Below, piece after piece: positions 1 through 64,000 of a stretch of 64,000 bases of DNA. The stretch covers positions 22,249 through 86,248 of the forward strand of contig CASIBD010000001.1 in the NCBI GenBank assembly GCA_949372825.1, given 5' to 3'. The position numbers were made by a program, and so were the translations under genes. The notes beneath the pieces were generated by a model that was not told where the DNA came from, did not search any database, and saw only the letters and a list, made by a program, of their open reading frames with translations. This stretch comes from an uncultured Flavobacteriaceae bacterium. GTDB lineage: Bacteria; Bacteroidota; Bacteroidia; Flavobacteriales; Flavobacteriaceae. How positions within the stretch are numbered: the stretch's first letter is position 1; each line of letters starts with the position of its first letter.

Positions 1-1
1 T

Positions 2-1678
2 TTCGAACATCTAGGAAGTGATAATGAGGAAAAGGAGTGGGCTAATTATAGAATTGATGAAGGTAAAGGAATTATGATGTGGGGGAAAATGACGTCGTTG
101 TTTAATCAACTTTCAATGGGTTTTTCTGATAATTCTGATATTTCCAGGGCAGATCATAAATCAAGAGGATTTAATGATAAAAGACTAGTTGCTTATGCTG
201 AAAGTCATGATGAAGAGCGAATAATGTATAAAAATTTAAATTTTGGAAATTCTTCTAATTCTAACCATGATGTAAAGAATTTGGAAATAGCTCTTGAAAG
301 AATGAAAGCTTTAGGTTCTTCTCTTTTATTGATTCCAGGCCCAAAAATGATATGGCACTTTTCAGAAATGGGTATGGAAAACTCAATTTTTACATGCGAG
401 GACGGATCATATGGAGGTGAAGACTGTAAGCTATCAACAAAGCCTCAGCCTCAATGGAGTGATGATTGGACTTTTTTAAATAAACGAAAAGAGATTTACG
501 AATACTGGAGTAAAATAATTGAACTTAAAATTAATGAACCAGTTTTTGAAGGTGAATATGAACTAAAAGTGTTTAATCAAAATAAACTTCTGCCAACTAT
601 AGGTATTTGGAATGATAATTTATCGGGTGATACTTTGAAATACGTTTATGTCATTTCAAATTTTGATGTAACTAAAAAATCATTAATACTTAATTTACCA
701 ATAAGTGGAGAATGGAAAGATCTTGTCAATAATGAGTTTATTGATTTTTCTCAAAATTCATCAATTGAACTTGAGCCCGGAACTTCACTCGTTTTAGGAA
801 ATTATCTTGATTGTGGTTCCGTTGACTCAGATGGAGATGGAGTTGGAGACGCTTGTGATGATGATGTTGATGGTGATGGAATTTTAAATGCAGACGATAA
901 TTGTCCTGAAACTCCTGAGGATATCACTGTTGATGTTAACGGCTGTGCCGTTTTCACTTTACCTTTAGACAATAACAAAGTTTCGGTTACTAGCGCGAGT
1001 TGTATTGGTACTACTGACGGATCGATTGGACTTAGTATTGAGGATGCTAGTTATGCTTATTCAGTTACTGTTACAGGCCAAGACGATCCAATTACTTTAG
1101 GCGGCGAGACTAAGACGGCTTCAGTGACAGGTCTTGGAACTGGTACTTACACGGTTTGTTTTAAAGTAGACGGACAAGACACTTACGAGCAGTGCTTTGA
1201 AGTTAACATAGGCGAGCCTAAAGCGTTAAGCGTGTTTATCGATGTGGATAACGACAACAGAACTACTAGCATACAATTAAGCGGTTCTTCTAGTTACAAC
1301 GTAGAAGTAAACGGACAGCGTTACAACGTTAAAGGAGATAGGTTTACAACTAATCTTCCTTCGGGACTTAGTATTATTAAGATAAGCACAGACTTAGACT
1401 GTCAAGGTGTAATAGAAAGAGAGATCTTTATCTCAGAAGACATATTGTATTACCCTAATCCAACACCAGGAGATGTTAACGTGTATGTTAATGGAGAAGA
1501 CAGTAAAGTAACAATGAGCGTGTTTAGTTCAAAAGGAGATCTAATCTTTACAAAAGAACAAGAGATACAAACGACAAGAAAAACAGATTTAGACCTGGGT
1601 GGTGTTCCAGCAGGTACTTACTTAGTACTCTTGGAAGGACCAACAGTTAGAAAAACATTTAAAATAGTAAAACGATGA
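2..1678 (+). CDS. GH13 alpha-amylase-family glycoside hydrolase, C-terminal part (5' end off-window), fused to TSP3-like repeats, a SprB-like repeat and a T9SS type-A C-terminal sorting domain
   Basis: The frame is open from the window edge, with no stop before the ATG at 74. AYAESHDEERI and the following beta-sandwich-like region resemble GH13 conserved region and C-domain. DSDGDGVGDACDDDVDGDGILNADDNCPETPE is a thrombospondin type-3-like Asp-rich Ca-binding repeat. TSASCIGTTDGSIG is a SprB-repeat-like motif. The last ~80 aa (YYPNPT...TFKIVKR) fit the Por/T9SS tail pattern. Confidence 0.8.
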   Translation, partial: FEHLGSDNEEKEWANYRIDEGKGIMMWGKMTSLFNQLSMGFSDNSDISRADHKSRGFNDKRLVAYAESHDEERIMYKNLNFGNSSNSNHDVKNLEIALERMKALGSSLLLIPGPKMIWHFSEMGMENSIFTCEDGSYGGEDCKLSTKPQPQWSDDWTFLNKRKEIYEYWSKIIELKINEPVFEGEYELKVFNQNKLLPTIGIWNDNLSGDTLKYVYVISNFDVTKKSLILNLPISGEWKDLVNNEFIDFSQNSSIELEPGTSLVLGNYLDCGSVDSDGDGVGDACDDDVDGDGILNADDNCPETPEDITVDVNGCAVFTLPLDNNKVSVTSASCIGTTDGSIGLSIEDASYAYSVTVTGQDDPITLGGETKTASVTGLGTGTYTVCFKVDGQDTYEQCFEVNIGEPKALSVFIDVDNDNRTTSIQLSGSSSYNVEVNGQRYNVKGDRFTTNLPSGLSIIKISTDLDCQGVIEREIFISEDILYYPNPTPGDVNVYVNGEDSKVTMSVFSSKGDLIFTKEQEIQTTRKTDLDLGGVPAGTYLVLLEGPTVRKTFKIVKR

Positions 1679-1705
1679 GAAATGTAATGTTAAAACATTT
1701 ACATA
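1003..1705 (+). repeat. Dispersed duplicate, partner of 28915..29620
   Basis: Same comparison as for 28915..29620. This copy is in-frame and forms the C-terminus of the GH13 protein. Confidence 0.9.
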
Positions 1706-1734
1706 TATTAACGCTTTTAAATTTCGAAATATAA
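1675..1734 (+). pseudogene. 19-codon vestige of the 5' end of an FN3-lipoprotein gene (paralog of 29594..30337)
   Basis: Its ATG overlaps the GH13 stop as ATGA, exactly as at 23764 and 29594. It reads MRNVMLKHLHILTLLNFEI*, versus MRNQILKHFSFLFTLILISC at 29594. Nucleotide similarity to the 29594 region fades after about 30 nt. Confidence 0.4.
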
Positions 1735-1738
1735 TTTT

Positions 1739-3391
1739 ATGGAAACAGTTTTTGAAACCCTAGATTGGGTTGTTTTAGGAATTTACTTTTTTTTACTTAT
1801 TGGTGTAGCTGCTTGGGTGGTGATTCAAAAAAATAAAAACACTGAGGATTATTTTCTTGCTGGAAGAAATGTTGGATGGTTTGTAATTGGAGCTTCCATT
1901 TTTGCTTCAAACATTGGATCTGAGCATGTTGTTGGTCTTGCTGGTACTGGATTCGAATCAGGAACTCCAATGGCTCATTATGAATTGCATGCATGGATAG
2001 TATTACTATTAGGATGGTTGTTTCTTCCCTTTTATATTCGAAGTGGTGCGTACACAATGCCAGAGTTTTTAGAAAAAAGATTTGACAGTAGATCTAGGTG
2101 GTTTTTGTCTATATTTTCTTTATTAGCTTATGTAATAACTAAAGTATCAGTTACTATATATGCAGGCGGAATAGTAGTTTCTGAATTATTAGGAATTCCT
2201 TTTTGGTACGGAGCAATAGGAATTGTAATTTTTACAGGAATATATACAGTTATTGGCGGTATGAAAGCAGTTATTTATACAGAAACTCTTCAAACAATTG
2301 TGTTAATTTTAGGGTCAGTTATAATTACTTATTTGGGTTTACAAGAAGTAGGTGGTTGGGGACAATTAAGAGAAACAGTTACCGCTGTAAGTCCTGATCA
2401 TTTTAATATGTGGAGACCAATGACAGATCCAGATTTCCCATGGACAGGTCTACTTATTGGCGGAACTATTGTTGGAATTTGGTATTGGTGTACTGATCAA
2501 TATATTGTTCAAAGAACTTTGGCTGCAAACAATATTAAAATTGGTAGAAGAGGAGCAATTTTTGGTGCTTATTTAAAGTTACTTCCAATTCTGATTTTTT
2601 TAATACCTGGAATAATTGCTTTTGCTTTGACAATCCAAGATCCAGAGACATATGTTGTAACAAAAGCAGATAGAGCTTTCCCTATGCTTGTAAACACACT
2701 CTTGCCAGTTGGTTTAAAAGGACTTGTTGCAGGAGGTTTAATGGCTGCTTTAATGAGTTCATTAGCTTCTGTCTTTAACTCTTGTTCAACAATATTCACT
2801 TTAGATATTTATAAAAAAATTAGACCGGAAAAATCTGAGGCTGAATTAATTAATGTTGGTAAAATTGCTACAACAGTAATTGTAGTTTTAGGTATACTAT
2901 GGATACCAATAATGGAAAAAATTGGAGGAGGAGTGATGTATCAATATTTACAAAATGTTCAATCCTATATTGCACCACCTGTAACAGCAGTATTTTTATT
3001 AGGAGTTACATGGAAAAGAGTTAATTCCGATGCAGCGATTACAACTTTATTTATGGGTTTATTTTTATTGATATTGAGATTAGGATCAGAAATTTATTAT
3101 CAATCAGAAATTTCCTCAGGCGAGGTTGTTTCAGGTTTCTTGTTTGCATTTGCAACTATAAATTTTGCACACATGGCTATTATTTTATTTATTTTTTCTG
3201 TTGTGTTATGTATTTCAGTCAGTTTAATAACTGCTGAGCCAGATTATGTAAAAACTAGAGGTTTATCTTTTGGAAACTTAGACTTAAATTCAAAAGAATT
3301 TAAAGAAAAAACATATTCAACAGTTGACATTGTATTATCTGTTATTTTAGTGCTTATGGTTATAGGAATTTTAATGTACTTTACAGCTTAA
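1739..3391 (+). CDS. Sodium:solute symporter (SSS/SGLT family), probable Na+/xylose or glucose transporter
   Basis: 550 aa, highly hydrophobic multi-TM protein with SSS-type motifs (GRNVGWFVIGASIFASNIGSEH). Lies immediately upstream of xylB-xylA. Confidence 0.9.
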   Translation: METVFETLDWVVLGIYFFLLIGVAAWVVIQKNKNTEDYFLAGRNVGWFVIGASIFASNIGSEHVVGLAGTGFESGTPMAHYELHAWIVLLLGWLFLPFYIRSGAYTMPEFLEKRFDSRSRWFLSIFSLLAYVITKVSVTIYAGGIVVSELLGIPFWYGAIGIVIFTGIYTVIGGMKAVIYTETLQTIVLILGSVIITYLGLQEVGGWGQLRETVTAVSPDHFNMWRPMTDPDFPWTGLLIGGTIVGIWYWCTDQYIVQRTLAANNIKIGRRGAIFGAYLKLLPILIFLIPGIIAFALTIQDPETYVVTKADRAFPMLVNTLLPVGLKGLVAGGLMAALMSSLASVFNSCSTIFTLDIYKKIRPEKSEAELINVGKIATTVIVVLGILWIPIMEKIGGGVMYQYLQNVQSYIAPPVTAVFLLGVTWKRVNSDAAITTLFMGLFLLILRLGSEIYYQSEISSGEVVSGFLFAFATINFAHMAIILFIFSVVLCISVSLITAEPDYVKTRGLSFGNLDLNSKEFKEKTYSTVDIVLSVILVLMVIGILMYFTA

Positions 3392-3395
3392 ATAA

Positions 3396-4871
3396 ATGTA
3401 TAATTTAGGCTTAGATATTGGTACTTCTTTTATCAAAGCAGCCTTAACAGAATGCTCTTCTGGAAACAAAGTGAATGTAGTTTCAGAACCTTTAAATGAA
3501 CAAGAAATAATTGTTTGTAAAGATGGCTGGGCTGAACAGAATCCAGAGATTTGGTGGAAAAACACCTGCATAGCTATCAAAAATCTTATTTCATTAAATA
3601 ATATTAATCCTTCATTGATTTCTGGTATTGGAATCTCATACCAAATGCATGGTTTAGTCTTATTGGATTCTAAAGGTAATTCGCTAAGAAATAGTATTAT
3701 ATGGTGTGATGATAGAGCTGTGGCTATAGGTAAACAAGCATTTACAGAATTAGGTCAAATTAAGTGTATTAATCAATTGTTAAATTCTCCTGCTAATTTT
3801 ACAGCATCAAAATTAAAATGGGTTAAAAACAATGAAAATGAACTATACAACAAGATCTATAAGTTTATGCTCCCAGGAGATTATATAGCTTATAGACTTT
3901 CTGGAAAAATGACAACCACTAAAACGGGTTTGTCTGAAGGAATGTTATGGGACTATAAAAATAATTCAGTTGCTGATTTTTTATTAAAATATTATGAAAT
4001 CGATAGCTCTTTAATCCCGAAAATTGTCCCAACATTTGGATTTCAATGCAAATTAAACAAGAAAGGATCTTCTGAGTGTGGTCTTTTAGAGGATATTCCT
4101 ATTTATTATCGAGCAGGTGATCAACCAAATAATGCACTTTCTTTAAACGTATTAAACCCTGGTGAAATTGCTGCCACAGCTGGAACATCAGGTGTTGTTT
4201 TTGCAGTGACAGATAACGTAAAAACAAATGAAAGTGAAAGGATAAATAATTTTCTTCATGTAAATATTAATAATTCAATTTCATTAGGAAAATTATTATG
4301 TATAAATGGGGCAGGAATTCAATATGCCAAATTAAAAAATGAGTTAAATATTAATTCATATGATGAAATGAATAAACTTTCCTCAGTTGTAGAGGTTGGT
4401 TCAAAACAATTAACTTATTTACCATTTGGAAATGGTTCAGAAAGAATGCTTAATAATATAAACGTAGGTTCCAAGATGTTAAATTTTGATATTAATATTC
4501 ATAAGAAAGAACACGTTATTCGTGCAACACTTGAAGGTATAGCTTTTGCCTTTGTTTATGGAATGCAAATATTAATTAACGATGGTGTTAAACCAAAAGT
4601 AATTAGAGCTGGAAATGATAATTTATTTAAATCAAAGGTTTTTGGAGAAACAATATCAACACTAATAAATACTGATATAGAAATTTATGAAACAACTGGT
4701 GCATTTGGAGCCGCTAGAGCTGTAGATCTTCGTAATAGAGATTTTAATAAATTTGAAAATAATATTATCGAGAACGATTTTTTAAGAACATTTAGTCCTC
4801 AGCCAAATTTAAACGATTATAAAAATGCTTATAATTTATGGGTTGAGAAATTAGAATTAACTTTAAAATAA
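3396..4871 (+). CDS. xylB: Xylulokinase (FGGY carbohydrate kinase family)
   Basis: N-terminal LGLDIGTSFIKAAL FGGY motif, 491 aa, directly precedes xylose isomerase. Confidence 0.85.
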   Translation: MYNLGLDIGTSFIKAALTECSSGNKVNVVSEPLNEQEIIVCKDGWAEQNPEIWWKNTCIAIKNLISLNNINPSLISGIGISYQMHGLVLLDSKGNSLRNSIIWCDDRAVAIGKQAFTELGQIKCINQLLNSPANFTASKLKWVKNNENELYNKIYKFMLPGDYIAYRLSGKMTTTKTGLSEGMLWDYKNNSVADFLLKYYEIDSSLIPKIVPTFGFQCKLNKKGSSECGLLEDIPIYYRAGDQPNNALSLNVLNPGEIAATAGTSGVVFAVTDNVKTNESERINNFLHVNINNSISLGKLLCINGAGIQYAKLKNELNINSYDEMNKLSSVVEVGSKQLTYLPFGNGSERMLNNINVGSKMLNFDINIHKKEHVIRATLEGIAFAFVYGMQILINDGVKPKVIRAGNDNLFKSKVFGETISTLINTDIEIYETTGAFGAARAVDLRNRDFNKFENNIIENDFLRTFSPQPNLNDYKNAYNLWVEKLELTLK

Positions 4872-4881
4872 AACAACAACA

Positions 4882-6207
4882 ATGGCACTTATAGGAGATA
4901 CAGAATATTACAAAGGTATTGGAGAGGTAAAGTACGAGGGAAAAGATTCAAAAAACCCTTTTGCATTTAAATATTATGATCCTAATAAAATTGTAGCAGG
5001 CAAAACATTAAAAGATCATTTTAGATTTGCTATTGCTTACTGGCATTCTTTCTGTGGGCAAGGAACTGATCCTTTCGGTTTAGGAACTCAAATTTTTTTA
5101 TGGGATAAATCTCAAGATCCCTTCCAGGCTGCTAAAGATAAAGCTGATGCCGCATTTGAGTTTATTACTAAAATGGGATTTGATTATTTTTGTTTTCATG
5201 ATTTTGATCTAATTCAAGAGGGGGATAGCTTTAAGGAATCTGAAAAGAGACTTTTGTTTATAACTGATTATATTAAACAAAAACAAAAAGAATCAGGAGT
5301 CAAGGTGCTTTGGGGAACTGCAAATTGTTTCTCTAATCCTCAATATATGAATGGAGCAGCTACTAACCCAGAGTTTGATGTTTTAGCTAGAGCTGGAGGA
5401 CAAGTTAAGTTAGCATTAGATACTACAATAGCATTAAATGGGGAAAATTATGTTTTTTGGGGTGGAAGAGAAGGGTATATGAGTTTACTAAATACTGATA
5501 TGAAAAGAGAGTTAGATCATTTAGGGAAATTCTTGTCAATTTCAAGAGATTATGCAAGGTCTCAGGGTTTTAAAGGTAATTTTTTTATTGAACCAAAACC
5601 AATGGAGCCAACTAAACATCAATACGATTTTGATACTGCAACTGCTATTGGATTTTTAAAAGAATATGGTTTAGAAAATGATTTTAAAATAAATATTGAA
5701 GTAAATCATGCAACATTGGCTCAGCACACATTTCAACATGAACTTACCGTTGCAGCAAAATCTAATATGTTGGGTAGTATAGACGCAAATCGTGGCGACT
5801 ATCAAAATGGATGGGATACTGATCAATTTCCAAATAATTTATACGAAACAACTGAAGCTATGCTTGTGTTTTTGCAATCTGGTGGTCTTCAAGGTGGTGG
5901 AGTTAATTTTGACGCAAAAATCAGAAGAAATTCAACTGATTTAGATGATATTTTTCACGCACATATTGGAGGAGCAGATAATTTTGCGAGAGCACTAATA
6001 ACAGCTGACAATATTTTAACCTCTTCTAATTATAAGGAGCTTTTTAATTTAAGGTATGAAAGTTTTAACTCTGGAAAAGGAAAGGAGTTTGAACAAGGTA
6101 AATTAAATCTTAATGATTTATATAAATTAGCTTTAAGTTCAGGTAAATTAAAATTAAAGAGCGGAAAACAAGAGTTGTTCGAAAATATTATTAATCAATT
6201 TATTTAA
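4882..6207 (+). CDS. xylA: Xylose isomerase
   Basis: 441 aa with class II XylA hallmarks (FCFHDFD, VFWGGREGY, FIEPKPMEPTKHQYDFD, NHATLAQHTFQHEL). Confidence 0.95.
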   Translation: MALIGDTEYYKGIGEVKYEGKDSKNPFAFKYYDPNKIVAGKTLKDHFRFAIAYWHSFCGQGTDPFGLGTQIFLWDKSQDPFQAAKDKADAAFEFITKMGFDYFCFHDFDLIQEGDSFKESEKRLLFITDYIKQKQKESGVKVLWGTANCFSNPQYMNGAATNPEFDVLARAGGQVKLALDTTIALNGENYVFWGGREGYMSLLNTDMKRELDHLGKFLSISRDYARSQGFKGNFFIEPKPMEPTKHQYDFDTATAIGFLKEYGLENDFKINIEVNHATLAQHTFQHELTVAAKSNMLGSIDANRGDYQNGWDTDQFPNNLYETTEAMLVFLQSGGLQGGGVNFDAKIRRNSTDLDDIFHAHIGGADNFARALITADNILTSSNYKELFNLRYESFNSGKGKEFEQGKLNLNDLYKLALSSGKLKLKSGKQELFENIINQFI

Positions 6208-6219
6208 TAAATAAAATAT

Positions 6220-7497
6220 ATGAAAAAGTTAGCATTACACTGGCAAATTATTATCGGAATGGTTTTGGGTGTTTTAATTGGATTGATTTTTCTCAATTTT
6301 GAATGGGGAAAAAATTTTGTTATTAACTGGATTAAACCTTTTGGAACTATTTTTATTAATTCGTTAAAGTTAATTGCTGTTCCTTTAATCTTAGCTTCTC
6401 TTATTAAAGGGATTTCAGATTTAAAAGATTTGTCAAAACTTTCCTCCATGGGTGGTATAACCATAGTAACTTATATTTTTACAACCATGATGGCGGTCTC
6501 TATTGGTTTAGTTGCTGTTAATATTATTGAGCCTGGAAACTTTATTTCTGAAGAAACAAGAGAACAACTTGTGAATGCATATTCTTTAAATGCTAATGAA
6601 AAAATTGAGGCGGCTAATAACCAAAAAAGTTTAGGGCCTTTACAACCAATAGTTGATATGGTCCCTTCAAATTTTTTTAGTGCTGCATCTAATAATAGAA
6701 ATATGCTTCAAGTGATATTCTTTGCTATTATTTTTGGTATTTCTATGATATTGATCCCTGAAAAAAAATCAAATCCAATTAAAAGTTTTTTTGATTCCTT
6801 GAATGATGTAATTCTTAAAATTATAGATTTAATAATGTTATGTGCACCATATGGTGTTTTTGCACTTTTAGCTGCAATAATTGTAGAATCTCCGAGCATG
6901 GATTTATTTAAAGCATTAGGTTTTTATACCTTAACTGTACTCTTTGGATTGTTACTTTTAATTTGTATTTATTTAATTGTAGTTAAAGTTGTTATAGGGA
7001 AGAGTCCTTCATATTTTTTAAAAGGTATATCTCCTGCTCAACTACTTGCTTTTTCGACTAGTTCTAGTGCAGCAACTTTACCAGTTACTATGGAAAGAGT
7101 TCAAGATCATCTTGGAGTTGATGAGGAGGTTAGTAGTTTTGTTTTACCAATTGGTGCAACGATAAATATGGATGGTAGTGCATTATATCAAGCCGTTGCT
7201 GCAGTATTTATTGCTCAAGCATTTGGATTAGATTTAAGTTTAGCAGCTCAGCTGGGGATTATTTCCACTGCAACTCTAGCTTCAATTGGTTCCGCTGCGG
7301 TTCCTGGGGCAGGAATGGTGATGCTTATTATAGTTCTATCTCAGGCTGGTATTCCAGAAATTGGATTAGCGTTAATATTCGCTGTCGATAGACCTTTAGA
7401 TATGTGTAGAACAGTAGTTAATGTAACTGGGGATGCAACAGTTTCTATGTTAGTTTCTAAGTTTGTAGGGAAATCTAAAAAAATAGTTAAAAAATAG
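6220..7497 (+). CDS. Dicarboxylate/amino acid:cation symporter (DAACS/SLC1 family)
   Basis: 425 aa polytopic membrane protein with DAACS-type motifs (SSSAATLPVTM, GATINMDGSALYQ, DRPLDMCRTVVNVTGD). Confidence 0.9.
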   Translation: MKKLALHWQIIIGMVLGVLIGLIFLNFEWGKNFVINWIKPFGTIFINSLKLIAVPLILASLIKGISDLKDLSKLSSMGGITIVTYIFTTMMAVSIGLVAVNIIEPGNFISEETREQLVNAYSLNANEKIEAANNQKSLGPLQPIVDMVPSNFFSAASNNRNMLQVIFFAIIFGISMILIPEKKSNPIKSFFDSLNDVILKIIDLIMLCAPYGVFALLAAIIVESPSMDLFKALGFYTLTVLFGLLLLICIYLIVVKVVIGKSPSYFLKGISPAQLLAFSTSSSAATLPVTMERVQDHLGVDEEVSSFVLPIGATINMDGSALYQAVAAVFIAQAFGLDLSLAAQLGIISTATLASIGSAAVPGAGMVMLIIVLSQAGIPEIGLALIFAVDRPLDMCRTVVNVTGDATVSMLVSKFVGKSKKIVKK

Positions 7498-7555
7498 TAA
7501 GAATTATATTTGTAGAAAACATAAGAACTTTAACTTTGTTTAAAATTAATTAAAA

Positions 7556-7843
7556 ATGAACAAAAAAGAGTTGATAGATGATTTTCTTAAGGATTTTAAG
7601 CCTAAACAAGATCAAAGTTGGAAAAGTTGTTATTTCTTTACTCACTATTTAAAAAAGAATCACAAAATTAAGGCCGAACTTTTAGAGGGAATGTCAAGAA
7701 TTAATAAGATTGATTATTGGACTGTCCGCTTAAATGGAGAAGATATTGATATTCATGCCAAGGCTGTTAATACAGAACCTGACTTTATTGACAAGCCAGA
7801 TATGATTTGGAGTCTTAAACAGTTTGAAAAAGATAATTTTTAA
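7556..7843 (+). CDS. Hypothetical protein
   Basis: 95-aa ORF in an otherwise empty interval. No recognisable motif. Confidence 0.45.
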   Translation: MNKKELIDDFLKDFKPKQDQSWKSCYFFTHYLKKNHKIKAELLEGMSRINKIDYWTVRLNGEDIDIHAKAVNTEPDFIDKPDMIWSLKQFEKDNF

Positions 7844-8070
7844 GCAGGTCCTCTTAAATGTATAATTAGTCCATTTAAAAAATTACGTAAAATTTGATCA
7901 CCACATTCCATATATTTTGGGTGATTAACGTTTCTAAATAGTGCCCCAAGCTCTGATTTAGAGACTTTAAAATCTACTAGTTTACATATTTCAACAATTT
8001 GCTCATCTCTTAGTTTGTGAGCTACTCTAAGTTTTTTTAATATATCATTATTGGTTAATCCCATATTCAA
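7840..8070 (-). CDS. DUF1456 (YehS-like) family protein
   Basis: 76 aa. The NDILKKLRVAHKLRDEQIVEI... pattern matches my recollection of the DUF1456 repeat. Confidence 0.65.
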   Translation of the reverse strand: MNMGLTNNDILKKLRVAHKLRDEQIVEICKLVDFKVSKSELGALFRNVNHPKYMECGDQILRNFLNGLIIHLRGPA

Positions 8071-8083
8071 ATATAATACTACT

Positions 8084-9946
8084 TTAATTTTCTGACAATT
8101 CGAACCATTTTATGGTTTTTAGTTCTAATTCTTCTTCAAGATTCTTTAATTTGAAAGAGTATTCTTTGATTTGATCGACAGAAAGACTTTCATTAATAAA
8201 ACGATTTTGAATTTCTTTTTTTTTATTTTCAATTTTTTTTATTTCAATCTCAATTTTCTTAAATTCTTTTTTTTGATTAAAGTTTGTTTTTTTTTGGTTT
8301 GAGTTATTTCTCAAATCTTTAGATTGTTTATTTTCAGATTTTAATGAATTAGTTGTTTCTTTTATTTTAGAATCTTCATAAGTTCTGTAATCAGAATAGT
8401 TTCCAGGAAAATCTTCAATATTTCCTGAGCCTTTAAATACAAACAAATGATCTACTATTTTATCCATAAAGTACCTGTCATGAGATACAACTATTAAACA
8501 TCCAGGAAAATCTAATAAAAAACTCTCGAGTACGTTAAGTGTTATTATGTCTAAATCATTAGTTGGTTCATCAAGAATTAAAAAATTCGGATTTTGTATC
8601 AATATAGTACATAAATAAAGACGTTTTCTTTCGCCTCCACTCAACTTATCAACGAAGTCGTATTGTTTTTTTCGATCAAATAAAAATCTTTCTAATAATT
8701 GTTGAGCGGATATCTTATGTCCTTTTTTTAATGGAATGTAATCTCCATATTCTCTAATTATATCAATTACTTTTTGTCCACTTTTATAAGAAATGCCTTT
8801 TTGAGTATAATATCCAAACTTCAATGTTTCACCCCAAATAATTTTACCCGAATCGGGCTTATCATTTGAGGTTAATAAATTTAAAAAAGTAGATTTTCCA
8901 GTTCCGTTTTTACCAATTATTCCAATACGATCGTTTCTTTGAAATACATAATCAAAGTGATCTAAAATGATCTTATCTCCAAATGATTTACTAACCTTAT
9001 GCATTTCAATCATTTTACTTCCAAGACGTTCCATGTTTATTTCTAATTGCACTATATGATCATCTCTTCGTTGGCTTGCTTTTTCCTTTATAACTTTAAA
9101 ATCTTCTATTCTAGACTTTGATTTTGTTGTTCTAGCTTTAGGCTGTCTTCTCATCCATTCCAATTCTTTTTTAAAATGTAATTTAGTTTTATGAGCTTCA
9201 ATACTTTCTTGAGCGATTCTAGCATCTCTTTTTTCTAAATAATATGAGTAATTACCTTTATAACTATAAAGTTTCCCTTGATCAAGTTCTATAATTTCAT
9301 TACATACACGTTCTAAGAAATATCTATCATGAGTAACCATTAACAAGGTTATTTTTTCTTTTGAAAAATGATTCTCTAACCATTCAATCATTTCTAAATC
9401 TATATGATTTGTAGGTTCATCTAAAATTAATAATTCTGGTTGTTTCAATAAAGCATTACAAAGCGCTATTCTTTTTCTTTGACCTCCAGACAAACTTTTG
9501 ACTTTAGCCTTTAAATCATTAAGTTTTAGTTTGAATAAAATTTTCTTATACTGAGTTTCAAAATCCCAAGCCTGTGACTGATCCATAGCTTCAAACGCCT
9601 TTTGATATGCTTCTTGGTTTTCTGGATTTTTTAAAGCTTGGTCATATTCAGCTATTATACTTAATATAGGATTGTCAGCTTGTAAAATGCTTTCTTCAAC
9701 TGTAAGTTCAGGATTTAATTTAGGTTCTTGTGCTAAATAGGAAACTCTAATACCTTTTCTAAAAACAACTTTTCCTTTATCTGGTGTATCCTCTCCATAG
9801 ATTATGTTTAGAATAGATGATTTTCCACATCCGTTTTTAGCAATTAATGCAATTTTTTGTCCTTGGTTTACTCCGAATGAAATAGAATCGAAAACAACTT
9901 TTTCTCCGTATGATTTTGAAATTCCTTCAACTGAGAGTAAATTCAT
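8084..9946 (-). CDS. ABC-F family ATPase (two ABC domains, Lys-rich coiled-coil tail)
   Basis: Two Walker A sites (AKNGCGKSS, GKNGTGKST), two LSGG signatures (LSGGQRKR, LSGGERKR), no TM segments, 620 aa. Confidence 0.9.
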   Translation of the reverse strand: MNLLSVEGISKSYGEKVVFDSISFGVNQGQKIALIAKNGCGKSSILNIIYGEDTPDKGKVVFRKGIRVSYLAQEPKLNPELTVEESILQADNPILSIIAEYDQALKNPENQEAYQKAFEAMDQSQAWDFETQYKKILFKLKLNDLKAKVKSLSGGQRKRIALCNALLKQPELLILDEPTNHIDLEMIEWLENHFSKEKITLLMVTHDRYFLERVCNEIIELDQGKLYSYKGNYSYYLEKRDARIAQESIEAHKTKLHFKKELEWMRRQPKARTTKSKSRIEDFKVIKEKASQRRDDHIVQLEINMERLGSKMIEMHKVSKSFGDKIILDHFDYVFQRNDRIGIIGKNGTGKSTFLNLLTSNDKPDSGKIIWGETLKFGYYTQKGISYKSGQKVIDIIREYGDYIPLKKGHKISAQQLLERFLFDRKKQYDFVDKLSGGERKRLYLCTILIQNPNFLILDEPTNDLDIITLNVLESFLLDFPGCLIVVSHDRYFMDKIVDHLFVFKGSGNIEDFPGNYSDYRTYEDSKIKETTNSLKSENKQSKDLRNNSNQKKTNFNQKKEFKKIEIEIKKIENKKKEIQNRFINESLSVDQIKEYSFKLKNLEEELELKTIKWFELSEN

Positions 9947-10089
9947 TAATATTTTATCATTTATTGAATCTCAAAAATACACATTCAAACACGAGAATGT
10001 AATAAATATTTAAGTTTATATTAAATATTTATTATCTCTTATATTTCATAATTTTAAACTTGAAATTTTTATATGTAAAAGAAAGAAAT

Positions 10090-10638
10090 CTAGTATATTG
10101 CTTTGACGTGCATGATTTCAAGTTTGAAATCTCCATCTTGTTTGTCTGAAATTTGAAAACTTAATGAACTTATGTTTTCAATTTCTAATTTTTTGGCATT
10201 TCTAGAATAATAGCCCATAAACATGGGGTTTAAATCTGAAACTAAAATTTCAATATTTGTCCAGATTCCTGATTTAGTATCAAAATCTATTGAGTAGTTT
10301 GAAGACCTGTAGCTTTCTCTTAATCTAAACTTATATTTTTTACCATCTCCTTTAAACCTAATTTGAAATGCTTTAATATTTTTTAATTTACCTTTTCCAA
10401 AACCTAATCTGCTTGAGGCAAATCCGCCATTATTTTTTAAAGACACATTACCAAAAAACATTAAATTATTTTCATCAGTTATATAAAGATCAGAACTAGA
10501 AATTCCACCCATAACATTATCGTTTACTATACTCCAATTGTCTATTCCTATTTCTTTAACAGGGTTAATAATATCGATACTTTGACTAAAAATTAATGAT
10601 GAAACAAACATTAATAACATTGAATTATAGATTTTCAT
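10090..10638 (-). CDS. CIA30-family (complex I intermediate-associated protein 30-like) secreted protein
   Basis: Signal peptide plus W.IVNDNVMGGISSS, a motif typical of CIA30 domains. 182 aa. Confidence 0.65.
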   Translation of the reverse strand: MKIYNSMLLMFVSSLIFSQSIDIINPVKEIGIDNWSIVNDNVMGGISSSDLYITDENNLMFFGNVSLKNNGGFASSRLGFGKGKLKNIKAFQIRFKGDGKKYKFRLRESYRSSNYSIDFDTKSGIWTNIEILVSDLNPMFMGYYSRNAKKLEIENISSLSFQISDKQDGDFKLEIMHVKAIY

Positions 10639-10747
10639 TTTAATTATTTTTTGTAATTAATTATTATATAAACAAACATCATACCTAAACATTAAACTTG
10701 TTTTCTGTATTCTTACCATTAGTTCATTAACTTTTTTATATTTAAGC

Positions 10748-10885
10748 ATGGATAGTGAAAAGAAGTCTAAAAAGAATAGTAAAGTTAATCTTGGAGGATC
10801 TTATAAATTTAAAGTAGCAGCAAAATACAAGAAGCCTAAAACTAGAGGTGATAAAAATTATAATAAAAGAAATAAAAAAAAGTAA
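10748..10885 (+). CDS. Possible small, highly basic protein (45 aa, about 40% Lys/Arg)
   Basis: ATG..TAA ORF below the track cutoff, in the divergent intergenic region: MDSEKKSKKNSKVNLGGSYKFKVAAKYKKPKTRGDKNYNKRNKKK. No homology recognised. AT-rich DNA readily yields Lys-rich ORFs. Confidence 0.2.
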   Translation: MDSEKKSKKNSKVNLGGSYKFKVAAKYKKPKTRGDKNYNKRNKKK

Positions 10886-10910
10886 AGACAATGTTAAATA
10901 TATTTAAATC

Positions 10911-12094
10911 ATGAAAAAACTGTATTTATTATTATTAATAATCTTAATCTCTTGTGATAAGGATGGAGCTGAACAGAACTGGAAAAAAGGTAATTTGCAT
11001 ACTCATTCTTTTTGGAGTGATGGGGATGATTTTCCAGAAATGATAATTGACTGGTATAAAACGAACAATTATCAGTTTATTGCATTATCAGATCACAATA
11101 CAATTGCAGATAATATTTATTGGTACAAACTGAAACAGTCAGATGTTGAAAATAACACCTTAGAAAAATATAAAAAACGGTTTGGAGATTGGGTTGAATC
11201 CAAAAATGATTCTACAGGAATTTATGTAAGACTAAAAACCTTTAACGAGTATAAAGCCAAACTTGAGGATTTAAATTCATTTCTAATTATTAAATCTGAA
11301 GAAGTGACATCATCCTTTGAAAACAAACCAGTTCATATAAATGTAACAAACATACAAGAGAAAATCGATCCATTTAAAGGTAGTTCTGTTTATGAGGTTA
11401 TGCAAAAAACTATTGATGCAGTTAATGCACAAAGAAAAAAGTTTAACATATCCCAATGTTTGCTCATATTAATCATCCAAACTTCGGGTATGGAATTAAT
11501 GTAGAGGATTTAAAAAAACTAAATGGCGAAAGGTTTTTTGAAGTATATAATGGACACCCTGCTGTTCACAACGAAGGAGATGACTTACATATTGATCTTG
11601 AAACTATGTGGGATATAATTAATATTTCATATTACGATAATAACAAACCTTTGTTGCTAGGAATTGCCACTGATGATAGTCATAATTACCATAAAAAATC
11701 TACAAGTCTTAGTAATACTGGTAGAGGCTGGGTTATGGTTAACTCAAAGAAAACAGAAACTTTAAGCTTGATTGAATCAATGGAATCCGGAAACTTTTAT
11801 TCTTCCTCAGGAGTTGAATTAAAAAAAGTAAAACATAATAAAGAAAAACTTGTTGTTGAAATTGAACCAAATAAAGCAGTTAATTATGAAATTATTTTTA
11901 TAGGATATAGAAAAGATGATTCTCAAGTTCAGGTTTTAAAAAGAGTAAAAGGAAATTCAGCTAGTTATATTTTTAAAGAAAATGATCTTTTTGTAAGAGC
12001 AAAAATTAACTCAGATGAAATTAAAATTAACCCATACGTTGAAGGAGAGACAACTCAAGCCTGGACTCAGCCAGTAATTGTTGGAAAGAATTAA
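10911..12094 (+). pseudogene. PHP-domain metal-dependent phosphoesterase, lipoprotein-type leader, frame interrupted once
   Basis: Two overlapping ORFs (10911..11504 and 11456..12094) read as one protein. The N-terminal part has GNLHTHSFWSDGDD...IALSDHN (PHP His/Asp ligands). The second part continues MFAHINHPNFGY. Adding one C to the CCC run at ~11452-11454 joins them as ...KKFNISPMFAHINHPNF... Confidence 0.7.
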
Positions 12095-12109
12095 TTTTTA
12101 ATATTATTC

Positions 12110-13195
12110 ATGAAAAAAATAATTGTTTTTATACTTACTATATCCTTTGTTTCATGTGGAAATAATGATAATTATCAATTATATGCTAAAACCACGTTAG
12201 ATACACTTCAGAATTGGTATGATAAAGAAACAGGCTTGTATGAAACCACAAGTTGGTGGAATGCTGCAAATGCACTCACTGCAATTATAGATTATTCTAA
12301 AATAACAGGTTCAAAAAATTATTTGAATGTTATTGATAATTCCTTCGAGATTTGTAAAGAATTCGAAGTTGAAATGCCGGATACAAATAACAATTGGATA
12401 TGTAAAAACTTTATTAATGATTATTATGACGATGAAGGTTGGTGGATTTTAGCTTGGATTAAGGCTTATGAATTAACAAAGAATGAAAAATATCTTAAAA
12501 TGGCTCGTTTAACATTTGCAGATATGGCTTTAGGATGGGATGAAATATGTGACGGAGGAATATATTGGAAAAAACCTAATATTGGAAAGTCTGCTGTGCA
12601 AAATGAATTATTTATGTTAGCTGCAATTAGATTACATCAAAAAGGTGAGGAGTTAGTTCTTGGGAAAAGTTATATGAAGTGGAGCGAAGACACATACAGA
12701 TGGTTTATTAACTCTGGAATGATTAATGAAAATTACCTTATAGAAAACGGTTTAAATAATAACTGTCAGGTTAATAAGGGTAATTACCATACTTATAATC
12801 AAGGAATAATTTTAAGTGGTTTAGTGGAGCTATATATGGTTAAAAATGATAAATCATTTTTAGATTTAGCCCATAAAATTGCTAGTGCAACCTTAACTAA
12901 TTTAGTATATGATGATGGAATTTTGAAAGATCCTAAAGAACCAAACCTGAATGGAGATGCTTCACAGTTCAAAGGAATTTTCATGAGAAATCTAGGATTT
13001 TTGTATTCAGTATCTCCAAAAGAGGAGTATAAAACATTTATTTTAAATAATGCTAATTCTATATGGTCAATTGCTAGAGACAAAAAAACAAATGAAATTG
13101 GAGTTGTTTGGAATATGTCTCCAGAAATGACCGATGCATCACGTCAAAGTTCAGCTTTAGATGCTTTTAACGCAGCAATGATTGTTAGTGAATAA
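12110..13195 (+). CDS. GH76-like glycoside hydrolase (alpha-1,6-mannanase family), lipoprotein
   Basis: Lipobox (SFVSCG). WWNAANALTAIIDY, DDEGWWILAWIKAYELT and GGIYWKK fit the (alpha/alpha)6 GH76 pattern. Confidence 0.7.
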   Translation: MKKIIVFILTISFVSCGNNDNYQLYAKTTLDTLQNWYDKETGLYETTSWWNAANALTAIIDYSKITGSKNYLNVIDNSFEICKEFEVEMPDTNNNWICKNFINDYYDDEGWWILAWIKAYELTKNEKYLKMARLTFADMALGWDEICDGGIYWKKPNIGKSAVQNELFMLAAIRLHQKGEELVLGKSYMKWSEDTYRWFINSGMINENYLIENGLNNNCQVNKGNYHTYNQGIILSGLVELYMVKNDKSFLDLAHKIASATLTNLVYDDGILKDPKEPNLNGDASQFKGIFMRNLGFLYSVSPKEEYKTFILNNANSIWSIARDKKTNEIGVVWNMSPEMTDASRQSSALDAFNAAMIVSE

Positions 13196-13343
13196 TTAAT
13201 CTACAAACTCAACATTGACTATACATAGTTAATATATTATTGATTTTTCCTCATATAATAATAAAATATTATTCAAAAATCTTGTTAAGTTTTTTTAAAA
13301 AATTAAAATAATTAATTATCGTAAATTTTTTTAAAATACTATT

Positions 13344-14402
13344 ATGAAAAAAACATTCCTTTTCGCATTTGCATTAACAATTTTTTCCTGTTCGGAAGAC
13401 CCCGTTATTCACACCTTGTTTACTTCTTCAAATCCAATAAATGGAGGTTCTGTAAGTCCTACTAAGGCTGAGTTTGAGAATGGTGAATCTGCTGAAATTA
13501 CAGCTTTAGCATCGTCAGAATATGTTTTCCAAAATTGGACAGGTGCTTCAGGATCTGAGGCTACAACGAGTGTAGTAATGGATATGGATAAATTAGTTAC
13601 AGCTAATTTTATAAAAAAGAAATACGCACTAAATACTGAAGTAATTGGTCAGGGGACTGTTACAGAAAAATTGATCAAATCTGGATTGGTATCTAATTAC
13701 AATAGTGGATCAATAATTGAAGTTGAAGCAGTTCCATCTAAAGATTGGAAATTTGTTGAATGGCAAGGTGATATTTCAGGAGCTAAAAATCCTTTTATAA
13801 TTAATTTGACTTCAAATAAATCAATAAAAGCAGTTTTTGAAGAGAAAGATAACGGAGGTGGTGGAAACTCTGGTGGAGGTGGCGGTGATAGTGCCATCCC
13901 GAATACTCCAATTGATTTCGAATCTAATGGTTATGGTGCTAATTGGACTTGGACAGTATTTGAAAACAGTGACAACCCGCCATTAGAAATTGTTTCTAAT
14001 CCTAATTCTTCTGGTATAAATACGTCTTCTAAAGTTGCGAAATTTACTGCTAGAATGTCACCAGATGCTGCCCCTTATGCAGGCTGTGAATCTCAACATG
14101 GATCTGATATTGGTTCTTTTAAATTTGATGCAAACAATAGTATCGTTAAAATAATGGTTTATAAAACTGTAATTAGCGATGTTGGTTTGAAGTTTGTTGA
14201 ATCAGATGGTGAAGCACAACCAGAAGTTAAAGTGGCTAACACCAAAACTAATGAATGGGAAGAGCTAACTTTTGATCTATCAGGAAGTATTGGTAAAGGA
14301 AAGACAGGTATAATTGATCAAATAGTTGTATTTCCTGATTTCAAGGAAAGATCTAGTGATAATATAATTTATTTTGATAATATTTCTTTTGGTAAAAACT
14401 AA
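13344..14402 (+). CDS. Surface lipoprotein: two divergent InlB B-repeat-like domains, Gly-rich linker, C-terminal CBM-like beta-sandwich
   Basis: Lipobox (IFSCSED). Two copies of the ...G.V.P......G....I.A......F..W.G... repeat pattern. NGGGGNSGGGGGDS linker. C-terminal ~170 aa resemble carbohydrate-binding modules. Confidence 0.65.
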   Translation: MKKTFLFAFALTIFSCSEDPVIHTLFTSSNPINGGSVSPTKAEFENGESAEITALASSEYVFQNWTGASGSEATTSVVMDMDKLVTANFIKKKYALNTEVIGQGTVTEKLIKSGLVSNYNSGSIIEVEAVPSKDWKFVEWQGDISGAKNPFIINLTSNKSIKAVFEEKDNGGGGNSGGGGGDSAIPNTPIDFESNGYGANWTWTVFENSDNPPLEIVSNPNSSGINTSSKVAKFTARMSPDAAPYAGCESQHGSDIGSFKFDANNSIVKIMVYKTVISDVGLKFVESDGEAQPEVKVANTKTNEWEELTFDLSGSIGKGKTGIIDQIVVFPDFKERSSDNIIYFDNISFGKN

Positions 14403-14486
14403 TTATTAAATACACTTTATAGTTTAATATTTCTTGACTTTTTTATTTTAACTTAGTAAAAGTTAAAACAATAAATCACTCGATTT

Positions 14487-16112
14487 ATGAGTCAATCTTA
14501 TGATTATATTATAATTGGTGCTGGTTCAGCAGGATGTGTGTTGGCCAATCGTTTATCGAAAAACCCTAACAACTCAGTTTTATTATTAGAAGCAGGCGGA
14601 CCTGACTCTAATATGAATATTCATATTCCAGGAGCATATTTAAAGAATCATAAAAGTAAACATGATTGGGGATTTTGGACTGAAAAGCAGGAGAATATTT
14701 TAAATAGAAAGATATATTTACCTAGAGGTAAAACATTGGGAGGAAGTAGTTCTACAAATGCCATGGCTTATGTAAGAGGAAATGCTGATGATTATGATGG
14801 TTGGGCAGAACTTGGTAATAAAGGTTGGGGATATAAAGATGTTCTACCTTTTTTTAAGAAATCTGAGAACCATAACCAATTTAATAAAGTTAATTCTGAT
14901 TATCACGGAAATTCCGGAGAATTAGACGTCACACTACCAACTAAATTTAAAACTCCTTACGTTGATGGATTTATTTCAGCGTGTGAAAACATTGGTATAC
15001 CCAAAAATGATGATTATAACGGTGTTAATCAAAACGGAGTTAGCTTGGTTCACAGTACCATTAAAAATGGAAAGCGTCATAGTGGAGCAGCAGCATTTTT
15101 AAAACCAGTTTTAAACAGATCCAATTTAACAGCAATTACAAATGCTCAAGTTTATAGAATAATTTTAAAAGATAAAAAAGCAGTAGCAGTAGAATATTCT
15201 AAAGGATCAAGAATTATTAAAATATGTGCTAATAAAGAAATAATACTTTCAGCTGGAGCTTTTCAATCACCACAACTTTTAATGTTGTCTGGTATAGGAG
15301 ATTTTTCAGAATTAAAAAAACACGGAATAGATTGCTTACATGAACTAAAGGGAGTTGGTAAGAATTTACAAGATCACTTATTTTATCCAATATGTGCACA
15401 AACAAAAACACAAAAAGGTATCAATCATTACATATCGCCGTTAAAACAACTTAAGGCAGCCTGGAATTATTTTGTTAATAAAAAAGGAGTTTTTTGTGTA
15501 GGTCCTTTAGAAGGAATGGCTTTTTTTGATCTCAATGACAAGGATGATAAAGTGAATTTTCAATTACACTTTTCACCTATATGTATTGACGACAAATACG
15601 GTTACGATGCTTATGATATATACGATTATCCAAGAGTAGATGGCTTTACTATATTGCCCACTTTATTACATCCTAAGAGTAGGGGAGAAATAAGTCTATC
15701 TTCGTCAAACCCAAAAGATCCGCCTGTTATTCAACCTAATTTTTTTGAGGAAAAAGATGATCTTAATCAACTTGTTAAAGGAGGGAAGTTGGTTTTTAAA
15801 TTAATGGAAGACCAGGCTTTAAAAAATCACACATTAAGAAATAGACTTCCTTTTGATCGATCTTCAAATGAGTCACTCATCCAACATATCAAGAAAACAG
15901 TTGAAACTGTTTACCATCCTGTAGGTACATGTAAAATGGGAGTTGATAGTATGGCTGTAGTTGATCCCATGTTAAAAGTTTATGGAATATCAAACTTAAG
16001 AGTGGTTGACGCCTCAATCATGCCTAAAATTGTTTCTGGTAATACAAATGCACCTGTTTATATGATTGCCGAAAAAGCAGCAGATATGATATTAAATAAT
16101 GCTAGTAAATAA
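14487..16112 (+). CDS. GMC-family FAD oxidoreductase (choline dehydrogenase-like / AA3-like)
   Basis: N-terminal YDYIIIGAGSAGCVLANRLS Rossmann motif, C-terminal HPVGTCKMG and NTNAPVYMIAEKAAD GMC signatures. No signal peptide. Confidence 0.9.
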   Translation: MSQSYDYIIIGAGSAGCVLANRLSKNPNNSVLLLEAGGPDSNMNIHIPGAYLKNHKSKHDWGFWTEKQENILNRKIYLPRGKTLGGSSSTNAMAYVRGNADDYDGWAELGNKGWGYKDVLPFFKKSENHNQFNKVNSDYHGNSGELDVTLPTKFKTPYVDGFISACENIGIPKNDDYNGVNQNGVSLVHSTIKNGKRHSGAAAFLKPVLNRSNLTAITNAQVYRIILKDKKAVAVEYSKGSRIIKICANKEIILSAGAFQSPQLLMLSGIGDFSELKKHGIDCLHELKGVGKNLQDHLFYPICAQTKTQKGINHYISPLKQLKAAWNYFVNKKGVFCVGPLEGMAFFDLNDKDDKVNFQLHFSPICIDDKYGYDAYDIYDYPRVDGFTILPTLLHPKSRGEISLSSSNPKDPPVIQPNFFEEKDDLNQLVKGGKLVFKLMEDQALKNHTLRNRLPFDRSSNESLIQHIKKTVETVYHPVGTCKMGVDSMAVVDPMLKVYGISNLRVVDASIMPKIVSGNTNAPVYMIAEKAADMILNNASK

Positions 16113-17242
16113 TGAGAAAATATTTAATTATTATACTGATTTCAACTTTTTTACTTTCTTGTTCTAAGGATTATCCTGATTCGCCAGAAAAAGAAAATCC
16201 TAATTCTAATGTCTTTTTCTATGGCGCAGATCTTTCCTATGTTAATGAAATGGAAGAATGTGGTGCTGTTTATAAAGATTTTAACGATAACGATAACGAT
16301 CCATACAAAATTTTTGCAGAAGCAGGAACTAACTTAGTACGTATTCGATTGTGGCACAATCCGACTTGGACAAATTATTCGAACATTAATGACGTAAAAA
16401 AATCTATTCAACGTGCTAAGTCTGAAGGAATACAAGTCTTGTTAGATTTTCATTATTCTGATACTTGGGCAGATCCATCTCAACAAGAAATACCATCTGC
16501 TTGGTTAGGTCAAATAAATAATACTAATGTTTTAGGTGATTTACTTTACAATTATACGTTTGATACTTTGAATGACTTAGCTAATTCTGATTTATTACCT
16601 GATATTGTTCAGCTCGGTAATGAAATTAATGCAATGATTTTACAAAAAGGAGAAGTTAAATGGCCTATTGATTGGATTAGAAATTCATCATTAATAAATA
16701 AAGGAATTAAAGCCGTCAGGGATGTTGCTTCTTTAAAAAATAAAAAAATTGATATAATGTTACATATTGCTCAGCCTGAAAATGGACTCTGGTGGTTTGA
16801 GCAAGCAAATGCAGCAGGTGTAACAGATTATGATTGGATTGGTTTATCTTATTACCCTCTTTGGTCTGAGTATGATTTAAACTCTATTAACGCACCTATA
16901 AAAACATTAATAGAAACATATGATAAAAGATTAATGATTGTAGAAACTGCATACCCATTTACATTAGAAAATGTAGATAATGCAAACAATATCTTAAATG
17001 AGGATGCGTTAATTTCAGGTTTTCCAGCTTCACAACAAGGGCAATTAGATTACTTAAATGCTTTAAAAGCAAAAGTATTTGAAAGTGGAGGAGAAGGAGT
17101 TATTTATTGGGAGCCTGCTTGGGTGTCAACGAGTTGTTCTACGCTGTGGGCTTCTGGATCGCATTGGGATAATGCTACTTTATTTGATCATAACAATAAG
17201 TCTAACTTAGGAATGCAGTTTTACAATGCATCAAAAAATTAA
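16112..17242 (+). CDS. GH53 arabinogalactan endo-beta-1,4-galactanase, lipoprotein
   Basis: Lipobox (LLSCSKD). GADLSYVNEME, VRIRLWHNP, DFHYSDTWADPSQQEIPSAW, VQLGNEIN and MIVETAYPF match the GH53 pattern. The start overlaps the GMC stop by 1 nt. Confidence 0.85.
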   Translation: MRKYLIIILISTFLLSCSKDYPDSPEKENPNSNVFFYGADLSYVNEMEECGAVYKDFNDNDNDPYKIFAEAGTNLVRIRLWHNPTWTNYSNINDVKKSIQRAKSEGIQVLLDFHYSDTWADPSQQEIPSAWLGQINNTNVLGDLLYNYTFDTLNDLANSDLLPDIVQLGNEINAMILQKGEVKWPIDWIRNSSLINKGIKAVRDVASLKNKKIDIMLHIAQPENGLWWFEQANAAGVTDYDWIGLSYYPLWSEYDLNSINAPIKTLIETYDKRLMIVETAYPFTLENVDNANNILNEDALISGFPASQQGQLDYLNALKAKVFESGGEGVIYWEPAWVSTSCSTLWASGSHWDNATLFDHNNKSNLGMQFYNASKN

Positions 17243-17245
17243 AAA

Positions 17246-17521
17246 ATGAAAAAGACATTTAGAATTATTAGTTTTTTTGAAGGAATATCCTATTTATTAC
17301 TACTTTTTGTGGCAGTACCAATAAAATATTTTCTTGGAGATGAATTTTATGTGAAAATACTTGGAATGCCTCATGGAATTTTATTTATAGGATATATTGT
17401 TTTAGCGATTTCGATTCGAAAAAAAATGAAATGGAATTTAAAAACTTTTCTTACAGTATTGTTTGCTTCTATAATTCCTTTTGGAACTTTTTATATTGAT
17501 AAAAAATATTTACGAAATTAA
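17246..17521 (+). CDS. DUF3817-family small membrane protein
   Basis: 91 aa, 3 predicted TM helices. Sequence pattern typical of DUF3817. Confidence 0.65.
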   Translation: MKKTFRIISFFEGISYLLLLFVAVPIKYFLGDEFYVKILGMPHGILFIGYIVLAISIRKKMKWNLKTFLTVLFASIIPFGTFYIDKKYLRN

Positions 17522-17545
17522 TTCATAATTAGTAACAAAGCTTAT

Positions 17546-17938
17546 ATGAAATCTTTAGAACAAGAAATTACTGTTTCAGTTGATGATTTAGATGAATTGA
17601 ACCACGTGAATAATGTAGTGTATATTGACTGGGTACAAGACATTGCAAAAAATCACTGGAATAGTCTTGTTTCAAATGAAATAAAAAAAAATTATTATTG
17701 GGTCTTATTAGAACATAAGATAAAATACCTCAGTCCTGCATTTTTAAACGATAGAATTAGACTTAAAACATATATTGAAAAAACAGAGGGAGTTAAATCT
17801 AACAGAATTGTTGAAATATATAATCTAAACTCAAATAAATTACTTGTAAACTCTATAACTACATGGTGTTTGGTTAATGCTAAAACAAATAAACCTAACA
17901 GGATTACTGCTGAAATAAGACAAGCTTTTGGTAAATAG
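17546..17938 (+). CDS. Acyl-CoA thioesterase (4HBT/YbgC-like hotdog fold)
   Basis: 130 aa. The DELNHVNNVVYIDW motif is typical of 4HBT thioesterases. Confidence 0.75.
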   Translation: MKSLEQEITVSVDDLDELNHVNNVVYIDWVQDIAKNHWNSLVSNEIKKNYYWVLLEHKIKYLSPAFLNDRIRLKTYIEKTEGVKSNRIVEIYNLNSNKLLVNSITTWCLVNAKTNKPNRITAEIRQAFGK

Positions 17939-17966
17939 CAAAGAATCGAAAATGAATATTTTGAAA

Positions 17967-19043
17967 CTATTTTGAATAATAAAATTCTTCAAATTCTTGC
18001 TTGTAGATATTTACAAATTCAAAATTTTCTTTAGTAACAATTTCAATAGGCGAAAAGATATTCTTTTTTGGACTAATATTCCTAAGTAAAAATTCTGACA
18101 TATGGATTATCGATTCGTATCCTTGGTTAAAAGATTTTTGAGAAATTATAAAAGTTATTTTATTATTTTTTAAGCATTCAATATTTTTAGGTGTTGTGTC
18201 GTATCCAATAACTTTGAGGTTACGTTGATTGTTTTTGTTTACTAATTTCGAAATTAATCCAACTCTTCCAGATGGAACAAAAATCCCTTTTATTTTTGAG
18301 TTAGACTTAAGTGTGTAATTTATTTTATCAGAAATTGAATCTTTATTTTTTATAGATTTAATTATTACATTAATAGAAGTGCATTCTACTTGTTCGTCTA
18401 GAAAATACCCGTCAAACCCTTTAATTCTGTCAAGTATGGTTTCATTTTTTAAATGAGATGCGATTCTAACTGTTAGAATTTGTGGATTTTCTCCAAGACA
18501 TGTGTGTAAAAGTTTCGCTGCCAAATATCCACTTTTAAAAGAATCTTGACCTACAAACGAAAGATTGTTAAATCCTTTGAGGTTGATATTCAAAAAAATA
18601 TATGGAATTTTTGTTTTGTCAAGTCTTTTAAGAATATTTTTTGTTTGGTTATTGAAAGCGGGAACTATTATAATTCCATTTGGTTTGTCTTTTAAAAGAT
18701 TTTCAAATGAATCCAAATAATTTTTATAGTCTGTTTGCGAATATGTATGATTAATAACATTAAATCCAAACACTTTAATTTCTGAACTCGCCTTTTTTAC
18801 ACCTAAAAAAGGGGATTCCCAAAACATGTCACTATCGTCGTAAGTTGGCATTAGAGTAGCAATTTTATATTCTTTTGTTTTTGCTAATGCACTTGCAACT
18901 GAATTGATTTTAAAATTATTTTTTTTTATTATATCATTAATAATTTTCTCTCTCTTTTCAGAAACACCTCCTCGGTTATGAATAACTCTATCGACAGTTC
19001 CAGTTGAAACTTTTGCTAATTTCGCAATATCACTTATTGTCAT
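17967..19043 (-). CDS. LacI-family transcriptional regulator
   Basis: N-terminal HTH (TISDIAKLAKVSTGTVDRVIHNRGGVS) followed by a periplasmic-binding-protein-like sugar-binding core. 358 aa. Divergent from the giant surface-protein operon. Confidence 0.9.
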   Translation of the reverse strand: MTISDIAKLAKVSTGTVDRVIHNRGGVSEKREKIINDIIKKNNFKINSVASALAKTKEYKIATLMPTYDDSDMFWESPFLGVKKASSEIKVFGFNVINHTYSQTDYKNYLDSFENLLKDKPNGIIIVPAFNNQTKNILKRLDKTKIPYIFLNINLKGFNNLSFVGQDSFKSGYLAAKLLHTCLGENPQILTVRIASHLKNETILDRIKGFDGYFLDEQVECTSINVIIKSIKNKDSISDKINYTLKSNSKIKGIFVPSGRVGLISKLVNKNNQRNLKVIGYDTTPKNIECLKNNKITFIISQKSFNQGYESIIHMSEFLLRNISPKKNIFSPIEIVTKENFEFVNIYKQEFEEFYYSK

Positions 19044-19164
19044 AAACTAAATTGATTACAATATTAACATTTTTTTTTTCAATTTATACTTAATGTGTTC
19101 GGTCACGTTGATTTTAGTACATTAATATTAATTACTGTAAACGCAACTTGTAAATTAAGTTAAA

Positions 19165-19172
19165 TAATTTTG
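19165..19172 (+). promoter_or_regulatory. Candidate Bacteroidota -7 promoter element (TAnnTTTG)
   Basis: TAATTTTG matches the TAnnTTTG -7 consensus of Bacteroidota sigma-A promoters. Located ~215 nt upstream of the 19388 start. I found no convincing -33 TTTG. Confidence 0.3.
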
Positions 19173-19218
19173 TTAGATTATTTATATAGTACTGATTAAT
19201 AGGTTTTTAAAAAAAATG

Positions 19219-19230
19219 TGTGCCCACACT
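19219..19230. promoter_or_regulatory. Candidate operator: inverted repeat GTGTG-CC-CACAC flanked by A9 and T8 tracts
   Basis: GC-rich 12-mer in a 344-bp AT-rich divergent intergenic region. Its reverse complement recurs at 45237..45248, upstream of the second SusC. Confidence 0.45.
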
Positions 19231-19387
19231 TTTTTTTAAAGTAGAATTTTACTAAATTTCAATCTGATTTTTAACAAAAATTTAAGAAAAATATATCTAG
19301 TTGCTAGTATTTATTTAAATTATTTATTATAATATTTTTAATATCAGCTCTTTATATGATTAATAAAAACATCTTATTTAATTAAAT

Positions 19388-22300
19388 ATGAAAAAACTAT
19401 CTCTTATTCTAACTTTTTTATTCATCTCTACAATTACTTACGGACAAACAACGTTTAATAACGGAGATGGCGATAATAAATGGTCCACTGCAGCCAATTG
19501 GACTAACGGAATTCCTAATGCAGCTAACGCAAAAGCTAAAATTGCAGCTGCTTCTGTAATTGTCGATGGGGATTATACTGTAGGTCAAATTATATTTGTA
19601 AATGCAGCCGCTGGAGGTCAAAAAGTCATAACTTTTACTAATGCAAATAATGGTACTTTAACAATTACTGGAAAAGGAGTATCACAGCCAGTGCAGTTAA
19701 ATAGAAACCCTCAACATGCTATTTTTAATCTTCCAGTTATTTTCGATTCATCGGAAAATAAAACTGAAACTTGGCGTTTTAATAGTGGAAATGAAAAAAT
19801 TACATTTGGTGAAGGTCATAGTTTAACTGTAAATGATGAAATGGTATTCACTGCAAAAACTAATACTTCTTCAATTATTTTTAATGGAACAAACACAGGA
19901 GTTGGAAATTTAAAATTTGGAACAGCATCTAATGTTAAATTCGGTTCAACTTACGACGGTTCTTCCTATTCAGGTACGATGATTGTCGCTGGTGATAACA
20001 CAACAACTGCTAAAGTTACCTTAACTTCAGATGTAGCTGACGCAGGAACCTTTCTTAAATCTGGTGCCTCAATTAGTGTTGTAAAAAATGGGGGGACGAT
20101 CAATGTTAATGGAAAAAACACTTTAAAAGGTGATATATCTCTTACAGCTGCTTTTAAGGTTGCTTTAAATATTAATAAGAATCAATCAGCTATTGGTACT
20201 ATTACCATGGGAAGCGGAACATTAAATTTAGCATTAGCTACAGATGTAACATCAGCTGCTTTTGCAGATAACTCATCAGCAGATTGGGGAACAGGATCAC
20301 TAGTTATTACTGGTGCTGGAGATCAAGAGGTTTCTTTTGGAACAACTGCAAACGGAATAACAGCAGATCAACTTGCTCAAATTACTCTTAACGGATCTAC
20401 ACCACTTATTAATTCCACAGGTAAACTTATTGGATCTTCTATTGCAGTATCCACTTTTAATAATGCAGGTGGAGATAATCTATGGTCAAATGCTGCCAAT
20501 TGGTCAGCAGGAATTCCCAATGATGACACTGCTAAAGTGACCGTTGATTCGGATCTTATTGTTGATAGTAGTGTAACGGTTGGACAAATTAAAATGTCTG
20601 GTGCCACTTCGGATGCTTCAGTAACTATTACAGCTACTAACAGTTCAGTACTTACTATTACTGGTGCTGGTGTAACTCAACCTATTCAAAATAACAAAAA
20701 GGCATCTAGTTTTATTTTCAATCTTCCAGTTGTTTTTGATTCTGATGGTGAAACGGAAACTTTAAAACTTAATAGTGGAGGAGATCAACAAATCACATTT
20801 TCAAGTTCTTTAACTTTAAATGATCCTCTTACAGTAACTGGTGTAAATAAACTTCATGATTTAAATTTAAATGGATCTTTACTGGGTGCAGGTAATTTAA
20901 TATTAGGAGCTAAGGCACAGGCTAATTTTGGAGCTGACTATGACGGATCTTCACATACTGGTGATATTATTGTTGCTGGAACAGGAACAAATAATGATAA
21001 CTTGATTACTTCGAATGTTTCTGATGATGGTACTTTACTAGCTTCTGGAAATCAAATTGACGTTCAAGGAGCTGGCGCAAAAATTATTATTAACGGAGCA
21101 AATACATTAAAAGGAAATATTGCAGTTGGAGATAGTGATCCAACTTTGACTATAAATAAAAATCAATCGGCTTTAGGAACTATCACAATGGGGACTGGAA
21201 CTTTAAATCTAGCATTAGCTGCAGATGTAACATCAGCTGCTTTTGCAGATAACTCATCAGCGGACTGGGGAACTGGATCACTTGTTATTACAGGTGCTGC
21301 AGATAATGAAGTTTCTTTTGGAACAACTGCAGCCGGAATAACAGCTGCTCAACTTGCTCAAATCACAATGTCTGGAAGTCAAGTGTTAATAAGTGATACA
21401 GGGAAAATCTCTGTAAAGGAAGTTGCAGTATCTACTTTTAATAATGCAGGTGGAGATAATTTGTGGTCTAATGCTTCTAACTGGTCAGCAGGAATTCCCA
21501 ATGTTGACAGCGCTAAGGTGACTGTTGATTCGGATCTTATTGTTGATAGTAGTGTAACGGTTGGACAAATTAAAATGTCTGGTGCCACTTCGGATGCTTC
21601 AGTAACTATTACAGCTACTAACAGTTCAGTACTTACTATTACTGGTGCTGGTGTAACTCAACCTATTCAAAATAATAAAAAGGCTTCTAGTTTTATTTTC
21701 AATCTTCCAGTTGTTTTTGATTCTGAAGGTGGAGCTGAAACTTTAAGACTTAATAGTGGAGGAGATCAACAAATCACATTTTCAAGTTCTTTAACTTTAA
21801 ATGATCCTCTTACAGTTACAGGTGCTAATAAACTTCATGATTTAAATTTAAACGGATCATTACTGGGTGCAGGAAATTTAAAGTTAGGAAGCAAGGTTCA
21901 AGCTAATTTTGGAGCTAGCTACGACGGATCTGCACATACTGGTGATATTATTGTTGCTGGAACAGGAAATAATAATGATAACTTGATTACTTCAAATGTT
22001 TCTGACGATGGTACTTTATTAGCTTCCGGAAATAAAATTGACGTTCAAGGAGCTGGCGCAAAAATCATTATTAACGGCGCAAATACATTAAAAGGAAATA
22101 TCAAAACAGGAAATAACGATCAAACTTTAACTATCAATGCCAATCAATCAACTGTAGAAACCATTACAATGGGAACTGGAACATTAAATCTAGTATTAGC
22201 TGCAGATGTAACATCATTGGCTTTTGCAGAAAACTCATCAGCCGGCTGGGGAACAGGATCACTTACTATTACTGGAGCCGGAGTTAATGAAGTTTCTTTT

Positions 22301-23767
22301 GGAACAACTGCAGCCGGAATAACAGCAGATCAGCTTGCTCAAATCACAATGGATGGATTTTCTGCCACAATTAATTCATCTGGACAGATTAACAGTAATG
22401 TTGCACCAGTAGCAGTTGACGATATACTAACTGTTAATGAAGATGCTACCGTTACATCAAAAGATGTGATAGCTAACGATACTGATGCAGATGCTGATAC
22501 TCTTACTTTGACAGCAGCTACAACTGCTGGAACGGGAACTGTAGCAGTAAACGCAGATGGAGTGTCAGTTGACTACACACCAGCAGCTAATTTCAATGGA
22601 GCTGAGACGATTACCTATACTGTTTCCGACGGTGAAAGAACAGATGCTTCGGGAACTTTAACTGTAACAGTAACACCTGTAAACGATTCACCTGTTTCTG
22701 CAGCTCAATCTGTAACAACTGTTGAAGATATTTCTGTTGAAATTACTTTATCTGGAAGCGATATTGATGGAGACACTTTAACTTATGAAATTGTAACTAA
22801 TTCATTAAATGGTACAGTTACATTATCAGACAATAAAGCGAGTTATTTACCTAATTCTGGATACTTTGGAGCAGATAGTTTTACATATAAAATAAATGAT
22901 GGAACTGAAGATAGTTCTGTCGAAACTATTTCGATTACAGTAACAAGTAACGACTTTGATGAAGATGGAATTTTGAATCAAAATGACGACTGCCCTGACA
23001 CTCCTGAAGGAACAGTAGTTGATTACAAAGGATGTCCAACATTTGTTCTTCCAGAAAACAATAATAAAGTAGAAATCACAAGTGCTACTTGTATAGGATA
23101 CAACGATGGGTCGATTGGATTAAGCGTAGTTGACACATCACATGATTATACTATAACTATAACAGGAAAACCTGATGTTACTATAGCAGGAAATAACGAT
23201 AAAGCTTCAGTTACTGGATTATCTAAAGGTACTTACACAGTATGTTTCAAGGTTGACGGAGAGCCTGAATACGAACAATGTTTTGATGTTCTTATTGAAG
23301 AACCTGATCGTATATCTGCCTACATCGATATAGATGTAGATAACAAAACTAGTAGTTTTCAACTAAGCGGTTCAGATAATTATAATATAGACATAAACGG
23401 TACTGTTTATAATGTTAAGCAAGATAGATTTACTGCTAAACTTCCAACAGGTCTAAATATTATTAAAGTTTACACAGACTTAGATTGTCAAGGAATTATA
23501 GAAAAAGAAGTCTTTATTTCTGAAGAAATTTTGTATTACCCAAATCCAACCATTAACGATGTAAATGTTCATATTTCAGGGATGGATAAAAAAGTAATGA
23601 TAAGTGTATTTAGTGAAAAGGGAGATTTAGTTCTCAGAAAAGAACAGCAAGTTCAAGACCTTTCAAGATTAACCGAAATAGATCTTTCGTTACAAAACAC
23701 CGGAACTTACATTGTTGTAATGGAAGGTAAAACAGTTAGAAAAACCTTTAAAATTATTAAAAAATGA
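19388..23767 (+). CDS. Giant T9SS-secreted surface protein (1459 aa): signal peptide, 3 beta-helix-like repeats of ~330 aa, 2 cadherin-like domains, TSP3-like motif, SprB-like repeat, T9SS C-terminal domain
   Basis: Three units each begin (S)TFNN.GGDN.WS.A.NW..GIPN. VAVDD...NDSP cadherin-like segments. DEDGILNQNDDCPDTPE motif. TSATCIGYNDGSIG motif. C-terminal YYPNPT...KTFKIIKK. Confidence 0.9.
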   Translation: MKKLSLILTFLFISTITYGQTTFNNGDGDNKWSTAANWTNGIPNAANAKAKIAAASVIVDGDYTVGQIIFVNAAAGGQKVITFTNANNGTLTITGKGVSQPVQLNRNPQHAIFNLPVIFDSSENKTETWRFNSGNEKITFGEGHSLTVNDEMVFTAKTNTSSIIFNGTNTGVGNLKFGTASNVKFGSTYDGSSYSGTMIVAGDNTTTAKVTLTSDVADAGTFLKSGASISVVKNGGTINVNGKNTLKGDISLTAAFKVALNINKNQSAIGTITMGSGTLNLALATDVTSAAFADNSSADWGTGSLVITGAGDQEVSFGTTANGITADQLAQITLNGSTPLINSTGKLIGSSIAVSTFNNAGGDNLWSNAANWSAGIPNDDTAKVTVDSDLIVDSSVTVGQIKMSGATSDASVTITATNSSVLTITGAGVTQPIQNNKKASSFIFNLPVVFDSDGETETLKLNSGGDQQITFSSSLTLNDPLTVTGVNKLHDLNLNGSLLGAGNLILGAKAQANFGADYDGSSHTGDIIVAGTGTNNDNLITSNVSDDGTLLASGNQIDVQGAGAKIIINGANTLKGNIAVGDSDPTLTINKNQSALGTITMGTGTLNLALAADVTSAAFADNSSADWGTGSLVITGAADNEVSFGTTAAGITAAQLAQITMSGSQVLISDTGKISVKEVAVSTFNNAGGDNLWSNASNWSAGIPNVDSAKVTVDSDLIVDSSVTVGQIKMSGATSDASVTITATNSSVLTITGAGVTQPIQNNKKASSFIFNLPVVFDSEGGAETLRLNSGGDQQITFSSSLTLNDPLTVTGANKLHDLNLNGSLLGAGNLKLGSKVQANFGASYDGSAHTGDIIVAGTGNNNDNLITSNVSDDGTLLASGNKIDVQGAGAKIIINGANTLKGNIKTGNNDQTLTINANQSTVETITMGTGTLNLVLAADVTSLAFAENSSAGWGTGSLTITGAGVNEVSFGTTAAGITADQLAQITMDGFSATINSSGQINSNVAPVAVDDILTVNEDATVTSKDVIANDTDADADTLTLTAATTAGTGTVAVNADGVSVDYTPAANFNGAETITYTVSDGERTDASGTLTVTVTPVNDSPVSAAQSVTTVEDISVEITLSGSDIDGDTLTYEIVTNSLNGTVTLSDNKASYLPNSGYFGADSFTYKINDGTEDSSVETISITVTSNDFDEDGILNQNDDCPDTPEGTVVDYKGCPTFVLPENNNKVEITSATCIGYNDGSIGLSVVDTSHDYTITITGKPDVTIAGNNDKASVTGLSKGTYTVCFKVDGEPEYEQCFDVLIEEPDRISAYIDIDVDNKTSSFQLSGSDNYNIDINGTVYNVKQDRFTAKLPTGLNIIKVYTDLDCQGIIEKEVFISEEILYYPNPTINDVNVHISGMDKKVMISVFSEKGDLVLRKEQQVQDLSRLTEIDLSLQNTGTYIVVMEGKTVRKTFKIIKK
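19448..22400 (+). repeat. Three tandem coding repeats of ~1 kb (units start ~19448, ~20447, ~21428)
   Basis: Period 981 nt between units 2 and 3. I see no mismatch across ~150 nt (20543-20694 vs 21524-21675). Antisense shadow ORFs 20377..20607 and 21379..21588 share an identical 26-aa start. Unit 1 is more divergent. Confidence 0.9.
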
Positions 23768-24462
23768 TAAAATCATCGAAATACTTTAATTTAACTTTTG
23801 CCCTAATTTTATTAATTGGCTGTACAAGTGAGGATTTAAATATTCCAGGAAAAACAACTTTAATTAGTCCTGAAAATATTCAAATATGCGAAGAAGGCGT
23901 CTCAATTTCAGATACTCAAACTGAAGTTGCTTTTAGTTGGACTAGCTCGCTTTACACTGATTATTATGATTTGAAAATTACAAATCTAAATTCTAATAGT
24001 ATTATCTGGAACTCAAAAAATAAATTTACTAGCGACACAGTAGTCTTAGTCAAAGGTCAACCTTATTCTTGGAGTGTAAATACTAGAAACAGTGAGGTTT
24101 CTGACATAACTAGTAGTGATACCTGGAAATTTTATTTAGGAGGATTAGGGGTGGTTAACTTTGCTCCATATCCTGCAACCTTAAAATCACCTAATAATAG
24201 TTCAACTGTAGAAAGAGATGCAGAAGGTAAAATAACTTTTACTTGGGATGGAAGCGATCCTGATGATGGAGACACTCTAGTTTATACTTTATATGTAGAT
24301 ACAATTGATGGAAAACAAACACCACTGGCCTCACAAACAGGCTTGTCTGTAAAAACCTTAGATGTAGCATTGGTTGAAGGTTCTACTTACTATTGGAGAG
24401 TCAAAACATTTGATGGAAAAAATAATAGCTACTCAGTTGTTCGTTCTTTTAAAACAAAATAG
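23764..24462 (+). CDS. Lipoprotein with two FN3-like domains, translationally coupled to the upstream giant protein
   Basis: Lipobox (LLIGCTSE). ATG overlaps the upstream stop (ATGA). Two beta-sandwich-like halves ending ...PYSWSVNT and ...YYWRVKTFDG.N.SYS.V.SFKT. Paralog of 29594..30337. Confidence 0.8.
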   Translation: MIKSSKYFNLTFALILLIGCTSEDLNIPGKTTLISPENIQICEEGVSISDTQTEVAFSWTSSLYTDYYDLKITNLNSNSIIWNSKNKFTSDTVVLVKGQPYSWSVNTRNSEVSDITSSDTWKFYLGGLGVVNFAPYPATLKSPNNSSTVERDAEGKITFTWDGSDPDDGDTLVYTLYVDTIDGKQTPLASQTGLSVKTLDVALVEGSTYYWRVKTFDGKNNSYSVVRSFKTK

Positions 24463-24515
24463 ATAGAATAATTTATTATTTAAAGTTTAATACATTTACT
24501 TAAAAACTATTTCTC

Positions 24516-27500
24516 ATGAGGTTTAAACTATTCAATTTTATTTTTCTTTTCTTTTTTTTCAATCTTGCTTTTTCAAACGACTTAGCAAATCCTTTTTTAG
24601 CTAATTATTCAATTTCTGTTACGGCTTCAAGTAACACAAATTATACTTTATCTGGAACTGACTTTAACGGAACTGTTTCAGGAAACGATCCAAGTCTTAC
24701 TTTTATTGTAGGCGATCAAATAACATTTAATGTAAATGCTAGTGGACACCCTTTTTATTTAAAAACAGTTGCTGGATCTGGAGATGGCAATCAAATTAGT
24801 GGTGTTACAAATCAAGGGACAACAAATGGTGCAGTAGTATGGACTCCAGCAGCAGCAGGAACTTATTATTACCAATGTGGTCCACACGACAGCAATGGTT
24901 GGAACCATCACTATTATTAAATCAATTTCAGTATCTACTTTTAACAATGCCGGAGGTGATAATCTATGGTCAACTGCTGCTAACTGGTCAGCCGGGATAC
25001 CAAATGTTGATACAGCTAAAGTGATTGTCGATTCTGATCTTACTGTTGATAGTAGTGTAACGGTTGCACAAATTAAAATGTCTAATGCTTCTTCTGACGC
25101 TTCAGTAACTATTACAGCTACTAACAGTTCAGTACTTACTGTTACAGGTGCTGGTGTAACTCAACCTATTCAAAACAATAAAACTGCTTCTAGTTTTATT
25201 TTCGATCTTCCAGTTGTTTTTGATTCTGCTGGTGAAACTGAAACTTTAAGACTTAATAGTGGAGGAGACCAACAAATCACATTTTTAAGTTCTTTGACTT
25301 TAAATGATGAACTAACCGTTTCAGGAAAAAACAAACTTCACGATTTAAATTTAGATGGATCTTTACTTGGTGCGGGGAATTTAAAGTTCGGATCTAAGGT
25401 TCAAGCTAATTTTGGAGCTAGCTACGATGGATCTTCACACACTGGAGATATTATTGTTGCTGGAACAGGAACAGATAATGATAACTTGATTACTTCGAAT
25501 GTTTCTGACGATGGTACCTTACTAGCTTCTGGAAATCAAATTGACGTTCAAGGAGCTGGCGCGAAAATTATCGTTAACGGAGCAAATACATTAAATGGAA
25601 ATATTACAATTGGTGACAACGATCCAACATTAACTGTTAATGCCAATCAATCGGCTATTGGTACAATTACAATGGGAGCTGGAACTTTAAATCTAGCATT
25701 AGCTGCAGACGTCACGTCAGCTGCTTTTGTAGATAACTCGTCAGCTGACTGGGGAACAGGATCACTTGTTATTACAGGTGCTGCAAACAATGTGGTTTCT
25801 TTTGGAACTGATGCAAACGGTATAACAGCAGCTCAACTTGCTCAAATAACAATTAGTGATGGAGGAGCTGTTATTAATGCTTCAGGTCAAATTTCTGCCG
25901 CTACTTCGTCTGCTTTAGTTACTACATTTAACAATGCAGGTGGAGATAATCTATGGTCAAATTCTGCCAATTGGTCAAACGGAATTCCAACTGATAATAA
26001 TTCCAAGGTGACTGTTGATGCGGATCTTATTGTTGATAGTAGTGTAACGGTTGGACAAATTAAAAATGCTAGTGCTACATCAGCTGATTCAGTAACTATT
26101 ACAGCTACTAACAGTTCAGTGCTTACTGTTACAGGTGCTGGTGTAACTCAACCTATTCAAAATAATAAAAAGTCATCTAGTCTTATTTTTAATCTTCCAG
26201 TTGTTTTTGATTCTGAAGGTGAAACTGAAGCTATGAAAATCAACAGTGGAGGAGACGAAAGTTCTGGTTTTGCAAACATCACATTTTCAAGTTCTCTGAC
26301 TTTAAATGATGAACTTACTGTTTCTGGGGAAAATAAAAACCATGATTTAAATTTAAATGGATCTTTACTAGGTGCAGGTAATTTAAAATTTGGAGCAAAT
26401 ACTCAGGCTAACTTTGGAACTAGCTACGATGGATCTTCACATACTGGAGATGTTATCGCTTCAGGTGTGGTTACTGTTGTTTCAAATGTTTCTGATGATG
26501 GTACCTTACTAGCTTCTGGAAATCAAATTGACGTTCAAGCAAATGGTGCGACTATTACCATTAATGGAGCAAATACACTAAAAGGAAATATTAAAATTGG
26601 TGATTATAAACCAACCTTGACTGTTAATGCCAATCAATCAGCTATTGGTACTATTACTATGGGATCTGGAACTTTAAATCTAACATTAGCTACAGATGTA
26701 ACATCAGCTGCTTTTGCAGATAACTCATCAGCGGATTGGGGAACAGGATTACTAGTTATTGTCGGTGCTGGAAATAATGAGGTTTCTTTTGGAACAGATG
26801 AAAATGGTATAACAGCAGCTCAACTTTCTCAAATCACTCTTAACGGATCTACACCAGATATTAATTCATCCGGTCAAATTTCTACTTCTTCAATTGCTAT
26901 ATCAACCTTTAATAATGCAGGTGGAGATAATCTATGGTCAAATGCTGCCAATTGGTCAGCAGGAATTCCGAATATTGATACTGCCAATGTAACTGTTGAG
27001 ACGGATCTTATTGTTGATAGTAGTGTAACGATTGCACAAATTAAAAACAAAGGAACAACATCGGATGCTTCAGTAACTATTACAGCTATTAATGATGCAA
27101 TACTTACTGTTACAGGTGCTGGTGTAACTCAACCTATTCAAAATAATAAAAAGTCATCTAGTCTTATTTTTAATCTTCCAGTTGTTTTTGATTCTGATGG
27201 TGGAACGGAAACTATAAAAATCAATGTAGGTGGAGACGAAAGTTCTGGTTTTGCAAACATTACATTTTCAAGTTCTCTTACTTTAAATGATGAACTAACT
27301 GTTTCAGGATCAAATCTAAATCATGATTTAAATTTAAATGGATCTTTACTGGGTGCAGGGAATTTAAAGTTCGGATCTAAGGCTCAGGCTAATTTTGGAG
27401 CTAGCTACGATGGATCTTCACACACTGGAGATGTTATTGCTGCAGGTGCGGCAGAAAATAGTCTAGTTACTATTGTTTCAAATGTTTCTGATGATGGTAC

Positions 27501-29597
27501 TTTACTAGCTTCTGGAAATTCAATTGACGTTCAAGCAACTGGAGTTATTATCAATGTTAACGGAGCAAATACACTAAAAGGAAATATTAAAATTGGTGAT
27601 TATAAATCAACCTTGACTGTTAATGCAAATCAGTCGGCTGTAGGAACTATCACTATGGGAGCTGGAACTTTAACTTTAACTGTTCCTGAATCTTTAACTT
27701 CATTGGCTTTTGCAGACAACTCATCAGCGGATTGGGGAACAGGATCACTAGTTATTACTGGCGCTGGAAATAATGAGATTTCTTTTGGGACAACTGCAGA
27801 TGGTGTAACAGCAACTCAACTTGCTCAAATTACTTTTAACGGATCCACTCCAGTTATTAATGCTTCAGGTCAAATATCTACTTCTTCAATTTCAGTATCT
27901 ACTTTTAATAATGACGGAGGTGATAATCTATGGTCAAATGCTTCCAACTGGTCAGCAGGAATTCCCAATGTTGACACTGCTAAGGTGACTGTCGATTCGG
28001 ATCTTATTGTTGATAGTAGTGTAACGGTTGGACAAATTAAAATATCTAATGCTACTTCGGATGCTTCAGTAACTATTACAGCTATTAATGATGCAATACT
28101 TACTGTTACAGGTGCTGGTGTAACTCAGCCTATTCAAAACAATAAATCTGCTTCTAGTTTTATTTTCAATCTTCCAGTTGTTTTTGATTCTGAAGGTGGA
28201 ACTGAAACTTTAAGACTTAATAGTGGAGGAGACCAACAAACCACATTTTTAAGCTCTCTGACTTTAAATGATGAACTTACCGTTTCAGGTGTAAATAAAC
28301 TTCATGATTTAAATTTAAATGGATCTTTACTGGGAGCAGGTAATTTAAAGTTTGGAAACAAGGTTCAAGCTAATTTTGGAGCTGACTATGACGGATCTTC
28401 ACATACTGGTAAAATTATTGTTGCTGGAACAGGAACAAATAATGATAACTTGATTACTTCCAATGTTTCTGATGATGGTACTTTACTAGCTTCTGGAAAT
28501 CAAATTGACGTTCAAGGAGCTGGCGCAAAAATCATTATTAACGGAGCAAATACATTAAAAGGAAATATTGCAGTTGGAGATAGTGATCCAACTTTGACTA
28601 TAAATAAAAATCAATCGGCTTTAGGAACTATCACAATGGGGACTGGAACTTTAAATCTAGCATTAGCTGCAGATGTAACATCTGTTGCTTTTGCAGATAA
28701 CTCATCAGCGGACTGGGGAACTGGAAAAGTTGTTATTACAGGTGCTGCAGATAATGAAGTTTCTTTTGGAACAACTGCAGCCGGAATAACAGCTGCTCAA
28801 CTTGCCCAAATTACTCTTGACGGATCTACTTCATATATTAATTCAAGTGGTCAAATCTCTACCTCTTCTTTATTTAATTTACCACCTACTAATAACAAGG
28901 TATCGGTAACTAGTGCGAGTTGTATTGGTACTACTGACGGATCGATTGGACTTAGTATTGAGGATGCTAGTTATAATTATACAGTTACTGTTACAGGCAA
29001 GACGATCCAATTACTTTAGGCGGCGAGACTAAGACGGCTTCAGTGACAGGTCTTGGAACTGGTACTTACACGGTTTGTTTTAAAGTAGACGGACAAGACA
29101 CTTACGAGCAGTGCTTTGAAGTTAACATAGGCGAGCCTAAAGCGTTAAGCGTGTTTATCGATGTGGATAACGACAACAGAACTACTAGCATACAATTAAG
29201 CGGTTCTTCTAGTTACAACGTAGAAGTAAACGGACAGCGTTACAACGTTAAAGGAGATAGGTTTACAACTAATCTTCCTTCGGGACTTAGTATTATTAAG
29301 ATAAGCACAGACTTAGACTGTCAAGGTATAATAGAAAGAGAGATCTTTATCTCAGAAGACATATTGTATTACCCTAATCCAACACCAGGAGACGTTAACG
29401 TGTATGTTAATGGAGAAGACAGTAAAGTAACAATGAGCGTGTTTAGTTCAAAAGGAGATCTAATCTTTACAAAAGAACAAGAGATACAAACGACAAGAAA
29501 AACAGATTTAGACCTGGGTGGTGTTCCAGCAGGTACTTACTTAGTTACTCTTGAAGGACCAACAGTTAGAAAAACATTTAAAATAGTAAAACGATGA
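24516..29597 (+). pseudogene. Second giant T9SS surface protein: signal peptide, cupredoxin domain, 4 beta-helix-like repeats of ~330 aa, SprB-like repeat, T9SS C-terminal domain; frame interrupted twice
   Basis: Three track ORFs (24516..24920, 24877..29019, 29043..29597) are colinear with the architecture of 19388..23767. Break 1 splits the Cu-site loop (YYYQCGPH | TAMVGTITII). Break 2 is a single missing C (GGCCAAGACG at ~1076 vs GGCAAGACG at ~28996). Confidence 0.85.
24932..28872 (+). repeat. Four tandem coding repeats of ~1 kb (units start ~24932, ~25918, ~26899, ~27895)
   Basis: Each unit opens with STFNN.GGDNLWS...NWS.GIP. Unit 4 carries a block (28369-28805) nearly identical to 20921-21357 in the other gene, with about a dozen mismatches by eye. 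Confidence 0.9.
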
Positions 29598-29620
29598 GAA
29601 ACCAGATATTAAAACACTTT
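28915..29620 (+). repeat. Dispersed ~700-bp duplicate of 1003..1705 (SprB-like + T9SS CTD cassette, plus the start of the downstream gene)
   Basis: Side-by-side reading shows under 10 substitutions plus one 1-nt indel over ~700 nt. Similarity decays on both flanks. Confidence 0.9.
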
Positions 29621-30337
29621 AGTTTTCTGTTTACATTAATCCTTATAAGCTGCGGCGGCGGCGGAGGAGACGACACCGGCGGTGGCGGCGGAGGCGGACC
29701 AGTAGATCCACCACCAACACCCCCAGGCAAGTCTACTTTAGTAGCCCCGGCCAACAACAAGACTTGTGAGACTGGAACTAGTGTGTCGGATACCCAGAGC
29801 ACAGTAGCATTTAGTTGGAACGCTTCGGCCAGTACCAACACTTATGATGTTAGTATAACTAACTTAAACACAAGTACAGCTACAAACAAAAACGGAGTGT
29901 CTTCTACAAGCACTACAGCAACACTTGATAAAGGAGTTCCATATTCATGGAAAGTAACTTCAAAGAACACTCAGACTACAACTACAACAGCTAGTGATAC
30001 ATGGAAGTTTTACTTAGCAGGTGATGGTGTGGTAAACTACGCACCGTTCCCAGCAGACCTTAAAACTCCAGCATCTGGATCAACTGTCACTCTTAGTGAT
30101 GGAAAGGCTACGTTTACTTGGGAAGGTACTGATCCTGACTCAGGCGATACGCTTAGTTATACGGTTTATGTAGACACTACAGACGGTAAACAAACACCAG
30201 CCTCGGCTTTAACAAACCTGTCAGCTCAAACTGCTGATGTGGAACTGGAAGCGGCTACAACGTATTACTGGAGAGTGAAGACATCAGACGGAACTAACGC
30301 TAGTTACTCCATTGTTTACTCGTTTAAGACACAGTAG
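29594..30337 (+). CDS. Lipoprotein with Gly/Pro-rich linker and two FN3-like domains (paralog of 23764..24462), atypically GC-rich
   Basis: Lipobox (LILISCGG). ATGA overlap with the upstream stop. Same domain pattern as the paralog (C.TG.S.SDTQ..VAFSW...; YYWRVKTSDG.N.SYS.V.SFKT). About 50% GC in the 60-nt samples I counted, against ~30% for the paralog. Confidence 0.8.
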   Translation: MRNQILKHFSFLFTLILISCGGGGGDDTGGGGGGGPVDPPPTPPGKSTLVAPANNKTCETGTSVSDTQSTVAFSWNASASTNTYDVSITNLNTSTATNKNGVSSTSTTATLDKGVPYSWKVTSKNTQTTTTTASDTWKFYLAGDGVVNYAPFPADLKTPASGSTVTLSDGKATFTWEGTDPDSGDTLSYTVYVDTTDGKQTPASALTNLSAQTADVELEAATTYYWRVKTSDGTNASYSIVYSFKTQ

Positions 30338-30368
30338 GATAAAAATCTTAATCTTTAATTTGTAAATT

Positions 30369-31826
30369 TTGAACAGATATATATTATTAATTGCCATTTT
30401 ATTTAGTTTAAATCTGTTGTCTCAGGAAACTGAAAAAAAACCAAACTTTCTTTTTGTTCTTGTAGATGATCAGCCTTATGATGCTGTAGGATTTTCAAAC
30501 AGATATCCGTTTTTAAAGACTCCGAATATTGATAAGTTAGCAAAAGAGGGCGTAAATGTAAAAAATTTCTTTGTTACTCAATCTATATGTTCACCATCAA
30601 GGGCTAGTTTTTTAACAGGAACCTACCCTCATATACATGGCGTAAATCAAAATAATAAATATGTTGATCCCGATTGGACAAACTATGCGCCTTTCTCAAC
30701 TCATTTGCAAAAATCTGGATACGAAACAGCTCATATAGGTAAAATTCATATGGCTTGGAAAAGAGGTAAAGAACATATAAGACCAGGATTTGATTATTGG
30801 TTTAGTTTTATTGGTCAAGGACAATATTTTAATCCTAAGGTTAATGATAATGGTAGAGAAACTCAGATAGAAGGCTATATGACAGATATTTTAACTGATA
30901 AAACTGTTGACTGGTTAGTAAATAAACGTGATCCTGATAAACCTTTCAGTCTAAACCTTTGGCATAAAGCAGTTCATGAAAAACATCTTCCAGCACCAAG
31001 ACATGAAGATCTGTTCCAAGACGATCCATTGCCTGAACCTCCATTTGATACGCATAAGGAAACATTTAAGGGTAAACCAGAGTGGTTAAGAAGAAAAACA
31101 TATGGATTTAAATGGAATGAAAATGATAAGATTCCTGAAGAACTACCTGAAATAACCTGGCCGATTAACAAACATAAGTATATGCAGCTTCTTAGAAGTT
31201 TGATTGCAGTTGATGAATCACTTGGAAAAGTAATAAAAACTTTAGAAGAAATAGGAGAACTTGAAAATACAGTAATAATTTACAGTAGTGATAATGGGTA
31301 TTTTATGGGTGAACATACTTTTATTGATAAAAGATTAGCATATGAAAATTCTATGAGAGTCCCTATGATAATTAGATATCCTAAATTAATCTCAAAAAGC
31401 TCTGTTGTTGATGAACAATGTCTAAATATTGATATAGCCCCTACAATTTTAGATTTAGCTGGAGTAAATAAACCTAGCTATATGCAAGGTGAGTCAATGC
31501 TAAAATTAATAAGTGGAAAAAAAGATAAATCTTGGAGAAAAAGTATGCTTTTCGAATATTATGTTGATGATGCTTGGCCATATGCAGGACCTAATCAAGT
31601 TGCAGTTAGGACTAATGAATATAAATTAATTGATAATTTCTTAGAAGATGATATCGATGAATTATATGATTTAAAAAATGATCCAGGTGAAATGACAAAT
31701 TTAATAAATGATTCCAGCTATGATTTAGTTGAAAAGGAATTAAGAGAGGAATCTATTAAATTACAAAAACAATATAATTATAATCCAGATAGAGATTGGT
31801 GGTTAAGAACACAAATCAAAAAGTAA
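30369..31826 (+). CDS. Formylglycine-dependent sulfatase (S1 family)
   Basis: Signal peptide. LVDDQ metal-site motif. CSPSRASFLTG (C-x-P-x-R) formylglycine motif. TTG start per track. Confidence 0.9.
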   Translation: MNRYILLIAILFSLNLLSQETEKKPNFLFVLVDDQPYDAVGFSNRYPFLKTPNIDKLAKEGVNVKNFFVTQSICSPSRASFLTGTYPHIHGVNQNNKYVDPDWTNYAPFSTHLQKSGYETAHIGKIHMAWKRGKEHIRPGFDYWFSFIGQGQYFNPKVNDNGRETQIEGYMTDILTDKTVDWLVNKRDPDKPFSLNLWHKAVHEKHLPAPRHEDLFQDDPLPEPPFDTHKETFKGKPEWLRRKTYGFKWNENDKIPEELPEITWPINKHKYMQLLRSLIAVDESLGKVIKTLEEIGELENTVIIYSSDNGYFMGEHTFIDKRLAYENSMRVPMIIRYPKLISKSSVVDEQCLNIDIAPTILDLAGVNKPSYMQGESMLKLISGKKDKSWRKSMLFEYYVDDAWPYAGPNQVAVRTNEYKLIDNFLEDDIDELYDLKNDPGEMTNLINDSSYDLVEKELREESIKLQKQYNYNPDRDWWLRTQIKK

Positions 31827-31828
31827 TC

Positions 31829-34800
31829 ATGAAAAATATTTCATTAATTTTCTTAATATTTTTTTCAACATCAATTTTTTCACAAGACCTTTTATTAAAA
31901 GGAACTGTTTTTGAAAAAGATTCAGACATTACTCTTCCTGGAGCAACAATTCAAGTAATCGGAAATGATACTGGTGTAGTTACAGATTTTGATGGAAATT
32001 TTGAGATTATTTTAACTATTGGTGATAAAATCAAAGTTTCATATGTTGGAAAGGAAACAACCGAGTTAACTATAATATCCTCCCCGGTTTCTATTTATAT
32101 GGAATCTAACACTAACGAACTAGATGAAGTGACTGTAAGTGTTGGTTATTTTGATATTAGTAAAAAAGATTTATCTGGATCTATAATTCAAATAACATCC
32201 GATCAACTTGAAAAAAATAGAAATGGATCTTTAGAGAGTGTTTTACAAGGACAAGTATCTGGTTTAGTTGTTACAGAAAGTTCCGAGCCTGGCGGCGGCT
32301 CAGGGGTATCAATAAGAGGAACTAATTCTATTTTAGGAGGAACCCAGCCTTTATATGTTCTAGATGGTATACCTGTTTCTCCGTTATCTGATGCCCAAGG
32401 AATGGGTGGAAGTGGTGGACAACAAAGTTCTCTTAGTTTTATAAATCCAAATGACATTGAGAAGATTGAAGTTTTAAAAGATGCTGCTGCTACCTCAATT
32501 TATGGAGCAAGAGGAGCAAATGGGGTTATTTTAATTACCTCTAAAACAGCTAATAATGAAAATGGAAAAGACAAAATATCTTTAAGATATGAAAGTTATG
32601 TAACCTCTGTAAGAAAAAATATTGATGTTTTAGATGGTTCTGGTTTTGAAAGCTATATGAATCAAAGAGTTTTAAATCAAATCTTTCAAGATATTACTGA
32701 TCCGACCAGAAATGGAGGCGCATATGATGGTTCCCAGTTAATAAATGTTGAGAATTTCCCTGAAATATCTGAGTACAATTTTCCATATCCTCAATCTACA
32801 GGGAAAAATACAAATTGGCAAGATGAAACTTATAGGCTATCTCTAAGTAACAAATACAACTTAAATTATAGGGGAGGAGATTTTAAAAGGAATATTTCAA
32901 TAGGACTTGGAATTAATAATCAGGAAGGTGTAATTATTAATTCAAATAATAAAACTATAAATTTTAACATGAATGCTAAGAGAAAAGCATTTAATGATAA
33001 AATTGATGTTTATTCCAAAACATATTTTACTCATAAAAAAGGAAATGCTGCATCAGTTGGTAATGGTGAAATATTTCAGCAAAGAGGTGTTGTTTCTCAA
33101 GCGTTACAATTTCAACCTATTTTTTCGTTACTAGAACCTGGTCAAGATGATGATATCTATTCTACTCTGAACGAAGGTAATGTTGTATCCAACCCTTATA
33201 ATTTAGCTCGATACGTGATGGATATTAAAAAATCTTTTTCTTTTCGACAAACATTGCAAATCGTAGCTAGAATTACACCAAAATTAACTGCTACTTTAAA
33301 AGGATCATATAACTTTCAAAAAAGTAACAGAGATAACTATTATCCTCTAAATACCACAAGAGGAAGAAATACAAATGGTCAAGCATCACAAGCTTTTTTA
33401 GAAAATAGCAAAACATATGCTGAGGTTAATTTCAGATATAGAAATAAGTTTCAAAATCATCGTTTAGACGCTACTGTTGTTGCAACATATGAGAAAAATG
33501 AAATTAGATCTATGTTAAATAAGGCAAGAGGTTTTGGAACAGATGCTACAGCCTTTTATAACTTTGCTTCGGCTGAAGAAATTCTTACTCCAATTTCACA
33601 ATTTAGAGAAGTTGGTTTGTTATCTGCTTTGTTCAGAGTTGGATACAATTATAAAAGAAAATATTTTATAGATGTAAATGCAAGAATTGATGCATCCTCA
33701 AAATTTTCAATAAATAATAAAAGCGCCTTATTTCCATCAGTTGCTTTCTCTTGGTTTGCTTCAAAAGAAGATTTTTTAAAAAAATATGATAATTTAAATG
33801 AGCTTAAATTTAGAATATCATATGGTAAAATTGGAAGTAATCCAATATCGCCATACCAGTCATTGGCTCTTATGACCCCTATTCGTTATAATTTTAATGA
33901 TGAAATAATTACTGGATTTTTTGAATCTAATCTGGCAAATGATGATCTAACTTGGGAAACTACTGATCAATTTAATTTTGGTATTGATTTAGGTTTATTA
34001 GATTCAAAACTAAATTTTATAGTAGATTTATACCATAAAGTAACTAGCGATTTACTACAAAATGTTCAACTACCTCCATCAAACGGATATACAAGTAGAG
34101 TTGACAACTTTGGAGAAGTTGAAAATAAGGGTATCGACTTTAGCATAAATTCAATAATCTCAGAGAATGATAGTTTTAAGTGGAATGTAAATGCTAACTT
34201 AGGTTTAAACAAGAATAATCTTAATAAATTAAACTCAAATTTAGATTTTCAGTTAGGACCTTCAGTTGGTTTTTCACAAGCATATCCTATTCTTTTTAAA
34301 GTTGGCCAACCCTTAGGAATTTATTGGGGTGCTCAAACAAATGGAGTGTATTCTGATTGGGATGAAGCGATTAGTAGTGGAATTTCTGGAGCTGCGCCAG
34401 GTGAAATTAAATATATAAATAATTTTGTTGATGTTGACCAGTCTGGTCAACCTTTAGCTATACAAGAAATTAATTTTGATGATTATGTGAAAATTGGAGA
34501 TCCTAATCCGGATTTTACCTATTCAATTTCAAATAATTTTAACTTTAAAAATTGGGATGCAAGTATTCTTTTTACTGGTCAAAAAGGAGGAGATATATTT
34601 TGGGTTGATTCGTGGCAATTGACTGGTTTACAAAAAACAACTAATGTACTAACTTCCTCATTTGAAGACTCTTGGATGGCGCCACTTACTTATGAAAACG
34701 GTAATTATTTATATGATTCTTCAACTGGTATTTTAAATAATGTAAACAATCCAGGTGCAATGATAGATACTGGAAAAAGAGCAATTTCATCAGATAGAAA

Positions 34801-35041
34801 TATTTATGATGGATCATTTATAAAACTTAAAAATATAAATATTGGATACACTTTTGAATTATCTGAGTCTAGAAATATGAGGCTTTATATTTCTGGACAA
34901 AATTTAATCGTTTGGACAGATTATCCAGGATATGATCCAGAGGTTAGAACTTATACCAAAAACCCTCAAAAAAGAGGAGTTGATTTTGGAACATATCCAG
35001 GAACTAAATCTGTTTTAATCGGTTTGAAATTTAATTATTAA
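31829..35041 (+). CDS. SusC/RagA-family TonB-dependent outer-membrane transporter
   Basis: Start moved to the MKNISLIFLIFF... signal peptide, 11 codons inside the track ORF. Carboxypeptidase-regulatory-like domain (GTVFEKDSDITLPGATIQV), plug (IEKIEVLKDAAATSIYGARGANGVILITSK), C-terminal beta-barrel ending in F-N-Y. Confidence 0.95.
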   Translation: MKNISLIFLIFFSTSIFSQDLLLKGTVFEKDSDITLPGATIQVIGNDTGVVTDFDGNFEIILTIGDKIKVSYVGKETTELTIISSPVSIYMESNTNELDEVTVSVGYFDISKKDLSGSIIQITSDQLEKNRNGSLESVLQGQVSGLVVTESSEPGGGSGVSIRGTNSILGGTQPLYVLDGIPVSPLSDAQGMGGSGGQQSSLSFINPNDIEKIEVLKDAAATSIYGARGANGVILITSKTANNENGKDKISLRYESYVTSVRKNIDVLDGSGFESYMNQRVLNQIFQDITDPTRNGGAYDGSQLINVENFPEISEYNFPYPQSTGKNTNWQDETYRLSLSNKYNLNYRGGDFKRNISIGLGINNQEGVIINSNNKTINFNMNAKRKAFNDKIDVYSKTYFTHKKGNAASVGNGEIFQQRGVVSQALQFQPIFSLLEPGQDDDIYSTLNEGNVVSNPYNLARYVMDIKKSFSFRQTLQIVARITPKLTATLKGSYNFQKSNRDNYYPLNTTRGRNTNGQASQAFLENSKTYAEVNFRYRNKFQNHRLDATVVATYEKNEIRSMLNKARGFGTDATAFYNFASAEEILTPISQFREVGLLSALFRVGYNYKRKYFIDVNARIDASSKFSINNKSALFPSVAFSWFASKEDFLKKYDNLNELKFRISYGKIGSNPISPYQSLALMTPIRYNFNDEIITGFFESNLANDDLTWETTDQFNFGIDLGLLDSKLNFIVDLYHKVTSDLLQNVQLPPSNGYTSRVDNFGEVENKGIDFSINSIISENDSFKWNVNANLGLNKNNLNKLNSNLDFQLGPSVGFSQAYPILFKVGQPLGIYWGAQTNGVYSDWDEAISSGISGAAPGEIKYINNFVDVDQSGQPLAIQEINFDDYVKIGDPNPDFTYSISNNFNFKNWDASILFTGQKGGDIFWVDSWQLTGLQKTTNVLTSSFEDSWMAPLTYENGNYLYDSSTGILNNVNNPGAMIDTGKRAISSDRNIYDGSFIKLKNINIGYTFELSESRNMRLYISGQNLIVWTDYPGYDPEVRTYTKNPQKRGVDFGTYPGTKSVLIGLKFNY

Positions 35042-35046
35042 TACTA

Positions 35047-36618
35047 ATGAATAAGAATTTAAAATACTTTATAACTTTTTGTGTAGTTATTATTTCATTT
35101 ATTTCATGTGATGTTCTTGATGAAGATCCTTTTACTCAACCAAGCACAGAAAACTTCTATAATAATGCTACTGATGCTCAAGCAGCACTAACTTCTGTTT
35201 ATGCAAGGCTAAAAAGTGGGGAAGGTTATTATAAGCAACAATTTTTATCAACTCTTGTTGCTTCTTCTGATCAAGGCTTGTCTTCTTATTTATTTAACGA
35301 TTTTAAAAGAGGAATTGTAACCTCAGATAATCAAAGTATTAATAATTTATGGAAAGAACTTTATCTAGGAATCAGAGAAGCAAATAATGTAATAGCTAAA
35401 GTTTCAGATATTGAAATGGACCAGGATTTAAAAAACAGAATTCTTGGAGAAGCAAAATTTTTAAGAGCTCTAAATTATTTTAATCTCGTTCGCTGCTTTG
35501 GAGAAGTTCCCCTAAGAACTGAACCTGTAGAAGCTGGAGATGATCAAGGATTAGCTGTGTCATCGATTGTGAAAATATATGATGTTATTATAGAAGATTT
35601 AAACTTTGCTGCAGAATATTGTTGGGGAAGAAATGAATCAAAAGGGAATTTTACAAATAATTTAGGAAGAGCTACTAGTACTTCTGCTCATGCACTTTTG
35701 GCAAAAGTTTACCTAAGAATTGCATCCTCTAAAAGAACAGCAGGTGAAGGAAACCTTGGTAATAAACTCTATCTTGAATTTCCAGAATCACATACAAATT
35801 ATTATCAATATGCAAAAGATGAATGTGATTTAGCCATTAATGGGCAAGGATTTAAATTAACAGCTAATTTAGATGAATGGATTTCAATTTTTAATGCAAA
35901 TAATGGAAATAATTCTGAAATGATATTTGATGTTCAAGGATCATCGTTAACTGGTCAAGGAACCGCTGTTTCAAATTTATTTTCACCAAGAAATGCAGGT
36001 TTGTCCGGCAGCGGATTTGGAGGGGCTAATAAACTAAAAGGAAAATTCATTAATAATAGATTAAATAAATCTGATAGTAGATTTAAAAACTCAATTATTA
36101 GTCAATATGAAACAAGTACCAGAATTTTCAATGTAAATCCTGGTTTTACTGGCTACATTCCCACAGAAAAAGCAACAGGAAAAACGAAAGGAACTTTATG
36201 GCAAATATGGACCGCAAAATATATTGATTCCGAAGCGACTACTGAGTATACAAGCAGACAAAATTGGCACATTATTAGACTTGCGGATGTTTATTTAATG
36301 AGAGCAGAAGCACATGCTGAAATTTTATCTGATCCTTCTTTAGCAAACAACGATATCAATATCTTAAGAAATAGAGTTGGAATGAGTGAAGTGAATTATT
36401 CATCTTTAACAATGAATTCTTTTAGAAAAGAATTGCTAAAGGAACGAGCTGTTGAACTTTATATGGAAGGTCATAGGTTTTATGATTTAACAAGATTTGG
36501 GGTATATGATGAATACTGTAGATCAATATATGGGAATATTGATGGAGCAAGGCAACCAGAAGATTATCTATGGCCTATCCCATTAATCGAAGTTTCAACA
36601 AATAGTAAAATCAATTAA
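35047..36618 (+). CDS. SusD/RagB-family nutrient-binding lipoprotein
   Basis: Lipobox (FISCDV). TPR-like SusD motifs (LRALNYFNLVRCFGEVPL, RLADVYLMRAEA, ERAVELYMEGHRFYDLTR). Immediately follows SusC. Confidence 0.9.
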   Translation: MNKNLKYFITFCVVIISFISCDVLDEDPFTQPSTENFYNNATDAQAALTSVYARLKSGEGYYKQQFLSTLVASSDQGLSSYLFNDFKRGIVTSDNQSINNLWKELYLGIREANNVIAKVSDIEMDQDLKNRILGEAKFLRALNYFNLVRCFGEVPLRTEPVEAGDDQGLAVSSIVKIYDVIIEDLNFAAEYCWGRNESKGNFTNNLGRATSTSAHALLAKVYLRIASSKRTAGEGNLGNKLYLEFPESHTNYYQYAKDECDLAINGQGFKLTANLDEWISIFNANNGNNSEMIFDVQGSSLTGQGTAVSNLFSPRNAGLSGSGFGGANKLKGKFINNRLNKSDSRFKNSIISQYETSTRIFNVNPGFTGYIPTEKATGKTKGTLWQIWTAKYIDSEATTEYTSRQNWHIIRLADVYLMRAEAHAEILSDPSLANNDINILRNRVGMSEVNYSSLTMNSFRKELLKERAVELYMEGHRFYDLTRFGVYDEYCRSIYGNIDGARQPEDYLWPIPLIEVSTNSKIN

Positions 36619-36621
36619 ATT

Positions 36622-38037
36622 ATGATATTAAACAGTAATTTAATTCATTTATTTTTCTTATTATCTGTAAAAATTTTAATTTCTCAAAACAGTTCTGAAC
36701 ATCCAAATTTTATTTTTATTCTGGCCGATGACCAAGGTTGGAATGGTACATCTGTTGAAATGATAAGTGGCCTAAAAGAAACTAAAAGTGATTTTTATGA
36801 GACACCTAATATTGAAAAATTAGCTAATCAAGGCATCAAATTCTCATATGCATATTCTGGTGCACCTGTTTGTGCTCCATCAAGATATAGTATTCAATTT
36901 GGTCAAACTCCTGCAAGATTGAAAATGATTAGAGTTGGGATGAATACCGAACATATTAACCATGATAGTGATTTTACAATTCCAAAACAATTAAAAAAAA
37001 TCAACTCTAATTATAGAACTGCACATTATGGGAAATGGGGGATGGATTCTAGTCCAAAAACTTTGGGATATGATATTAGTGACGGAGCAACTAAGAACAA
37101 AGACGGAGTTTTTAATTATAAATCAAACAAATTACAGTGGAGTAATAATTTTGATGAAGATCCAAAAAAAATATTTAGTATTACTCAAAGAGCAATTCAA
37201 TTTATTTCTTCAAGTCATAAGAAGAAAAACCCTTTCTACTTACAGATTTCTCATTACGCAATACATTCTGATTTAGTTATGAAAAGAGAAACATTTGAAA
37301 AGTATAATAGTAAGATTAAGGGTGATACTCATGACAATATAGGGCTTGCTTCAATGACAGAGGATTTGGACACTAGTATTGGATATATATTAGATAAATT
37401 AAAAGAATTGGGGATTGATAACAACACCTATGTGATTTATAGTTCTGATAACGGATCTGTGCCAATTATTACACCTAGGAAACATTATGAAAAAGGATAC
37501 AATTATCCCCTAAAAAGAGGCAAGTGGGATGCTAATGAAGGCGGAATTAGAGTTCCATTTATAGTTACTGGCCCAAAAATAAAAGCTAGTTCACAATCTC
37601 AAACAACAATATCTTTTTCAGATTTATTACCAACAATAATTGATTTAGCAGGGGGTGGGAAATTGAAATACAAAAAATTAGATGGTGGAAGTTTTAAACA
37701 GGTGTTATTTAATAAAAGTAAAAATATTAAAAGAAATTTCAACGGAATTGTTTTCCATGTTCCCTACGAAAATAAAATAGCTCTTGGAAGAGCCCATTCA
37801 GCAATAATAGTTGATAAAATGAAATTAATTAAGTATTACGATAATAATGAAACTAAATTATTTAATTTAAAAAGTGATATGAGTGAAAATAAAAATTTAG
37901 GTTTTAAAAGAAAAAGATTAGCTGATAAATTAGAAAAACAAATGAGTAATTATCTTAGTGATGTTAAAGCTCCAAAATGGCAACCAGGGATAACCTGGAA
38001 AATGAACACATTAGAATACATCAATTCGTTCCATTAA
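36622..38037 (+). CDS. Formylglycine-dependent sulfatase (S1 family)
   Basis: Signal peptide, LADDQGW, CAPSRYS (C-x-P-x-R). Confidence 0.9.
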   Translation: MILNSNLIHLFFLLSVKILISQNSSEHPNFIFILADDQGWNGTSVEMISGLKETKSDFYETPNIEKLANQGIKFSYAYSGAPVCAPSRYSIQFGQTPARLKMIRVGMNTEHINHDSDFTIPKQLKKINSNYRTAHYGKWGMDSSPKTLGYDISDGATKNKDGVFNYKSNKLQWSNNFDEDPKKIFSITQRAIQFISSSHKKKNPFYLQISHYAIHSDLVMKRETFEKYNSKIKGDTHDNIGLASMTEDLDTSIGYILDKLKELGIDNNTYVIYSSDNGSVPIITPRKHYEKGYNYPLKRGKWDANEGGIRVPFIVTGPKIKASSQSQTTISFSDLLPTIIDLAGGGKLKYKKLDGGSFKQVLFNKSKNIKRNFNGIVFHVPYENKIALGRAHSAIIVDKMKLIKYYDNNETKLFNLKSDMSENKNLGFKRKRLADKLEKQMSNYLSDVKAPKWQPGITWKMNTLEYINSFH

Positions 38038-38161
38038 ATTTTATTTTTTCTTATGAAAATGATTCCAATTTTATTAGCCTCGTTATTACAATAAACAAAA
38101 ATTATTATACTTTATTTAACTATTTATTATTCACTATATTAAAAACTAAAACCAATTTATT

Positions 38162-38500
38162 ATGAACAAACTCTTAATTTTATTTTTTTCTTTAACGTTT
38201 TCATTTTCTGTCTTTTCACAAGATAAATTACAGGAAAGAGCAAAGAAAATTTCTGATGAAATGACCACTGTTTTATCTCTTAATGACAAAGACTCTGAAA
38301 AAATTTATATTATTCAACTAAAAAGATTTATAGATGCAAAAAAAATTCGAAATATTCATAAAGGTGACAAGGAGCTAATGAAAACAGAATTAAAAAAAAT
38401 GCAAGGTAAATTGTGGCAAAACCTTAAAGGTGTAGTAGGAAAAGATAATATGAAATTGTGGGGGATGTATAAAAAAACAATAAATAAAAAAAACAAGTAA
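38162..38500 (+). CDS. Small secreted Lys-rich hypothetical protein
   Basis: 112 aa, clear signal peptide (FSFSVFSQD), helical Lys-rich mature part. No motif recognised. Confidence 0.5.
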   Translation: MNKLLILFFSLTFSFSVFSQDKLQERAKKISDEMTTVLSLNDKDSEKIYIIQLKRFIDAKKIRNIHKGDKELMKTELKKMQGKLWQNLKGVVGKDNMKLWGMYKKTINKKNK

Positions 38501-38530
38501 ATAAAAACCGTAAAAAATAATCCATCAAAT

Positions 38531-40153
38531 ATGAAATATACATTCTCTTTCTTTTTTATAATTTCAATTTTACTTTCTAGTTGTTCTTCAAAGCAACAAA
38601 AAAATGAAAGACCTAATATATTATTTATAATGTCCGATGACCACGCTTATCAAGCTATAAGTGCTTATGATGACAGACTAATACAGACTCCTAACATTGA
38701 TAGAATTGCAAATGAAGGAATGCTTTTTCATAATGCCTCAGTAACTAATTCCATATGCGCTCCATCAAGAGCTGTAATATTGACTGGAAAACATAGTCAT
38801 TTAAATGGAAAGATTGATAATCATGCTAAATTTGATGATTCACAAATCACCTTTCCTCAACTTTTTCAAGATGCAGGATATCAAACAGCCATGTTTGGAA
38901 AACTTCATTTTGGAAATAATCCAAAAGGAGTAGATGATTTTTTAATATTACCAGGACAAGGATCTTATATTAACCCAAAGTTTATTGGTAAGGATAGTGA
39001 TACAATAATTACTGGTTATGTTACAGACATAATTACCGATGTAACTTTAGATTGGCTAGATAAAAAGAGAGATAAAGAAAAGCCTTTTATGATGATGTAT
39101 CTGCATAAAGCACCCCATAGAGCTTGGTGGCCTAGTCCTGAAAAGTTTGCTGAGTTTTATGAAAAGAAATTTCCTGAACCGAAAACTCTTTTTGATGACT
39201 ATTCTGGAAGAGGAACTGCAGCTAAAACAGCAGAAATGAATATTCTAACACACATGCAATATATGCATGATAGTAAAGTAAGGCCTGAGACTATAAAAGA
39301 AATGGGTAAAGTGGAGCCTGAGATTGTTTATATAAAAGGAGATGGTAGTTTAATGCGTCCTACTGAACAAGGATTTTATCGTCCATTTGGTAGAGCAAAT
39401 CAGGAACAGAAGAGATTATATGATGTTACTTTAGATAAGATTAGTAAGGATTTTAAGGAAAACTGGCCTACTATGAATGATAAGGAAAAGATGCAATGGA
39501 AGTTTCAAAGATATATGCAAGATTATTTAGCAACAATTTCCTCAGTAGATGACAATGTTGGAAGAGTTTTAGATTACTTAGATAAAACTGGTTTAGATGA
39601 AAATACTATAGTAGTATACACATCTGATCAAGGATTTTATTTAGGAGAACATGGATGGTTTGATAAGAGGTTTATCTATGACGAGTCTTTCAAAACTCCA
39701 TTAATGATAAAATGGCCAAATAAAATTAAACCTGGTACAACAAACGAAGAAATGGTTCAAAATTTAGATTTTGCTCAAACTTTTTTAGAGGCTGCCATGA
39801 TTGATGCTCCCTTAGATATGCAAGGCGAAAGCTTGATTCCTTTGTTGACTGGAAACTCAGATGATTGGGATAGAGAGGCTGTCTATTATCATTATTATGA
39901 ATACCCATCTGTTCATATGGCAAAAAGACACTATGGGATTGTAAATAAAGAATTCAAATTAGTTCATTTTTATTACGATATAGATGAATGGGAGTTGTAT
40001 GATAGACTAAATGATCCAAATGAAATGAATAATGTTTACAATGATCCCAAGTATAAAGATGAAGTAGAAAAATTAACAGAAGAATTAAAAGAAATGAGAA
40101 TAAAATATAAAGATTCAGAAGAATTAGATAATAGTTTTATCTACAAAAACTAA
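38531..40153 (+). CDS. Formylglycine-dependent sulfatase (S1 family), lipoprotein
   Basis: Lipobox (LLSSCSS), MSDDH, CAPSRAVILTG. Confidence 0.9.
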   Translation: MKYTFSFFFIISILLSSCSSKQQKNERPNILFIMSDDHAYQAISAYDDRLIQTPNIDRIANEGMLFHNASVTNSICAPSRAVILTGKHSHLNGKIDNHAKFDDSQITFPQLFQDAGYQTAMFGKLHFGNNPKGVDDFLILPGQGSYINPKFIGKDSDTIITGYVTDIITDVTLDWLDKKRDKEKPFMMMYLHKAPHRAWWPSPEKFAEFYEKKFPEPKTLFDDYSGRGTAAKTAEMNILTHMQYMHDSKVRPETIKEMGKVEPEIVYIKGDGSLMRPTEQGFYRPFGRANQEQKRLYDVTLDKISKDFKENWPTMNDKEKMQWKFQRYMQDYLATISSVDDNVGRVLDYLDKTGLDENTIVVYTSDQGFYLGEHGWFDKRFIYDESFKTPLMIKWPNKIKPGTTNEEMVQNLDFAQTFLEAAMIDAPLDMQGESLIPLLTGNSDDWDREAVYYHYYEYPSVHMAKRHYGIVNKEFKLVHFYYDIDEWELYDRLNDPNEMNNVYNDPKYKDEVEKLTEELKEMRIKYKDSEELDNSFIYKN

Positions 40154-40165
40154 TTATAAATTATT

Positions 40166-41719
40166 CTATTCATCTGCGGGCTTAAAATAAATTCGTTTCC
40201 CATTTTTATTATATATATCTCCATGAGTTAGATTTGGAGCTTTTCGGTAAGATTCTTGTTCAAATTGTCTTCCAACTCCCTTAGGTTTAAGTTTTGCATT
40301 TGCTATTCTTATGTCAATTTCTATTTTCATTGAGTCAAGTAATAAGGAGTAATTAGGATTACTTACAAGGTTTTTTAATTCTTCCTTGTCATTTTTATGA
40401 TCATAAAGTTCATATCCTAATTCACCATTCTCTCCCCATTTGGTTAGTCTAAAATTTTCAGTTTTAATTGAGTAACCATTTCTCCATCTTGTTAAAGCAC
40501 TATTTCTTGTTTTAAAATTATTGTTTTCAAAAACAGGTTTAAGGCTTTTCCCAACCACATGATCTGGTGACTCAATTCCAGTTAAATCCATTAATGTTGG
40601 ATAAATATCAATTAATTCTACAGGTGAATTTTCGATTCTTATATTACTTTCAATTCCAGGACCTGAAAAAATAAGAGGAACTCTTGTTGAATTATCAAAA
40701 AGAGTTTGTTTTTGCCAATGTCCATGTTCCCCAAGATGATATCCATGGTCAGATGTAAATACTACAATTGTATTTTTATCTAAACCAGTTTGTTTTAGTT
40801 TTTTTAATATTCTTCCAATTTGAGCATCTACAAAAGTTGTTGTTGCGAAGTATGCTTCTTTAATTTCCTGAGCAAGCTTTTTGTTAGATTTTAAATTAAG
40901 TTTTATTTGATTTTTTTTCAATCTAATTGAATTTGCCGCTGTTTTTGGAATTGTCTTTAAGTATTCATCATTGCTACCATTATAGGGAATTTCGATTGAG
41001 TTTCTGTCGTACATGTCAAAATATTTTTTAGGAGCTACAAATGGTGTGTGAGGTCTATACATTCCTACAGCTAAAAAAAAATTTTGTCCAGTTTTAGAAA
41101 AACTTTCTAGTTGTTCTATTGCTTCAGTTGCACCAATTCCATCAGTTTGTTCCTCGTCAGTTCCATCAGCTGCTAACCAACTTAGAGTTCCTCCATATTG
41201 TCTTGTTGTTAAAGTATTTATTTTATACTCTTCAATTTTATCTCTTCCATAGGGATTAATTGTTTGATCCCAGGTATATATGTCATCAGCACTAGAGGTT
41301 CCTATTGAGCTAGGGTTGTCAAAGTGATAAATTTTTCCAATTCTTACTGATCTATAACCCTGTTGTCTAAATCTTTGCCCCATTGTTATAACATCAGGAA
41401 CTGTGGTTCTTAGTAATACATTATTATTAGTCATCTTAGTTTGATCTGTATACATTCCGGTCATAAAAGAAGCTCTAGATGGACCACATAATGGATATTG
41501 GTTGTGTACATTTCCAAAAAGAGTTCCGTTTTTAGCTAATTTGTCAATGTTAGGACTTATAACTTGAGGATGACCATAAGAACCTAAATCACAATTTAAA
41601 TCATCTGCAATTATAAAAAGGACATTTAGTTTTTGATTTTTATCAATTGTATTAGATTTTTTACATCCAAGTACTAGTACAAAAAATAATAAGCCTAAAG
41701 TAATTTTAATATATTTCAT
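40166..41719 (-). CDS. Formylglycine-dependent sulfatase (S1 family; iduronate-2-sulfatase-like), lipoprotein
   Basis: Lipobox (VLGCKK), IADDL, CGPSRASFMTG. The only minus-strand gene inside the PUL. Confidence 0.9.
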   Translation of the reverse strand: MKYIKITLGLLFFVLVLGCKKSNTIDKNQKLNVLFIIADDLNCDLGSYGHPQVISPNIDKLAKNGTLFGNVHNQYPLCGPSRASFMTGMYTDQTKMTNNNVLLRTTVPDVITMGQRFRQQGYRSVRIGKIYHFDNPSSIGTSSADDIYTWDQTINPYGRDKIEEYKINTLTTRQYGGTLSWLAADGTDEEQTDGIGATEAIEQLESFSKTGQNFFLAVGMYRPHTPFVAPKKYFDMYDRNSIEIPYNGSNDEYLKTIPKTAANSIRLKKNQIKLNLKSNKKLAQEIKEAYFATTTFVDAQIGRILKKLKQTGLDKNTIVVFTSDHGYHLGEHGHWQKQTLFDNSTRVPLIFSGPGIESNIRIENSPVELIDIYPTLMDLTGIESPDHVVGKSLKPVFENNNFKTRNSALTRWRNGYSIKTENFRLTKWGENGELGYELYDHKNDKEELKNLVSNPNYSLLLDSMKIEIDIRIANAKLKPKGVGRQFEQESYRKAPNLTHGDIYNKNGKRIYFKPADE

Positions 41720-41805
41720 AACGAATATTTACATGTTTCAATATATTAAATTTAAATCTAAAAAATATGCAATTTATCTGAGTGAATTGAATTAAATTTA
41801 TAATT

Positions 41806-43212
41806 ATGAAAAACTTATTCAAATTTTTCTATCTTTTTATTTTATTGCTAACTACTTTAACTGGATGTAAGCAAAAACAATATCAACCAAATATTGTTTG
41901 GCTTGTTGCTGAAGACCAATCTCAGCATTTTTTCCCATTCTACGGAGACAAATCTGTTAATTTAACTAATATTAGTTTTTTACTTGAAAATGGGATTATA
42001 TACGATGATATGAACTCTCCATACCCAGTGTGCGCACCTGCTAGAAGTGGAATAATTACCGGAATGTACCCCAATTCTATAGGAACAGGAAACATGAGAG
42101 CACTTAGTGATTATAGAAATATAAGAAATGAAAATGAAGCTTCTTTGGAGATACCATATTATTCATCAAAAATAGCTGAAAGTATTAAACCTTTTACTCA
42201 AATTTTAAGAGACAACGGATATTATTGTACAAACAATTCGAAAAGAGATTATAATTTTAAATTAAGAGATGAAGCTTGGGATGATTCTAGTAATGATGCA
42301 ACATGGGAAAATAGAGAAGAGGGTAAACCTTTTTTTTCAGTTTTCAATTTTAATGTCACTCATGAATCCCAAATATGGAAAAGAGATAAACAACAACTTA
42401 AAGTAAATCCAAATACTTTAACAGTTCCACCTGTGTTTCCTAAAGATTCAATTTCTAGGCACGCTTTGGCGGTAAACTATTCAAATTTAGTAGAAATGGA
42501 TAGGCAAATGGGTCTGATTATAAAAAAATTAAAGGATCAAGGTTTGTATAATAATACTTATATCTTTTTTTATAGTGATCATGGTGGACCCTTTCCTCGT
42601 TATAAAAGATCAATTCATGAAACAGGATCCAAGGTTCCGTTAATTGTTAAGTTTCCTTCAAATGTTAAAGTAAAAGAAAAAAGGAATAGAGATATGTTAA
42701 ATTTTATTGATTTTGCACCTACAATTTTATCCATTGCAGAAATTGATATTCCTGAAATATATCAAGGAAAAGCCTTTTTAGGAAATCAAAAATCAAAAAT
42801 TAAAAGAAAATATCTGTTTACTGCCAGTGATAGGTTTGACGAACATTCTGATAGAATTAGAGCTGTAAAAAGTAAAAGATTTAAATACATAAGAAATTAT
42901 AATATTAATAAACCTCATGCTTTAAACATAGGATATAGAACTCAGATGGCTTTAATGCAGCATTTAAATAAATTAAATAATTCCAACAAATTATCTCCAG
43001 AACAGAAACTCTGGTTTCAAGTTCCTAAAAATCCTGAAGAATTTTATGATTTAAAAAATGACCCCTTTGAATTAAATAATCTGATTGTAGATAATAATTA
43101 TTCAAAGCAATTGAATGATTTAAGAAACCAACTTGATATGTGGATGAAAGAAATAAATGATTTGGGTCATTTTCCAGAGAAAGAATTAGCAAAATTATTA
43201 ACTGATAATTAA
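41806..43212 (+). CDS. Formylglycine-dependent sulfatase (S1 family), lipoprotein
   Basis: Lipobox (LTGCKQ), VAEDQ, CAPARSGIITG (C-x-P-x-R). Confidence 0.9.
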   Translation: MKNLFKFFYLFILLLTTLTGCKQKQYQPNIVWLVAEDQSQHFFPFYGDKSVNLTNISFLLENGIIYDDMNSPYPVCAPARSGIITGMYPNSIGTGNMRALSDYRNIRNENEASLEIPYYSSKIAESIKPFTQILRDNGYYCTNNSKRDYNFKLRDEAWDDSSNDATWENREEGKPFFSVFNFNVTHESQIWKRDKQQLKVNPNTLTVPPVFPKDSISRHALAVNYSNLVEMDRQMGLIIKKLKDQGLYNNTYIFFYSDHGGPFPRYKRSIHETGSKVPLIVKFPSNVKVKEKRNRDMLNFIDFAPTILSIAEIDIPEIYQGKAFLGNQKSKIKRKYLFTASDRFDEHSDRIRAVKSKRFKYIRNYNINKPHALNIGYRTQMALMQHLNKLNNSNKLSPEQKLWFQVPKNPEEFYDLKNDPFELNNLIVDNNYSKQLNDLRNQLDMWMKEINDLGHFPEKELAKLLTDN

Positions 43213-43221
43213 ATTTAATTT

Positions 43222-43950
43222 ATGAAAAAATTAACTATTCTTTTATTCTTGTTTACTTTTTTATTACAACCAAATAATTGTTTTGGACAAAATTCTAATA
43301 TTGATAATAAATACACTTTTAAAGAAGGTGATTATAATGGAATTGGAAAGTGGTATATGGGTAGAGAAATAGCCTATGTAATGGGATTTCAAGGAATTGA
43401 TTGGTTAGAAAGATCTGAAAGAGAACAGGAAGAAAACGTTTCTAAATTGATTCAAAACATGAGGATTAGGTCCGATGATATTATTGCAGATATTGGAGCT
43501 GGATCAGGTTATCATGCTTTTAGAATTGCCACTTTAGCCAAAAATGGTTTAGTCTATGCAGTTGATATTCAAACAGAAATGTTGATGACTATTGAAAAGA
43601 ATAAAGAGTTTAGTAAAATCAAAAATATTGAAACAATTTTGGGAACTGAAAAAAGTGTTCAATTACCTAAAAATTCAGTTGATAAAATTTTAATGGTTGA
43701 CGTGTATCATGAGTTTAGTTTTCCAGTAGAAATGATTAATTCCATGAAAAACGCTTTGAAACCCAATGGGCAGTTGTTTTTAATAGAATATAGAGGAGAA
43801 GATCCACTAGTTCCTATCAAAACAATCCATAAAATGACTGAAAAACAAGCTTTGAAAGAAATGGAATCAGCAGGTTTTAAACTAAAAGAAAATATTGATA
43901 ATCTTCCCTGGCAACATTGTATGATTTTTGTAAAAAATGATAAAAAATGA
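43222..43950 (+). CDS. Class I SAM-dependent methyltransferase with N-terminal signal peptide
   Basis: Motif I (IADIGAGSGYHAF) and downstream Rossmann-fold MTase motifs, preceded by a hydrophobic leader (MKKLTILLFLFTFLLQPNNCFGQ). Confidence 0.85.
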   Translation: MKKLTILLFLFTFLLQPNNCFGQNSNIDNKYTFKEGDYNGIGKWYMGREIAYVMGFQGIDWLERSEREQEENVSKLIQNMRIRSDDIIADIGAGSGYHAFRIATLAKNGLVYAVDIQTEMLMTIEKNKEFSKIKNIETILGTEKSVQLPKNSVDKILMVDVYHEFSFPVEMINSMKNALKPNGQLFLIEYRGEDPLVPIKTIHKMTEKQALKEMESAGFKLKENIDNLPWQHCMIFVKNDKK

Positions 43951-43953
43951 CAT

Positions 43954-45069
43954 ATGCTTAGAATGATATTTTCTTCAATTTTTTTCTTTCTTTCTTTTCA
44001 ATCTTATTCTCAAGTCGAAAATGAATATTCTATTAAAAATATTTTAATCGATAACGATTACGATCTCAACTCTTTTTACATAGGAGCAACACTAAATCAT
44101 AGTCAATTAAACACTCCTGTTGAAAAATTATTTTTAAGTGAATTCACATATTCAACACCAGAAAATTGTGCTAAGCAAACAATGATACATCCTAAACCAG
44201 GAATTTGGAAATGGAAAAAATTTGAGGATTATTTAAAATTTGCTAATAAAAATGATATCACTCTAAGAGTTCATGGTCCTGTAAGTCCACAAGCTTCAAA
44301 ATGGGCTAAAAACGATTCAAGAACTAAAAAAGAACTTCTTACAAATATAAATGAGTTTTTCACTGCTCTTTGTATTAAAGTAAATAAGGAACCCTCCGTA
44401 AAATGGATGGATGTAGTTAATGAGACTGTAACTCGAAACGGTACTTGGTTTGCTGAAAAACCAGGAGATTCAAAATGGGAAAACCCTTGGACTCAAATTG
44501 GCTTGAACGCTGACGGTATTCCAATATACATTGTTCGAGCTTTTGAAATAGCTAATGAGTTCGCCCCAAATATTAGTTTAGTATATAACCAACATGCTGG
44601 AATGGAACCTGTAATGTGGAAAAAAATATTAGAAACAGTTTTGTATTTAAAAGAAAGTGGTCTCAGGGTAGATGGTATTGGTTGGCAAGCCCATTTAAAT
44701 GACATGAAAGATTTGGCAATGGATAAAGAGAAATTAGATTTTTTTGCTTCTTTAATTGATTGGACACATGCCAATGGCATGGACTTTCATGTAACTGAAA
44801 TGGATTACAAGATTAGAGAAGATCCTCCTTTAAATGCATCCTTACAGAGACAATCTGCAGCATATTCCAACATAATAAAGATATTGATATCAAGAAAAGA
44901 TAGTGGAGTGGTAACTTTCAATACATGGGGAATGATAGATAGACCAGGAAGTCATACAAATGGATACAGGTTCCTATTTAATAAAGATTTAAAACCTAAA
45001 CCAGCAATGTTTGCAATAAAAAGAACTTTGATAAAAAGGGATACATCACTTGTTTTAATCAAAAAGTGA
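43954..45069 (+). CDS. GH10-like endo-beta-1,4-xylanase-family glycoside hydrolase
   Basis: Signal peptide. WMDVVNET (acid/base Glu context) and FHVTEMDYK (nucleophile Glu context) match the GH10 TIM-barrel signatures. Confidence 0.75.
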   Translation: MLRMIFSSIFFFLSFQSYSQVENEYSIKNILIDNDYDLNSFYIGATLNHSQLNTPVEKLFLSEFTYSTPENCAKQTMIHPKPGIWKWKKFEDYLKFANKNDITLRVHGPVSPQASKWAKNDSRTKKELLTNINEFFTALCIKVNKEPSVKWMDVVNETVTRNGTWFAEKPGDSKWENPWTQIGLNADGIPIYIVRAFEIANEFAPNISLVYNQHAGMEPVMWKKILETVLYLKESGLRVDGIGWQAHLNDMKDLAMDKEKLDFFASLIDWTHANGMDFHVTEMDYKIREDPPLNASLQRQSAAYSNIIKILISRKDSGVVTFNTWGMIDRPGSHTNGYRFLFNKDLKPKPAMFAIKRTLIKRDTSLVLIKK

Positions 45070-45236
45070 TTATCAAATAATCAAGTTGTAATATTTTTTT
45101 GATTGAAACGATTTTTAATATTCTTAGTATTAATTAGATGTCTTACTGCTATAATAATTTTTTATATTTTTTAAAATAAAAACATTCTTTTAGTAGGAAG
45201 TTTGTTATTTACTCTTATGTTTGTAATAGAACAATA

Positions 45237-45248
45237 GTGTGGGCACAC
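45237..45248. promoter_or_regulatory. Candidate operator: inverted repeat GTGTG-GG-CACAC
   Basis: Exact reverse complement of the 12-mer at 19219..19230. Lies in the 309-bp AT-rich leader, ~130 nt upstream of the SusC start at 45379. Confidence 0.45.
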
Positions 45249-45378
45249 GTTAATTGTAAAATGTTCAAAACTAGTGATTTATAACTTTTTGATTTTATTA
45301 ATAATGTGTAAAATATTAGATATTTATTTTATATGTAATTATAAGAAAACAGCTTTATTTAACTAAATATTACAAATT

Positions 45379-48300
45379 ATGAAATTCATATTCCGTATAA
45401 TTATTTTAACAGTCTTAACTCCTCTTATAGCTTTTTCTCAATCCAAATTAATTACTGGGACTGTTAATGATGAATTAGGCTTGCCTCTTCCAGGAGCTAC
45501 TATTCAGGTTAAAAATTCAAATAATCTTGGAGCTATCACTAATTTTGACGGCCTTTTTACTTTAGAGGTTCCTTCAAATTCAAAACAAACCCTTATAATT
45601 TCATATATAGGTTATGTAAATGAAGAAGTAGATGTTTCTGAAAAAACAATATTTTCAATTAATTTACAAGTAGACAATGATCAGCTTGAAGAGGTGGTTG
45701 TTATTGGATATGGTACAGCTCTAAAGAAAGATATTTCAGGTTCTATTTCAACTGTTTCTGTTAAGGATAAGGTTGCAACTCAGTCCAATTCTGTAGATCA
45801 GCTTCTTCAAGGTCGTGCAACTGGAGTTCAGGTTATACAAAATAGTGCTACTCCAGGATCCGGAATTAGTGTAAAAATTAGAGGAACTAATAGTTTAAGA
45901 GGAAATAATGAACCTCTATATGTTATTGATGGAATTATTATTTCTTCTGCTGGCGAAGATGTACTGCCAACAGGTGTAGGAAATACTGGACAAGAAACTC
46001 AAAATGGTTTAAATGGTATAAATCCACGAGATATAGAAAGCATTCAAGTGCTGAAAGATGCTTCAGCAACAGCAATATACGGATCAAGAGGAGCTAATGG
46101 AGTTGTTTTAATTACTACTAAAAAAGGGGTTAGCGGTGAACCTAAAATAACTACTTTTTTTACTAATTCAGTTAGGACAGTGTATAAAAAAATTAACGTT
46201 TTAGGTGCATTTGGCTATGCAAATTATGTTAATGAAATTGATCAAATTGCAGGTTTAAATCCAAGATACACTTTTGAGGAAGAAGGTATTTTAGTTGGTA
46301 GTCAAGGAATTCCAATTCTTACTGATCAATACAACTGGCAAGATGAAATATATGGAGATGGTTTTAGTCAAAAATTTGGAGTATCAGGTTCAGGAGGTGG
46401 AGAAAATGGAAATTATTATATATCAGCAGGATTTGATAATCAAAGAGGAGTAGTTACTAACTCTACATTTAAAAGCAGTGACATTAGAATTAATTTAAAC
46501 CAAGATCTTAATAAAAATCTCAAATTAAAAGCAAGAATAGGTGGTTTTATTAATAACTCAAACTTTGCTGAAGGTGGAGATTTAGATGGAGGTGCTAATA
46601 GAAGTTTTGTAAGAAATGTTATTGCATACAGGCCTATTATATCACATGATTTAAACGATATTAATTCTGAAGATGACTACACAACAAATCCCTTTTCTTG
46701 GCAGAAGGACTTTTCTGATGTTTCTAAAGAAATGCGTTTTTTAGGTTCTGTAGGACTAACCTATAAGCTTCCATTAAAAGGATTGACTTATCAAATTAAA
46801 TATGGTGGTAATATTAGAACAAAAGATAGAAGACGTTTTTATGGACTTTCTACCTATCAAGGTTTAAATGCAAATGGAGCATTGCAAATAATGACTAAAA
46901 ATGCTAAAACTCATCAGTTTAATAATATAATTAGATTCAATAGAAGGTTTAATAGAAAACATAGAGTTAACGCAATGCTGGGAGTTACTTATGATGTAAG
47001 AAGTGTAGAGAATAGTATATATGCTGTTGAAGATTTTCTTACTATGCAATTAACAACAAATCAACCAGCTTTTGGAAATGTAATTACTAGACCATTAACA
47101 TATGTAAGAGCAGATCAACAAATATTCTCCATTTTGGGACGTGTTAATTATACGTTTGATAATAAGTATATTTTAACAGCAACTGTGAGACGAGATGGTG
47201 TATCAAAGTTTTCTAAAAATAATAGATATGGTGTTTTTCCATCCATTGCTTTAGCTTGGAACGCAGGAAATGAGGATTTTATTAAAAATTTAGATGTTTT
47301 TGAAAGTTTAAAACTTAGAGCAGGATGGGGTCAGATAGGAAACCACGGAATAGGTCCTTATGGGACCTTGTCTAATTATGGTGTTTTGAATAATTTATAT
47401 GGAAATGCTTCAGGAGGTACTAATGTTCCAATTGCATTACGAAACCTAGCAAATCCTGATCTAACCTGGGAAACAACAGAACAAGTTAACTTTGGTATTG
47501 ATTTTACTACACTAAATGATATTGTTTCAGGAAATATAGATGTGTATAATAAAACTACTAAGGATTTATTACAAAATTCTGATATCCCACCATCATCTGG
47601 TTTTACACGAATTTTAGTAAATAAAGGATCGATTACCAACAATGGTGTTGAACTTGCTTTAAATTTTAATCCAATTTCATCTGAGGACATAGAACTTAGT
47701 TTTGGAGGAAATATTTCATTTAATAAGACAAAAATTGTTAATCTAGATTCACAACCTCTTCAAGGTTTTTATGAAAATGGTGTTTTGACAGATCGAAGAT
47801 TTTATTATGGTAATACAATTAGTAGAGGAGCTATATTTAGATATCCAGCAAATGTTTTTGTTGAAGGGGAAGAGTCAAGTCTCTTCTATGGCTTTAAAAC
47901 CGATGGAATTTATCAAACAAATGATACTGATATTATTGATGGAGCTGTCCCTGGGGATGTAAGAATAGTAGATCAATTAACTGAAGATACAAATGGAGAC
48001 GGTATATTAGATTCCGGTGATGGATTGATCGATGAAAAAGACAGAACTTTTTTAGGAAATCCAAATCCTGATTTTGTGTATGGATTTAATTTTGATTTAA
48101 AATATAAACGTTGGAATCTAAGTGCTTTATTTAATGGAGTATATGGAAATGATATTGCTAATGGAATGTTATTGCAATTAGATAATGCAGAGGGAAGACC
48201 AAATGCTAATATTTTAACTGGAGCATATAACAATGCATGGAGAGTAGACACTCCGTCTAACACTCATCCAAGAATCGGGTACACCACAAGAGGGCAGATC

Positions 48301-48567
48301 GCAATTACAGACCGAATAATTGAAGATGGAAGCTATTTAAGATTAAATAACCTGACTATTGGTTACGATATTCCAGTAGGTGAAAAAAACTTTATTGATA
48401 ATTTAAATGTTTACATAGCGGGTCAAAATTTATTTACATGGACCTCTTACAGTGGATATGATCCAGAAGTTTCCACTTTTTTATATACCGGCCTAATTAC
48501 TGGTGTTGATTGGAACGGGGGAGTTAATGCTAGAAATATTTTATTAGGAGTTAATTTTAAATTCTAA
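45379..48567 (+). CDS. SusC/RagA-family TonB-dependent outer-membrane transporter
   Basis: Signal peptide, carboxypeptidase-regulatory-like domain (GTVNDELGLPLPGATIQV), plug (IESIQVLKDASATAIYGSRGANGVVLITTKKG), terminal F-K-F. Confidence 0.95.
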   Translation: MKFIFRIIILTVLTPLIAFSQSKLITGTVNDELGLPLPGATIQVKNSNNLGAITNFDGLFTLEVPSNSKQTLIISYIGYVNEEVDVSEKTIFSINLQVDNDQLEEVVVIGYGTALKKDISGSISTVSVKDKVATQSNSVDQLLQGRATGVQVIQNSATPGSGISVKIRGTNSLRGNNEPLYVIDGIIISSAGEDVLPTGVGNTGQETQNGLNGINPRDIESIQVLKDASATAIYGSRGANGVVLITTKKGVSGEPKITTFFTNSVRTVYKKINVLGAFGYANYVNEIDQIAGLNPRYTFEEEGILVGSQGIPILTDQYNWQDEIYGDGFSQKFGVSGSGGGENGNYYISAGFDNQRGVVTNSTFKSSDIRINLNQDLNKNLKLKARIGGFINNSNFAEGGDLDGGANRSFVRNVIAYRPIISHDLNDINSEDDYTTNPFSWQKDFSDVSKEMRFLGSVGLTYKLPLKGLTYQIKYGGNIRTKDRRRFYGLSTYQGLNANGALQIMTKNAKTHQFNNIIRFNRRFNRKHRVNAMLGVTYDVRSVENSIYAVEDFLTMQLTTNQPAFGNVITRPLTYVRADQQIFSILGRVNYTFDNKYILTATVRRDGVSKFSKNNRYGVFPSIALAWNAGNEDFIKNLDVFESLKLRAGWGQIGNHGIGPYGTLSNYGVLNNLYGNASGGTNVPIALRNLANPDLTWETTEQVNFGIDFTTLNDIVSGNIDVYNKTTKDLLQNSDIPPSSGFTRILVNKGSITNNGVELALNFNPISSEDIELSFGGNISFNKTKIVNLDSQPLQGFYENGVLTDRRFYYGNTISRGAIFRYPANVFVEGEESSLFYGFKTDGIYQTNDTDIIDGAVPGDVRIVDQLTEDTNGDGILDSGDGLIDEKDRTFLGNPNPDFVYGFNFDLKYKRWNLSALFNGVYGNDIANGMLLQLDNAEGRPNANILTGAYNNAWRVDTPSNTHPRIGYTTRGQIAITDRIIEDGSYLRLNNLTIGYDIPVGEKNFIDNLNVYIAGQNLFTWTSYSGYDPEVSTFLYTGLITGVDWNGGVNARNILLGVNFKF

Positions 48568-48630
48568 ACTAAAAGTTAGAAATAAACTGAAAAAAATTGA
48601 AAAAAATATTTATTACAAAAATTATTAGTT

Positions 48631-50151
48631 ATGAAAAATTATAAAATAATATTAATAACATTTATTGGATTGACATTTTTTAATTGTGATTTAGATGAAA
48701 ATCCAATATTTCTTGATGCAGAAACTACATATTCAGATCTTGAAATAGCCAGAGGAGCGTTAGATGGGATATACCAGTCCATGTCTGTTTACGGAGCTCA
48801 AGAACAACGTATTTTCGCAGTAAATGGTTTTTCAGGACTCTTTGTAACTAGGAAAAACGGAAATTATTCCAATAACGTAAACAACATTAATCTTTTTTCT
48901 TTAAAACCTACTTATGACAGAGATTCAGATGCTATGTGGCGTTCTCTTTATGCTGCCATTGGTAGAGCTAATGGAGCTATTGCTAATATTAATACTACAG
49001 AATCTCCAACTGACAAATCAGATTTAGGTTTCAATGATATTAAAGGTCAAGCTCACCTTATAAGAGCCTGGTTGTATTTATCATTGGTACGCTTATGGGG
49101 AGATATTCCTCTTAGATTAGAGCTTCCAGATAATGAAAATTTGAGTAAACCAAAATCATTAGCAAAGGACGTATATGCACAAATTATTGCTGATGCACAA
49201 ACTGCAGCTACTCTTATAAACGGAGCAAGTGGACCTGGCTACCCTAAACAGTATGCAGCTAACATGTTGTTATCCAAAGTATATATGACATTAGCTACTA
49301 ATCCAGATTTACAGGCTGATAGTATTTCCGAATCTCAATATTGGAAATTAGCTTACGACCAAGCTATTATGGTCTATGGTCAGTATAGTTTAGTTTCAGA
49401 TTACGGTTCATTATTTACCGATGAGTTTGAGAATTCTACAGAATCAATTTTCGAGTTGCAAATGAGTCAAGATGCAGCAAACTCTCAAATGGGAAGAAAT
49501 TACACGCCTTATAAGTACAAATTAGGTCAGCATTTTGGTTGGCTATGTATACATGCAGATGTTTTACTAGATCACATGGCAGCATATCCAAATGATCCAA
49601 GAATTGAAGGAACTTACTTATATCAGTACAATAGAGCTGATAACGGAAACCTTATTAATATTTATCCAGCTCTACAAAATAGAAATCAGTTTGGAAGAGC
49701 AAACCCTTACTTATTTAAGTTTGTTGAAAAAGACACTCAACATAGTAATCAATACGGAAGCCAAAACTTAATTATATATAGATATGCCGATCTTCTTATT
49801 ATGTTAGCTGAAATTTCTAATGAATTACAAAATGGAGAACAATTAGGATATGTTACTGAAGTTTTAGATAGAGTAGGGATGTCAAATGCAGCATATCTAG
49901 GAGATCAAAGTTCATTTAGAGATGCTATAATGAGGGAATATAGGTATGAACTTATTGGAGAAGGAGAAGATTCGAATAACAATAGAAGAAGAGGATTTGA
50001 TTATTTTTTAACCAATACTATCAATAAACACAATAATAATCCAATTTTCTCTCCAAAAGTGGATTTGTTATTAAGTACAGATCCAGCACAGGTTATGCAA
50101 TTACCTATACCTCTTTCTGAAATTAACACAAATGAATTTATTGATAATTAG
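48631..50151 (+). CDS. SusD/RagB-family nutrient-binding lipoprotein
   Basis: Lipobox (TFFNCDL), SusD-type motifs (IRAWLYLSLVRLWGDIPL, RYADLLIMLAE, EYRYELIGEGED). Follows SusC. Confidence 0.9.
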   Translation: MKNYKIILITFIGLTFFNCDLDENPIFLDAETTYSDLEIARGALDGIYQSMSVYGAQEQRIFAVNGFSGLFVTRKNGNYSNNVNNINLFSLKPTYDRDSDAMWRSLYAAIGRANGAIANINTTESPTDKSDLGFNDIKGQAHLIRAWLYLSLVRLWGDIPLRLELPDNENLSKPKSLAKDVYAQIIADAQTAATLINGASGPGYPKQYAANMLLSKVYMTLATNPDLQADSISESQYWKLAYDQAIMVYGQYSLVSDYGSLFTDEFENSTESIFELQMSQDAANSQMGRNYTPYKYKLGQHFGWLCIHADVLLDHMAAYPNDPRIEGTYLYQYNRADNGNLINIYPALQNRNQFGRANPYLFKFVEKDTQHSNQYGSQNLIIYRYADLLIMLAEISNELQNGEQLGYVTEVLDRVGMSNAAYLGDQSSFRDAIMREYRYELIGEGEDSNNNRRRGFDYFLTNTINKHNNNPIFSPKVDLLLSTDPAQVMQLPIPLSEINTNEFIDN

Positions 50152-50188
50152 TATTGTAATAAATTAAAATATTTTTAAAATAAACACA

Positions 50189-52531
50189 ATGAGATTAAAA
50201 TTATTAATTTTCTTATTAATATTTTTCACTGGTTTTACAGTTTTATCACAAGAAGATTCTGATTATAAATTATATTTAGATAGTTCAAAACCCCACGTAG
50301 ATCGATTAACTGATTTAATGTCTAGAATGACTTTAGAAGAAAAAGTTTATCAAATGAATCAATTTGTTGGTCTAGAACATATGCGAAAAGCCGAGAGAGA
50401 TTTATCTCCTGAAGATTTATTGAATAATGATGCTCAAGGATTTTATAAGGGTGTGTTCAGTAATGATGTTATGCAAATGACTGAGGAAGGAAAAATAGGT
50501 TCTTTTTTACATGTTTTAACTGCTGAAGAGGGTAATTTATTGCAAGAACTTGCTAATAAATCCAGATTAAGAATACCAATATTAATAGGAATTGATGCTA
50601 TTCATGGAAATGCATTGTATAGTGGAGCTACTGTATATCCATCTCCAATAACTCTAGCTTCTACGTGGAGTGATCAGTTTTTATTTGATGTAGGTAGACA
50701 AACTGCACTAGAAATGAGAGCAACAGGTTCGCATTGGGCATTTACTCCAAATATTGATGTTTTAAGAGATCCAAGGTGGGGTAGAGTTGGTGAAACTTTT
50801 GGGGAAGACCCGTTTATGGTAGGTAATCTTGGTGCGTCTATGATCAATGGCTTTCAATTAAATGATTTTACTGGAACAAATAAAGTTATTGCATGTGCAA
50901 AACATATGATTGCTGGTAGTGAACCAATTAATGGCTTGAATGCATCTCCAATGGATATTTCTTTAAGAACTTTAAAAGAAGTCTACTTGCCCCCTTATAA
51001 AAAAGCTATAGATGCTGGAGTTTATTCTATAATGGCTGCACATAATGAATTAAATGGGATTCCATGTCACATGAGTAGTTGGCTAATGACAGATTTATTT
51101 CGTAATGATTGGGGTTTTGAAGGCTTTTATGTGAGTGACTGGATGGATATTGAAAGAATTGAAACCTTGCATCATGTAGCTAATGATTTAAAGGAAGCTT
51201 CTTTTTTAGCTGTAAATGCGGGAATGGATATGCATATGCACGGAGTAGACTTTCCAGAATTTGTTATTGAATTAGTTCAAGAAGGAAAACTTCCTATTTC
51301 TAGAATTAATGACGCATGTTCAAAAATTTTAATGGCTAAATTTAAGTTAGGATTATTTGAAAATAGATTTGTTGATATTGAAAAGATTTCTGAAAGAATT
51401 TTCACACCTTCGCATAGATTTACTGCTTTAGAAACTGCTAGAAAGGGTATTGTATTGTTAAAAAACTCAAGTTTACTTCCTTTAAAAAAAGTAAAAAATT
51501 CTAAAAAAATTTTAGTTACTGGTCCAAACGCAAATAATCAATCTATACTAGGGGATTGGCATGCTGCTCAACCTGAAGAAAATGTAACTACTATTTATGA
51601 GGGAATAAAGGAATTAGGAGAATCAAAAGGATACAGCGTTTCATTCCATAATTCAGGTGAGAAAATTAGAAAAATATCTAATGTAAATATTCAGAATACT
51701 CTAAAAGCTTCTAAAGATGCAGACTATGTTGTTGTAGTTGTTGGAGATAATTCTATGAGATACAAGTGGAAAGATAAAACTGCTGGTGAGAATATGGCTA
51801 GAGCAGAGCTGAATTTAGCAGGTAAACAGCTAAAACTTGTAATGTCATTAAAAGAAATAAACAAAAATGTAATTGTTGTATATGTAAATGGAAGACCAAT
51901 AAGTGAACCATGGATACAGGAAAACATTCGTGCAGTTATTAAGGCTTGGGAGCCAGGAAGCTTTGGAGGAAAAGCTGTTGCAGAAATAATCTTTGGAGAT
52001 GTTAATCCTAGCGGTAAACTACCTTTAACTGTTCCTAGAAGTGTAGGGCAATTAAAGATGTTTTATAATCACAAGCCATCTCAGTATTTTCATAAATATG
52101 CATTTGAAAAGAATAAACCATTATATCCATTTGGATATGGATTAAGCTACACAAAATTCAACTATACAAAACCTAAACTTCTGAATTCAGATTTTGATAA
52201 GAATTCAATTATTAAAGTTCAATTAGAAGTTACTAATATAGGAGATATGGATGGAGAGGAAGTTGTTCAGCTATATATTAGGGATAAAGTCAGTTCTGTT
52301 ACAAGACCAGTTAAAGAATTAAAAGGTTATAAAAGAGTTCATTTAAAAGTTGGAGAAACTAAAAAAGTAATTTTTGAAATTAAACCTGAGTCTTTAGCTT
52401 TTTATGATATTGAAATGAATTATGTTGTTGAACCAGGTGGTTTTAATATCATGACAGGTTCTTCTTCTAATTCAAAAGATCTAAAGACTGTTGAGTTGAA
52501 TATCTTAAATAAAATTAATTTTAATAATTAA
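50189..52531 (+). CDS. GH3 beta-glucosidase/beta-xylosidase-family glycoside hydrolase
   Basis: Signal peptide, GIDAIHGNA, KHMIAGS, GFYVSDWMD (nucleophile Asp context), C-terminal FnIII-like domain. 780 aa. Confidence 0.9.
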   Translation: MRLKLLIFLLIFFTGFTVLSQEDSDYKLYLDSSKPHVDRLTDLMSRMTLEEKVYQMNQFVGLEHMRKAERDLSPEDLLNNDAQGFYKGVFSNDVMQMTEEGKIGSFLHVLTAEEGNLLQELANKSRLRIPILIGIDAIHGNALYSGATVYPSPITLASTWSDQFLFDVGRQTALEMRATGSHWAFTPNIDVLRDPRWGRVGETFGEDPFMVGNLGASMINGFQLNDFTGTNKVIACAKHMIAGSEPINGLNASPMDISLRTLKEVYLPPYKKAIDAGVYSIMAAHNELNGIPCHMSSWLMTDLFRNDWGFEGFYVSDWMDIERIETLHHVANDLKEASFLAVNAGMDMHMHGVDFPEFVIELVQEGKLPISRINDACSKILMAKFKLGLFENRFVDIEKISERIFTPSHRFTALETARKGIVLLKNSSLLPLKKVKNSKKILVTGPNANNQSILGDWHAAQPEENVTTIYEGIKELGESKGYSVSFHNSGEKIRKISNVNIQNTLKASKDADYVVVVVGDNSMRYKWKDKTAGENMARAELNLAGKQLKLVMSLKEINKNVIVVYVNGRPISEPWIQENIRAVIKAWEPGSFGGKAVAEIIFGDVNPSGKLPLTVPRSVGQLKMFYNHKPSQYFHKYAFEKNKPLYPFGYGLSYTKFNYTKPKLLNSDFDKNSIIKVQLEVTNIGDMDGEEVVQLYIRDKVSSVTRPVKELKGYKRVHLKVGETKKVIFEIKPESLAFYDIEMNYVVEPGGFNIMTGSSSNSKDLKTVELNILNKINFNN

Positions 52532-52539
52532 AAATCTCC

Positions 52540-53925
52540 ATGAGTAAATATAAATTACTAACTGTCATTATTTTAATGTTTTGTTTTTCAGCTTTTGCTC
52601 AAAATGAGTCTGGTAAAGAAAATATCATTTTTATAATTGTAGATGATTTAAGAGATCTTGTTATGGCAGATAATCAACTTGAAATTATAACACCAAACAT
52701 AGATAAATTAAAGAAAAGGGGTGTTAATTTTAAAAATTCATTTACTAACAATCCTGTATGTGGAGCATCAAGAGCTAGTATACTTACTGGCTTAAGACCC
52801 ACTAAATCTAGATTCAGAAATTATGACACTAAAATAAATAAAGATGCTCCAAACGCATTAACTATTGCATCTTATCTTAAAAAAAATGGCTACAGGACAA
52901 TTAGTAATGGTAAAATTTCTCATTTTGCTAAGGATGCAGCTTACGGATGGGATGATATGTTCCGGAGTCCAAGAAGTAATCCTAAGGACTATAAGGATAC
53001 TTTAAATATTAAAAATTTAAAAAATAATTTTGGTCCAGCTTCTGAATTTATTTATGCGGACGATAATGATTATTCCGACGGAAAAGTTACCCAAAAGACT
53101 CTCCGAGATATACAATCTATAAATAATGATGATAAACCTTATTTTATAGCTGTAGGTTTTCAAAAGCCTCATTTACCATTTATTGCTCCTAAAAAGTATT
53201 GGGATTTATATGATAGAAATGATATATCATTACCATATAATAATTTTTTCCCTCCATCTGCTCCAAAAAAAGCTAATTATTTTTATGAATTAAGAAAGTT
53301 TACGGATATTCCTGATAATGGTCCAATTACAGATAGTAAGGCTAAAGAGTTAATACATGCTTACTATGCTTGTGTTAGTTATATTGATGCACAAATAGGT
53401 CTTATTTTAGATGAATTAGACAACCAAGGTTTAACCGATAATACTACAGTTGTATTAACTAGTGATCATGGTTTTAGTCTTTCAGAACATGGTAGATGGA
53501 CTAAACATAATTTATTTCAATACGAACTTAAAATTCCTATGATTATTAGTTCCCCTAAATACAAAAAAAACAAAACCAGTGAATCTTTTGTTGAATTAGT
53601 TGATTTGTATCCAACATTTTGTGATATAGCGGGATTAGAAATTCCTGATTTTGCTCAAGGCAAGTCCTTGATTAATAATCTTAAAAATCCAAAAAAAATC
53701 ACTAATGATATTGCATTTTCAAGATGGCAAAATGGAGAAACTTTAATATCTAACAAATATTATTACACGGAGTGGAGTCGAAAAGGAAATTTAACACATA
53801 GGATGTTATATGACATCGAAAATGACGAATTACAAATGAATAACATAGCTGAAATCAAATCTAAAAAATCAATTGTCGATAGTCTTAGTCGTATACTAAA
53901 CAAGCATATTAAGTCAATTAATTAA
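52540..53925 (+). CDS. Formylglycine-dependent sulfatase (S1 family; iduronate-2-sulfatase-like)
   Basis: Signal peptide, IVDDL, CGASRASILTG (C-x-A-x-R variant of the formylglycine motif). Confidence 0.85.
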   Translation: MSKYKLLTVIILMFCFSAFAQNESGKENIIFIIVDDLRDLVMADNQLEIITPNIDKLKKRGVNFKNSFTNNPVCGASRASILTGLRPTKSRFRNYDTKINKDAPNALTIASYLKKNGYRTISNGKISHFAKDAAYGWDDMFRSPRSNPKDYKDTLNIKNLKNNFGPASEFIYADDNDYSDGKVTQKTLRDIQSINNDDKPYFIAVGFQKPHLPFIAPKKYWDLYDRNDISLPYNNFFPPSAPKKANYFYELRKFTDIPDNGPITDSKAKELIHAYYACVSYIDAQIGLILDELDNQGLTDNTTVVLTSDHGFSLSEHGRWTKHNLFQYELKIPMIISSPKYKKNKTSESFVELVDLYPTFCDIAGLEIPDFAQGKSLINNLKNPKKITNDIAFSRWQNGETLISNKYYYTEWSRKGNLTHRMLYDIENDELQMNNIAEIKSKKSIVDSLSRILNKHIKSIN

Positions 53926-54040
53926 AGTTGAATAATTTGACTCTAACATATAAAACAAAACTAGCTCCCAAAAGTTTTATTTTACTTTGATTATATTAAG
54001 AATTAAATTAAATTTAGAATTAACATTAAACTAATATCAA

Positions 54041-54547
54041 ATGAAAAATATTTTTTATATACTTTTTTTAAGCTTATTTATATTAAGCTGTTCAACAACT
54101 GAAACAAAATCAGAAAATCAAAGAGGAATTATTGAACAAAACGATGCGAAATCTTCTGTTATGGATGCTTTTAATAACGCTTATTTAGCAGATGATATGA
54201 CCGGTCAGGATAGTATTTTTACAGAAAATGCAGTTGCTAGAGTAAATGGTCAAGAGATGTCTCCAACTCAAATGATGGAAGCGTTTATGAGCGGAAAAGA
54301 GTCTTACTACGAAGTAAAGAATATTAGCACAACTACTGCTACCCATATTTATGATGATAATGAAAATGGAAAGGGAGCAATCTATACTAGTACTTGGTTT
54401 ACATGGGAAGGAACAAGTGTTTCTACAGGTGTTGTAGTGTCAAATCCTGTTCATGCATACTTTAGATGGGAAGGTGATAAGGTTTCTCTTGTATCATATA
54501 TTTTTGATTCGGCAAATTATGTAGCTAACATGGGGACTTCTGAATAA
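54041..54547 (+). CDS. Small lipoprotein, possibly NTF2/SnoaL-like fold
   Basis: Lipobox (ILSCSTT). 168 aa. The fold assignment rests only on weak pattern resemblance. Confidence 0.45.
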   Translation: MKNIFYILFLSLFILSCSTTETKSENQRGIIEQNDAKSSVMDAFNNAYLADDMTGQDSIFTENAVARVNGQEMSPTQMMEAFMSGKESYYEVKNISTTTATHIYDDNENGKGAIYTSTWFTWEGTSVSTGVVVSNPVHAYFRWEGDKVSLVSYIFDSANYVANMGTSE

Positions 54548-54576
54548 TATTTAAATAATATTTTCTACTATTACTA

Positions 54577-56694
54577 TTAAGGCTTTTGAAGTGGAAATCC
54601 ACGATCTCTCATTAACGCTTCAATATTAGCATCCCTTCCTCTAAATAGACGGTAAGCTTCTGCAGGGTCAATTGAATTTCTTGGTGAAAATAAGTAATCC
54701 ACTAATTTCTTAGCAACATCTTTATCATAAAACCCGCCTGGAGCTTCAGCAAATGCTTCTGATGCATCAGAAGTTAATACGTCTGCCCACATATAACCGT
54801 AATAGGCAGTTGCATATCCTTCACCTGAAAAGACATGTCCAAAGTGTGGCGTTCTGTGTCTCATAGGTAGTTCAGTAGGCATTTTTAGATCTGCTAATGT
54901 TTCTCTTTCAAATTTATCTACATCTATGTTTGATGGATCTGCTAAATGAAATTTCATGTCCATAATTGCAGAGGCTAAATATTCTGTTGTTCCAAAACCT
55001 TGATTAAATGTTGAGGCTTTTTTTATTTTAGCCACTAGTTCTTTTGGCATTGGCTCTCCAGTATTATTATGAACTAAATACTGATTAATTACTCTGTCAG
55101 TAGACAACCATCTTTCAAGAAGTTGAGATTGAAATTCTGTATAATCTCTAACGCCACCATTTAAGGTTGGATATTTTACATTAGAAGAGAAAAAGTGTAA
55201 TGCATGTCCAAATTCATGAAAAAAAGTAGTAGCGTCGTCCCACGATACTAATAAAGCCTCACCTGGTGCAGGTTTTACAAAATTAGAGTTATTCGAAGCT
55301 AAAACATTAGTCTTTCCATCCATTGTTGTATGACTTCTATATGTTGTAGCCCAAGCTCCAGATCTTTTTCCTTGTCTAGCGTATGGATCTAAGTACCATA
55401 ATCCAATATGTTCACCAGAGGATTTATCTTGAACTTCCCAAACATTTACATCTTCATGAAATACAGGAATTTTACCTTTCTCTAAAGCTGTAAACTTGAA
55501 ATTAAATAATTCCCCAGCTACATAAAACATAGCCTCAGTTAATTTATCTAGTTGTAAATATTGTTTGACTTCATCAGAGTCTAAATCATATTTTATTTTT
55601 CTAACCTTTTCAGCATAGAATCTATAGTCCCAAGGTTCAATTGTGATTTTGGGATTGACAAGCTCATTAGCTGCTTTCTGCATATCAGCGACTTCTTCAT
55701 CAACTCTGGCTATTGCAGCAGGCCATACTGCCTCCATTAATGCCATTGCATTTTCAGGGTTTTTTGCCATTCTATCTTGTAGTCTCCATTGAGCATAATT
55801 TTCATGACCTAATAAACCAACTCGTTCTTTTCTTAATCTTAATATTTCAGCTATAATTTGGTTATTATCAAACTCACCTCCATTATCTCCTCTAGAATAA
55901 TAGTTTTTCCATACAACTTCTCTGATTTCTCTATTGGTAGAATAAGTTAAAAATGGATCCATAGAAGATCTTGTGTTAGTTATCGCATATTTATCTTCAA
56001 ATCCTTTGTCTTGTGCAATTTTTTTAGCGGATTTTATAAATCCATTTGATAAACCTTTTAATTCAGATTCCTCTAAATAAGTAACATAATTTTCTTCATC
56101 GTGTAATACATTATTAGAAAAATCATTATATAATTTAGAAAGTTCTAGATTGATTTCTGCATATCTCTCTTTTTTATCCTTGTCTAAAGCAGCTCCATTC
56201 ATCTCAAAACTCTTGTATGTTAAATCTAAAACTCTTTGTTGATCATTTTCTAAAGGATTAGTTTTAGAAGCCTTGTAAATAGCACTAACTCTCTCAAATA
56301 ATTTTTCATTTTGATTGATTGATGAGGAATATTGAGAAAGCTTAGGGGCTAATTCTCCTTGAATCTTTCTAAATTCAGGACTTGACATGTTACTTGATAA
56401 AATTCCATAGTATGGATAAACATCACTTAAAAGTTTTCCAGACCTTTCCATTTCTTCAATAGTGTTTTCAAATGTTGGAGATTCTGGGTTATTAGCAATT
56501 TTATCTATATCACTAAGACTCATTTCCATTCCACTAAGCATAGCTTCTTTTACTAGCTTGGGAGTCATTTTATCAAATGCTGGAACTCCTCCAAATTCTA
56601 AACTTTTGTCTGACCATTGTTTCATTATAGGGTTTGAATTATTACAGTTTACTAAAAATAAAGAGGAAATAATAATTATAAATAAATTTTTCAT
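54577..56694 (-). CDS. M3-family zinc metallopeptidase (peptidyl-dipeptidase Dcp-like), lipoprotein
   Basis: 705 aa. HEFGH zinc motif (FFHEFGHALHF). Lipobox (LVNCNN). Confidence 0.9.
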   Translation of the reverse strand: MKNLFIIIISSLFLVNCNNSNPIMKQWSDKSLEFGGVPAFDKMTPKLVKEAMLSGMEMSLSDIDKIANNPESPTFENTIEEMERSGKLLSDVYPYYGILSSNMSSPEFRKIQGELAPKLSQYSSSINQNEKLFERVSAIYKASKTNPLENDQQRVLDLTYKSFEMNGAALDKDKKERYAEINLELSKLYNDFSNNVLHDEENYVTYLEESELKGLSNGFIKSAKKIAQDKGFEDKYAITNTRSSMDPFLTYSTNREIREVVWKNYYSRGDNGGEFDNNQIIAEILRLRKERVGLLGHENYAQWRLQDRMAKNPENAMALMEAVWPAAIARVDEEVADMQKAANELVNPKITIEPWDYRFYAEKVRKIKYDLDSDEVKQYLQLDKLTEAMFYVAGELFNFKFTALEKGKIPVFHEDVNVWEVQDKSSGEHIGLWYLDPYARQGKRSGAWATTYRSHTTMDGKTNVLASNNSNFVKPAPGEALLVSWDDATTFFHEFGHALHFFSSNVKYPTLNGGVRDYTEFQSQLLERWLSTDRVINQYLVHNNTGEPMPKELVAKIKKASTFNQGFGTTEYLASAIMDMKFHLADPSNIDVDKFERETLADLKMPTELPMRHRTPHFGHVFSGEGYATAYYGYMWADVLTSDASEAFAEAPGGFYDKDVAKKLVDYLFSPRNSIDPAEAYRLFRGRDANIEALMRDRGFPLQKP

Positions 56695-56744
56695 AGTGCA
56701 ATTCTGTTCGTTTTGTTTAAATTTAATATAACGAAAATATTGAT

Positions 56745-57245
56745 ATGGAAAACAAATTTGAAAAAGTACTTTGGAGTGTTAGATATGTTGTTATTCTTGC
56801 AGTTATTCTTTCAATAATAGCTTCAATTTCTCTTATTGTAATAGGAAGTTGGGATATTATTCAAGCAATAATATTTTATAATCCATTATTTGATTCAGCT
56901 ATTCAAGATAATAATCAACTTTTATTTAAAATTATATCATCGATAGATTTATTCTTAATTGGAATAGTTTTATTGATTTTTGGTTTTGGTATATACGAGC
57001 TTTTTGTAAGTGAAATTGATTTCGCTAATGCCAAGTTTTCTGAATCTACTCTGAAAATTAAAAGTTTAGATCAACTAAAAAATAAGATTATAAAAGTTAT
57101 TATAATAGTTTTAATAGTTAAGTTTTTTGAAAAGATTTTAAAATTAACTGAAAACTTTACAAGTCCATTAGATATCTTGTTTTTTGGATTATCAATTTTA
57201 TCTATTTGTTTAGGATATTATTTGATCAATATAAATACTAAGTGA
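56745..57245 (+). CDS. YqhA (UPF0114) family membrane protein
   Basis: 166 aa, 4 hydrophobic segments. The N-terminal FEKVLWSVRYVVILAV pattern is typical of UPF0114. Confidence 0.65.
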   Translation: MENKFEKVLWSVRYVVILAVILSIIASISLIVIGSWDIIQAIIFYNPLFDSAIQDNNQLLFKIISSIDLFLIGIVLLIFGFGIYELFVSEIDFANAKFSESTLKIKSLDQLKNKIIKVIIIVLIVKFFEKILKLTENFTSPLDILFFGLSILSICLGYYLININTK

Positions 57246-57340
57246 TAAGGAGACTTTAAATAAAAATATGAAAAAAAATCCTTCTACTATTTCTTTTTAT
57301 TCCAATTGTTTCTTCATTCTATTTTCCGGAAAGTCCTGAA

Positions 57341-58714
57341 ATGTCACAAATAAATTTACATCCAGATTTAAAAGGATATTTTGTGGATGCAAAGAATGGT
57401 GATGATGACAATAGCGGAAAGCAGCTTGATAGCCCTTGGAAAACTGTAGAAAAAATTAACTCTATCATTTTTGAGCCTGGCGACAATGTATATTTTAAAA
57501 GAGGCACAAGCTATTCCCATGGGCTTCAGATTAATGGTAATGGAACAAAAGATAATCCAATCACTGTTTCGGCTTATGGAGAAGGTGATGCTCCGAAGTT
57601 TACAAATACAAATGACAGCGTATTTAATGGTAATGCAATTCAAATAAACGGAGATTATCAGATTGTAGAGAACCTATATGTTTATGGAACGAATCCAGCG
57701 TCTAATGGATTTTTCTTAACAGTTTGGAAATTGGGAGGAATAAAAGCGAACTTAGGTGCAGACCATGCAATAATACGCAATAATGAAGTGGTAGATTGTC
57801 CTATTGGGATAAACTCTTATAGTGAGTTCAGTCTTATTACCAACAACAATATACATGATTGCAACCGACCTATTTTTCCTCCAGGTTGGGGTCCTATTGG
57901 CATAAGAATTGGAATGGGAAATACTGAAATATCACATAACATCATACACAACTATCATAGCTTAGGTGGAACTTGGGGTGGCGATGGTGGAGCGATAGAA
58001 ATTGATGATGGAAGAAATCCTCGAAATAATATTTTTATTCATCACAATAAAAGCAGCTTAAATATGGGTTTTTGTGAAATAAGCTATGGCTTTGATATAT
58101 GTGAAAAAAAGCATCTCGAAAGAGCATTTAGGCTAGGGGATAGTCGCACTTGTAAAAATGAAGACCGAACTCTTAAGAATCTGATTATGGCTTACAACGA
58201 ATCAAGAGACTATAGTGCTTTTACACAAATATTTTCACCAATGGTAGATTCATATATTGAGAATAATACAATAATAAGAACTGTTGAGCATCCTGATATC
58301 GAATCTAATGTATTTCGAGAACACGACCCAAATAACCAAGCAATAGATAGTCCAACTAAATACAGAAACAACCTTGTTGTCCTTGTGTCAGAAAAAACTC
58401 GCAAGGGAGTAGGAAATCAAGTTTATCTTGGTTGGCCTATGGCAGAATTCAATCATTCAAATAATCTCTTTTTTAATTTGGATAGCCCCATCATTGTATT
58501 CAGCGATAATCCAGCTGAAAACAAAGAAAATGCTGAAGGGGAAATTATTGCGAATCCTCTTTTGGTAAATTTATTTAAGGGAGATTATCGTCTTACAGCC
58601 AAGAGCCCTGCCATAGATAATGGATATGACGATGGACATTACTCATTTGACCTTGATGGAAATCCTATTGTTTCTAAAAGAGATATTGGAGCTTACGAAT
58701 TTCAGTTGAAATAA
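57341..58714 (+). CDS. Right-handed parallel beta-helix repeat protein (possible polysaccharide lyase/hydrolase); the signal peptide appears detached by a frameshift
   Basis: Repeated NN.I.DC / ..I.HN turns typical of pectate-lyase-fold proteins. An ATG at ~57267 followed by an A8 run would, with one A fewer, encode MKKILLLFLFIPIVSSFYFPESPE in frame with the ORF. Confidence 0.75.
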   Translation: MSQINLHPDLKGYFVDAKNGDDDNSGKQLDSPWKTVEKINSIIFEPGDNVYFKRGTSYSHGLQINGNGTKDNPITVSAYGEGDAPKFTNTNDSVFNGNAIQINGDYQIVENLYVYGTNPASNGFFLTVWKLGGIKANLGADHAIIRNNEVVDCPIGINSYSEFSLITNNNIHDCNRPIFPPGWGPIGIRIGMGNTEISHNIIHNYHSLGGTWGGDGGAIEIDDGRNPRNNIFIHHNKSSLNMGFCEISYGFDICEKKHLERAFRLGDSRTCKNEDRTLKNLIMAYNESRDYSAFTQIFSPMVDSYIENNTIIRTVEHPDIESNVFREHDPNNQAIDSPTKYRNNLVVLVSEKTRKGVGNQVYLGWPMAEFNHSNNLFFNLDSPIIVFSDNPAENKENAEGEIIANPLLVNLFKGDYRLTAKSPAIDNGYDDGHYSFDLDGNPIVSKRDIGAYEFQLK

Positions 58715-58740
58715 AACAGGCATATGTATCTAACTTGCAG

Positions 58741-58748
58741 TAATTTTG
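58741..58748 (+). promoter_or_regulatory. Candidate Bacteroidota -7 promoter element (TAnnTTTG)
   Basis: TAATTTTG about 90 nt upstream of the TTG start at 58839. Confidence 0.25.
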
Positions 58749-58838
58749 TATATCTATTCTTGTGTGTATTTCCTCTCTTAAAGTTGTTTATCATTGATTG
58801 AAAAATTGTAATTTTAAAATGTAAAAACAACTTACCTA

Positions 58839-60296
58839 TTGAATTCAAAAGCTATAAATATTGTTTGGTTAAAACGGGACCTTCGTTCTCAAGATCATGA
58901 ACCTTTATTAAAGGCTGAATGTGCTGGGATACCTTATCTCATTATCTATCTCTTTGAACCTTCTAGAATTGAGTATCCAGATACCAGTCAAAGACATTTG
59001 CAGTTTGTATACCATTCAATTGGTAATTTAGATAAAGTATTAAGTGAGTTTAATAGACGAGTTGAGTTGTTTTATGGAGAGGCTGTTGATGTGTTTAATT
59101 ATTTAATTAAGGACTTTGATATCATTTCTGTGTTCAGTTACCAAGAAAGTGGAACACAAATCTCTTGGGAACGCGATAAAAAAATAAAACAGTTTTGTAA
59201 GTCCAATCAAATCATCTGGAAAGAATCACAACGAGACGGTATTTTAAGAGGCATTAAAAACAGGAAAGATTGGAATAAAAAATGGCATCTTAAAATGCAT
59301 ACACCTGTCATTCAAAACAAATTTACAATCTCTAAAGAATCACACTTAGAACATCCCTTTCTAATGCCATCAATATTAGAGTCTCAACTAAAAGAATACC
59401 CGAATCAATACCAACCACCAGGAGAAAAAAATGCTTGGAGGTACTTAAAATCATTCACTAACCATAGAGGGTTTAACTACCATAGACATATATCCAAACC
59501 TATGGAAAGTAGAATGTCTTGTAGCCGCTTATCTCCTTATTTGGCGTGGGGTAATATGAGTATTAAACAAGTTTTTCAGTTTATTGGAACTCATCCAAAT
59601 GGAACTAGAAATAATAAAGCTTTCTCAGCCATGCTTACCCGACTACATTGGCATTGTCATTTTATTCAAAAATTTGAAATGGAGTGTCGCTATGAAACCG
59701 AGTGTATTAATAGTGGTTATGAGATTTTGCAACATGAAAAAAATGAGGCATTTATAAAAGCATGGAAAACAGGAACTACAGGCTATCCTTTGATTGATGC
59801 TTGCATGCGAGCTGTTGAATCTACAGGATGGATTAATTTTAGAATGCGGGCTATGGTTGTATCTTTTTTAACACTCAATTTGGACCAAGATTGGCGTAAG
59901 GGGACCTACCATCTTGCACGTCAGTTTTTAGATTACGAACCTGGCATACACTATCCTCAGTTTCAAATGCAGGCGGGGACTACAGGTATAAATACAGTTC
60001 GTTTGTACAATCCTGTTAAAAACTCTAAAGAGCATGATCCGGAAGGTATTTTTATAAAAAAATGGATTCCAGAACTAGCAAACGTTCCAGTGGCACATAT
60101 TCATGAACCTTGGACCATGACAGTCATGGAACAGACCTTTTGTGGAGTTTTGATTGGAGAGGCTTATCCACTACCAATTGTGGACTTACAAGAAAGTTCT
60201 AGAGCTGCCAGAGATAAAATATGGGGTCATAAAAAGCATCCTGCCGTTCAAGAAGAAAAGAAACGATTATTAAGAACGCATGTAAATGCGATTTAA
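58839..60296 (+). CDS. Cryptochrome/photolyase-family flavoprotein
   Basis: N-terminal photolyase alpha/beta domain ([16 protein letters not shown]). FAD-binding domain motifs ([52 protein letters not shown]). TTG start per track. Confidence 0.85.
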
Positions 60297-60377
60297 ATGT
60301 AGAATAGTTTTTACTATTTTTATATTTAATTAAATAGAGGGACAATGAGCTTACTAACAAAAAAACATTCATAATTC

Positions 60378-63300
60378 ATGTCAAAACAAAAAAATATAAT
60401 CATATCCATAATAATCATTCTTTTTGTTTGGAGTTTTTTTGAATTATAACTCTGAACAAAACATAGATTATAATTCAGTCCGAGAATTACATAAAGATAA
60501 TCTCGAAAAAAGCCCATTTAAGAATACAAAAAAACTCAATAAAAAAGAGAGAAAGAAATTACAAATTCCTCCAAATGCATACAATGATCGTTTATGGGAA
60601 TTGACAATGGATCCAGTTCTTGGTAGACCTAGCACTGAAAATATTTTTTTAATTCAAGAGGAATTAGAAAAAGTATCAAAAATCAAAAAACCAGGTGTTC
60701 CTGGAGAAAATCCTGATATGGCTTGGGTTCCTAGAGGACCGACTAACATAGCAGGCAGAACAAACGGGATGATGTTTGATCCAAACGACAGTACTAATAA
60801 AAAAGTTTTTGCTGGTGGAGTTAGTGGAGGAATTTTTGTAAATGAAAATATCGTAGATGCTGAATCTGAATGGAAAATGATTGAAGGAGTTCCTAAAAAT
60901 CTACCCATTTCCGTACTAACCTATGATCCTAATAATTTCAATATTTTCTATGCTGGAACTGGAGAAATATACACCGGAGGTGATGCTATGGGTAATGGAC
61001 TTTGGAGATCTACAGATGCAGGACTTACTTGGCATAATATATTTGGAGGAAGTTCTGATTCTGAACAGGTATTTAGAGGTCAAATAAACGAGATTAGCGT
61101 TGTTAGTCAAAATAATTTTGATCCAATCAGTTTTTTACAAGCTTCGTTTGGCCCCAATCTTCCGGGACCTCCAATGGACTATTTAAGTGAGGAAATAGTA
61201 ATTGCAAACCCGTTAGATGGTTGTTCAACTTTATCTAATTCAGAAAAAATTAAAGATAAAATTGTATTAATTGAAAGTGGTTCTCTTGATGGAAGTGACT
61301 GTGATTATCTAAAAAAAGTGATTGAGGGTCAAACAGCTGGTGCTAAGGCTGTGGTAGTATATAATAAAAATACGGGCGATTCAGGATGGTCAGATGATTT
61401 GATAACAATGAATTCAAATAATGGGGATGCTTCTACGGTCAACATTTCATCCATATTTATAAAAGCTTCATCAGGAAAGAAAATAAAAGAACTTATTGAA
61501 AATGAAAAAACAACTATAAAAATTTCTAAAAAAACTAATGTTGCTAATTCTAATTCCACAATTGTCCCAGGAATGTTTTTTATTAATGATGTGGTTGTGC
61601 GTGATAACGAAGGAACGTCAGAAGTTTATGTGGCAGCTGGATCTAGATTATGGGATATTGGGGGAAATCAAAGTACAATTTTAGGATCTGGACATGATGC
61701 AGTTTACAAATCAATTGATGGAGTAAATTGGTCTAAAATAGAATTATACCATCCAATAGACAATGATAATGACATTCATAATTTTGCTGTTGTTCCGATG
61801 GATTTAGAATTAGATAATGATAATAGATTGTGGGCATCATCTACTATAAGTCCTCAGTACAGGTTAACTGGAGACCAGTGGGGTGGTAATCCACCCAAAG
61901 GTGGTGGTAAAATCTACAGATTCAATGAAGAAGGAAATTCAGCAACATTCATTAATTCTATCAATGTTGATGTATCACTTCAAGCTGGTAATACAACCAT
62001 GCAGGGGAGAAGAACGGAGATGACATTTACAGCTGATAATCAACTTATAGTTTTGTGTATTGCTCCTGAAGCTAACGGAGGTTATTGGAGACTTGTTCCA
62101 AGATTATATAAGGGTTCAGTTGATAATTGGATTTCAGGAAACTACGATGAGTTATCAAAACCAATTGATCAAGATGATGGTATTGAAGATTACGATTTTG
62201 CAAGAGGACAAGGATACTACAGTGTTTCACTTGCAGCGCATCCAACAAATAAAAATGAGGTTTATGTTGGTGGCATTAATCTTTTTTCATCTAATCAAGG
62301 AGGTAAAGACTGGGGACAATTGACTCACCAAAGAGGAAGGTATGCGCAATATCTCCATGCAGATCAACATTCAGTTATTTTTAATAAAAATGATCCGAGT
62401 AAAATTCTTATTGGTAACGACGGCGGAATTGGATATAAAACAGTCGGAGATTTATTACCAAGAAACAACAAATTTCATACTGCACAATATTATACAGTTG
62501 CTGTAGCTCCATTTGGGATGTTTGACGATTACACTACTATCGTTTCTGGATTTGATAAATTAGTTGGATCTTGGGATTCATCAGCAGAACAAACTGTTTA
62601 TACTAAGGAAACAACTATTAACGGACATATGGATGTCTTTGCGGGAGGCATGCAAGACAACGGCACCTCAATACAAGCAGATAATAATAATGGTTTTTCA
62701 GAAGGGAATGATTTTGGGTCAGGTGATGGAGCTGGAACAATGTTTTCACAAAATAACAATAACAAGTATGTAGTATACAATTATGTTTACAACAACTCCG
62801 TTAGAGTTTTAAACATGAATAATCCCGGAAATGACGGCAGAAGTAGGTGGTGGAGAATATCATCAAATGATGATAACGAAGGTGATTTTATTAACAAACA
62901 AGCTTTAGATTCAAATTTTGGAATAATTTATTCAAATGCTGGTAATGGTAAAGTTAGAGCCTATCACAACTGGGATAATTTTGGTCCTGGTTCACAGGGA
63001 GAAATAAAGGACACATACCTAATTGATAATCTAGGATCAAATATTTCTGCGTTAACAGTTTCTCCATTTCAAACACAGTCTTCCACTTTATTTGCAGGAA
63101 ATGATAATGGTGCATTATGGAAAATAACAAATGCTCAAAATCCTAATACCCAAACGAAAGAACAAATAAGATGGGATGAGTTTTCAGGAAGTATTTCTGA
63201 CATTGAATTTGGTGAAGATGAAAAACACATTTTTGTAACTTTTTATAATTATGGTGTTGAAAGTATTTTTTACAGTGACGATGGTGGGGAAAATTGGTCA

Positions 63301-64000
63301 AAAAAAGAGGGTAATCTTCCAGACCTACCAGTATATAATATTTTACAAAGTCCATTAGATAAAGATGAAGTTATAATTGGGACCGAATTAGGAGTTTGGT
63401 TTACAAATAATTTTAGTGCTGAAAATCCATCTTGGAATCAAGCAAATTCCGGAATGAAAGATGTAAGAGTTACTGATATGGATTTAAGAAAGGGAGATAA
63501 TAAAGTTTTTATATCGACCTATGGTCTTGGGATTTATTCAGGTATTTTTCAAGATACAGAGCCTACATTTACAATGAATTCATCTACGAAATCTTTAGAA
63601 ATTTTAGTAGGAGAAAAAAAGAGTTTTGATGTTGATTATAAAGTTTATAATAATTTTAATGAAGAAATTGTATTTTCTCTTGAGGGTGCACCTGAAAATT
63701 CTAATGTTATCTATGATCCAGCAAAGAAATTAGTTGTTAATAGTGATGGTAAATTAAAAGTTGAATTAAAAATTGATCAAAACTCAGATGTTGGTAGTTA
63801 TGGTTTAACCCTAAAAGCAGCTTCAACCAGCAAATCAAGAGAATTAAAAATTGATTTAAAAGTAACTTCAGACATTGATAAAGATGGCATTTTATACGAT
63901 GTGGACAATTGTCCAAATACAGCTAATGCTGATCAATCCGATTTTGATGGTGATGGAATAGGGGATGTTTGTGATGATGATGTAGACGGAGATGGCGTAT
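60378..64000 (+). CDS. Large surface protein (3' end off-window): signal anchor, BNR/sortilin-like beta-propeller with inserted PA domain, Ig-like region, TSP3-like repeats; N-terminus detached by a frameshift in a T7 run
   Basis: I translated the frame from ~60421 to 64000 and found no stop. The track omits it because it has no stop in the window. BNR-like motifs (SIDGVNWSK, YSDDGGENWSK). PA domain (DKIVLIESG...GAKAVVVYN). End of window reads [31 protein letters not shown]. The ATG at 60378 encodes MSKQKNIIISIIIILFVWSF and is out of frame by one T (run at ~60434-60440). Confidence 0.8.

What the first reader, a model, noticed from the sequence alone, without database searches (positions are those of the whole stretch)
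19388..30337. Tandem two-gene modules: giant beta-helix-repeat T9SS surface protein plus ATGA-coupled double-FN3 lipoprotein, possibly an undescribed surface system at the head of a sulfatase PUL
Two consecutive modules share one architecture. Gene A (1459 aa, and ~1690 aa if repaired) has a signal peptide and 3 or 4 Cys-free units of ~330 aa, each opening with FNN.GGDN.WS...NW..GIPN. That opening resembles the start of autotransporter-associated beta-strand / parallel beta-helix passenger repeats. Gene A ends with a Cys-containing SprB-like repeat and a T9SS type-A CTD. Gene B (232 and 247 aa) is a lipoprotein with two FN3-like domains. Apart from the lipidated Cys it has a single conserved Cys (ICEEG / TCETG). 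In both modules, and in the vestige at 1675, its ATG overlaps the stop of gene A as ATGA, which argues for strict stoichiometric co-expression. Gene B is not PorP/SprF-like, the known accessory class for SprB-type adhesins. The pairing may therefore be a different anchoring, chaperoning or co-receptor arrangement. The modules sit between a LacI regulator and a sulfatase + SusC/SusD cluster with no obvious intervening terminator, so a role as a very large surface glycan-capturing device for that PUL is plausible.
Basis: partly seen in the sequence, partly recalled or inferred. Interest (0 to 1): 0.75.

Follow-up and report, generated by a model that had tools for sequence, protein, structure and literature searches.

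The report
Lipoprotein partner for secreted surface proteins
Two giant secreted beta-helix repeat proteins are each followed by a small two-domain lipoprotein gene, and this lipoprotein turns out to accompany a conserved tail found on many unrelated type IX-secreted proteins, so it is probably an undescribed partner that holds them on the cell surface.

Summary
A1 (19388-23767) and A2 (24516-29597, broken by two frameshifts) carry 3 and 4 Cys-free units of 322-334 aa and a T9SS type A CTD. Each is followed, with an ATGA overlap, by a tandem-FN3 lipoprotein (B1, B2).

The interpretation needs re-centring. B is not tied to the repeat. It is tied to a ~164-aa module with four invariant Cys that lies just before the CTD and has no Pfam match.
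- In marine metagenome contigs, 62 of 72 assessable ORFs with this tail are followed at once by B, 59 with the 4-nt overlap.
- Every B gene with readable upstream sequence follows such a tail. This includes five cultured Flavobacteriaceae genera and Chitinophaga.
- The cargo varies widely: GH13, GH5+CBM6, M60/M66/reprolysin-like proteases, CotH, cadherin-like, propellers.
- A repeat unit with a CTD but no tail (Polaribacter) has no B.

The repeat unit is a confidently predicted beta-solenoid of a small unannotated family. It recurs in sulfatase-rich PULs.

Best reading, which is inferred: B is a cognate surface anchor or receptor for tail-bearing type A cargo. This would parallel PorP/SprF for type B cargo. 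I found no description of it in the literature searched.

The parts
19388..23767 (+). Gene A1, 1459 aa. Order of parts: signal peptide, 3 beta-solenoid units, 2 Big_9 domains, a TSP3-like Cys loop, the tail module, type A CTD.
   Evidence: ORF. Pfam and NCBIfam. Sub-coordinates.
19445..22393 (+). Three Cys-free repeat units at 19445-20446, 20447-21427 and 21428-22393. Each is predicted to be one beta-solenoid domain.
   Evidence: 322-334 aa, 53-87% identity. AF2 of unit 2 gives pLDDT 94.1 and pTM 0.91. All 49 PDB matches are beta-helix proteins but none is significant. No Pfam match.
22397..23038 (+). Two Big_9 / tandem-95 Ig-like domains (22397-22951) and a TSP3-like Cys loop (22952-23038).
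   Evidence: PF17963, E 4.5e-36. (NF012211, and a match to the TSP3-like region of NF053612). Coordinates.
23039..23527 (+). Tail module of A1 just before the CTD: about 164 aa, two beta-rich sub-domains, four invariant Cys.
   Evidence: Alignments. No significant Pfam or PDB sequence match. This is the part that co-occurs with B.
23528..23764 (+). T9SS type A C-terminal sorting domain of A1.
   Evidence: PF18962 at 33.5 bits (cutoff 27) and TIGR04183 at 30.3 bits (cutoff 23).
23764..24462 (+). Gene B1: 232-aa lipoprotein (lipobox LIGC, then T-S-E-D) with two FN3 domains. Its ATG overlaps the A1 stop codon (ATGA).
   Evidence: AF2. Foldseek finds 263 PDB matches at E<=1e-3, the best being tandem FN3 pairs. 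Cys42 is invariant.
24516..29597 (+). Gene A2, about 1693 aa if repaired. Order of parts: signal peptide, cupredoxin-like domain, 4 units (24931-25917, 25918-26898, 26899-27894, 27895-28881), tail module (about 28870-29360), type A CTD (29361-29594). Two frameshifts interrupt it, at 24888 and near 28998.
   Evidence: CTD PF18962 at 43.3 bits. Repaired cupredoxin-like domain: PF00127 at 20.6 bits against a cutoff of 21.2.
29594..30337 (+). Gene B2: 247-aa lipoprotein (lipobox LISC, then a Gly-rich linker containing DD) with two FN3 domains. ATGA overlap with A2.
74..1700 (+). C-terminal part of a third cargo that ends in an A2-type tail and CTD. Positions 971-1700 are 97.5% identical in DNA to 28891-29619. 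The first 26 nt of a B2-type gene follow the stop at 1678 and then the similarity ends, so there is no B gene.
60415..64000 (+). Large ORF with PA, BNR and TSP3 matches that runs off the end of the window. It belongs to the same cargo class as a metagenomic protein with PA, TSP3, tail and B (L070), so it is probably a fourth tail-bearing cargo.
   Evidence: Its own tail lies outside the window and was not seen.
30369..36618 (+). Context only: a sulfatase (30369-31826), SusC-like (31796-35041) and SusD-like (35047-36618) genes, 31 nt downstream of B2.
   Evidence: Gap sequence. No terminator-like site in the gap.
17967..19043 (-). Context only: a LacI-family regulator, divergent from A1.

Best explanation
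The region holds two copies of a conserved two-gene cassette.

Gene one is a T9SS type A cargo. Its variable N-terminal 'business end' is, in this window, 3 or 4 tandem non-catalytic beta-solenoid domains of a small family that recurs in sulfatase-rich PULs. They probably form a glycan-binding or adhesive rod. The cargo ends in a conserved ~164-aa tail module with four Cys, followed by the cleavable CTD.

Gene two (B) is translationally coupled to gene one. It is an outer-membrane lipoprotein with two FN3 domains, one invariant free Cys, and in many members an acidic surface-export-like motif after the lipid Cys.

Proposed mechanism:
1. The cargo is exported by Sec.
2. The T9SS recognises it through the type A CTD and translocates it.
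3. The CTD is removed.
4. The tail module that remains binds its cognate B lipoprotein on the cell surface, either non-covalently or through B's lone Cys.
5. The cargo, otherwise soluble, thereby gains a lipid anchor in trans.

Tail-bearing cargo without its own B, such as the presumed amylase at 74-1678, would use a B encoded elsewhere in the genome.

Shown: the cassette, its conservation, the domain folds, and the independence of B from cargo type. Inferred: surface location of B, binding between tail and B, the anchoring role, and the glycan-binding role of the solenoid.
For: - Tail to B: 62 of 72 assessable tail-bearing ORFs on marine metagenome contigs are followed at once by B, 59 of them with a 4-nt ATGA-type overlap.
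- B to tail: every genome or MAG locus with readable upstream sequence has the tail plus a type A CTD before B. This includes Christiangramia (GH13 cargo) and Chitinophaga (TIG cargo).
- Four of four divergent B-family members taken from cultured genera follow a cargo with a full tail match, E 1e-43 to 1e-52. The genera are Arenibacter, Aegicerativicinus, Ulvibacterium and Zhouia.
- The cargo N-terminal parts fall into at least 16 unrelated classes.
- Negative control: a Polaribacter protein with the unit and a CTD but no tail is not followed by B.
- Tail and B identities co-vary: r=0.90, Mantel p=0.001, n=67. For CTD against B, r=0.72.
- Within this window the repeat units of A1 and A2 are 74-88% identical, apart from the divergent first unit of A1. 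The two tail types are about 62% identical, measured on the copy at 971-1700 that is 97.5% identical in DNA to A2's own tail, and B1/B2 are 54%. Tail and B have therefore diverged together as two types.
- In Arenibacter, the GH13 of a SusC/SusD/SusE locus is a T9SS cargo with tail and B. In the Bacteroides Sus system the corresponding amylase, SusG, is itself a surface lipoprotein (my own knowledge).
- B is a tandem FN3 protein.
- The lipobox Cys and Cys42 are conserved in 100% of 88 divergent members.
- B1's C-T-S-E-D fits the minimal lipoprotein export signal, a polar residue followed by two acidic ones (PMC5080379).
- Published precedent for cognate partners exists only for type B CTD cargo, with PorP/SprF (PMC10202324, PMC12618676).
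Against: - No physical or expression evidence was available. Everything about the function rests on gene order and sequence.
- Only about half of the divergent B members have an acidic pair within 11 residues of the lipid Cys. In the B2 type the pair sits at +7/+8, not at the position shown to work in Capnocytophaga. Surface exposure is therefore not secure.
- The tail has an even number of Cys (4), which could all pair internally. That would leave B's Cys for some other role.
- 10 of 72 tail-bearing ORFs have no adjacent B.
- Most sampled loci come from related marine Flavobacteriaceae and are not independent observations.
- Linked genes are expected to co-vary simply because they are inherited together.
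Confidence: 0.5

Rival explanations
1. B is a secretion helper rather than an anchor. In this reading it is an outer-membrane lipoprotein facing the periplasm, or a component close to the translocon, that recognises the tail and chaperones or targets these large cargos to the T9SS, or shuttles them after translocation. That would be a role like the one PorP/SprF plays for type B cargo.
For: The same conserved adjacency, translational coupling and co-variation apply. Half of the divergent B members lack a clear acidic export motif. Type B cargo needs cognate shuttle proteins, and a region longer than the CTD is needed for their secretion (PMC10202324, PMC12618676).
Against: Type A CTDs are reported to be sufficient for secretion and to use PorV. 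14% of tail-bearing cargo genes lack an adjacent B. Long flexible Gly/Pro linkers after the lipid Cys, and the C-x-S/K-(D/E)2 motifs in many members, look like those of surface lipoproteins.
Confidence: 0.25
2. B is an independent SusE/SusF-like surface glycan-binding lipoprotein. It merely shares an operon with secreted carbohydrate-active or adhesive proteins and does not contact them directly.
For: There are weak sub-threshold Pfam similarities to the SusE N-terminal domain (20.6 bits, cutoff 25.2) and to Ig_Rha78A_N. Many cassettes lie in or next to PULs.
Against: B follows proteases (M60, M66, reprolysin-like), CotH kinase-like proteins, cadherin-like proteins and propellers, in non-PUL surroundings such as next to TamB, tRNA synthetase or ribosomal protein genes. 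What stays constant is the tail, not any glycan-related cargo. In the Arenibacter locus a true SusE homologue is present in addition to B. The 4-nt overlap is nearly universal.
Confidence: 0.1
3. One reading: B is a dedicated co-receptor or anchor of the giant beta-helix repeat protein, and together they form a glycan-capturing device for the downstream sulfatase PUL.
For: Both repeat proteins in the window have a B gene. The same arrangement occurs in a close relative (L104). The unit family recurs in sulfatase-rich PULs.
Against: Most B genes follow cargo without the repeat unit. The unit occurs without B when the tail is absent. The unit family is tiny, with 70 hits. The B family is large, with more than 1500 hits in one search and 4609 representatives in another.
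Confidence: 0.05
4. There is no functional link. The tail, the CTD and B form a recombination-prone 3' cassette that spreads together by gene conversion, and B does something unrelated.
For: The tail moves by recombination. The 3' end of the gene at 74-1678 is 97.5% identical in DNA to the tail of A2. The block starts near the beginning of the tail and ends 26 nt inside B.
Against: The adjacency survives down to 37-41% B identity and across two classes of Bacteroidota. The overlapping start and stop are maintained. An invariant Cys and many invariant residues in B show purifying selection.
Confidence: 0.1

Closest known systems
T9SS type B CTD cargo with cognate PorP/SprF-family partners (for example SprB-SprF in Flavobacterium johnsoniae)
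   Same: The cargo gene is immediately followed by a gene for a cognate outer-membrane partner. Partners come in several co-diverged types within one genome. Orphan cargos can share a partner (PMC12618676). The partner is proposed to determine surface retention or final localisation (PMC10202324).
   Different: Here the CTD is type A (PF18962/TIGR04183), not type B. The partner is a ~235-aa tandem-FN3 lipoprotein, not a PorP/SprF beta-barrel (no Pfam match). The element that tracks the partner is a separate ~164-aa module before the CTD.
Type A CTD cargo attachment in Porphyromonas gingivalis (PorV shuttle, PorU sortase, linkage to anionic LPS)
   Same: The same class of sorting domain is used. 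The same question arises of how cargo stays on the surface once the CTD is removed.
   Different: In that system no gene-specific partner is encoded next to each cargo. The anchoring proposed here is to a lipoprotein, not to LPS, and it is inferred, not shown.
Sus-like surface lipoproteins (SusE/SusF/SusG) of Bacteroidota PULs
   Same: Small Ig/FN3-like domains on a lipid anchor with a flexible linker and an acidic export motif. Location in or near PULs. In Arenibacter the cassette supplies the GH13 of a starch-type locus.
   Different: B does not reach the SusE Pfam threshold (20.6 against 25.2 bits). It follows non-glycan cargo as well. The enzyme itself is not lipidated but secreted by the T9SS.
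Parallel beta-helix / beta-solenoid surface proteins (autotransporter passengers such as Ag43 and Hbp; the MpAFP region IV solenoid; the beta-helix domain in PDB entry 7jvi)
   Same: The predicted architecture of each 330-aa unit is a stack of short beta-strands. These proteins are its only structural neighbours. They are large, Cys-free, extracellular repeat proteins.
   Different: No significant structural match (best E 0.6, TM 0.37) and no sequence match to any Pfam beta-helix or PATR family. Export is by the T9SS, not by an autotransporter barrel. No acidic, basic or His residue is conserved, so there is no sign of a catalytic site.

Membership tests
T9SS type A cargo (A1, A2, and the ORF at 74-1678) | C-terminal sorting domain that matches PF18962 / TIGR04183 above the curated cutoff | tested here: met
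   A1 scores 33.5 bits and the A2 tail piece 43.3 bits (cutoff 27). TIGR04183 scores 30.3 and 40.2 bits (cutoff 23). The ORF at 74-1678 scores 40.9 bits.
T9SS type A cargo | N-terminal Sec signal peptide | tested here: met
   Read directly from the sequence. A1 starts MKKLSLILTFLFISTITYG|Q and A2 starts MRFKLFNFIFLFFFFNLAFS|N. No predictor was run.
T9SS type A cargo | Secretion depends on the T9SS and the CTD is cleaved | not testable with these tools
   This needs genetics or proteomics.
PorP/SprF-type cargo partner (for B) | Match to the PorP/SprF outer-membrane beta-barrel family | tested here: not met
   No such hit for B1 or B2 at E<=0.1 in Pfam or NCBIfam. B is predicted to be two FN3 sandwiches.
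Bacterial lipoprotein (B) | Signal peptide ending in a lipobox with an invariant Cys | tested here: met
   B1 has LLIGC and B2 has LILISC. The lipobox Cys column is conserved in 100% of 88 divergent members.
Surface-exposed Bacteroidota lipoprotein (B) | Lipoprotein export signal: a polar or Lys residue followed by two acidic residues at about +3 to +5 after the Cys (PMC5080379) | tested here: inconclusive
   B1's C-T-S-E-D fits. B2 and its close relatives have DD at +7/+8. Among 81 divergent members, 40 have an acidic pair within +2 to +12, most often at +4.
Fibronectin type III fold (B) | Two seven-stranded beta-sandwiches that match solved FN3 tandems | tested here: met
   Foldseek against PDB finds 263 matches at E<=1e-3, the best being FN3 pairs at about 1e-7. 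The model has pLDDT 67 overall and 83-91 for domain 1. Giant relatives match PF00041. B1 and B2 themselves are below the Pfam cutoffs.
SusE/SusF family (B) | PF14292 above its gathering score | tested here: not met
   20.6 bits against a cutoff of 25.2, over 50 residues only.
Autotransporter-associated beta-strand repeat (PATR) or Pfam beta-helix families (the repeat unit) | Sequence match to PF12951, PF13229 or a related model | tested here: not met
   No hit at E<=0.1 for the whole proteins or at E<=1 for a single unit. No NCBIfam hit. No PDB sequence hit.
Parallel beta-helix / beta-solenoid fold (the repeat unit) | Structure that superposes on known beta-helices | tested here: inconclusive
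   The AF2 model is confident (pLDDT 94.1, pTM 0.91) with about 34 short strands. All 49 PDB matches and many of the BFVD matches are beta-helix proteins. None is significant, though: best E is 0.6 and 0.13, and TM is at most 0.37.
SprB repeat (start of the tail module) | PF13573 above threshold | tested here: not met
   E=4 and 7.6 bits against a cutoff of 28, over about 20 residues.
Polysaccharide utilisation locus (membership of A and B in the downstream PUL) | Adjacent SusC/SusD pair, and co-regulation with it | tested here: inconclusive
   SusC/SusD and sulfatase genes follow on the same strand after a 31-nt gap with no terminator-like site. The unit family recurs in PULs elsewhere. Transcription was not testable, and B cassettes also occur outside PULs.
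Cupredoxin (N-terminal domain of A2) | PF00127 above its cutoff, plus the Cu ligands His...Cys-x2-His-x2-Met | tested here: inconclusive
The amicyanin model gives E 3e-4. The motif C-G-P-H-T-A-M is present only after the extra base at 24888 is removed.

The most novel reading that the evidence does not exclude
[quoted passage not shown] The tail would be a targeting signal that specifies covalent capture of type A cargo by a cognate surface lipoprotein, through a disulfide to B's invariant Cys or through PorU-mediated linkage. That would explain how marine Flavobacteriia keep T9SS-secreted glycoside hydrolases, proteases and adhesins on the cell without lipidating them or attaching them to LPS. 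The distinct tail/B types within one genome would give partner specificity.
Probability: 0.3. Interest if true: 0.85.

Novelty: new variant of a known kind. Interest (0 to 1): 0.7.

Why it matters
How type A T9SS cargo is kept on the cell surface outside Porphyromonas is an open question.

In marine Flavobacteriia, surface retention of secreted enzymes decides whether polysaccharide breakdown products are kept by the cell or shared with neighbours.

A gene-linked lipoprotein partner that recognises a portable tail would offer three things:
- a simple, testable mechanism for that retention;
- a genomic marker (tail plus B) that predicts which secreted proteins are cell-bound;
- a possible tool for displaying proteins on Bacteroidota.

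The work also defines three unannotated families. They are the 330-aa beta-solenoid unit, the 164-aa tail, and the B lipoprotein, which public records currently label 'hypothetical' or 'fibronectin type III domain-containing' protein.

Tried and rejected
- Pfam and NCBIfam scans of the repeat unit and of the tail gave no usable hit, even at permissive thresholds.
- PDB sequence searches with profiles of the unit, the tail and B gave nothing significant.
- Foldseek of the unit model against PDB and BFVD returned beta-helix proteins (all 49 PDB matches, many of the BFVD ones) but none significant. No specific structural relative can be named.
- I looked for a conserved third gene downstream of B and found none. 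The neighbours vary: a small lipoprotein, a ferredoxin, housekeeping genes.
- I considered whether the A2 frameshifts are assembly errors. Neither sits in a long homopolymer. One other possible split gene (10911-12094) could not be confirmed. The question of pseudogene versus sequencing error stays open.
- The sigma-70 promoter scan was at chance level: 51 sites found against 50.4 expected. It does not cover Bacteroidota promoter types in any case.
- Literature searches for a lipoprotein partner of type A cargo found no description. That literature is only partly covered by the library.
- A complex prediction of tail plus B was not possible.


Full report
**1. Checking the observation**

The ORF map matches the finding.
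- A1 is 19388-23767 (1459 aa).
- B1 is 23764-24462 (232 aa).
- B2 is 29594-30337 (247 aa).
- A2 lies between B1 and B2 in three reading-frame pieces: 24516-24920, 24877-29019 and 29043-29597.

Both A/B junctions read ATGA.

A2 is broken by two single-base changes.
- An extra base at 24888 splits a C-G-P-H|T-A-M motif.
- A C is missing near 28998. This is visible against the 97.5% identical copy at 971-1700.

Repaired, A2 would be about 1693 aa.

A1 has three repeat units and A2 has four. They are 322-334 aa long, 53-88% identical to one another, and free of Cys. This is far beyond chance.

**2. Domain content**

Pfam and NCBIfam give the following for A1: two Big_9/tandem-95 domains, a TSP3-like loop and a type A T9SS sorting domain. 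The last piece of A2 also has the type A domain.

The 330-aa units match nothing in Pfam or NCBIfam, even at E<=1 for a single unit.

The N-terminus of A2 is a borderline cupredoxin-like domain, and the first frameshift cuts through its copper-ligand loop.

B1 and B2 have only sub-threshold Ig/FN3-type hits and no PorP/SprF hit.

**3. The repeat unit**

A profile of the seven units finds only 70 proteins. Nearly all are fragments from marine Flavobacteriaceae metagenomes. A few ~430-aa proteins consist of a signal peptide, one unit and a type A CTD, for example in Polaribacter sp. M15.

I modelled unit 2 of A1 with a 36-sequence alignment. AlphaFold2 gave pLDDT 94.1 and pTM 0.91, with about 34 short strands and almost no helix.

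Foldseek against PDB returned 49 matches, all beta-helix or beta-solenoid proteins. They include the MpAFP solenoid, phage tailspikes, PL6 lyases, Ag43, Hbp and the beta-helix domain of entry 7jvi. None is significant: the best has E 0.6 and TM 0.37. BFVD gave the same picture.

The unit has no specific known relative.

The columns conserved in at least 90% of the family are Gly, Asn, Gln, Ser, Thr, Pro and hydrophobic or aromatic residues. No Asp, Glu, Lys, Arg or His is among them. This argues for a scaffold or binding domain rather than an enzyme. That last step is inference.

**4. Gene B**

A profile of B1 and B2 finds more than 1500 proteins at 47-93% identity, all named 'hypothetical', from marine Flavobacteriaceae.

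An exhaustive profile search of cluster representatives finds 4609 at E<=1e-3. They are of two kinds. One kind is ~235-aa proteins that match end to end. The other is giant proteins of 2000-5000 aa with 10-41 copies of the same domain, and these reach Pfam fn3.

The B1 model has two beta-sandwiches (pLDDT 67 overall, 83-91 for domain 1). It matches solved tandem FN3 pairs, with 263 PDB hits at E<=1e-3.

In 88 divergent members, the lipobox Cys and one further Cys (Cys42 of B1) are conserved in 100%. Cys42 lies in a P-x-N-x-x-x-C-E-x-G loop.

B1's C-T-S-E-D fits the minimal Bacteroidota lipoprotein export signal (PMC5080379). About half of the divergent members have an acidic pair near the lipid Cys. 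The B2 type carries it at +7/+8, inside a Gly-rich linker. Surface exposure is therefore likely but not secure.

**5. What B is linked to**

Genomic contexts of B homologues showed different upstream genes. All of them ended in a type A CTD, and in most the stop codon overlapped B's ATG.

Aligning the last 300 residues of these upstream proteins revealed a conserved ~164-aa module directly before the CTD. It has four invariant Cys and no significant Pfam or PDB sequence match. The 'SprB-like' resemblance amounts to 7.6 bits.

I then searched in the other direction. Using the tail as query, I fetched 80 marine metagenome loci.
- Of 72 tail-bearing ORFs with enough downstream sequence, 62 (86%) are followed immediately by B.
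- 59 of those 62 have the 4-nt overlap.
- 10 have no adjacent B.

The N-terminal parts of these cargos fall into at least 16 unrelated clusters:
- Big_9/cadherin-like giants
- NHL/FG-GAP and LVIVD propellers
- PA-domain proteins
- M60-like and M66 peptidases
- CotH with LTD
- GH5 with CBM6 and CBM35
- GH13
- ASH/cadherin/TSP3 proteins

**6. Depth of conservation**

The pairing holds in Christiangramia aquimixticola (B 41% identical; GH13 cargo) and in Chitinophaga vietnamensis (37%; TIG-domain cargo; a different class of Bacteroidota).

I took four divergent B-family members that are found in cultured genera. All four sit right after a type A cargo with a full-length tail match, E 1e-43 to 1e-52:
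- Arenibacter lacus: SusC/SusD/SusE, then a GH13 T9SS cargo, then B.
- Aegicerativicinus sediminis: a 2573-aa pectinesterase-like protein.
- Ulvibacterium marinum: a 903-aa protein.
- Zhouia sp.: a reprolysin-like protease.

The converse control also fits. The Polaribacter protein with a unit and a CTD but no tail is followed by another T9SS protein, not by B.

Across 67 distinct pairs, tail identity and B identity correlate at r=0.90 (Mantel p=0.001). CTD against B gives r=0.72. Linked genes should co-vary anyway. What this result adds is that tail and B travel as one unit while the cargo in front of them is exchanged.

The window shows this directly.
- The units of A1 and A2 are up to 88% identical. 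The two tail types are about 62% identical, measured on the near-identical copy at 971-1700, and B1/B2 are 54%.
- The gene at 74-1678 carries an A2-type tail. Its 97.5% identity block begins at the start of the tail and ends 26 nt inside a B gene that is otherwise absent.

**7. Context of gene A**

The window is rich in sulfatase genes, at 30369, 36622, 38531, 40166, 41806 and 52540. It has two SusC/SusD pairs and a GH3. A LacI regulator diverges from A1.

No terminator-like hairpin lies in the 53-nt gap between B1 and A2 or in the 31-nt gap between B2 and the sulfatase. That scan is weak evidence.

Members of the unit family sit in comparable loci elsewhere:
- a close relative with the same two modules followed by sulfatases (L104);
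- a MAG where SusC/SusD/GH3 is followed by an A-like gene and B (L105);
- Polaribacter, where SusC/SusD, beta-helix enzymes, the single unit and two sulfatases are contiguous (L112).

This gives moderate support to a role for the solenoid protein in the use of sulfated polysaccharides. It does not support a PUL-specific role for B.

**8. Mechanism**

The most economical reading is a cognate pair. The tail stays on the mature cargo after the CTD is removed, and it is recognised by the co-expressed FN3 lipoprotein. On the cell surface this would tether the cargo through B's lipid.

This would explain several things:
- why enzymes that Sus-type systems need at the surface (the GH13 in Arenibacter, the GH5 in a laminarin-type locus) are T9SS cargos rather than lipoproteins;
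- why the overlap that enforces co-translation is kept;
- why two co-diverged types coexist in one genome;
- why some tail-bearing cargos can do without their own B, as orphan type B cargos share a shuttle protein in F. johnsoniae (PMC12618676).

The invariant lone Cys in B raises the possibility of a disulfide link. The tail's four Cys could, however, all pair internally.

None of this was tested physically. The main rival is a secretion-helper role. The reviews I read describe cognate partners only for type B cargo (PMC10202324). My literature searches found no description of this pairing.

**9. Verdict**

The conserved system is 'tail module + type A CTD + FN3 lipoprotein', and the beta-solenoid repeat protein is only one of many cargos.

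I rate it a new variant of a known kind, namely T9SS cargo with a gene-linked cognate partner. It is of clear interest to the T9SS field and to marine polysaccharide degradation. Confidence in the cassette is high. Confidence in the anchoring mechanism is moderate.

Noticed in passing
window 74-1700: A third T9SS cargo, taken to be amylase/GH13-like, carries an A2-type tail and CTD that are 97.5% identical in DNA to 28891-29619. Only the first 26 nt of a B gene follow it. An SSS-family-like transporter ORF starts at 1739. This looks like a recent recombination or gene-conversion event whose breakpoints lie at the start of the tail and just inside B.
   Followed up: yes
window 24516-24920, frameshift at 24888: A2 begins with a cupredoxin-like domain (His...C-x-P-H-x-x-M). 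Its copper-ligand loop is cut by a one-base insertion. Weak cupredoxin hits also occur inside two other tail-bearing cargos (L002, L007). The role of a blue-copper-like domain on a secreted adhesin-like protein is unexplained.
   Followed up: partly
window 60415-64000: A large ORF with PA, BNR/Asp-box and TSP3 matches runs off the end of the window. It is the same class as a metagenomic cargo that has the tail and B (L070). It is probably a fourth cassette in this genome.
   Followed up: partly
proteins P0191-P0201 and others: The FN3 variant that builds B also forms giant proteins of 2000-5200 aa with up to 41 tandem copies. I did not examine what these are or whether they relate to T9SS cargo.
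   Followed up: no
L107 (Arenibacter lacus) 1-8708: A starch-type locus with SusC, SusD and SusE. Its GH13 amylase is a T9SS type A cargo with the tail, followed by B with a 4-nt overlap. This is a natural test case for the anchoring idea.
   Followed up: partly
L112 (Polaribacter sp. M15) 1-13308: A PUL with SusC/SusD, a GLAA-B-like beta-helix protein, the single-unit T9SS protein, two further NosD/beta-helix proteins (the first of which also has a type A CTD) and two sulfatases. Several different beta-helix proteins cluster in one sulfatase PUL.
   Followed up: no
window 10911-12094: Two overlapping same-strand ORFs (197 and 212 aa, 48-nt overlap) may be one gene split by a frameshift. Only a weak PHP-domain hit was found. 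If it is a real split, that would favour assembly error as the cause of the A2 frameshifts.
   Followed up: partly
window 29594-29700 and B2-type homologues: B2-type proteins carry a Gly-rich linker of about 25 residues (GGGGGDDxxGGGGGGG, then Pro-rich) after the lipid Cys, and B2 has 45% G+C against 31.5% for the window as a whole. B1-type proteins have a short linker. This is a second difference between the two cassette types.
   Followed up: no
L104 (ERZ1699694 contig_323) and L105: In relatives, the A-like genes directly follow a GH3 gene with or without a sulfatase: a SusC/SusD/GH3 block in L105, and GH3 plus sulfatase at the contig start in L104. Gene lengths match the block at window 45379-53925. 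In the window that block lies about 20 kb downstream of the modules, which implies a rearrangement.
   Followed up: partly
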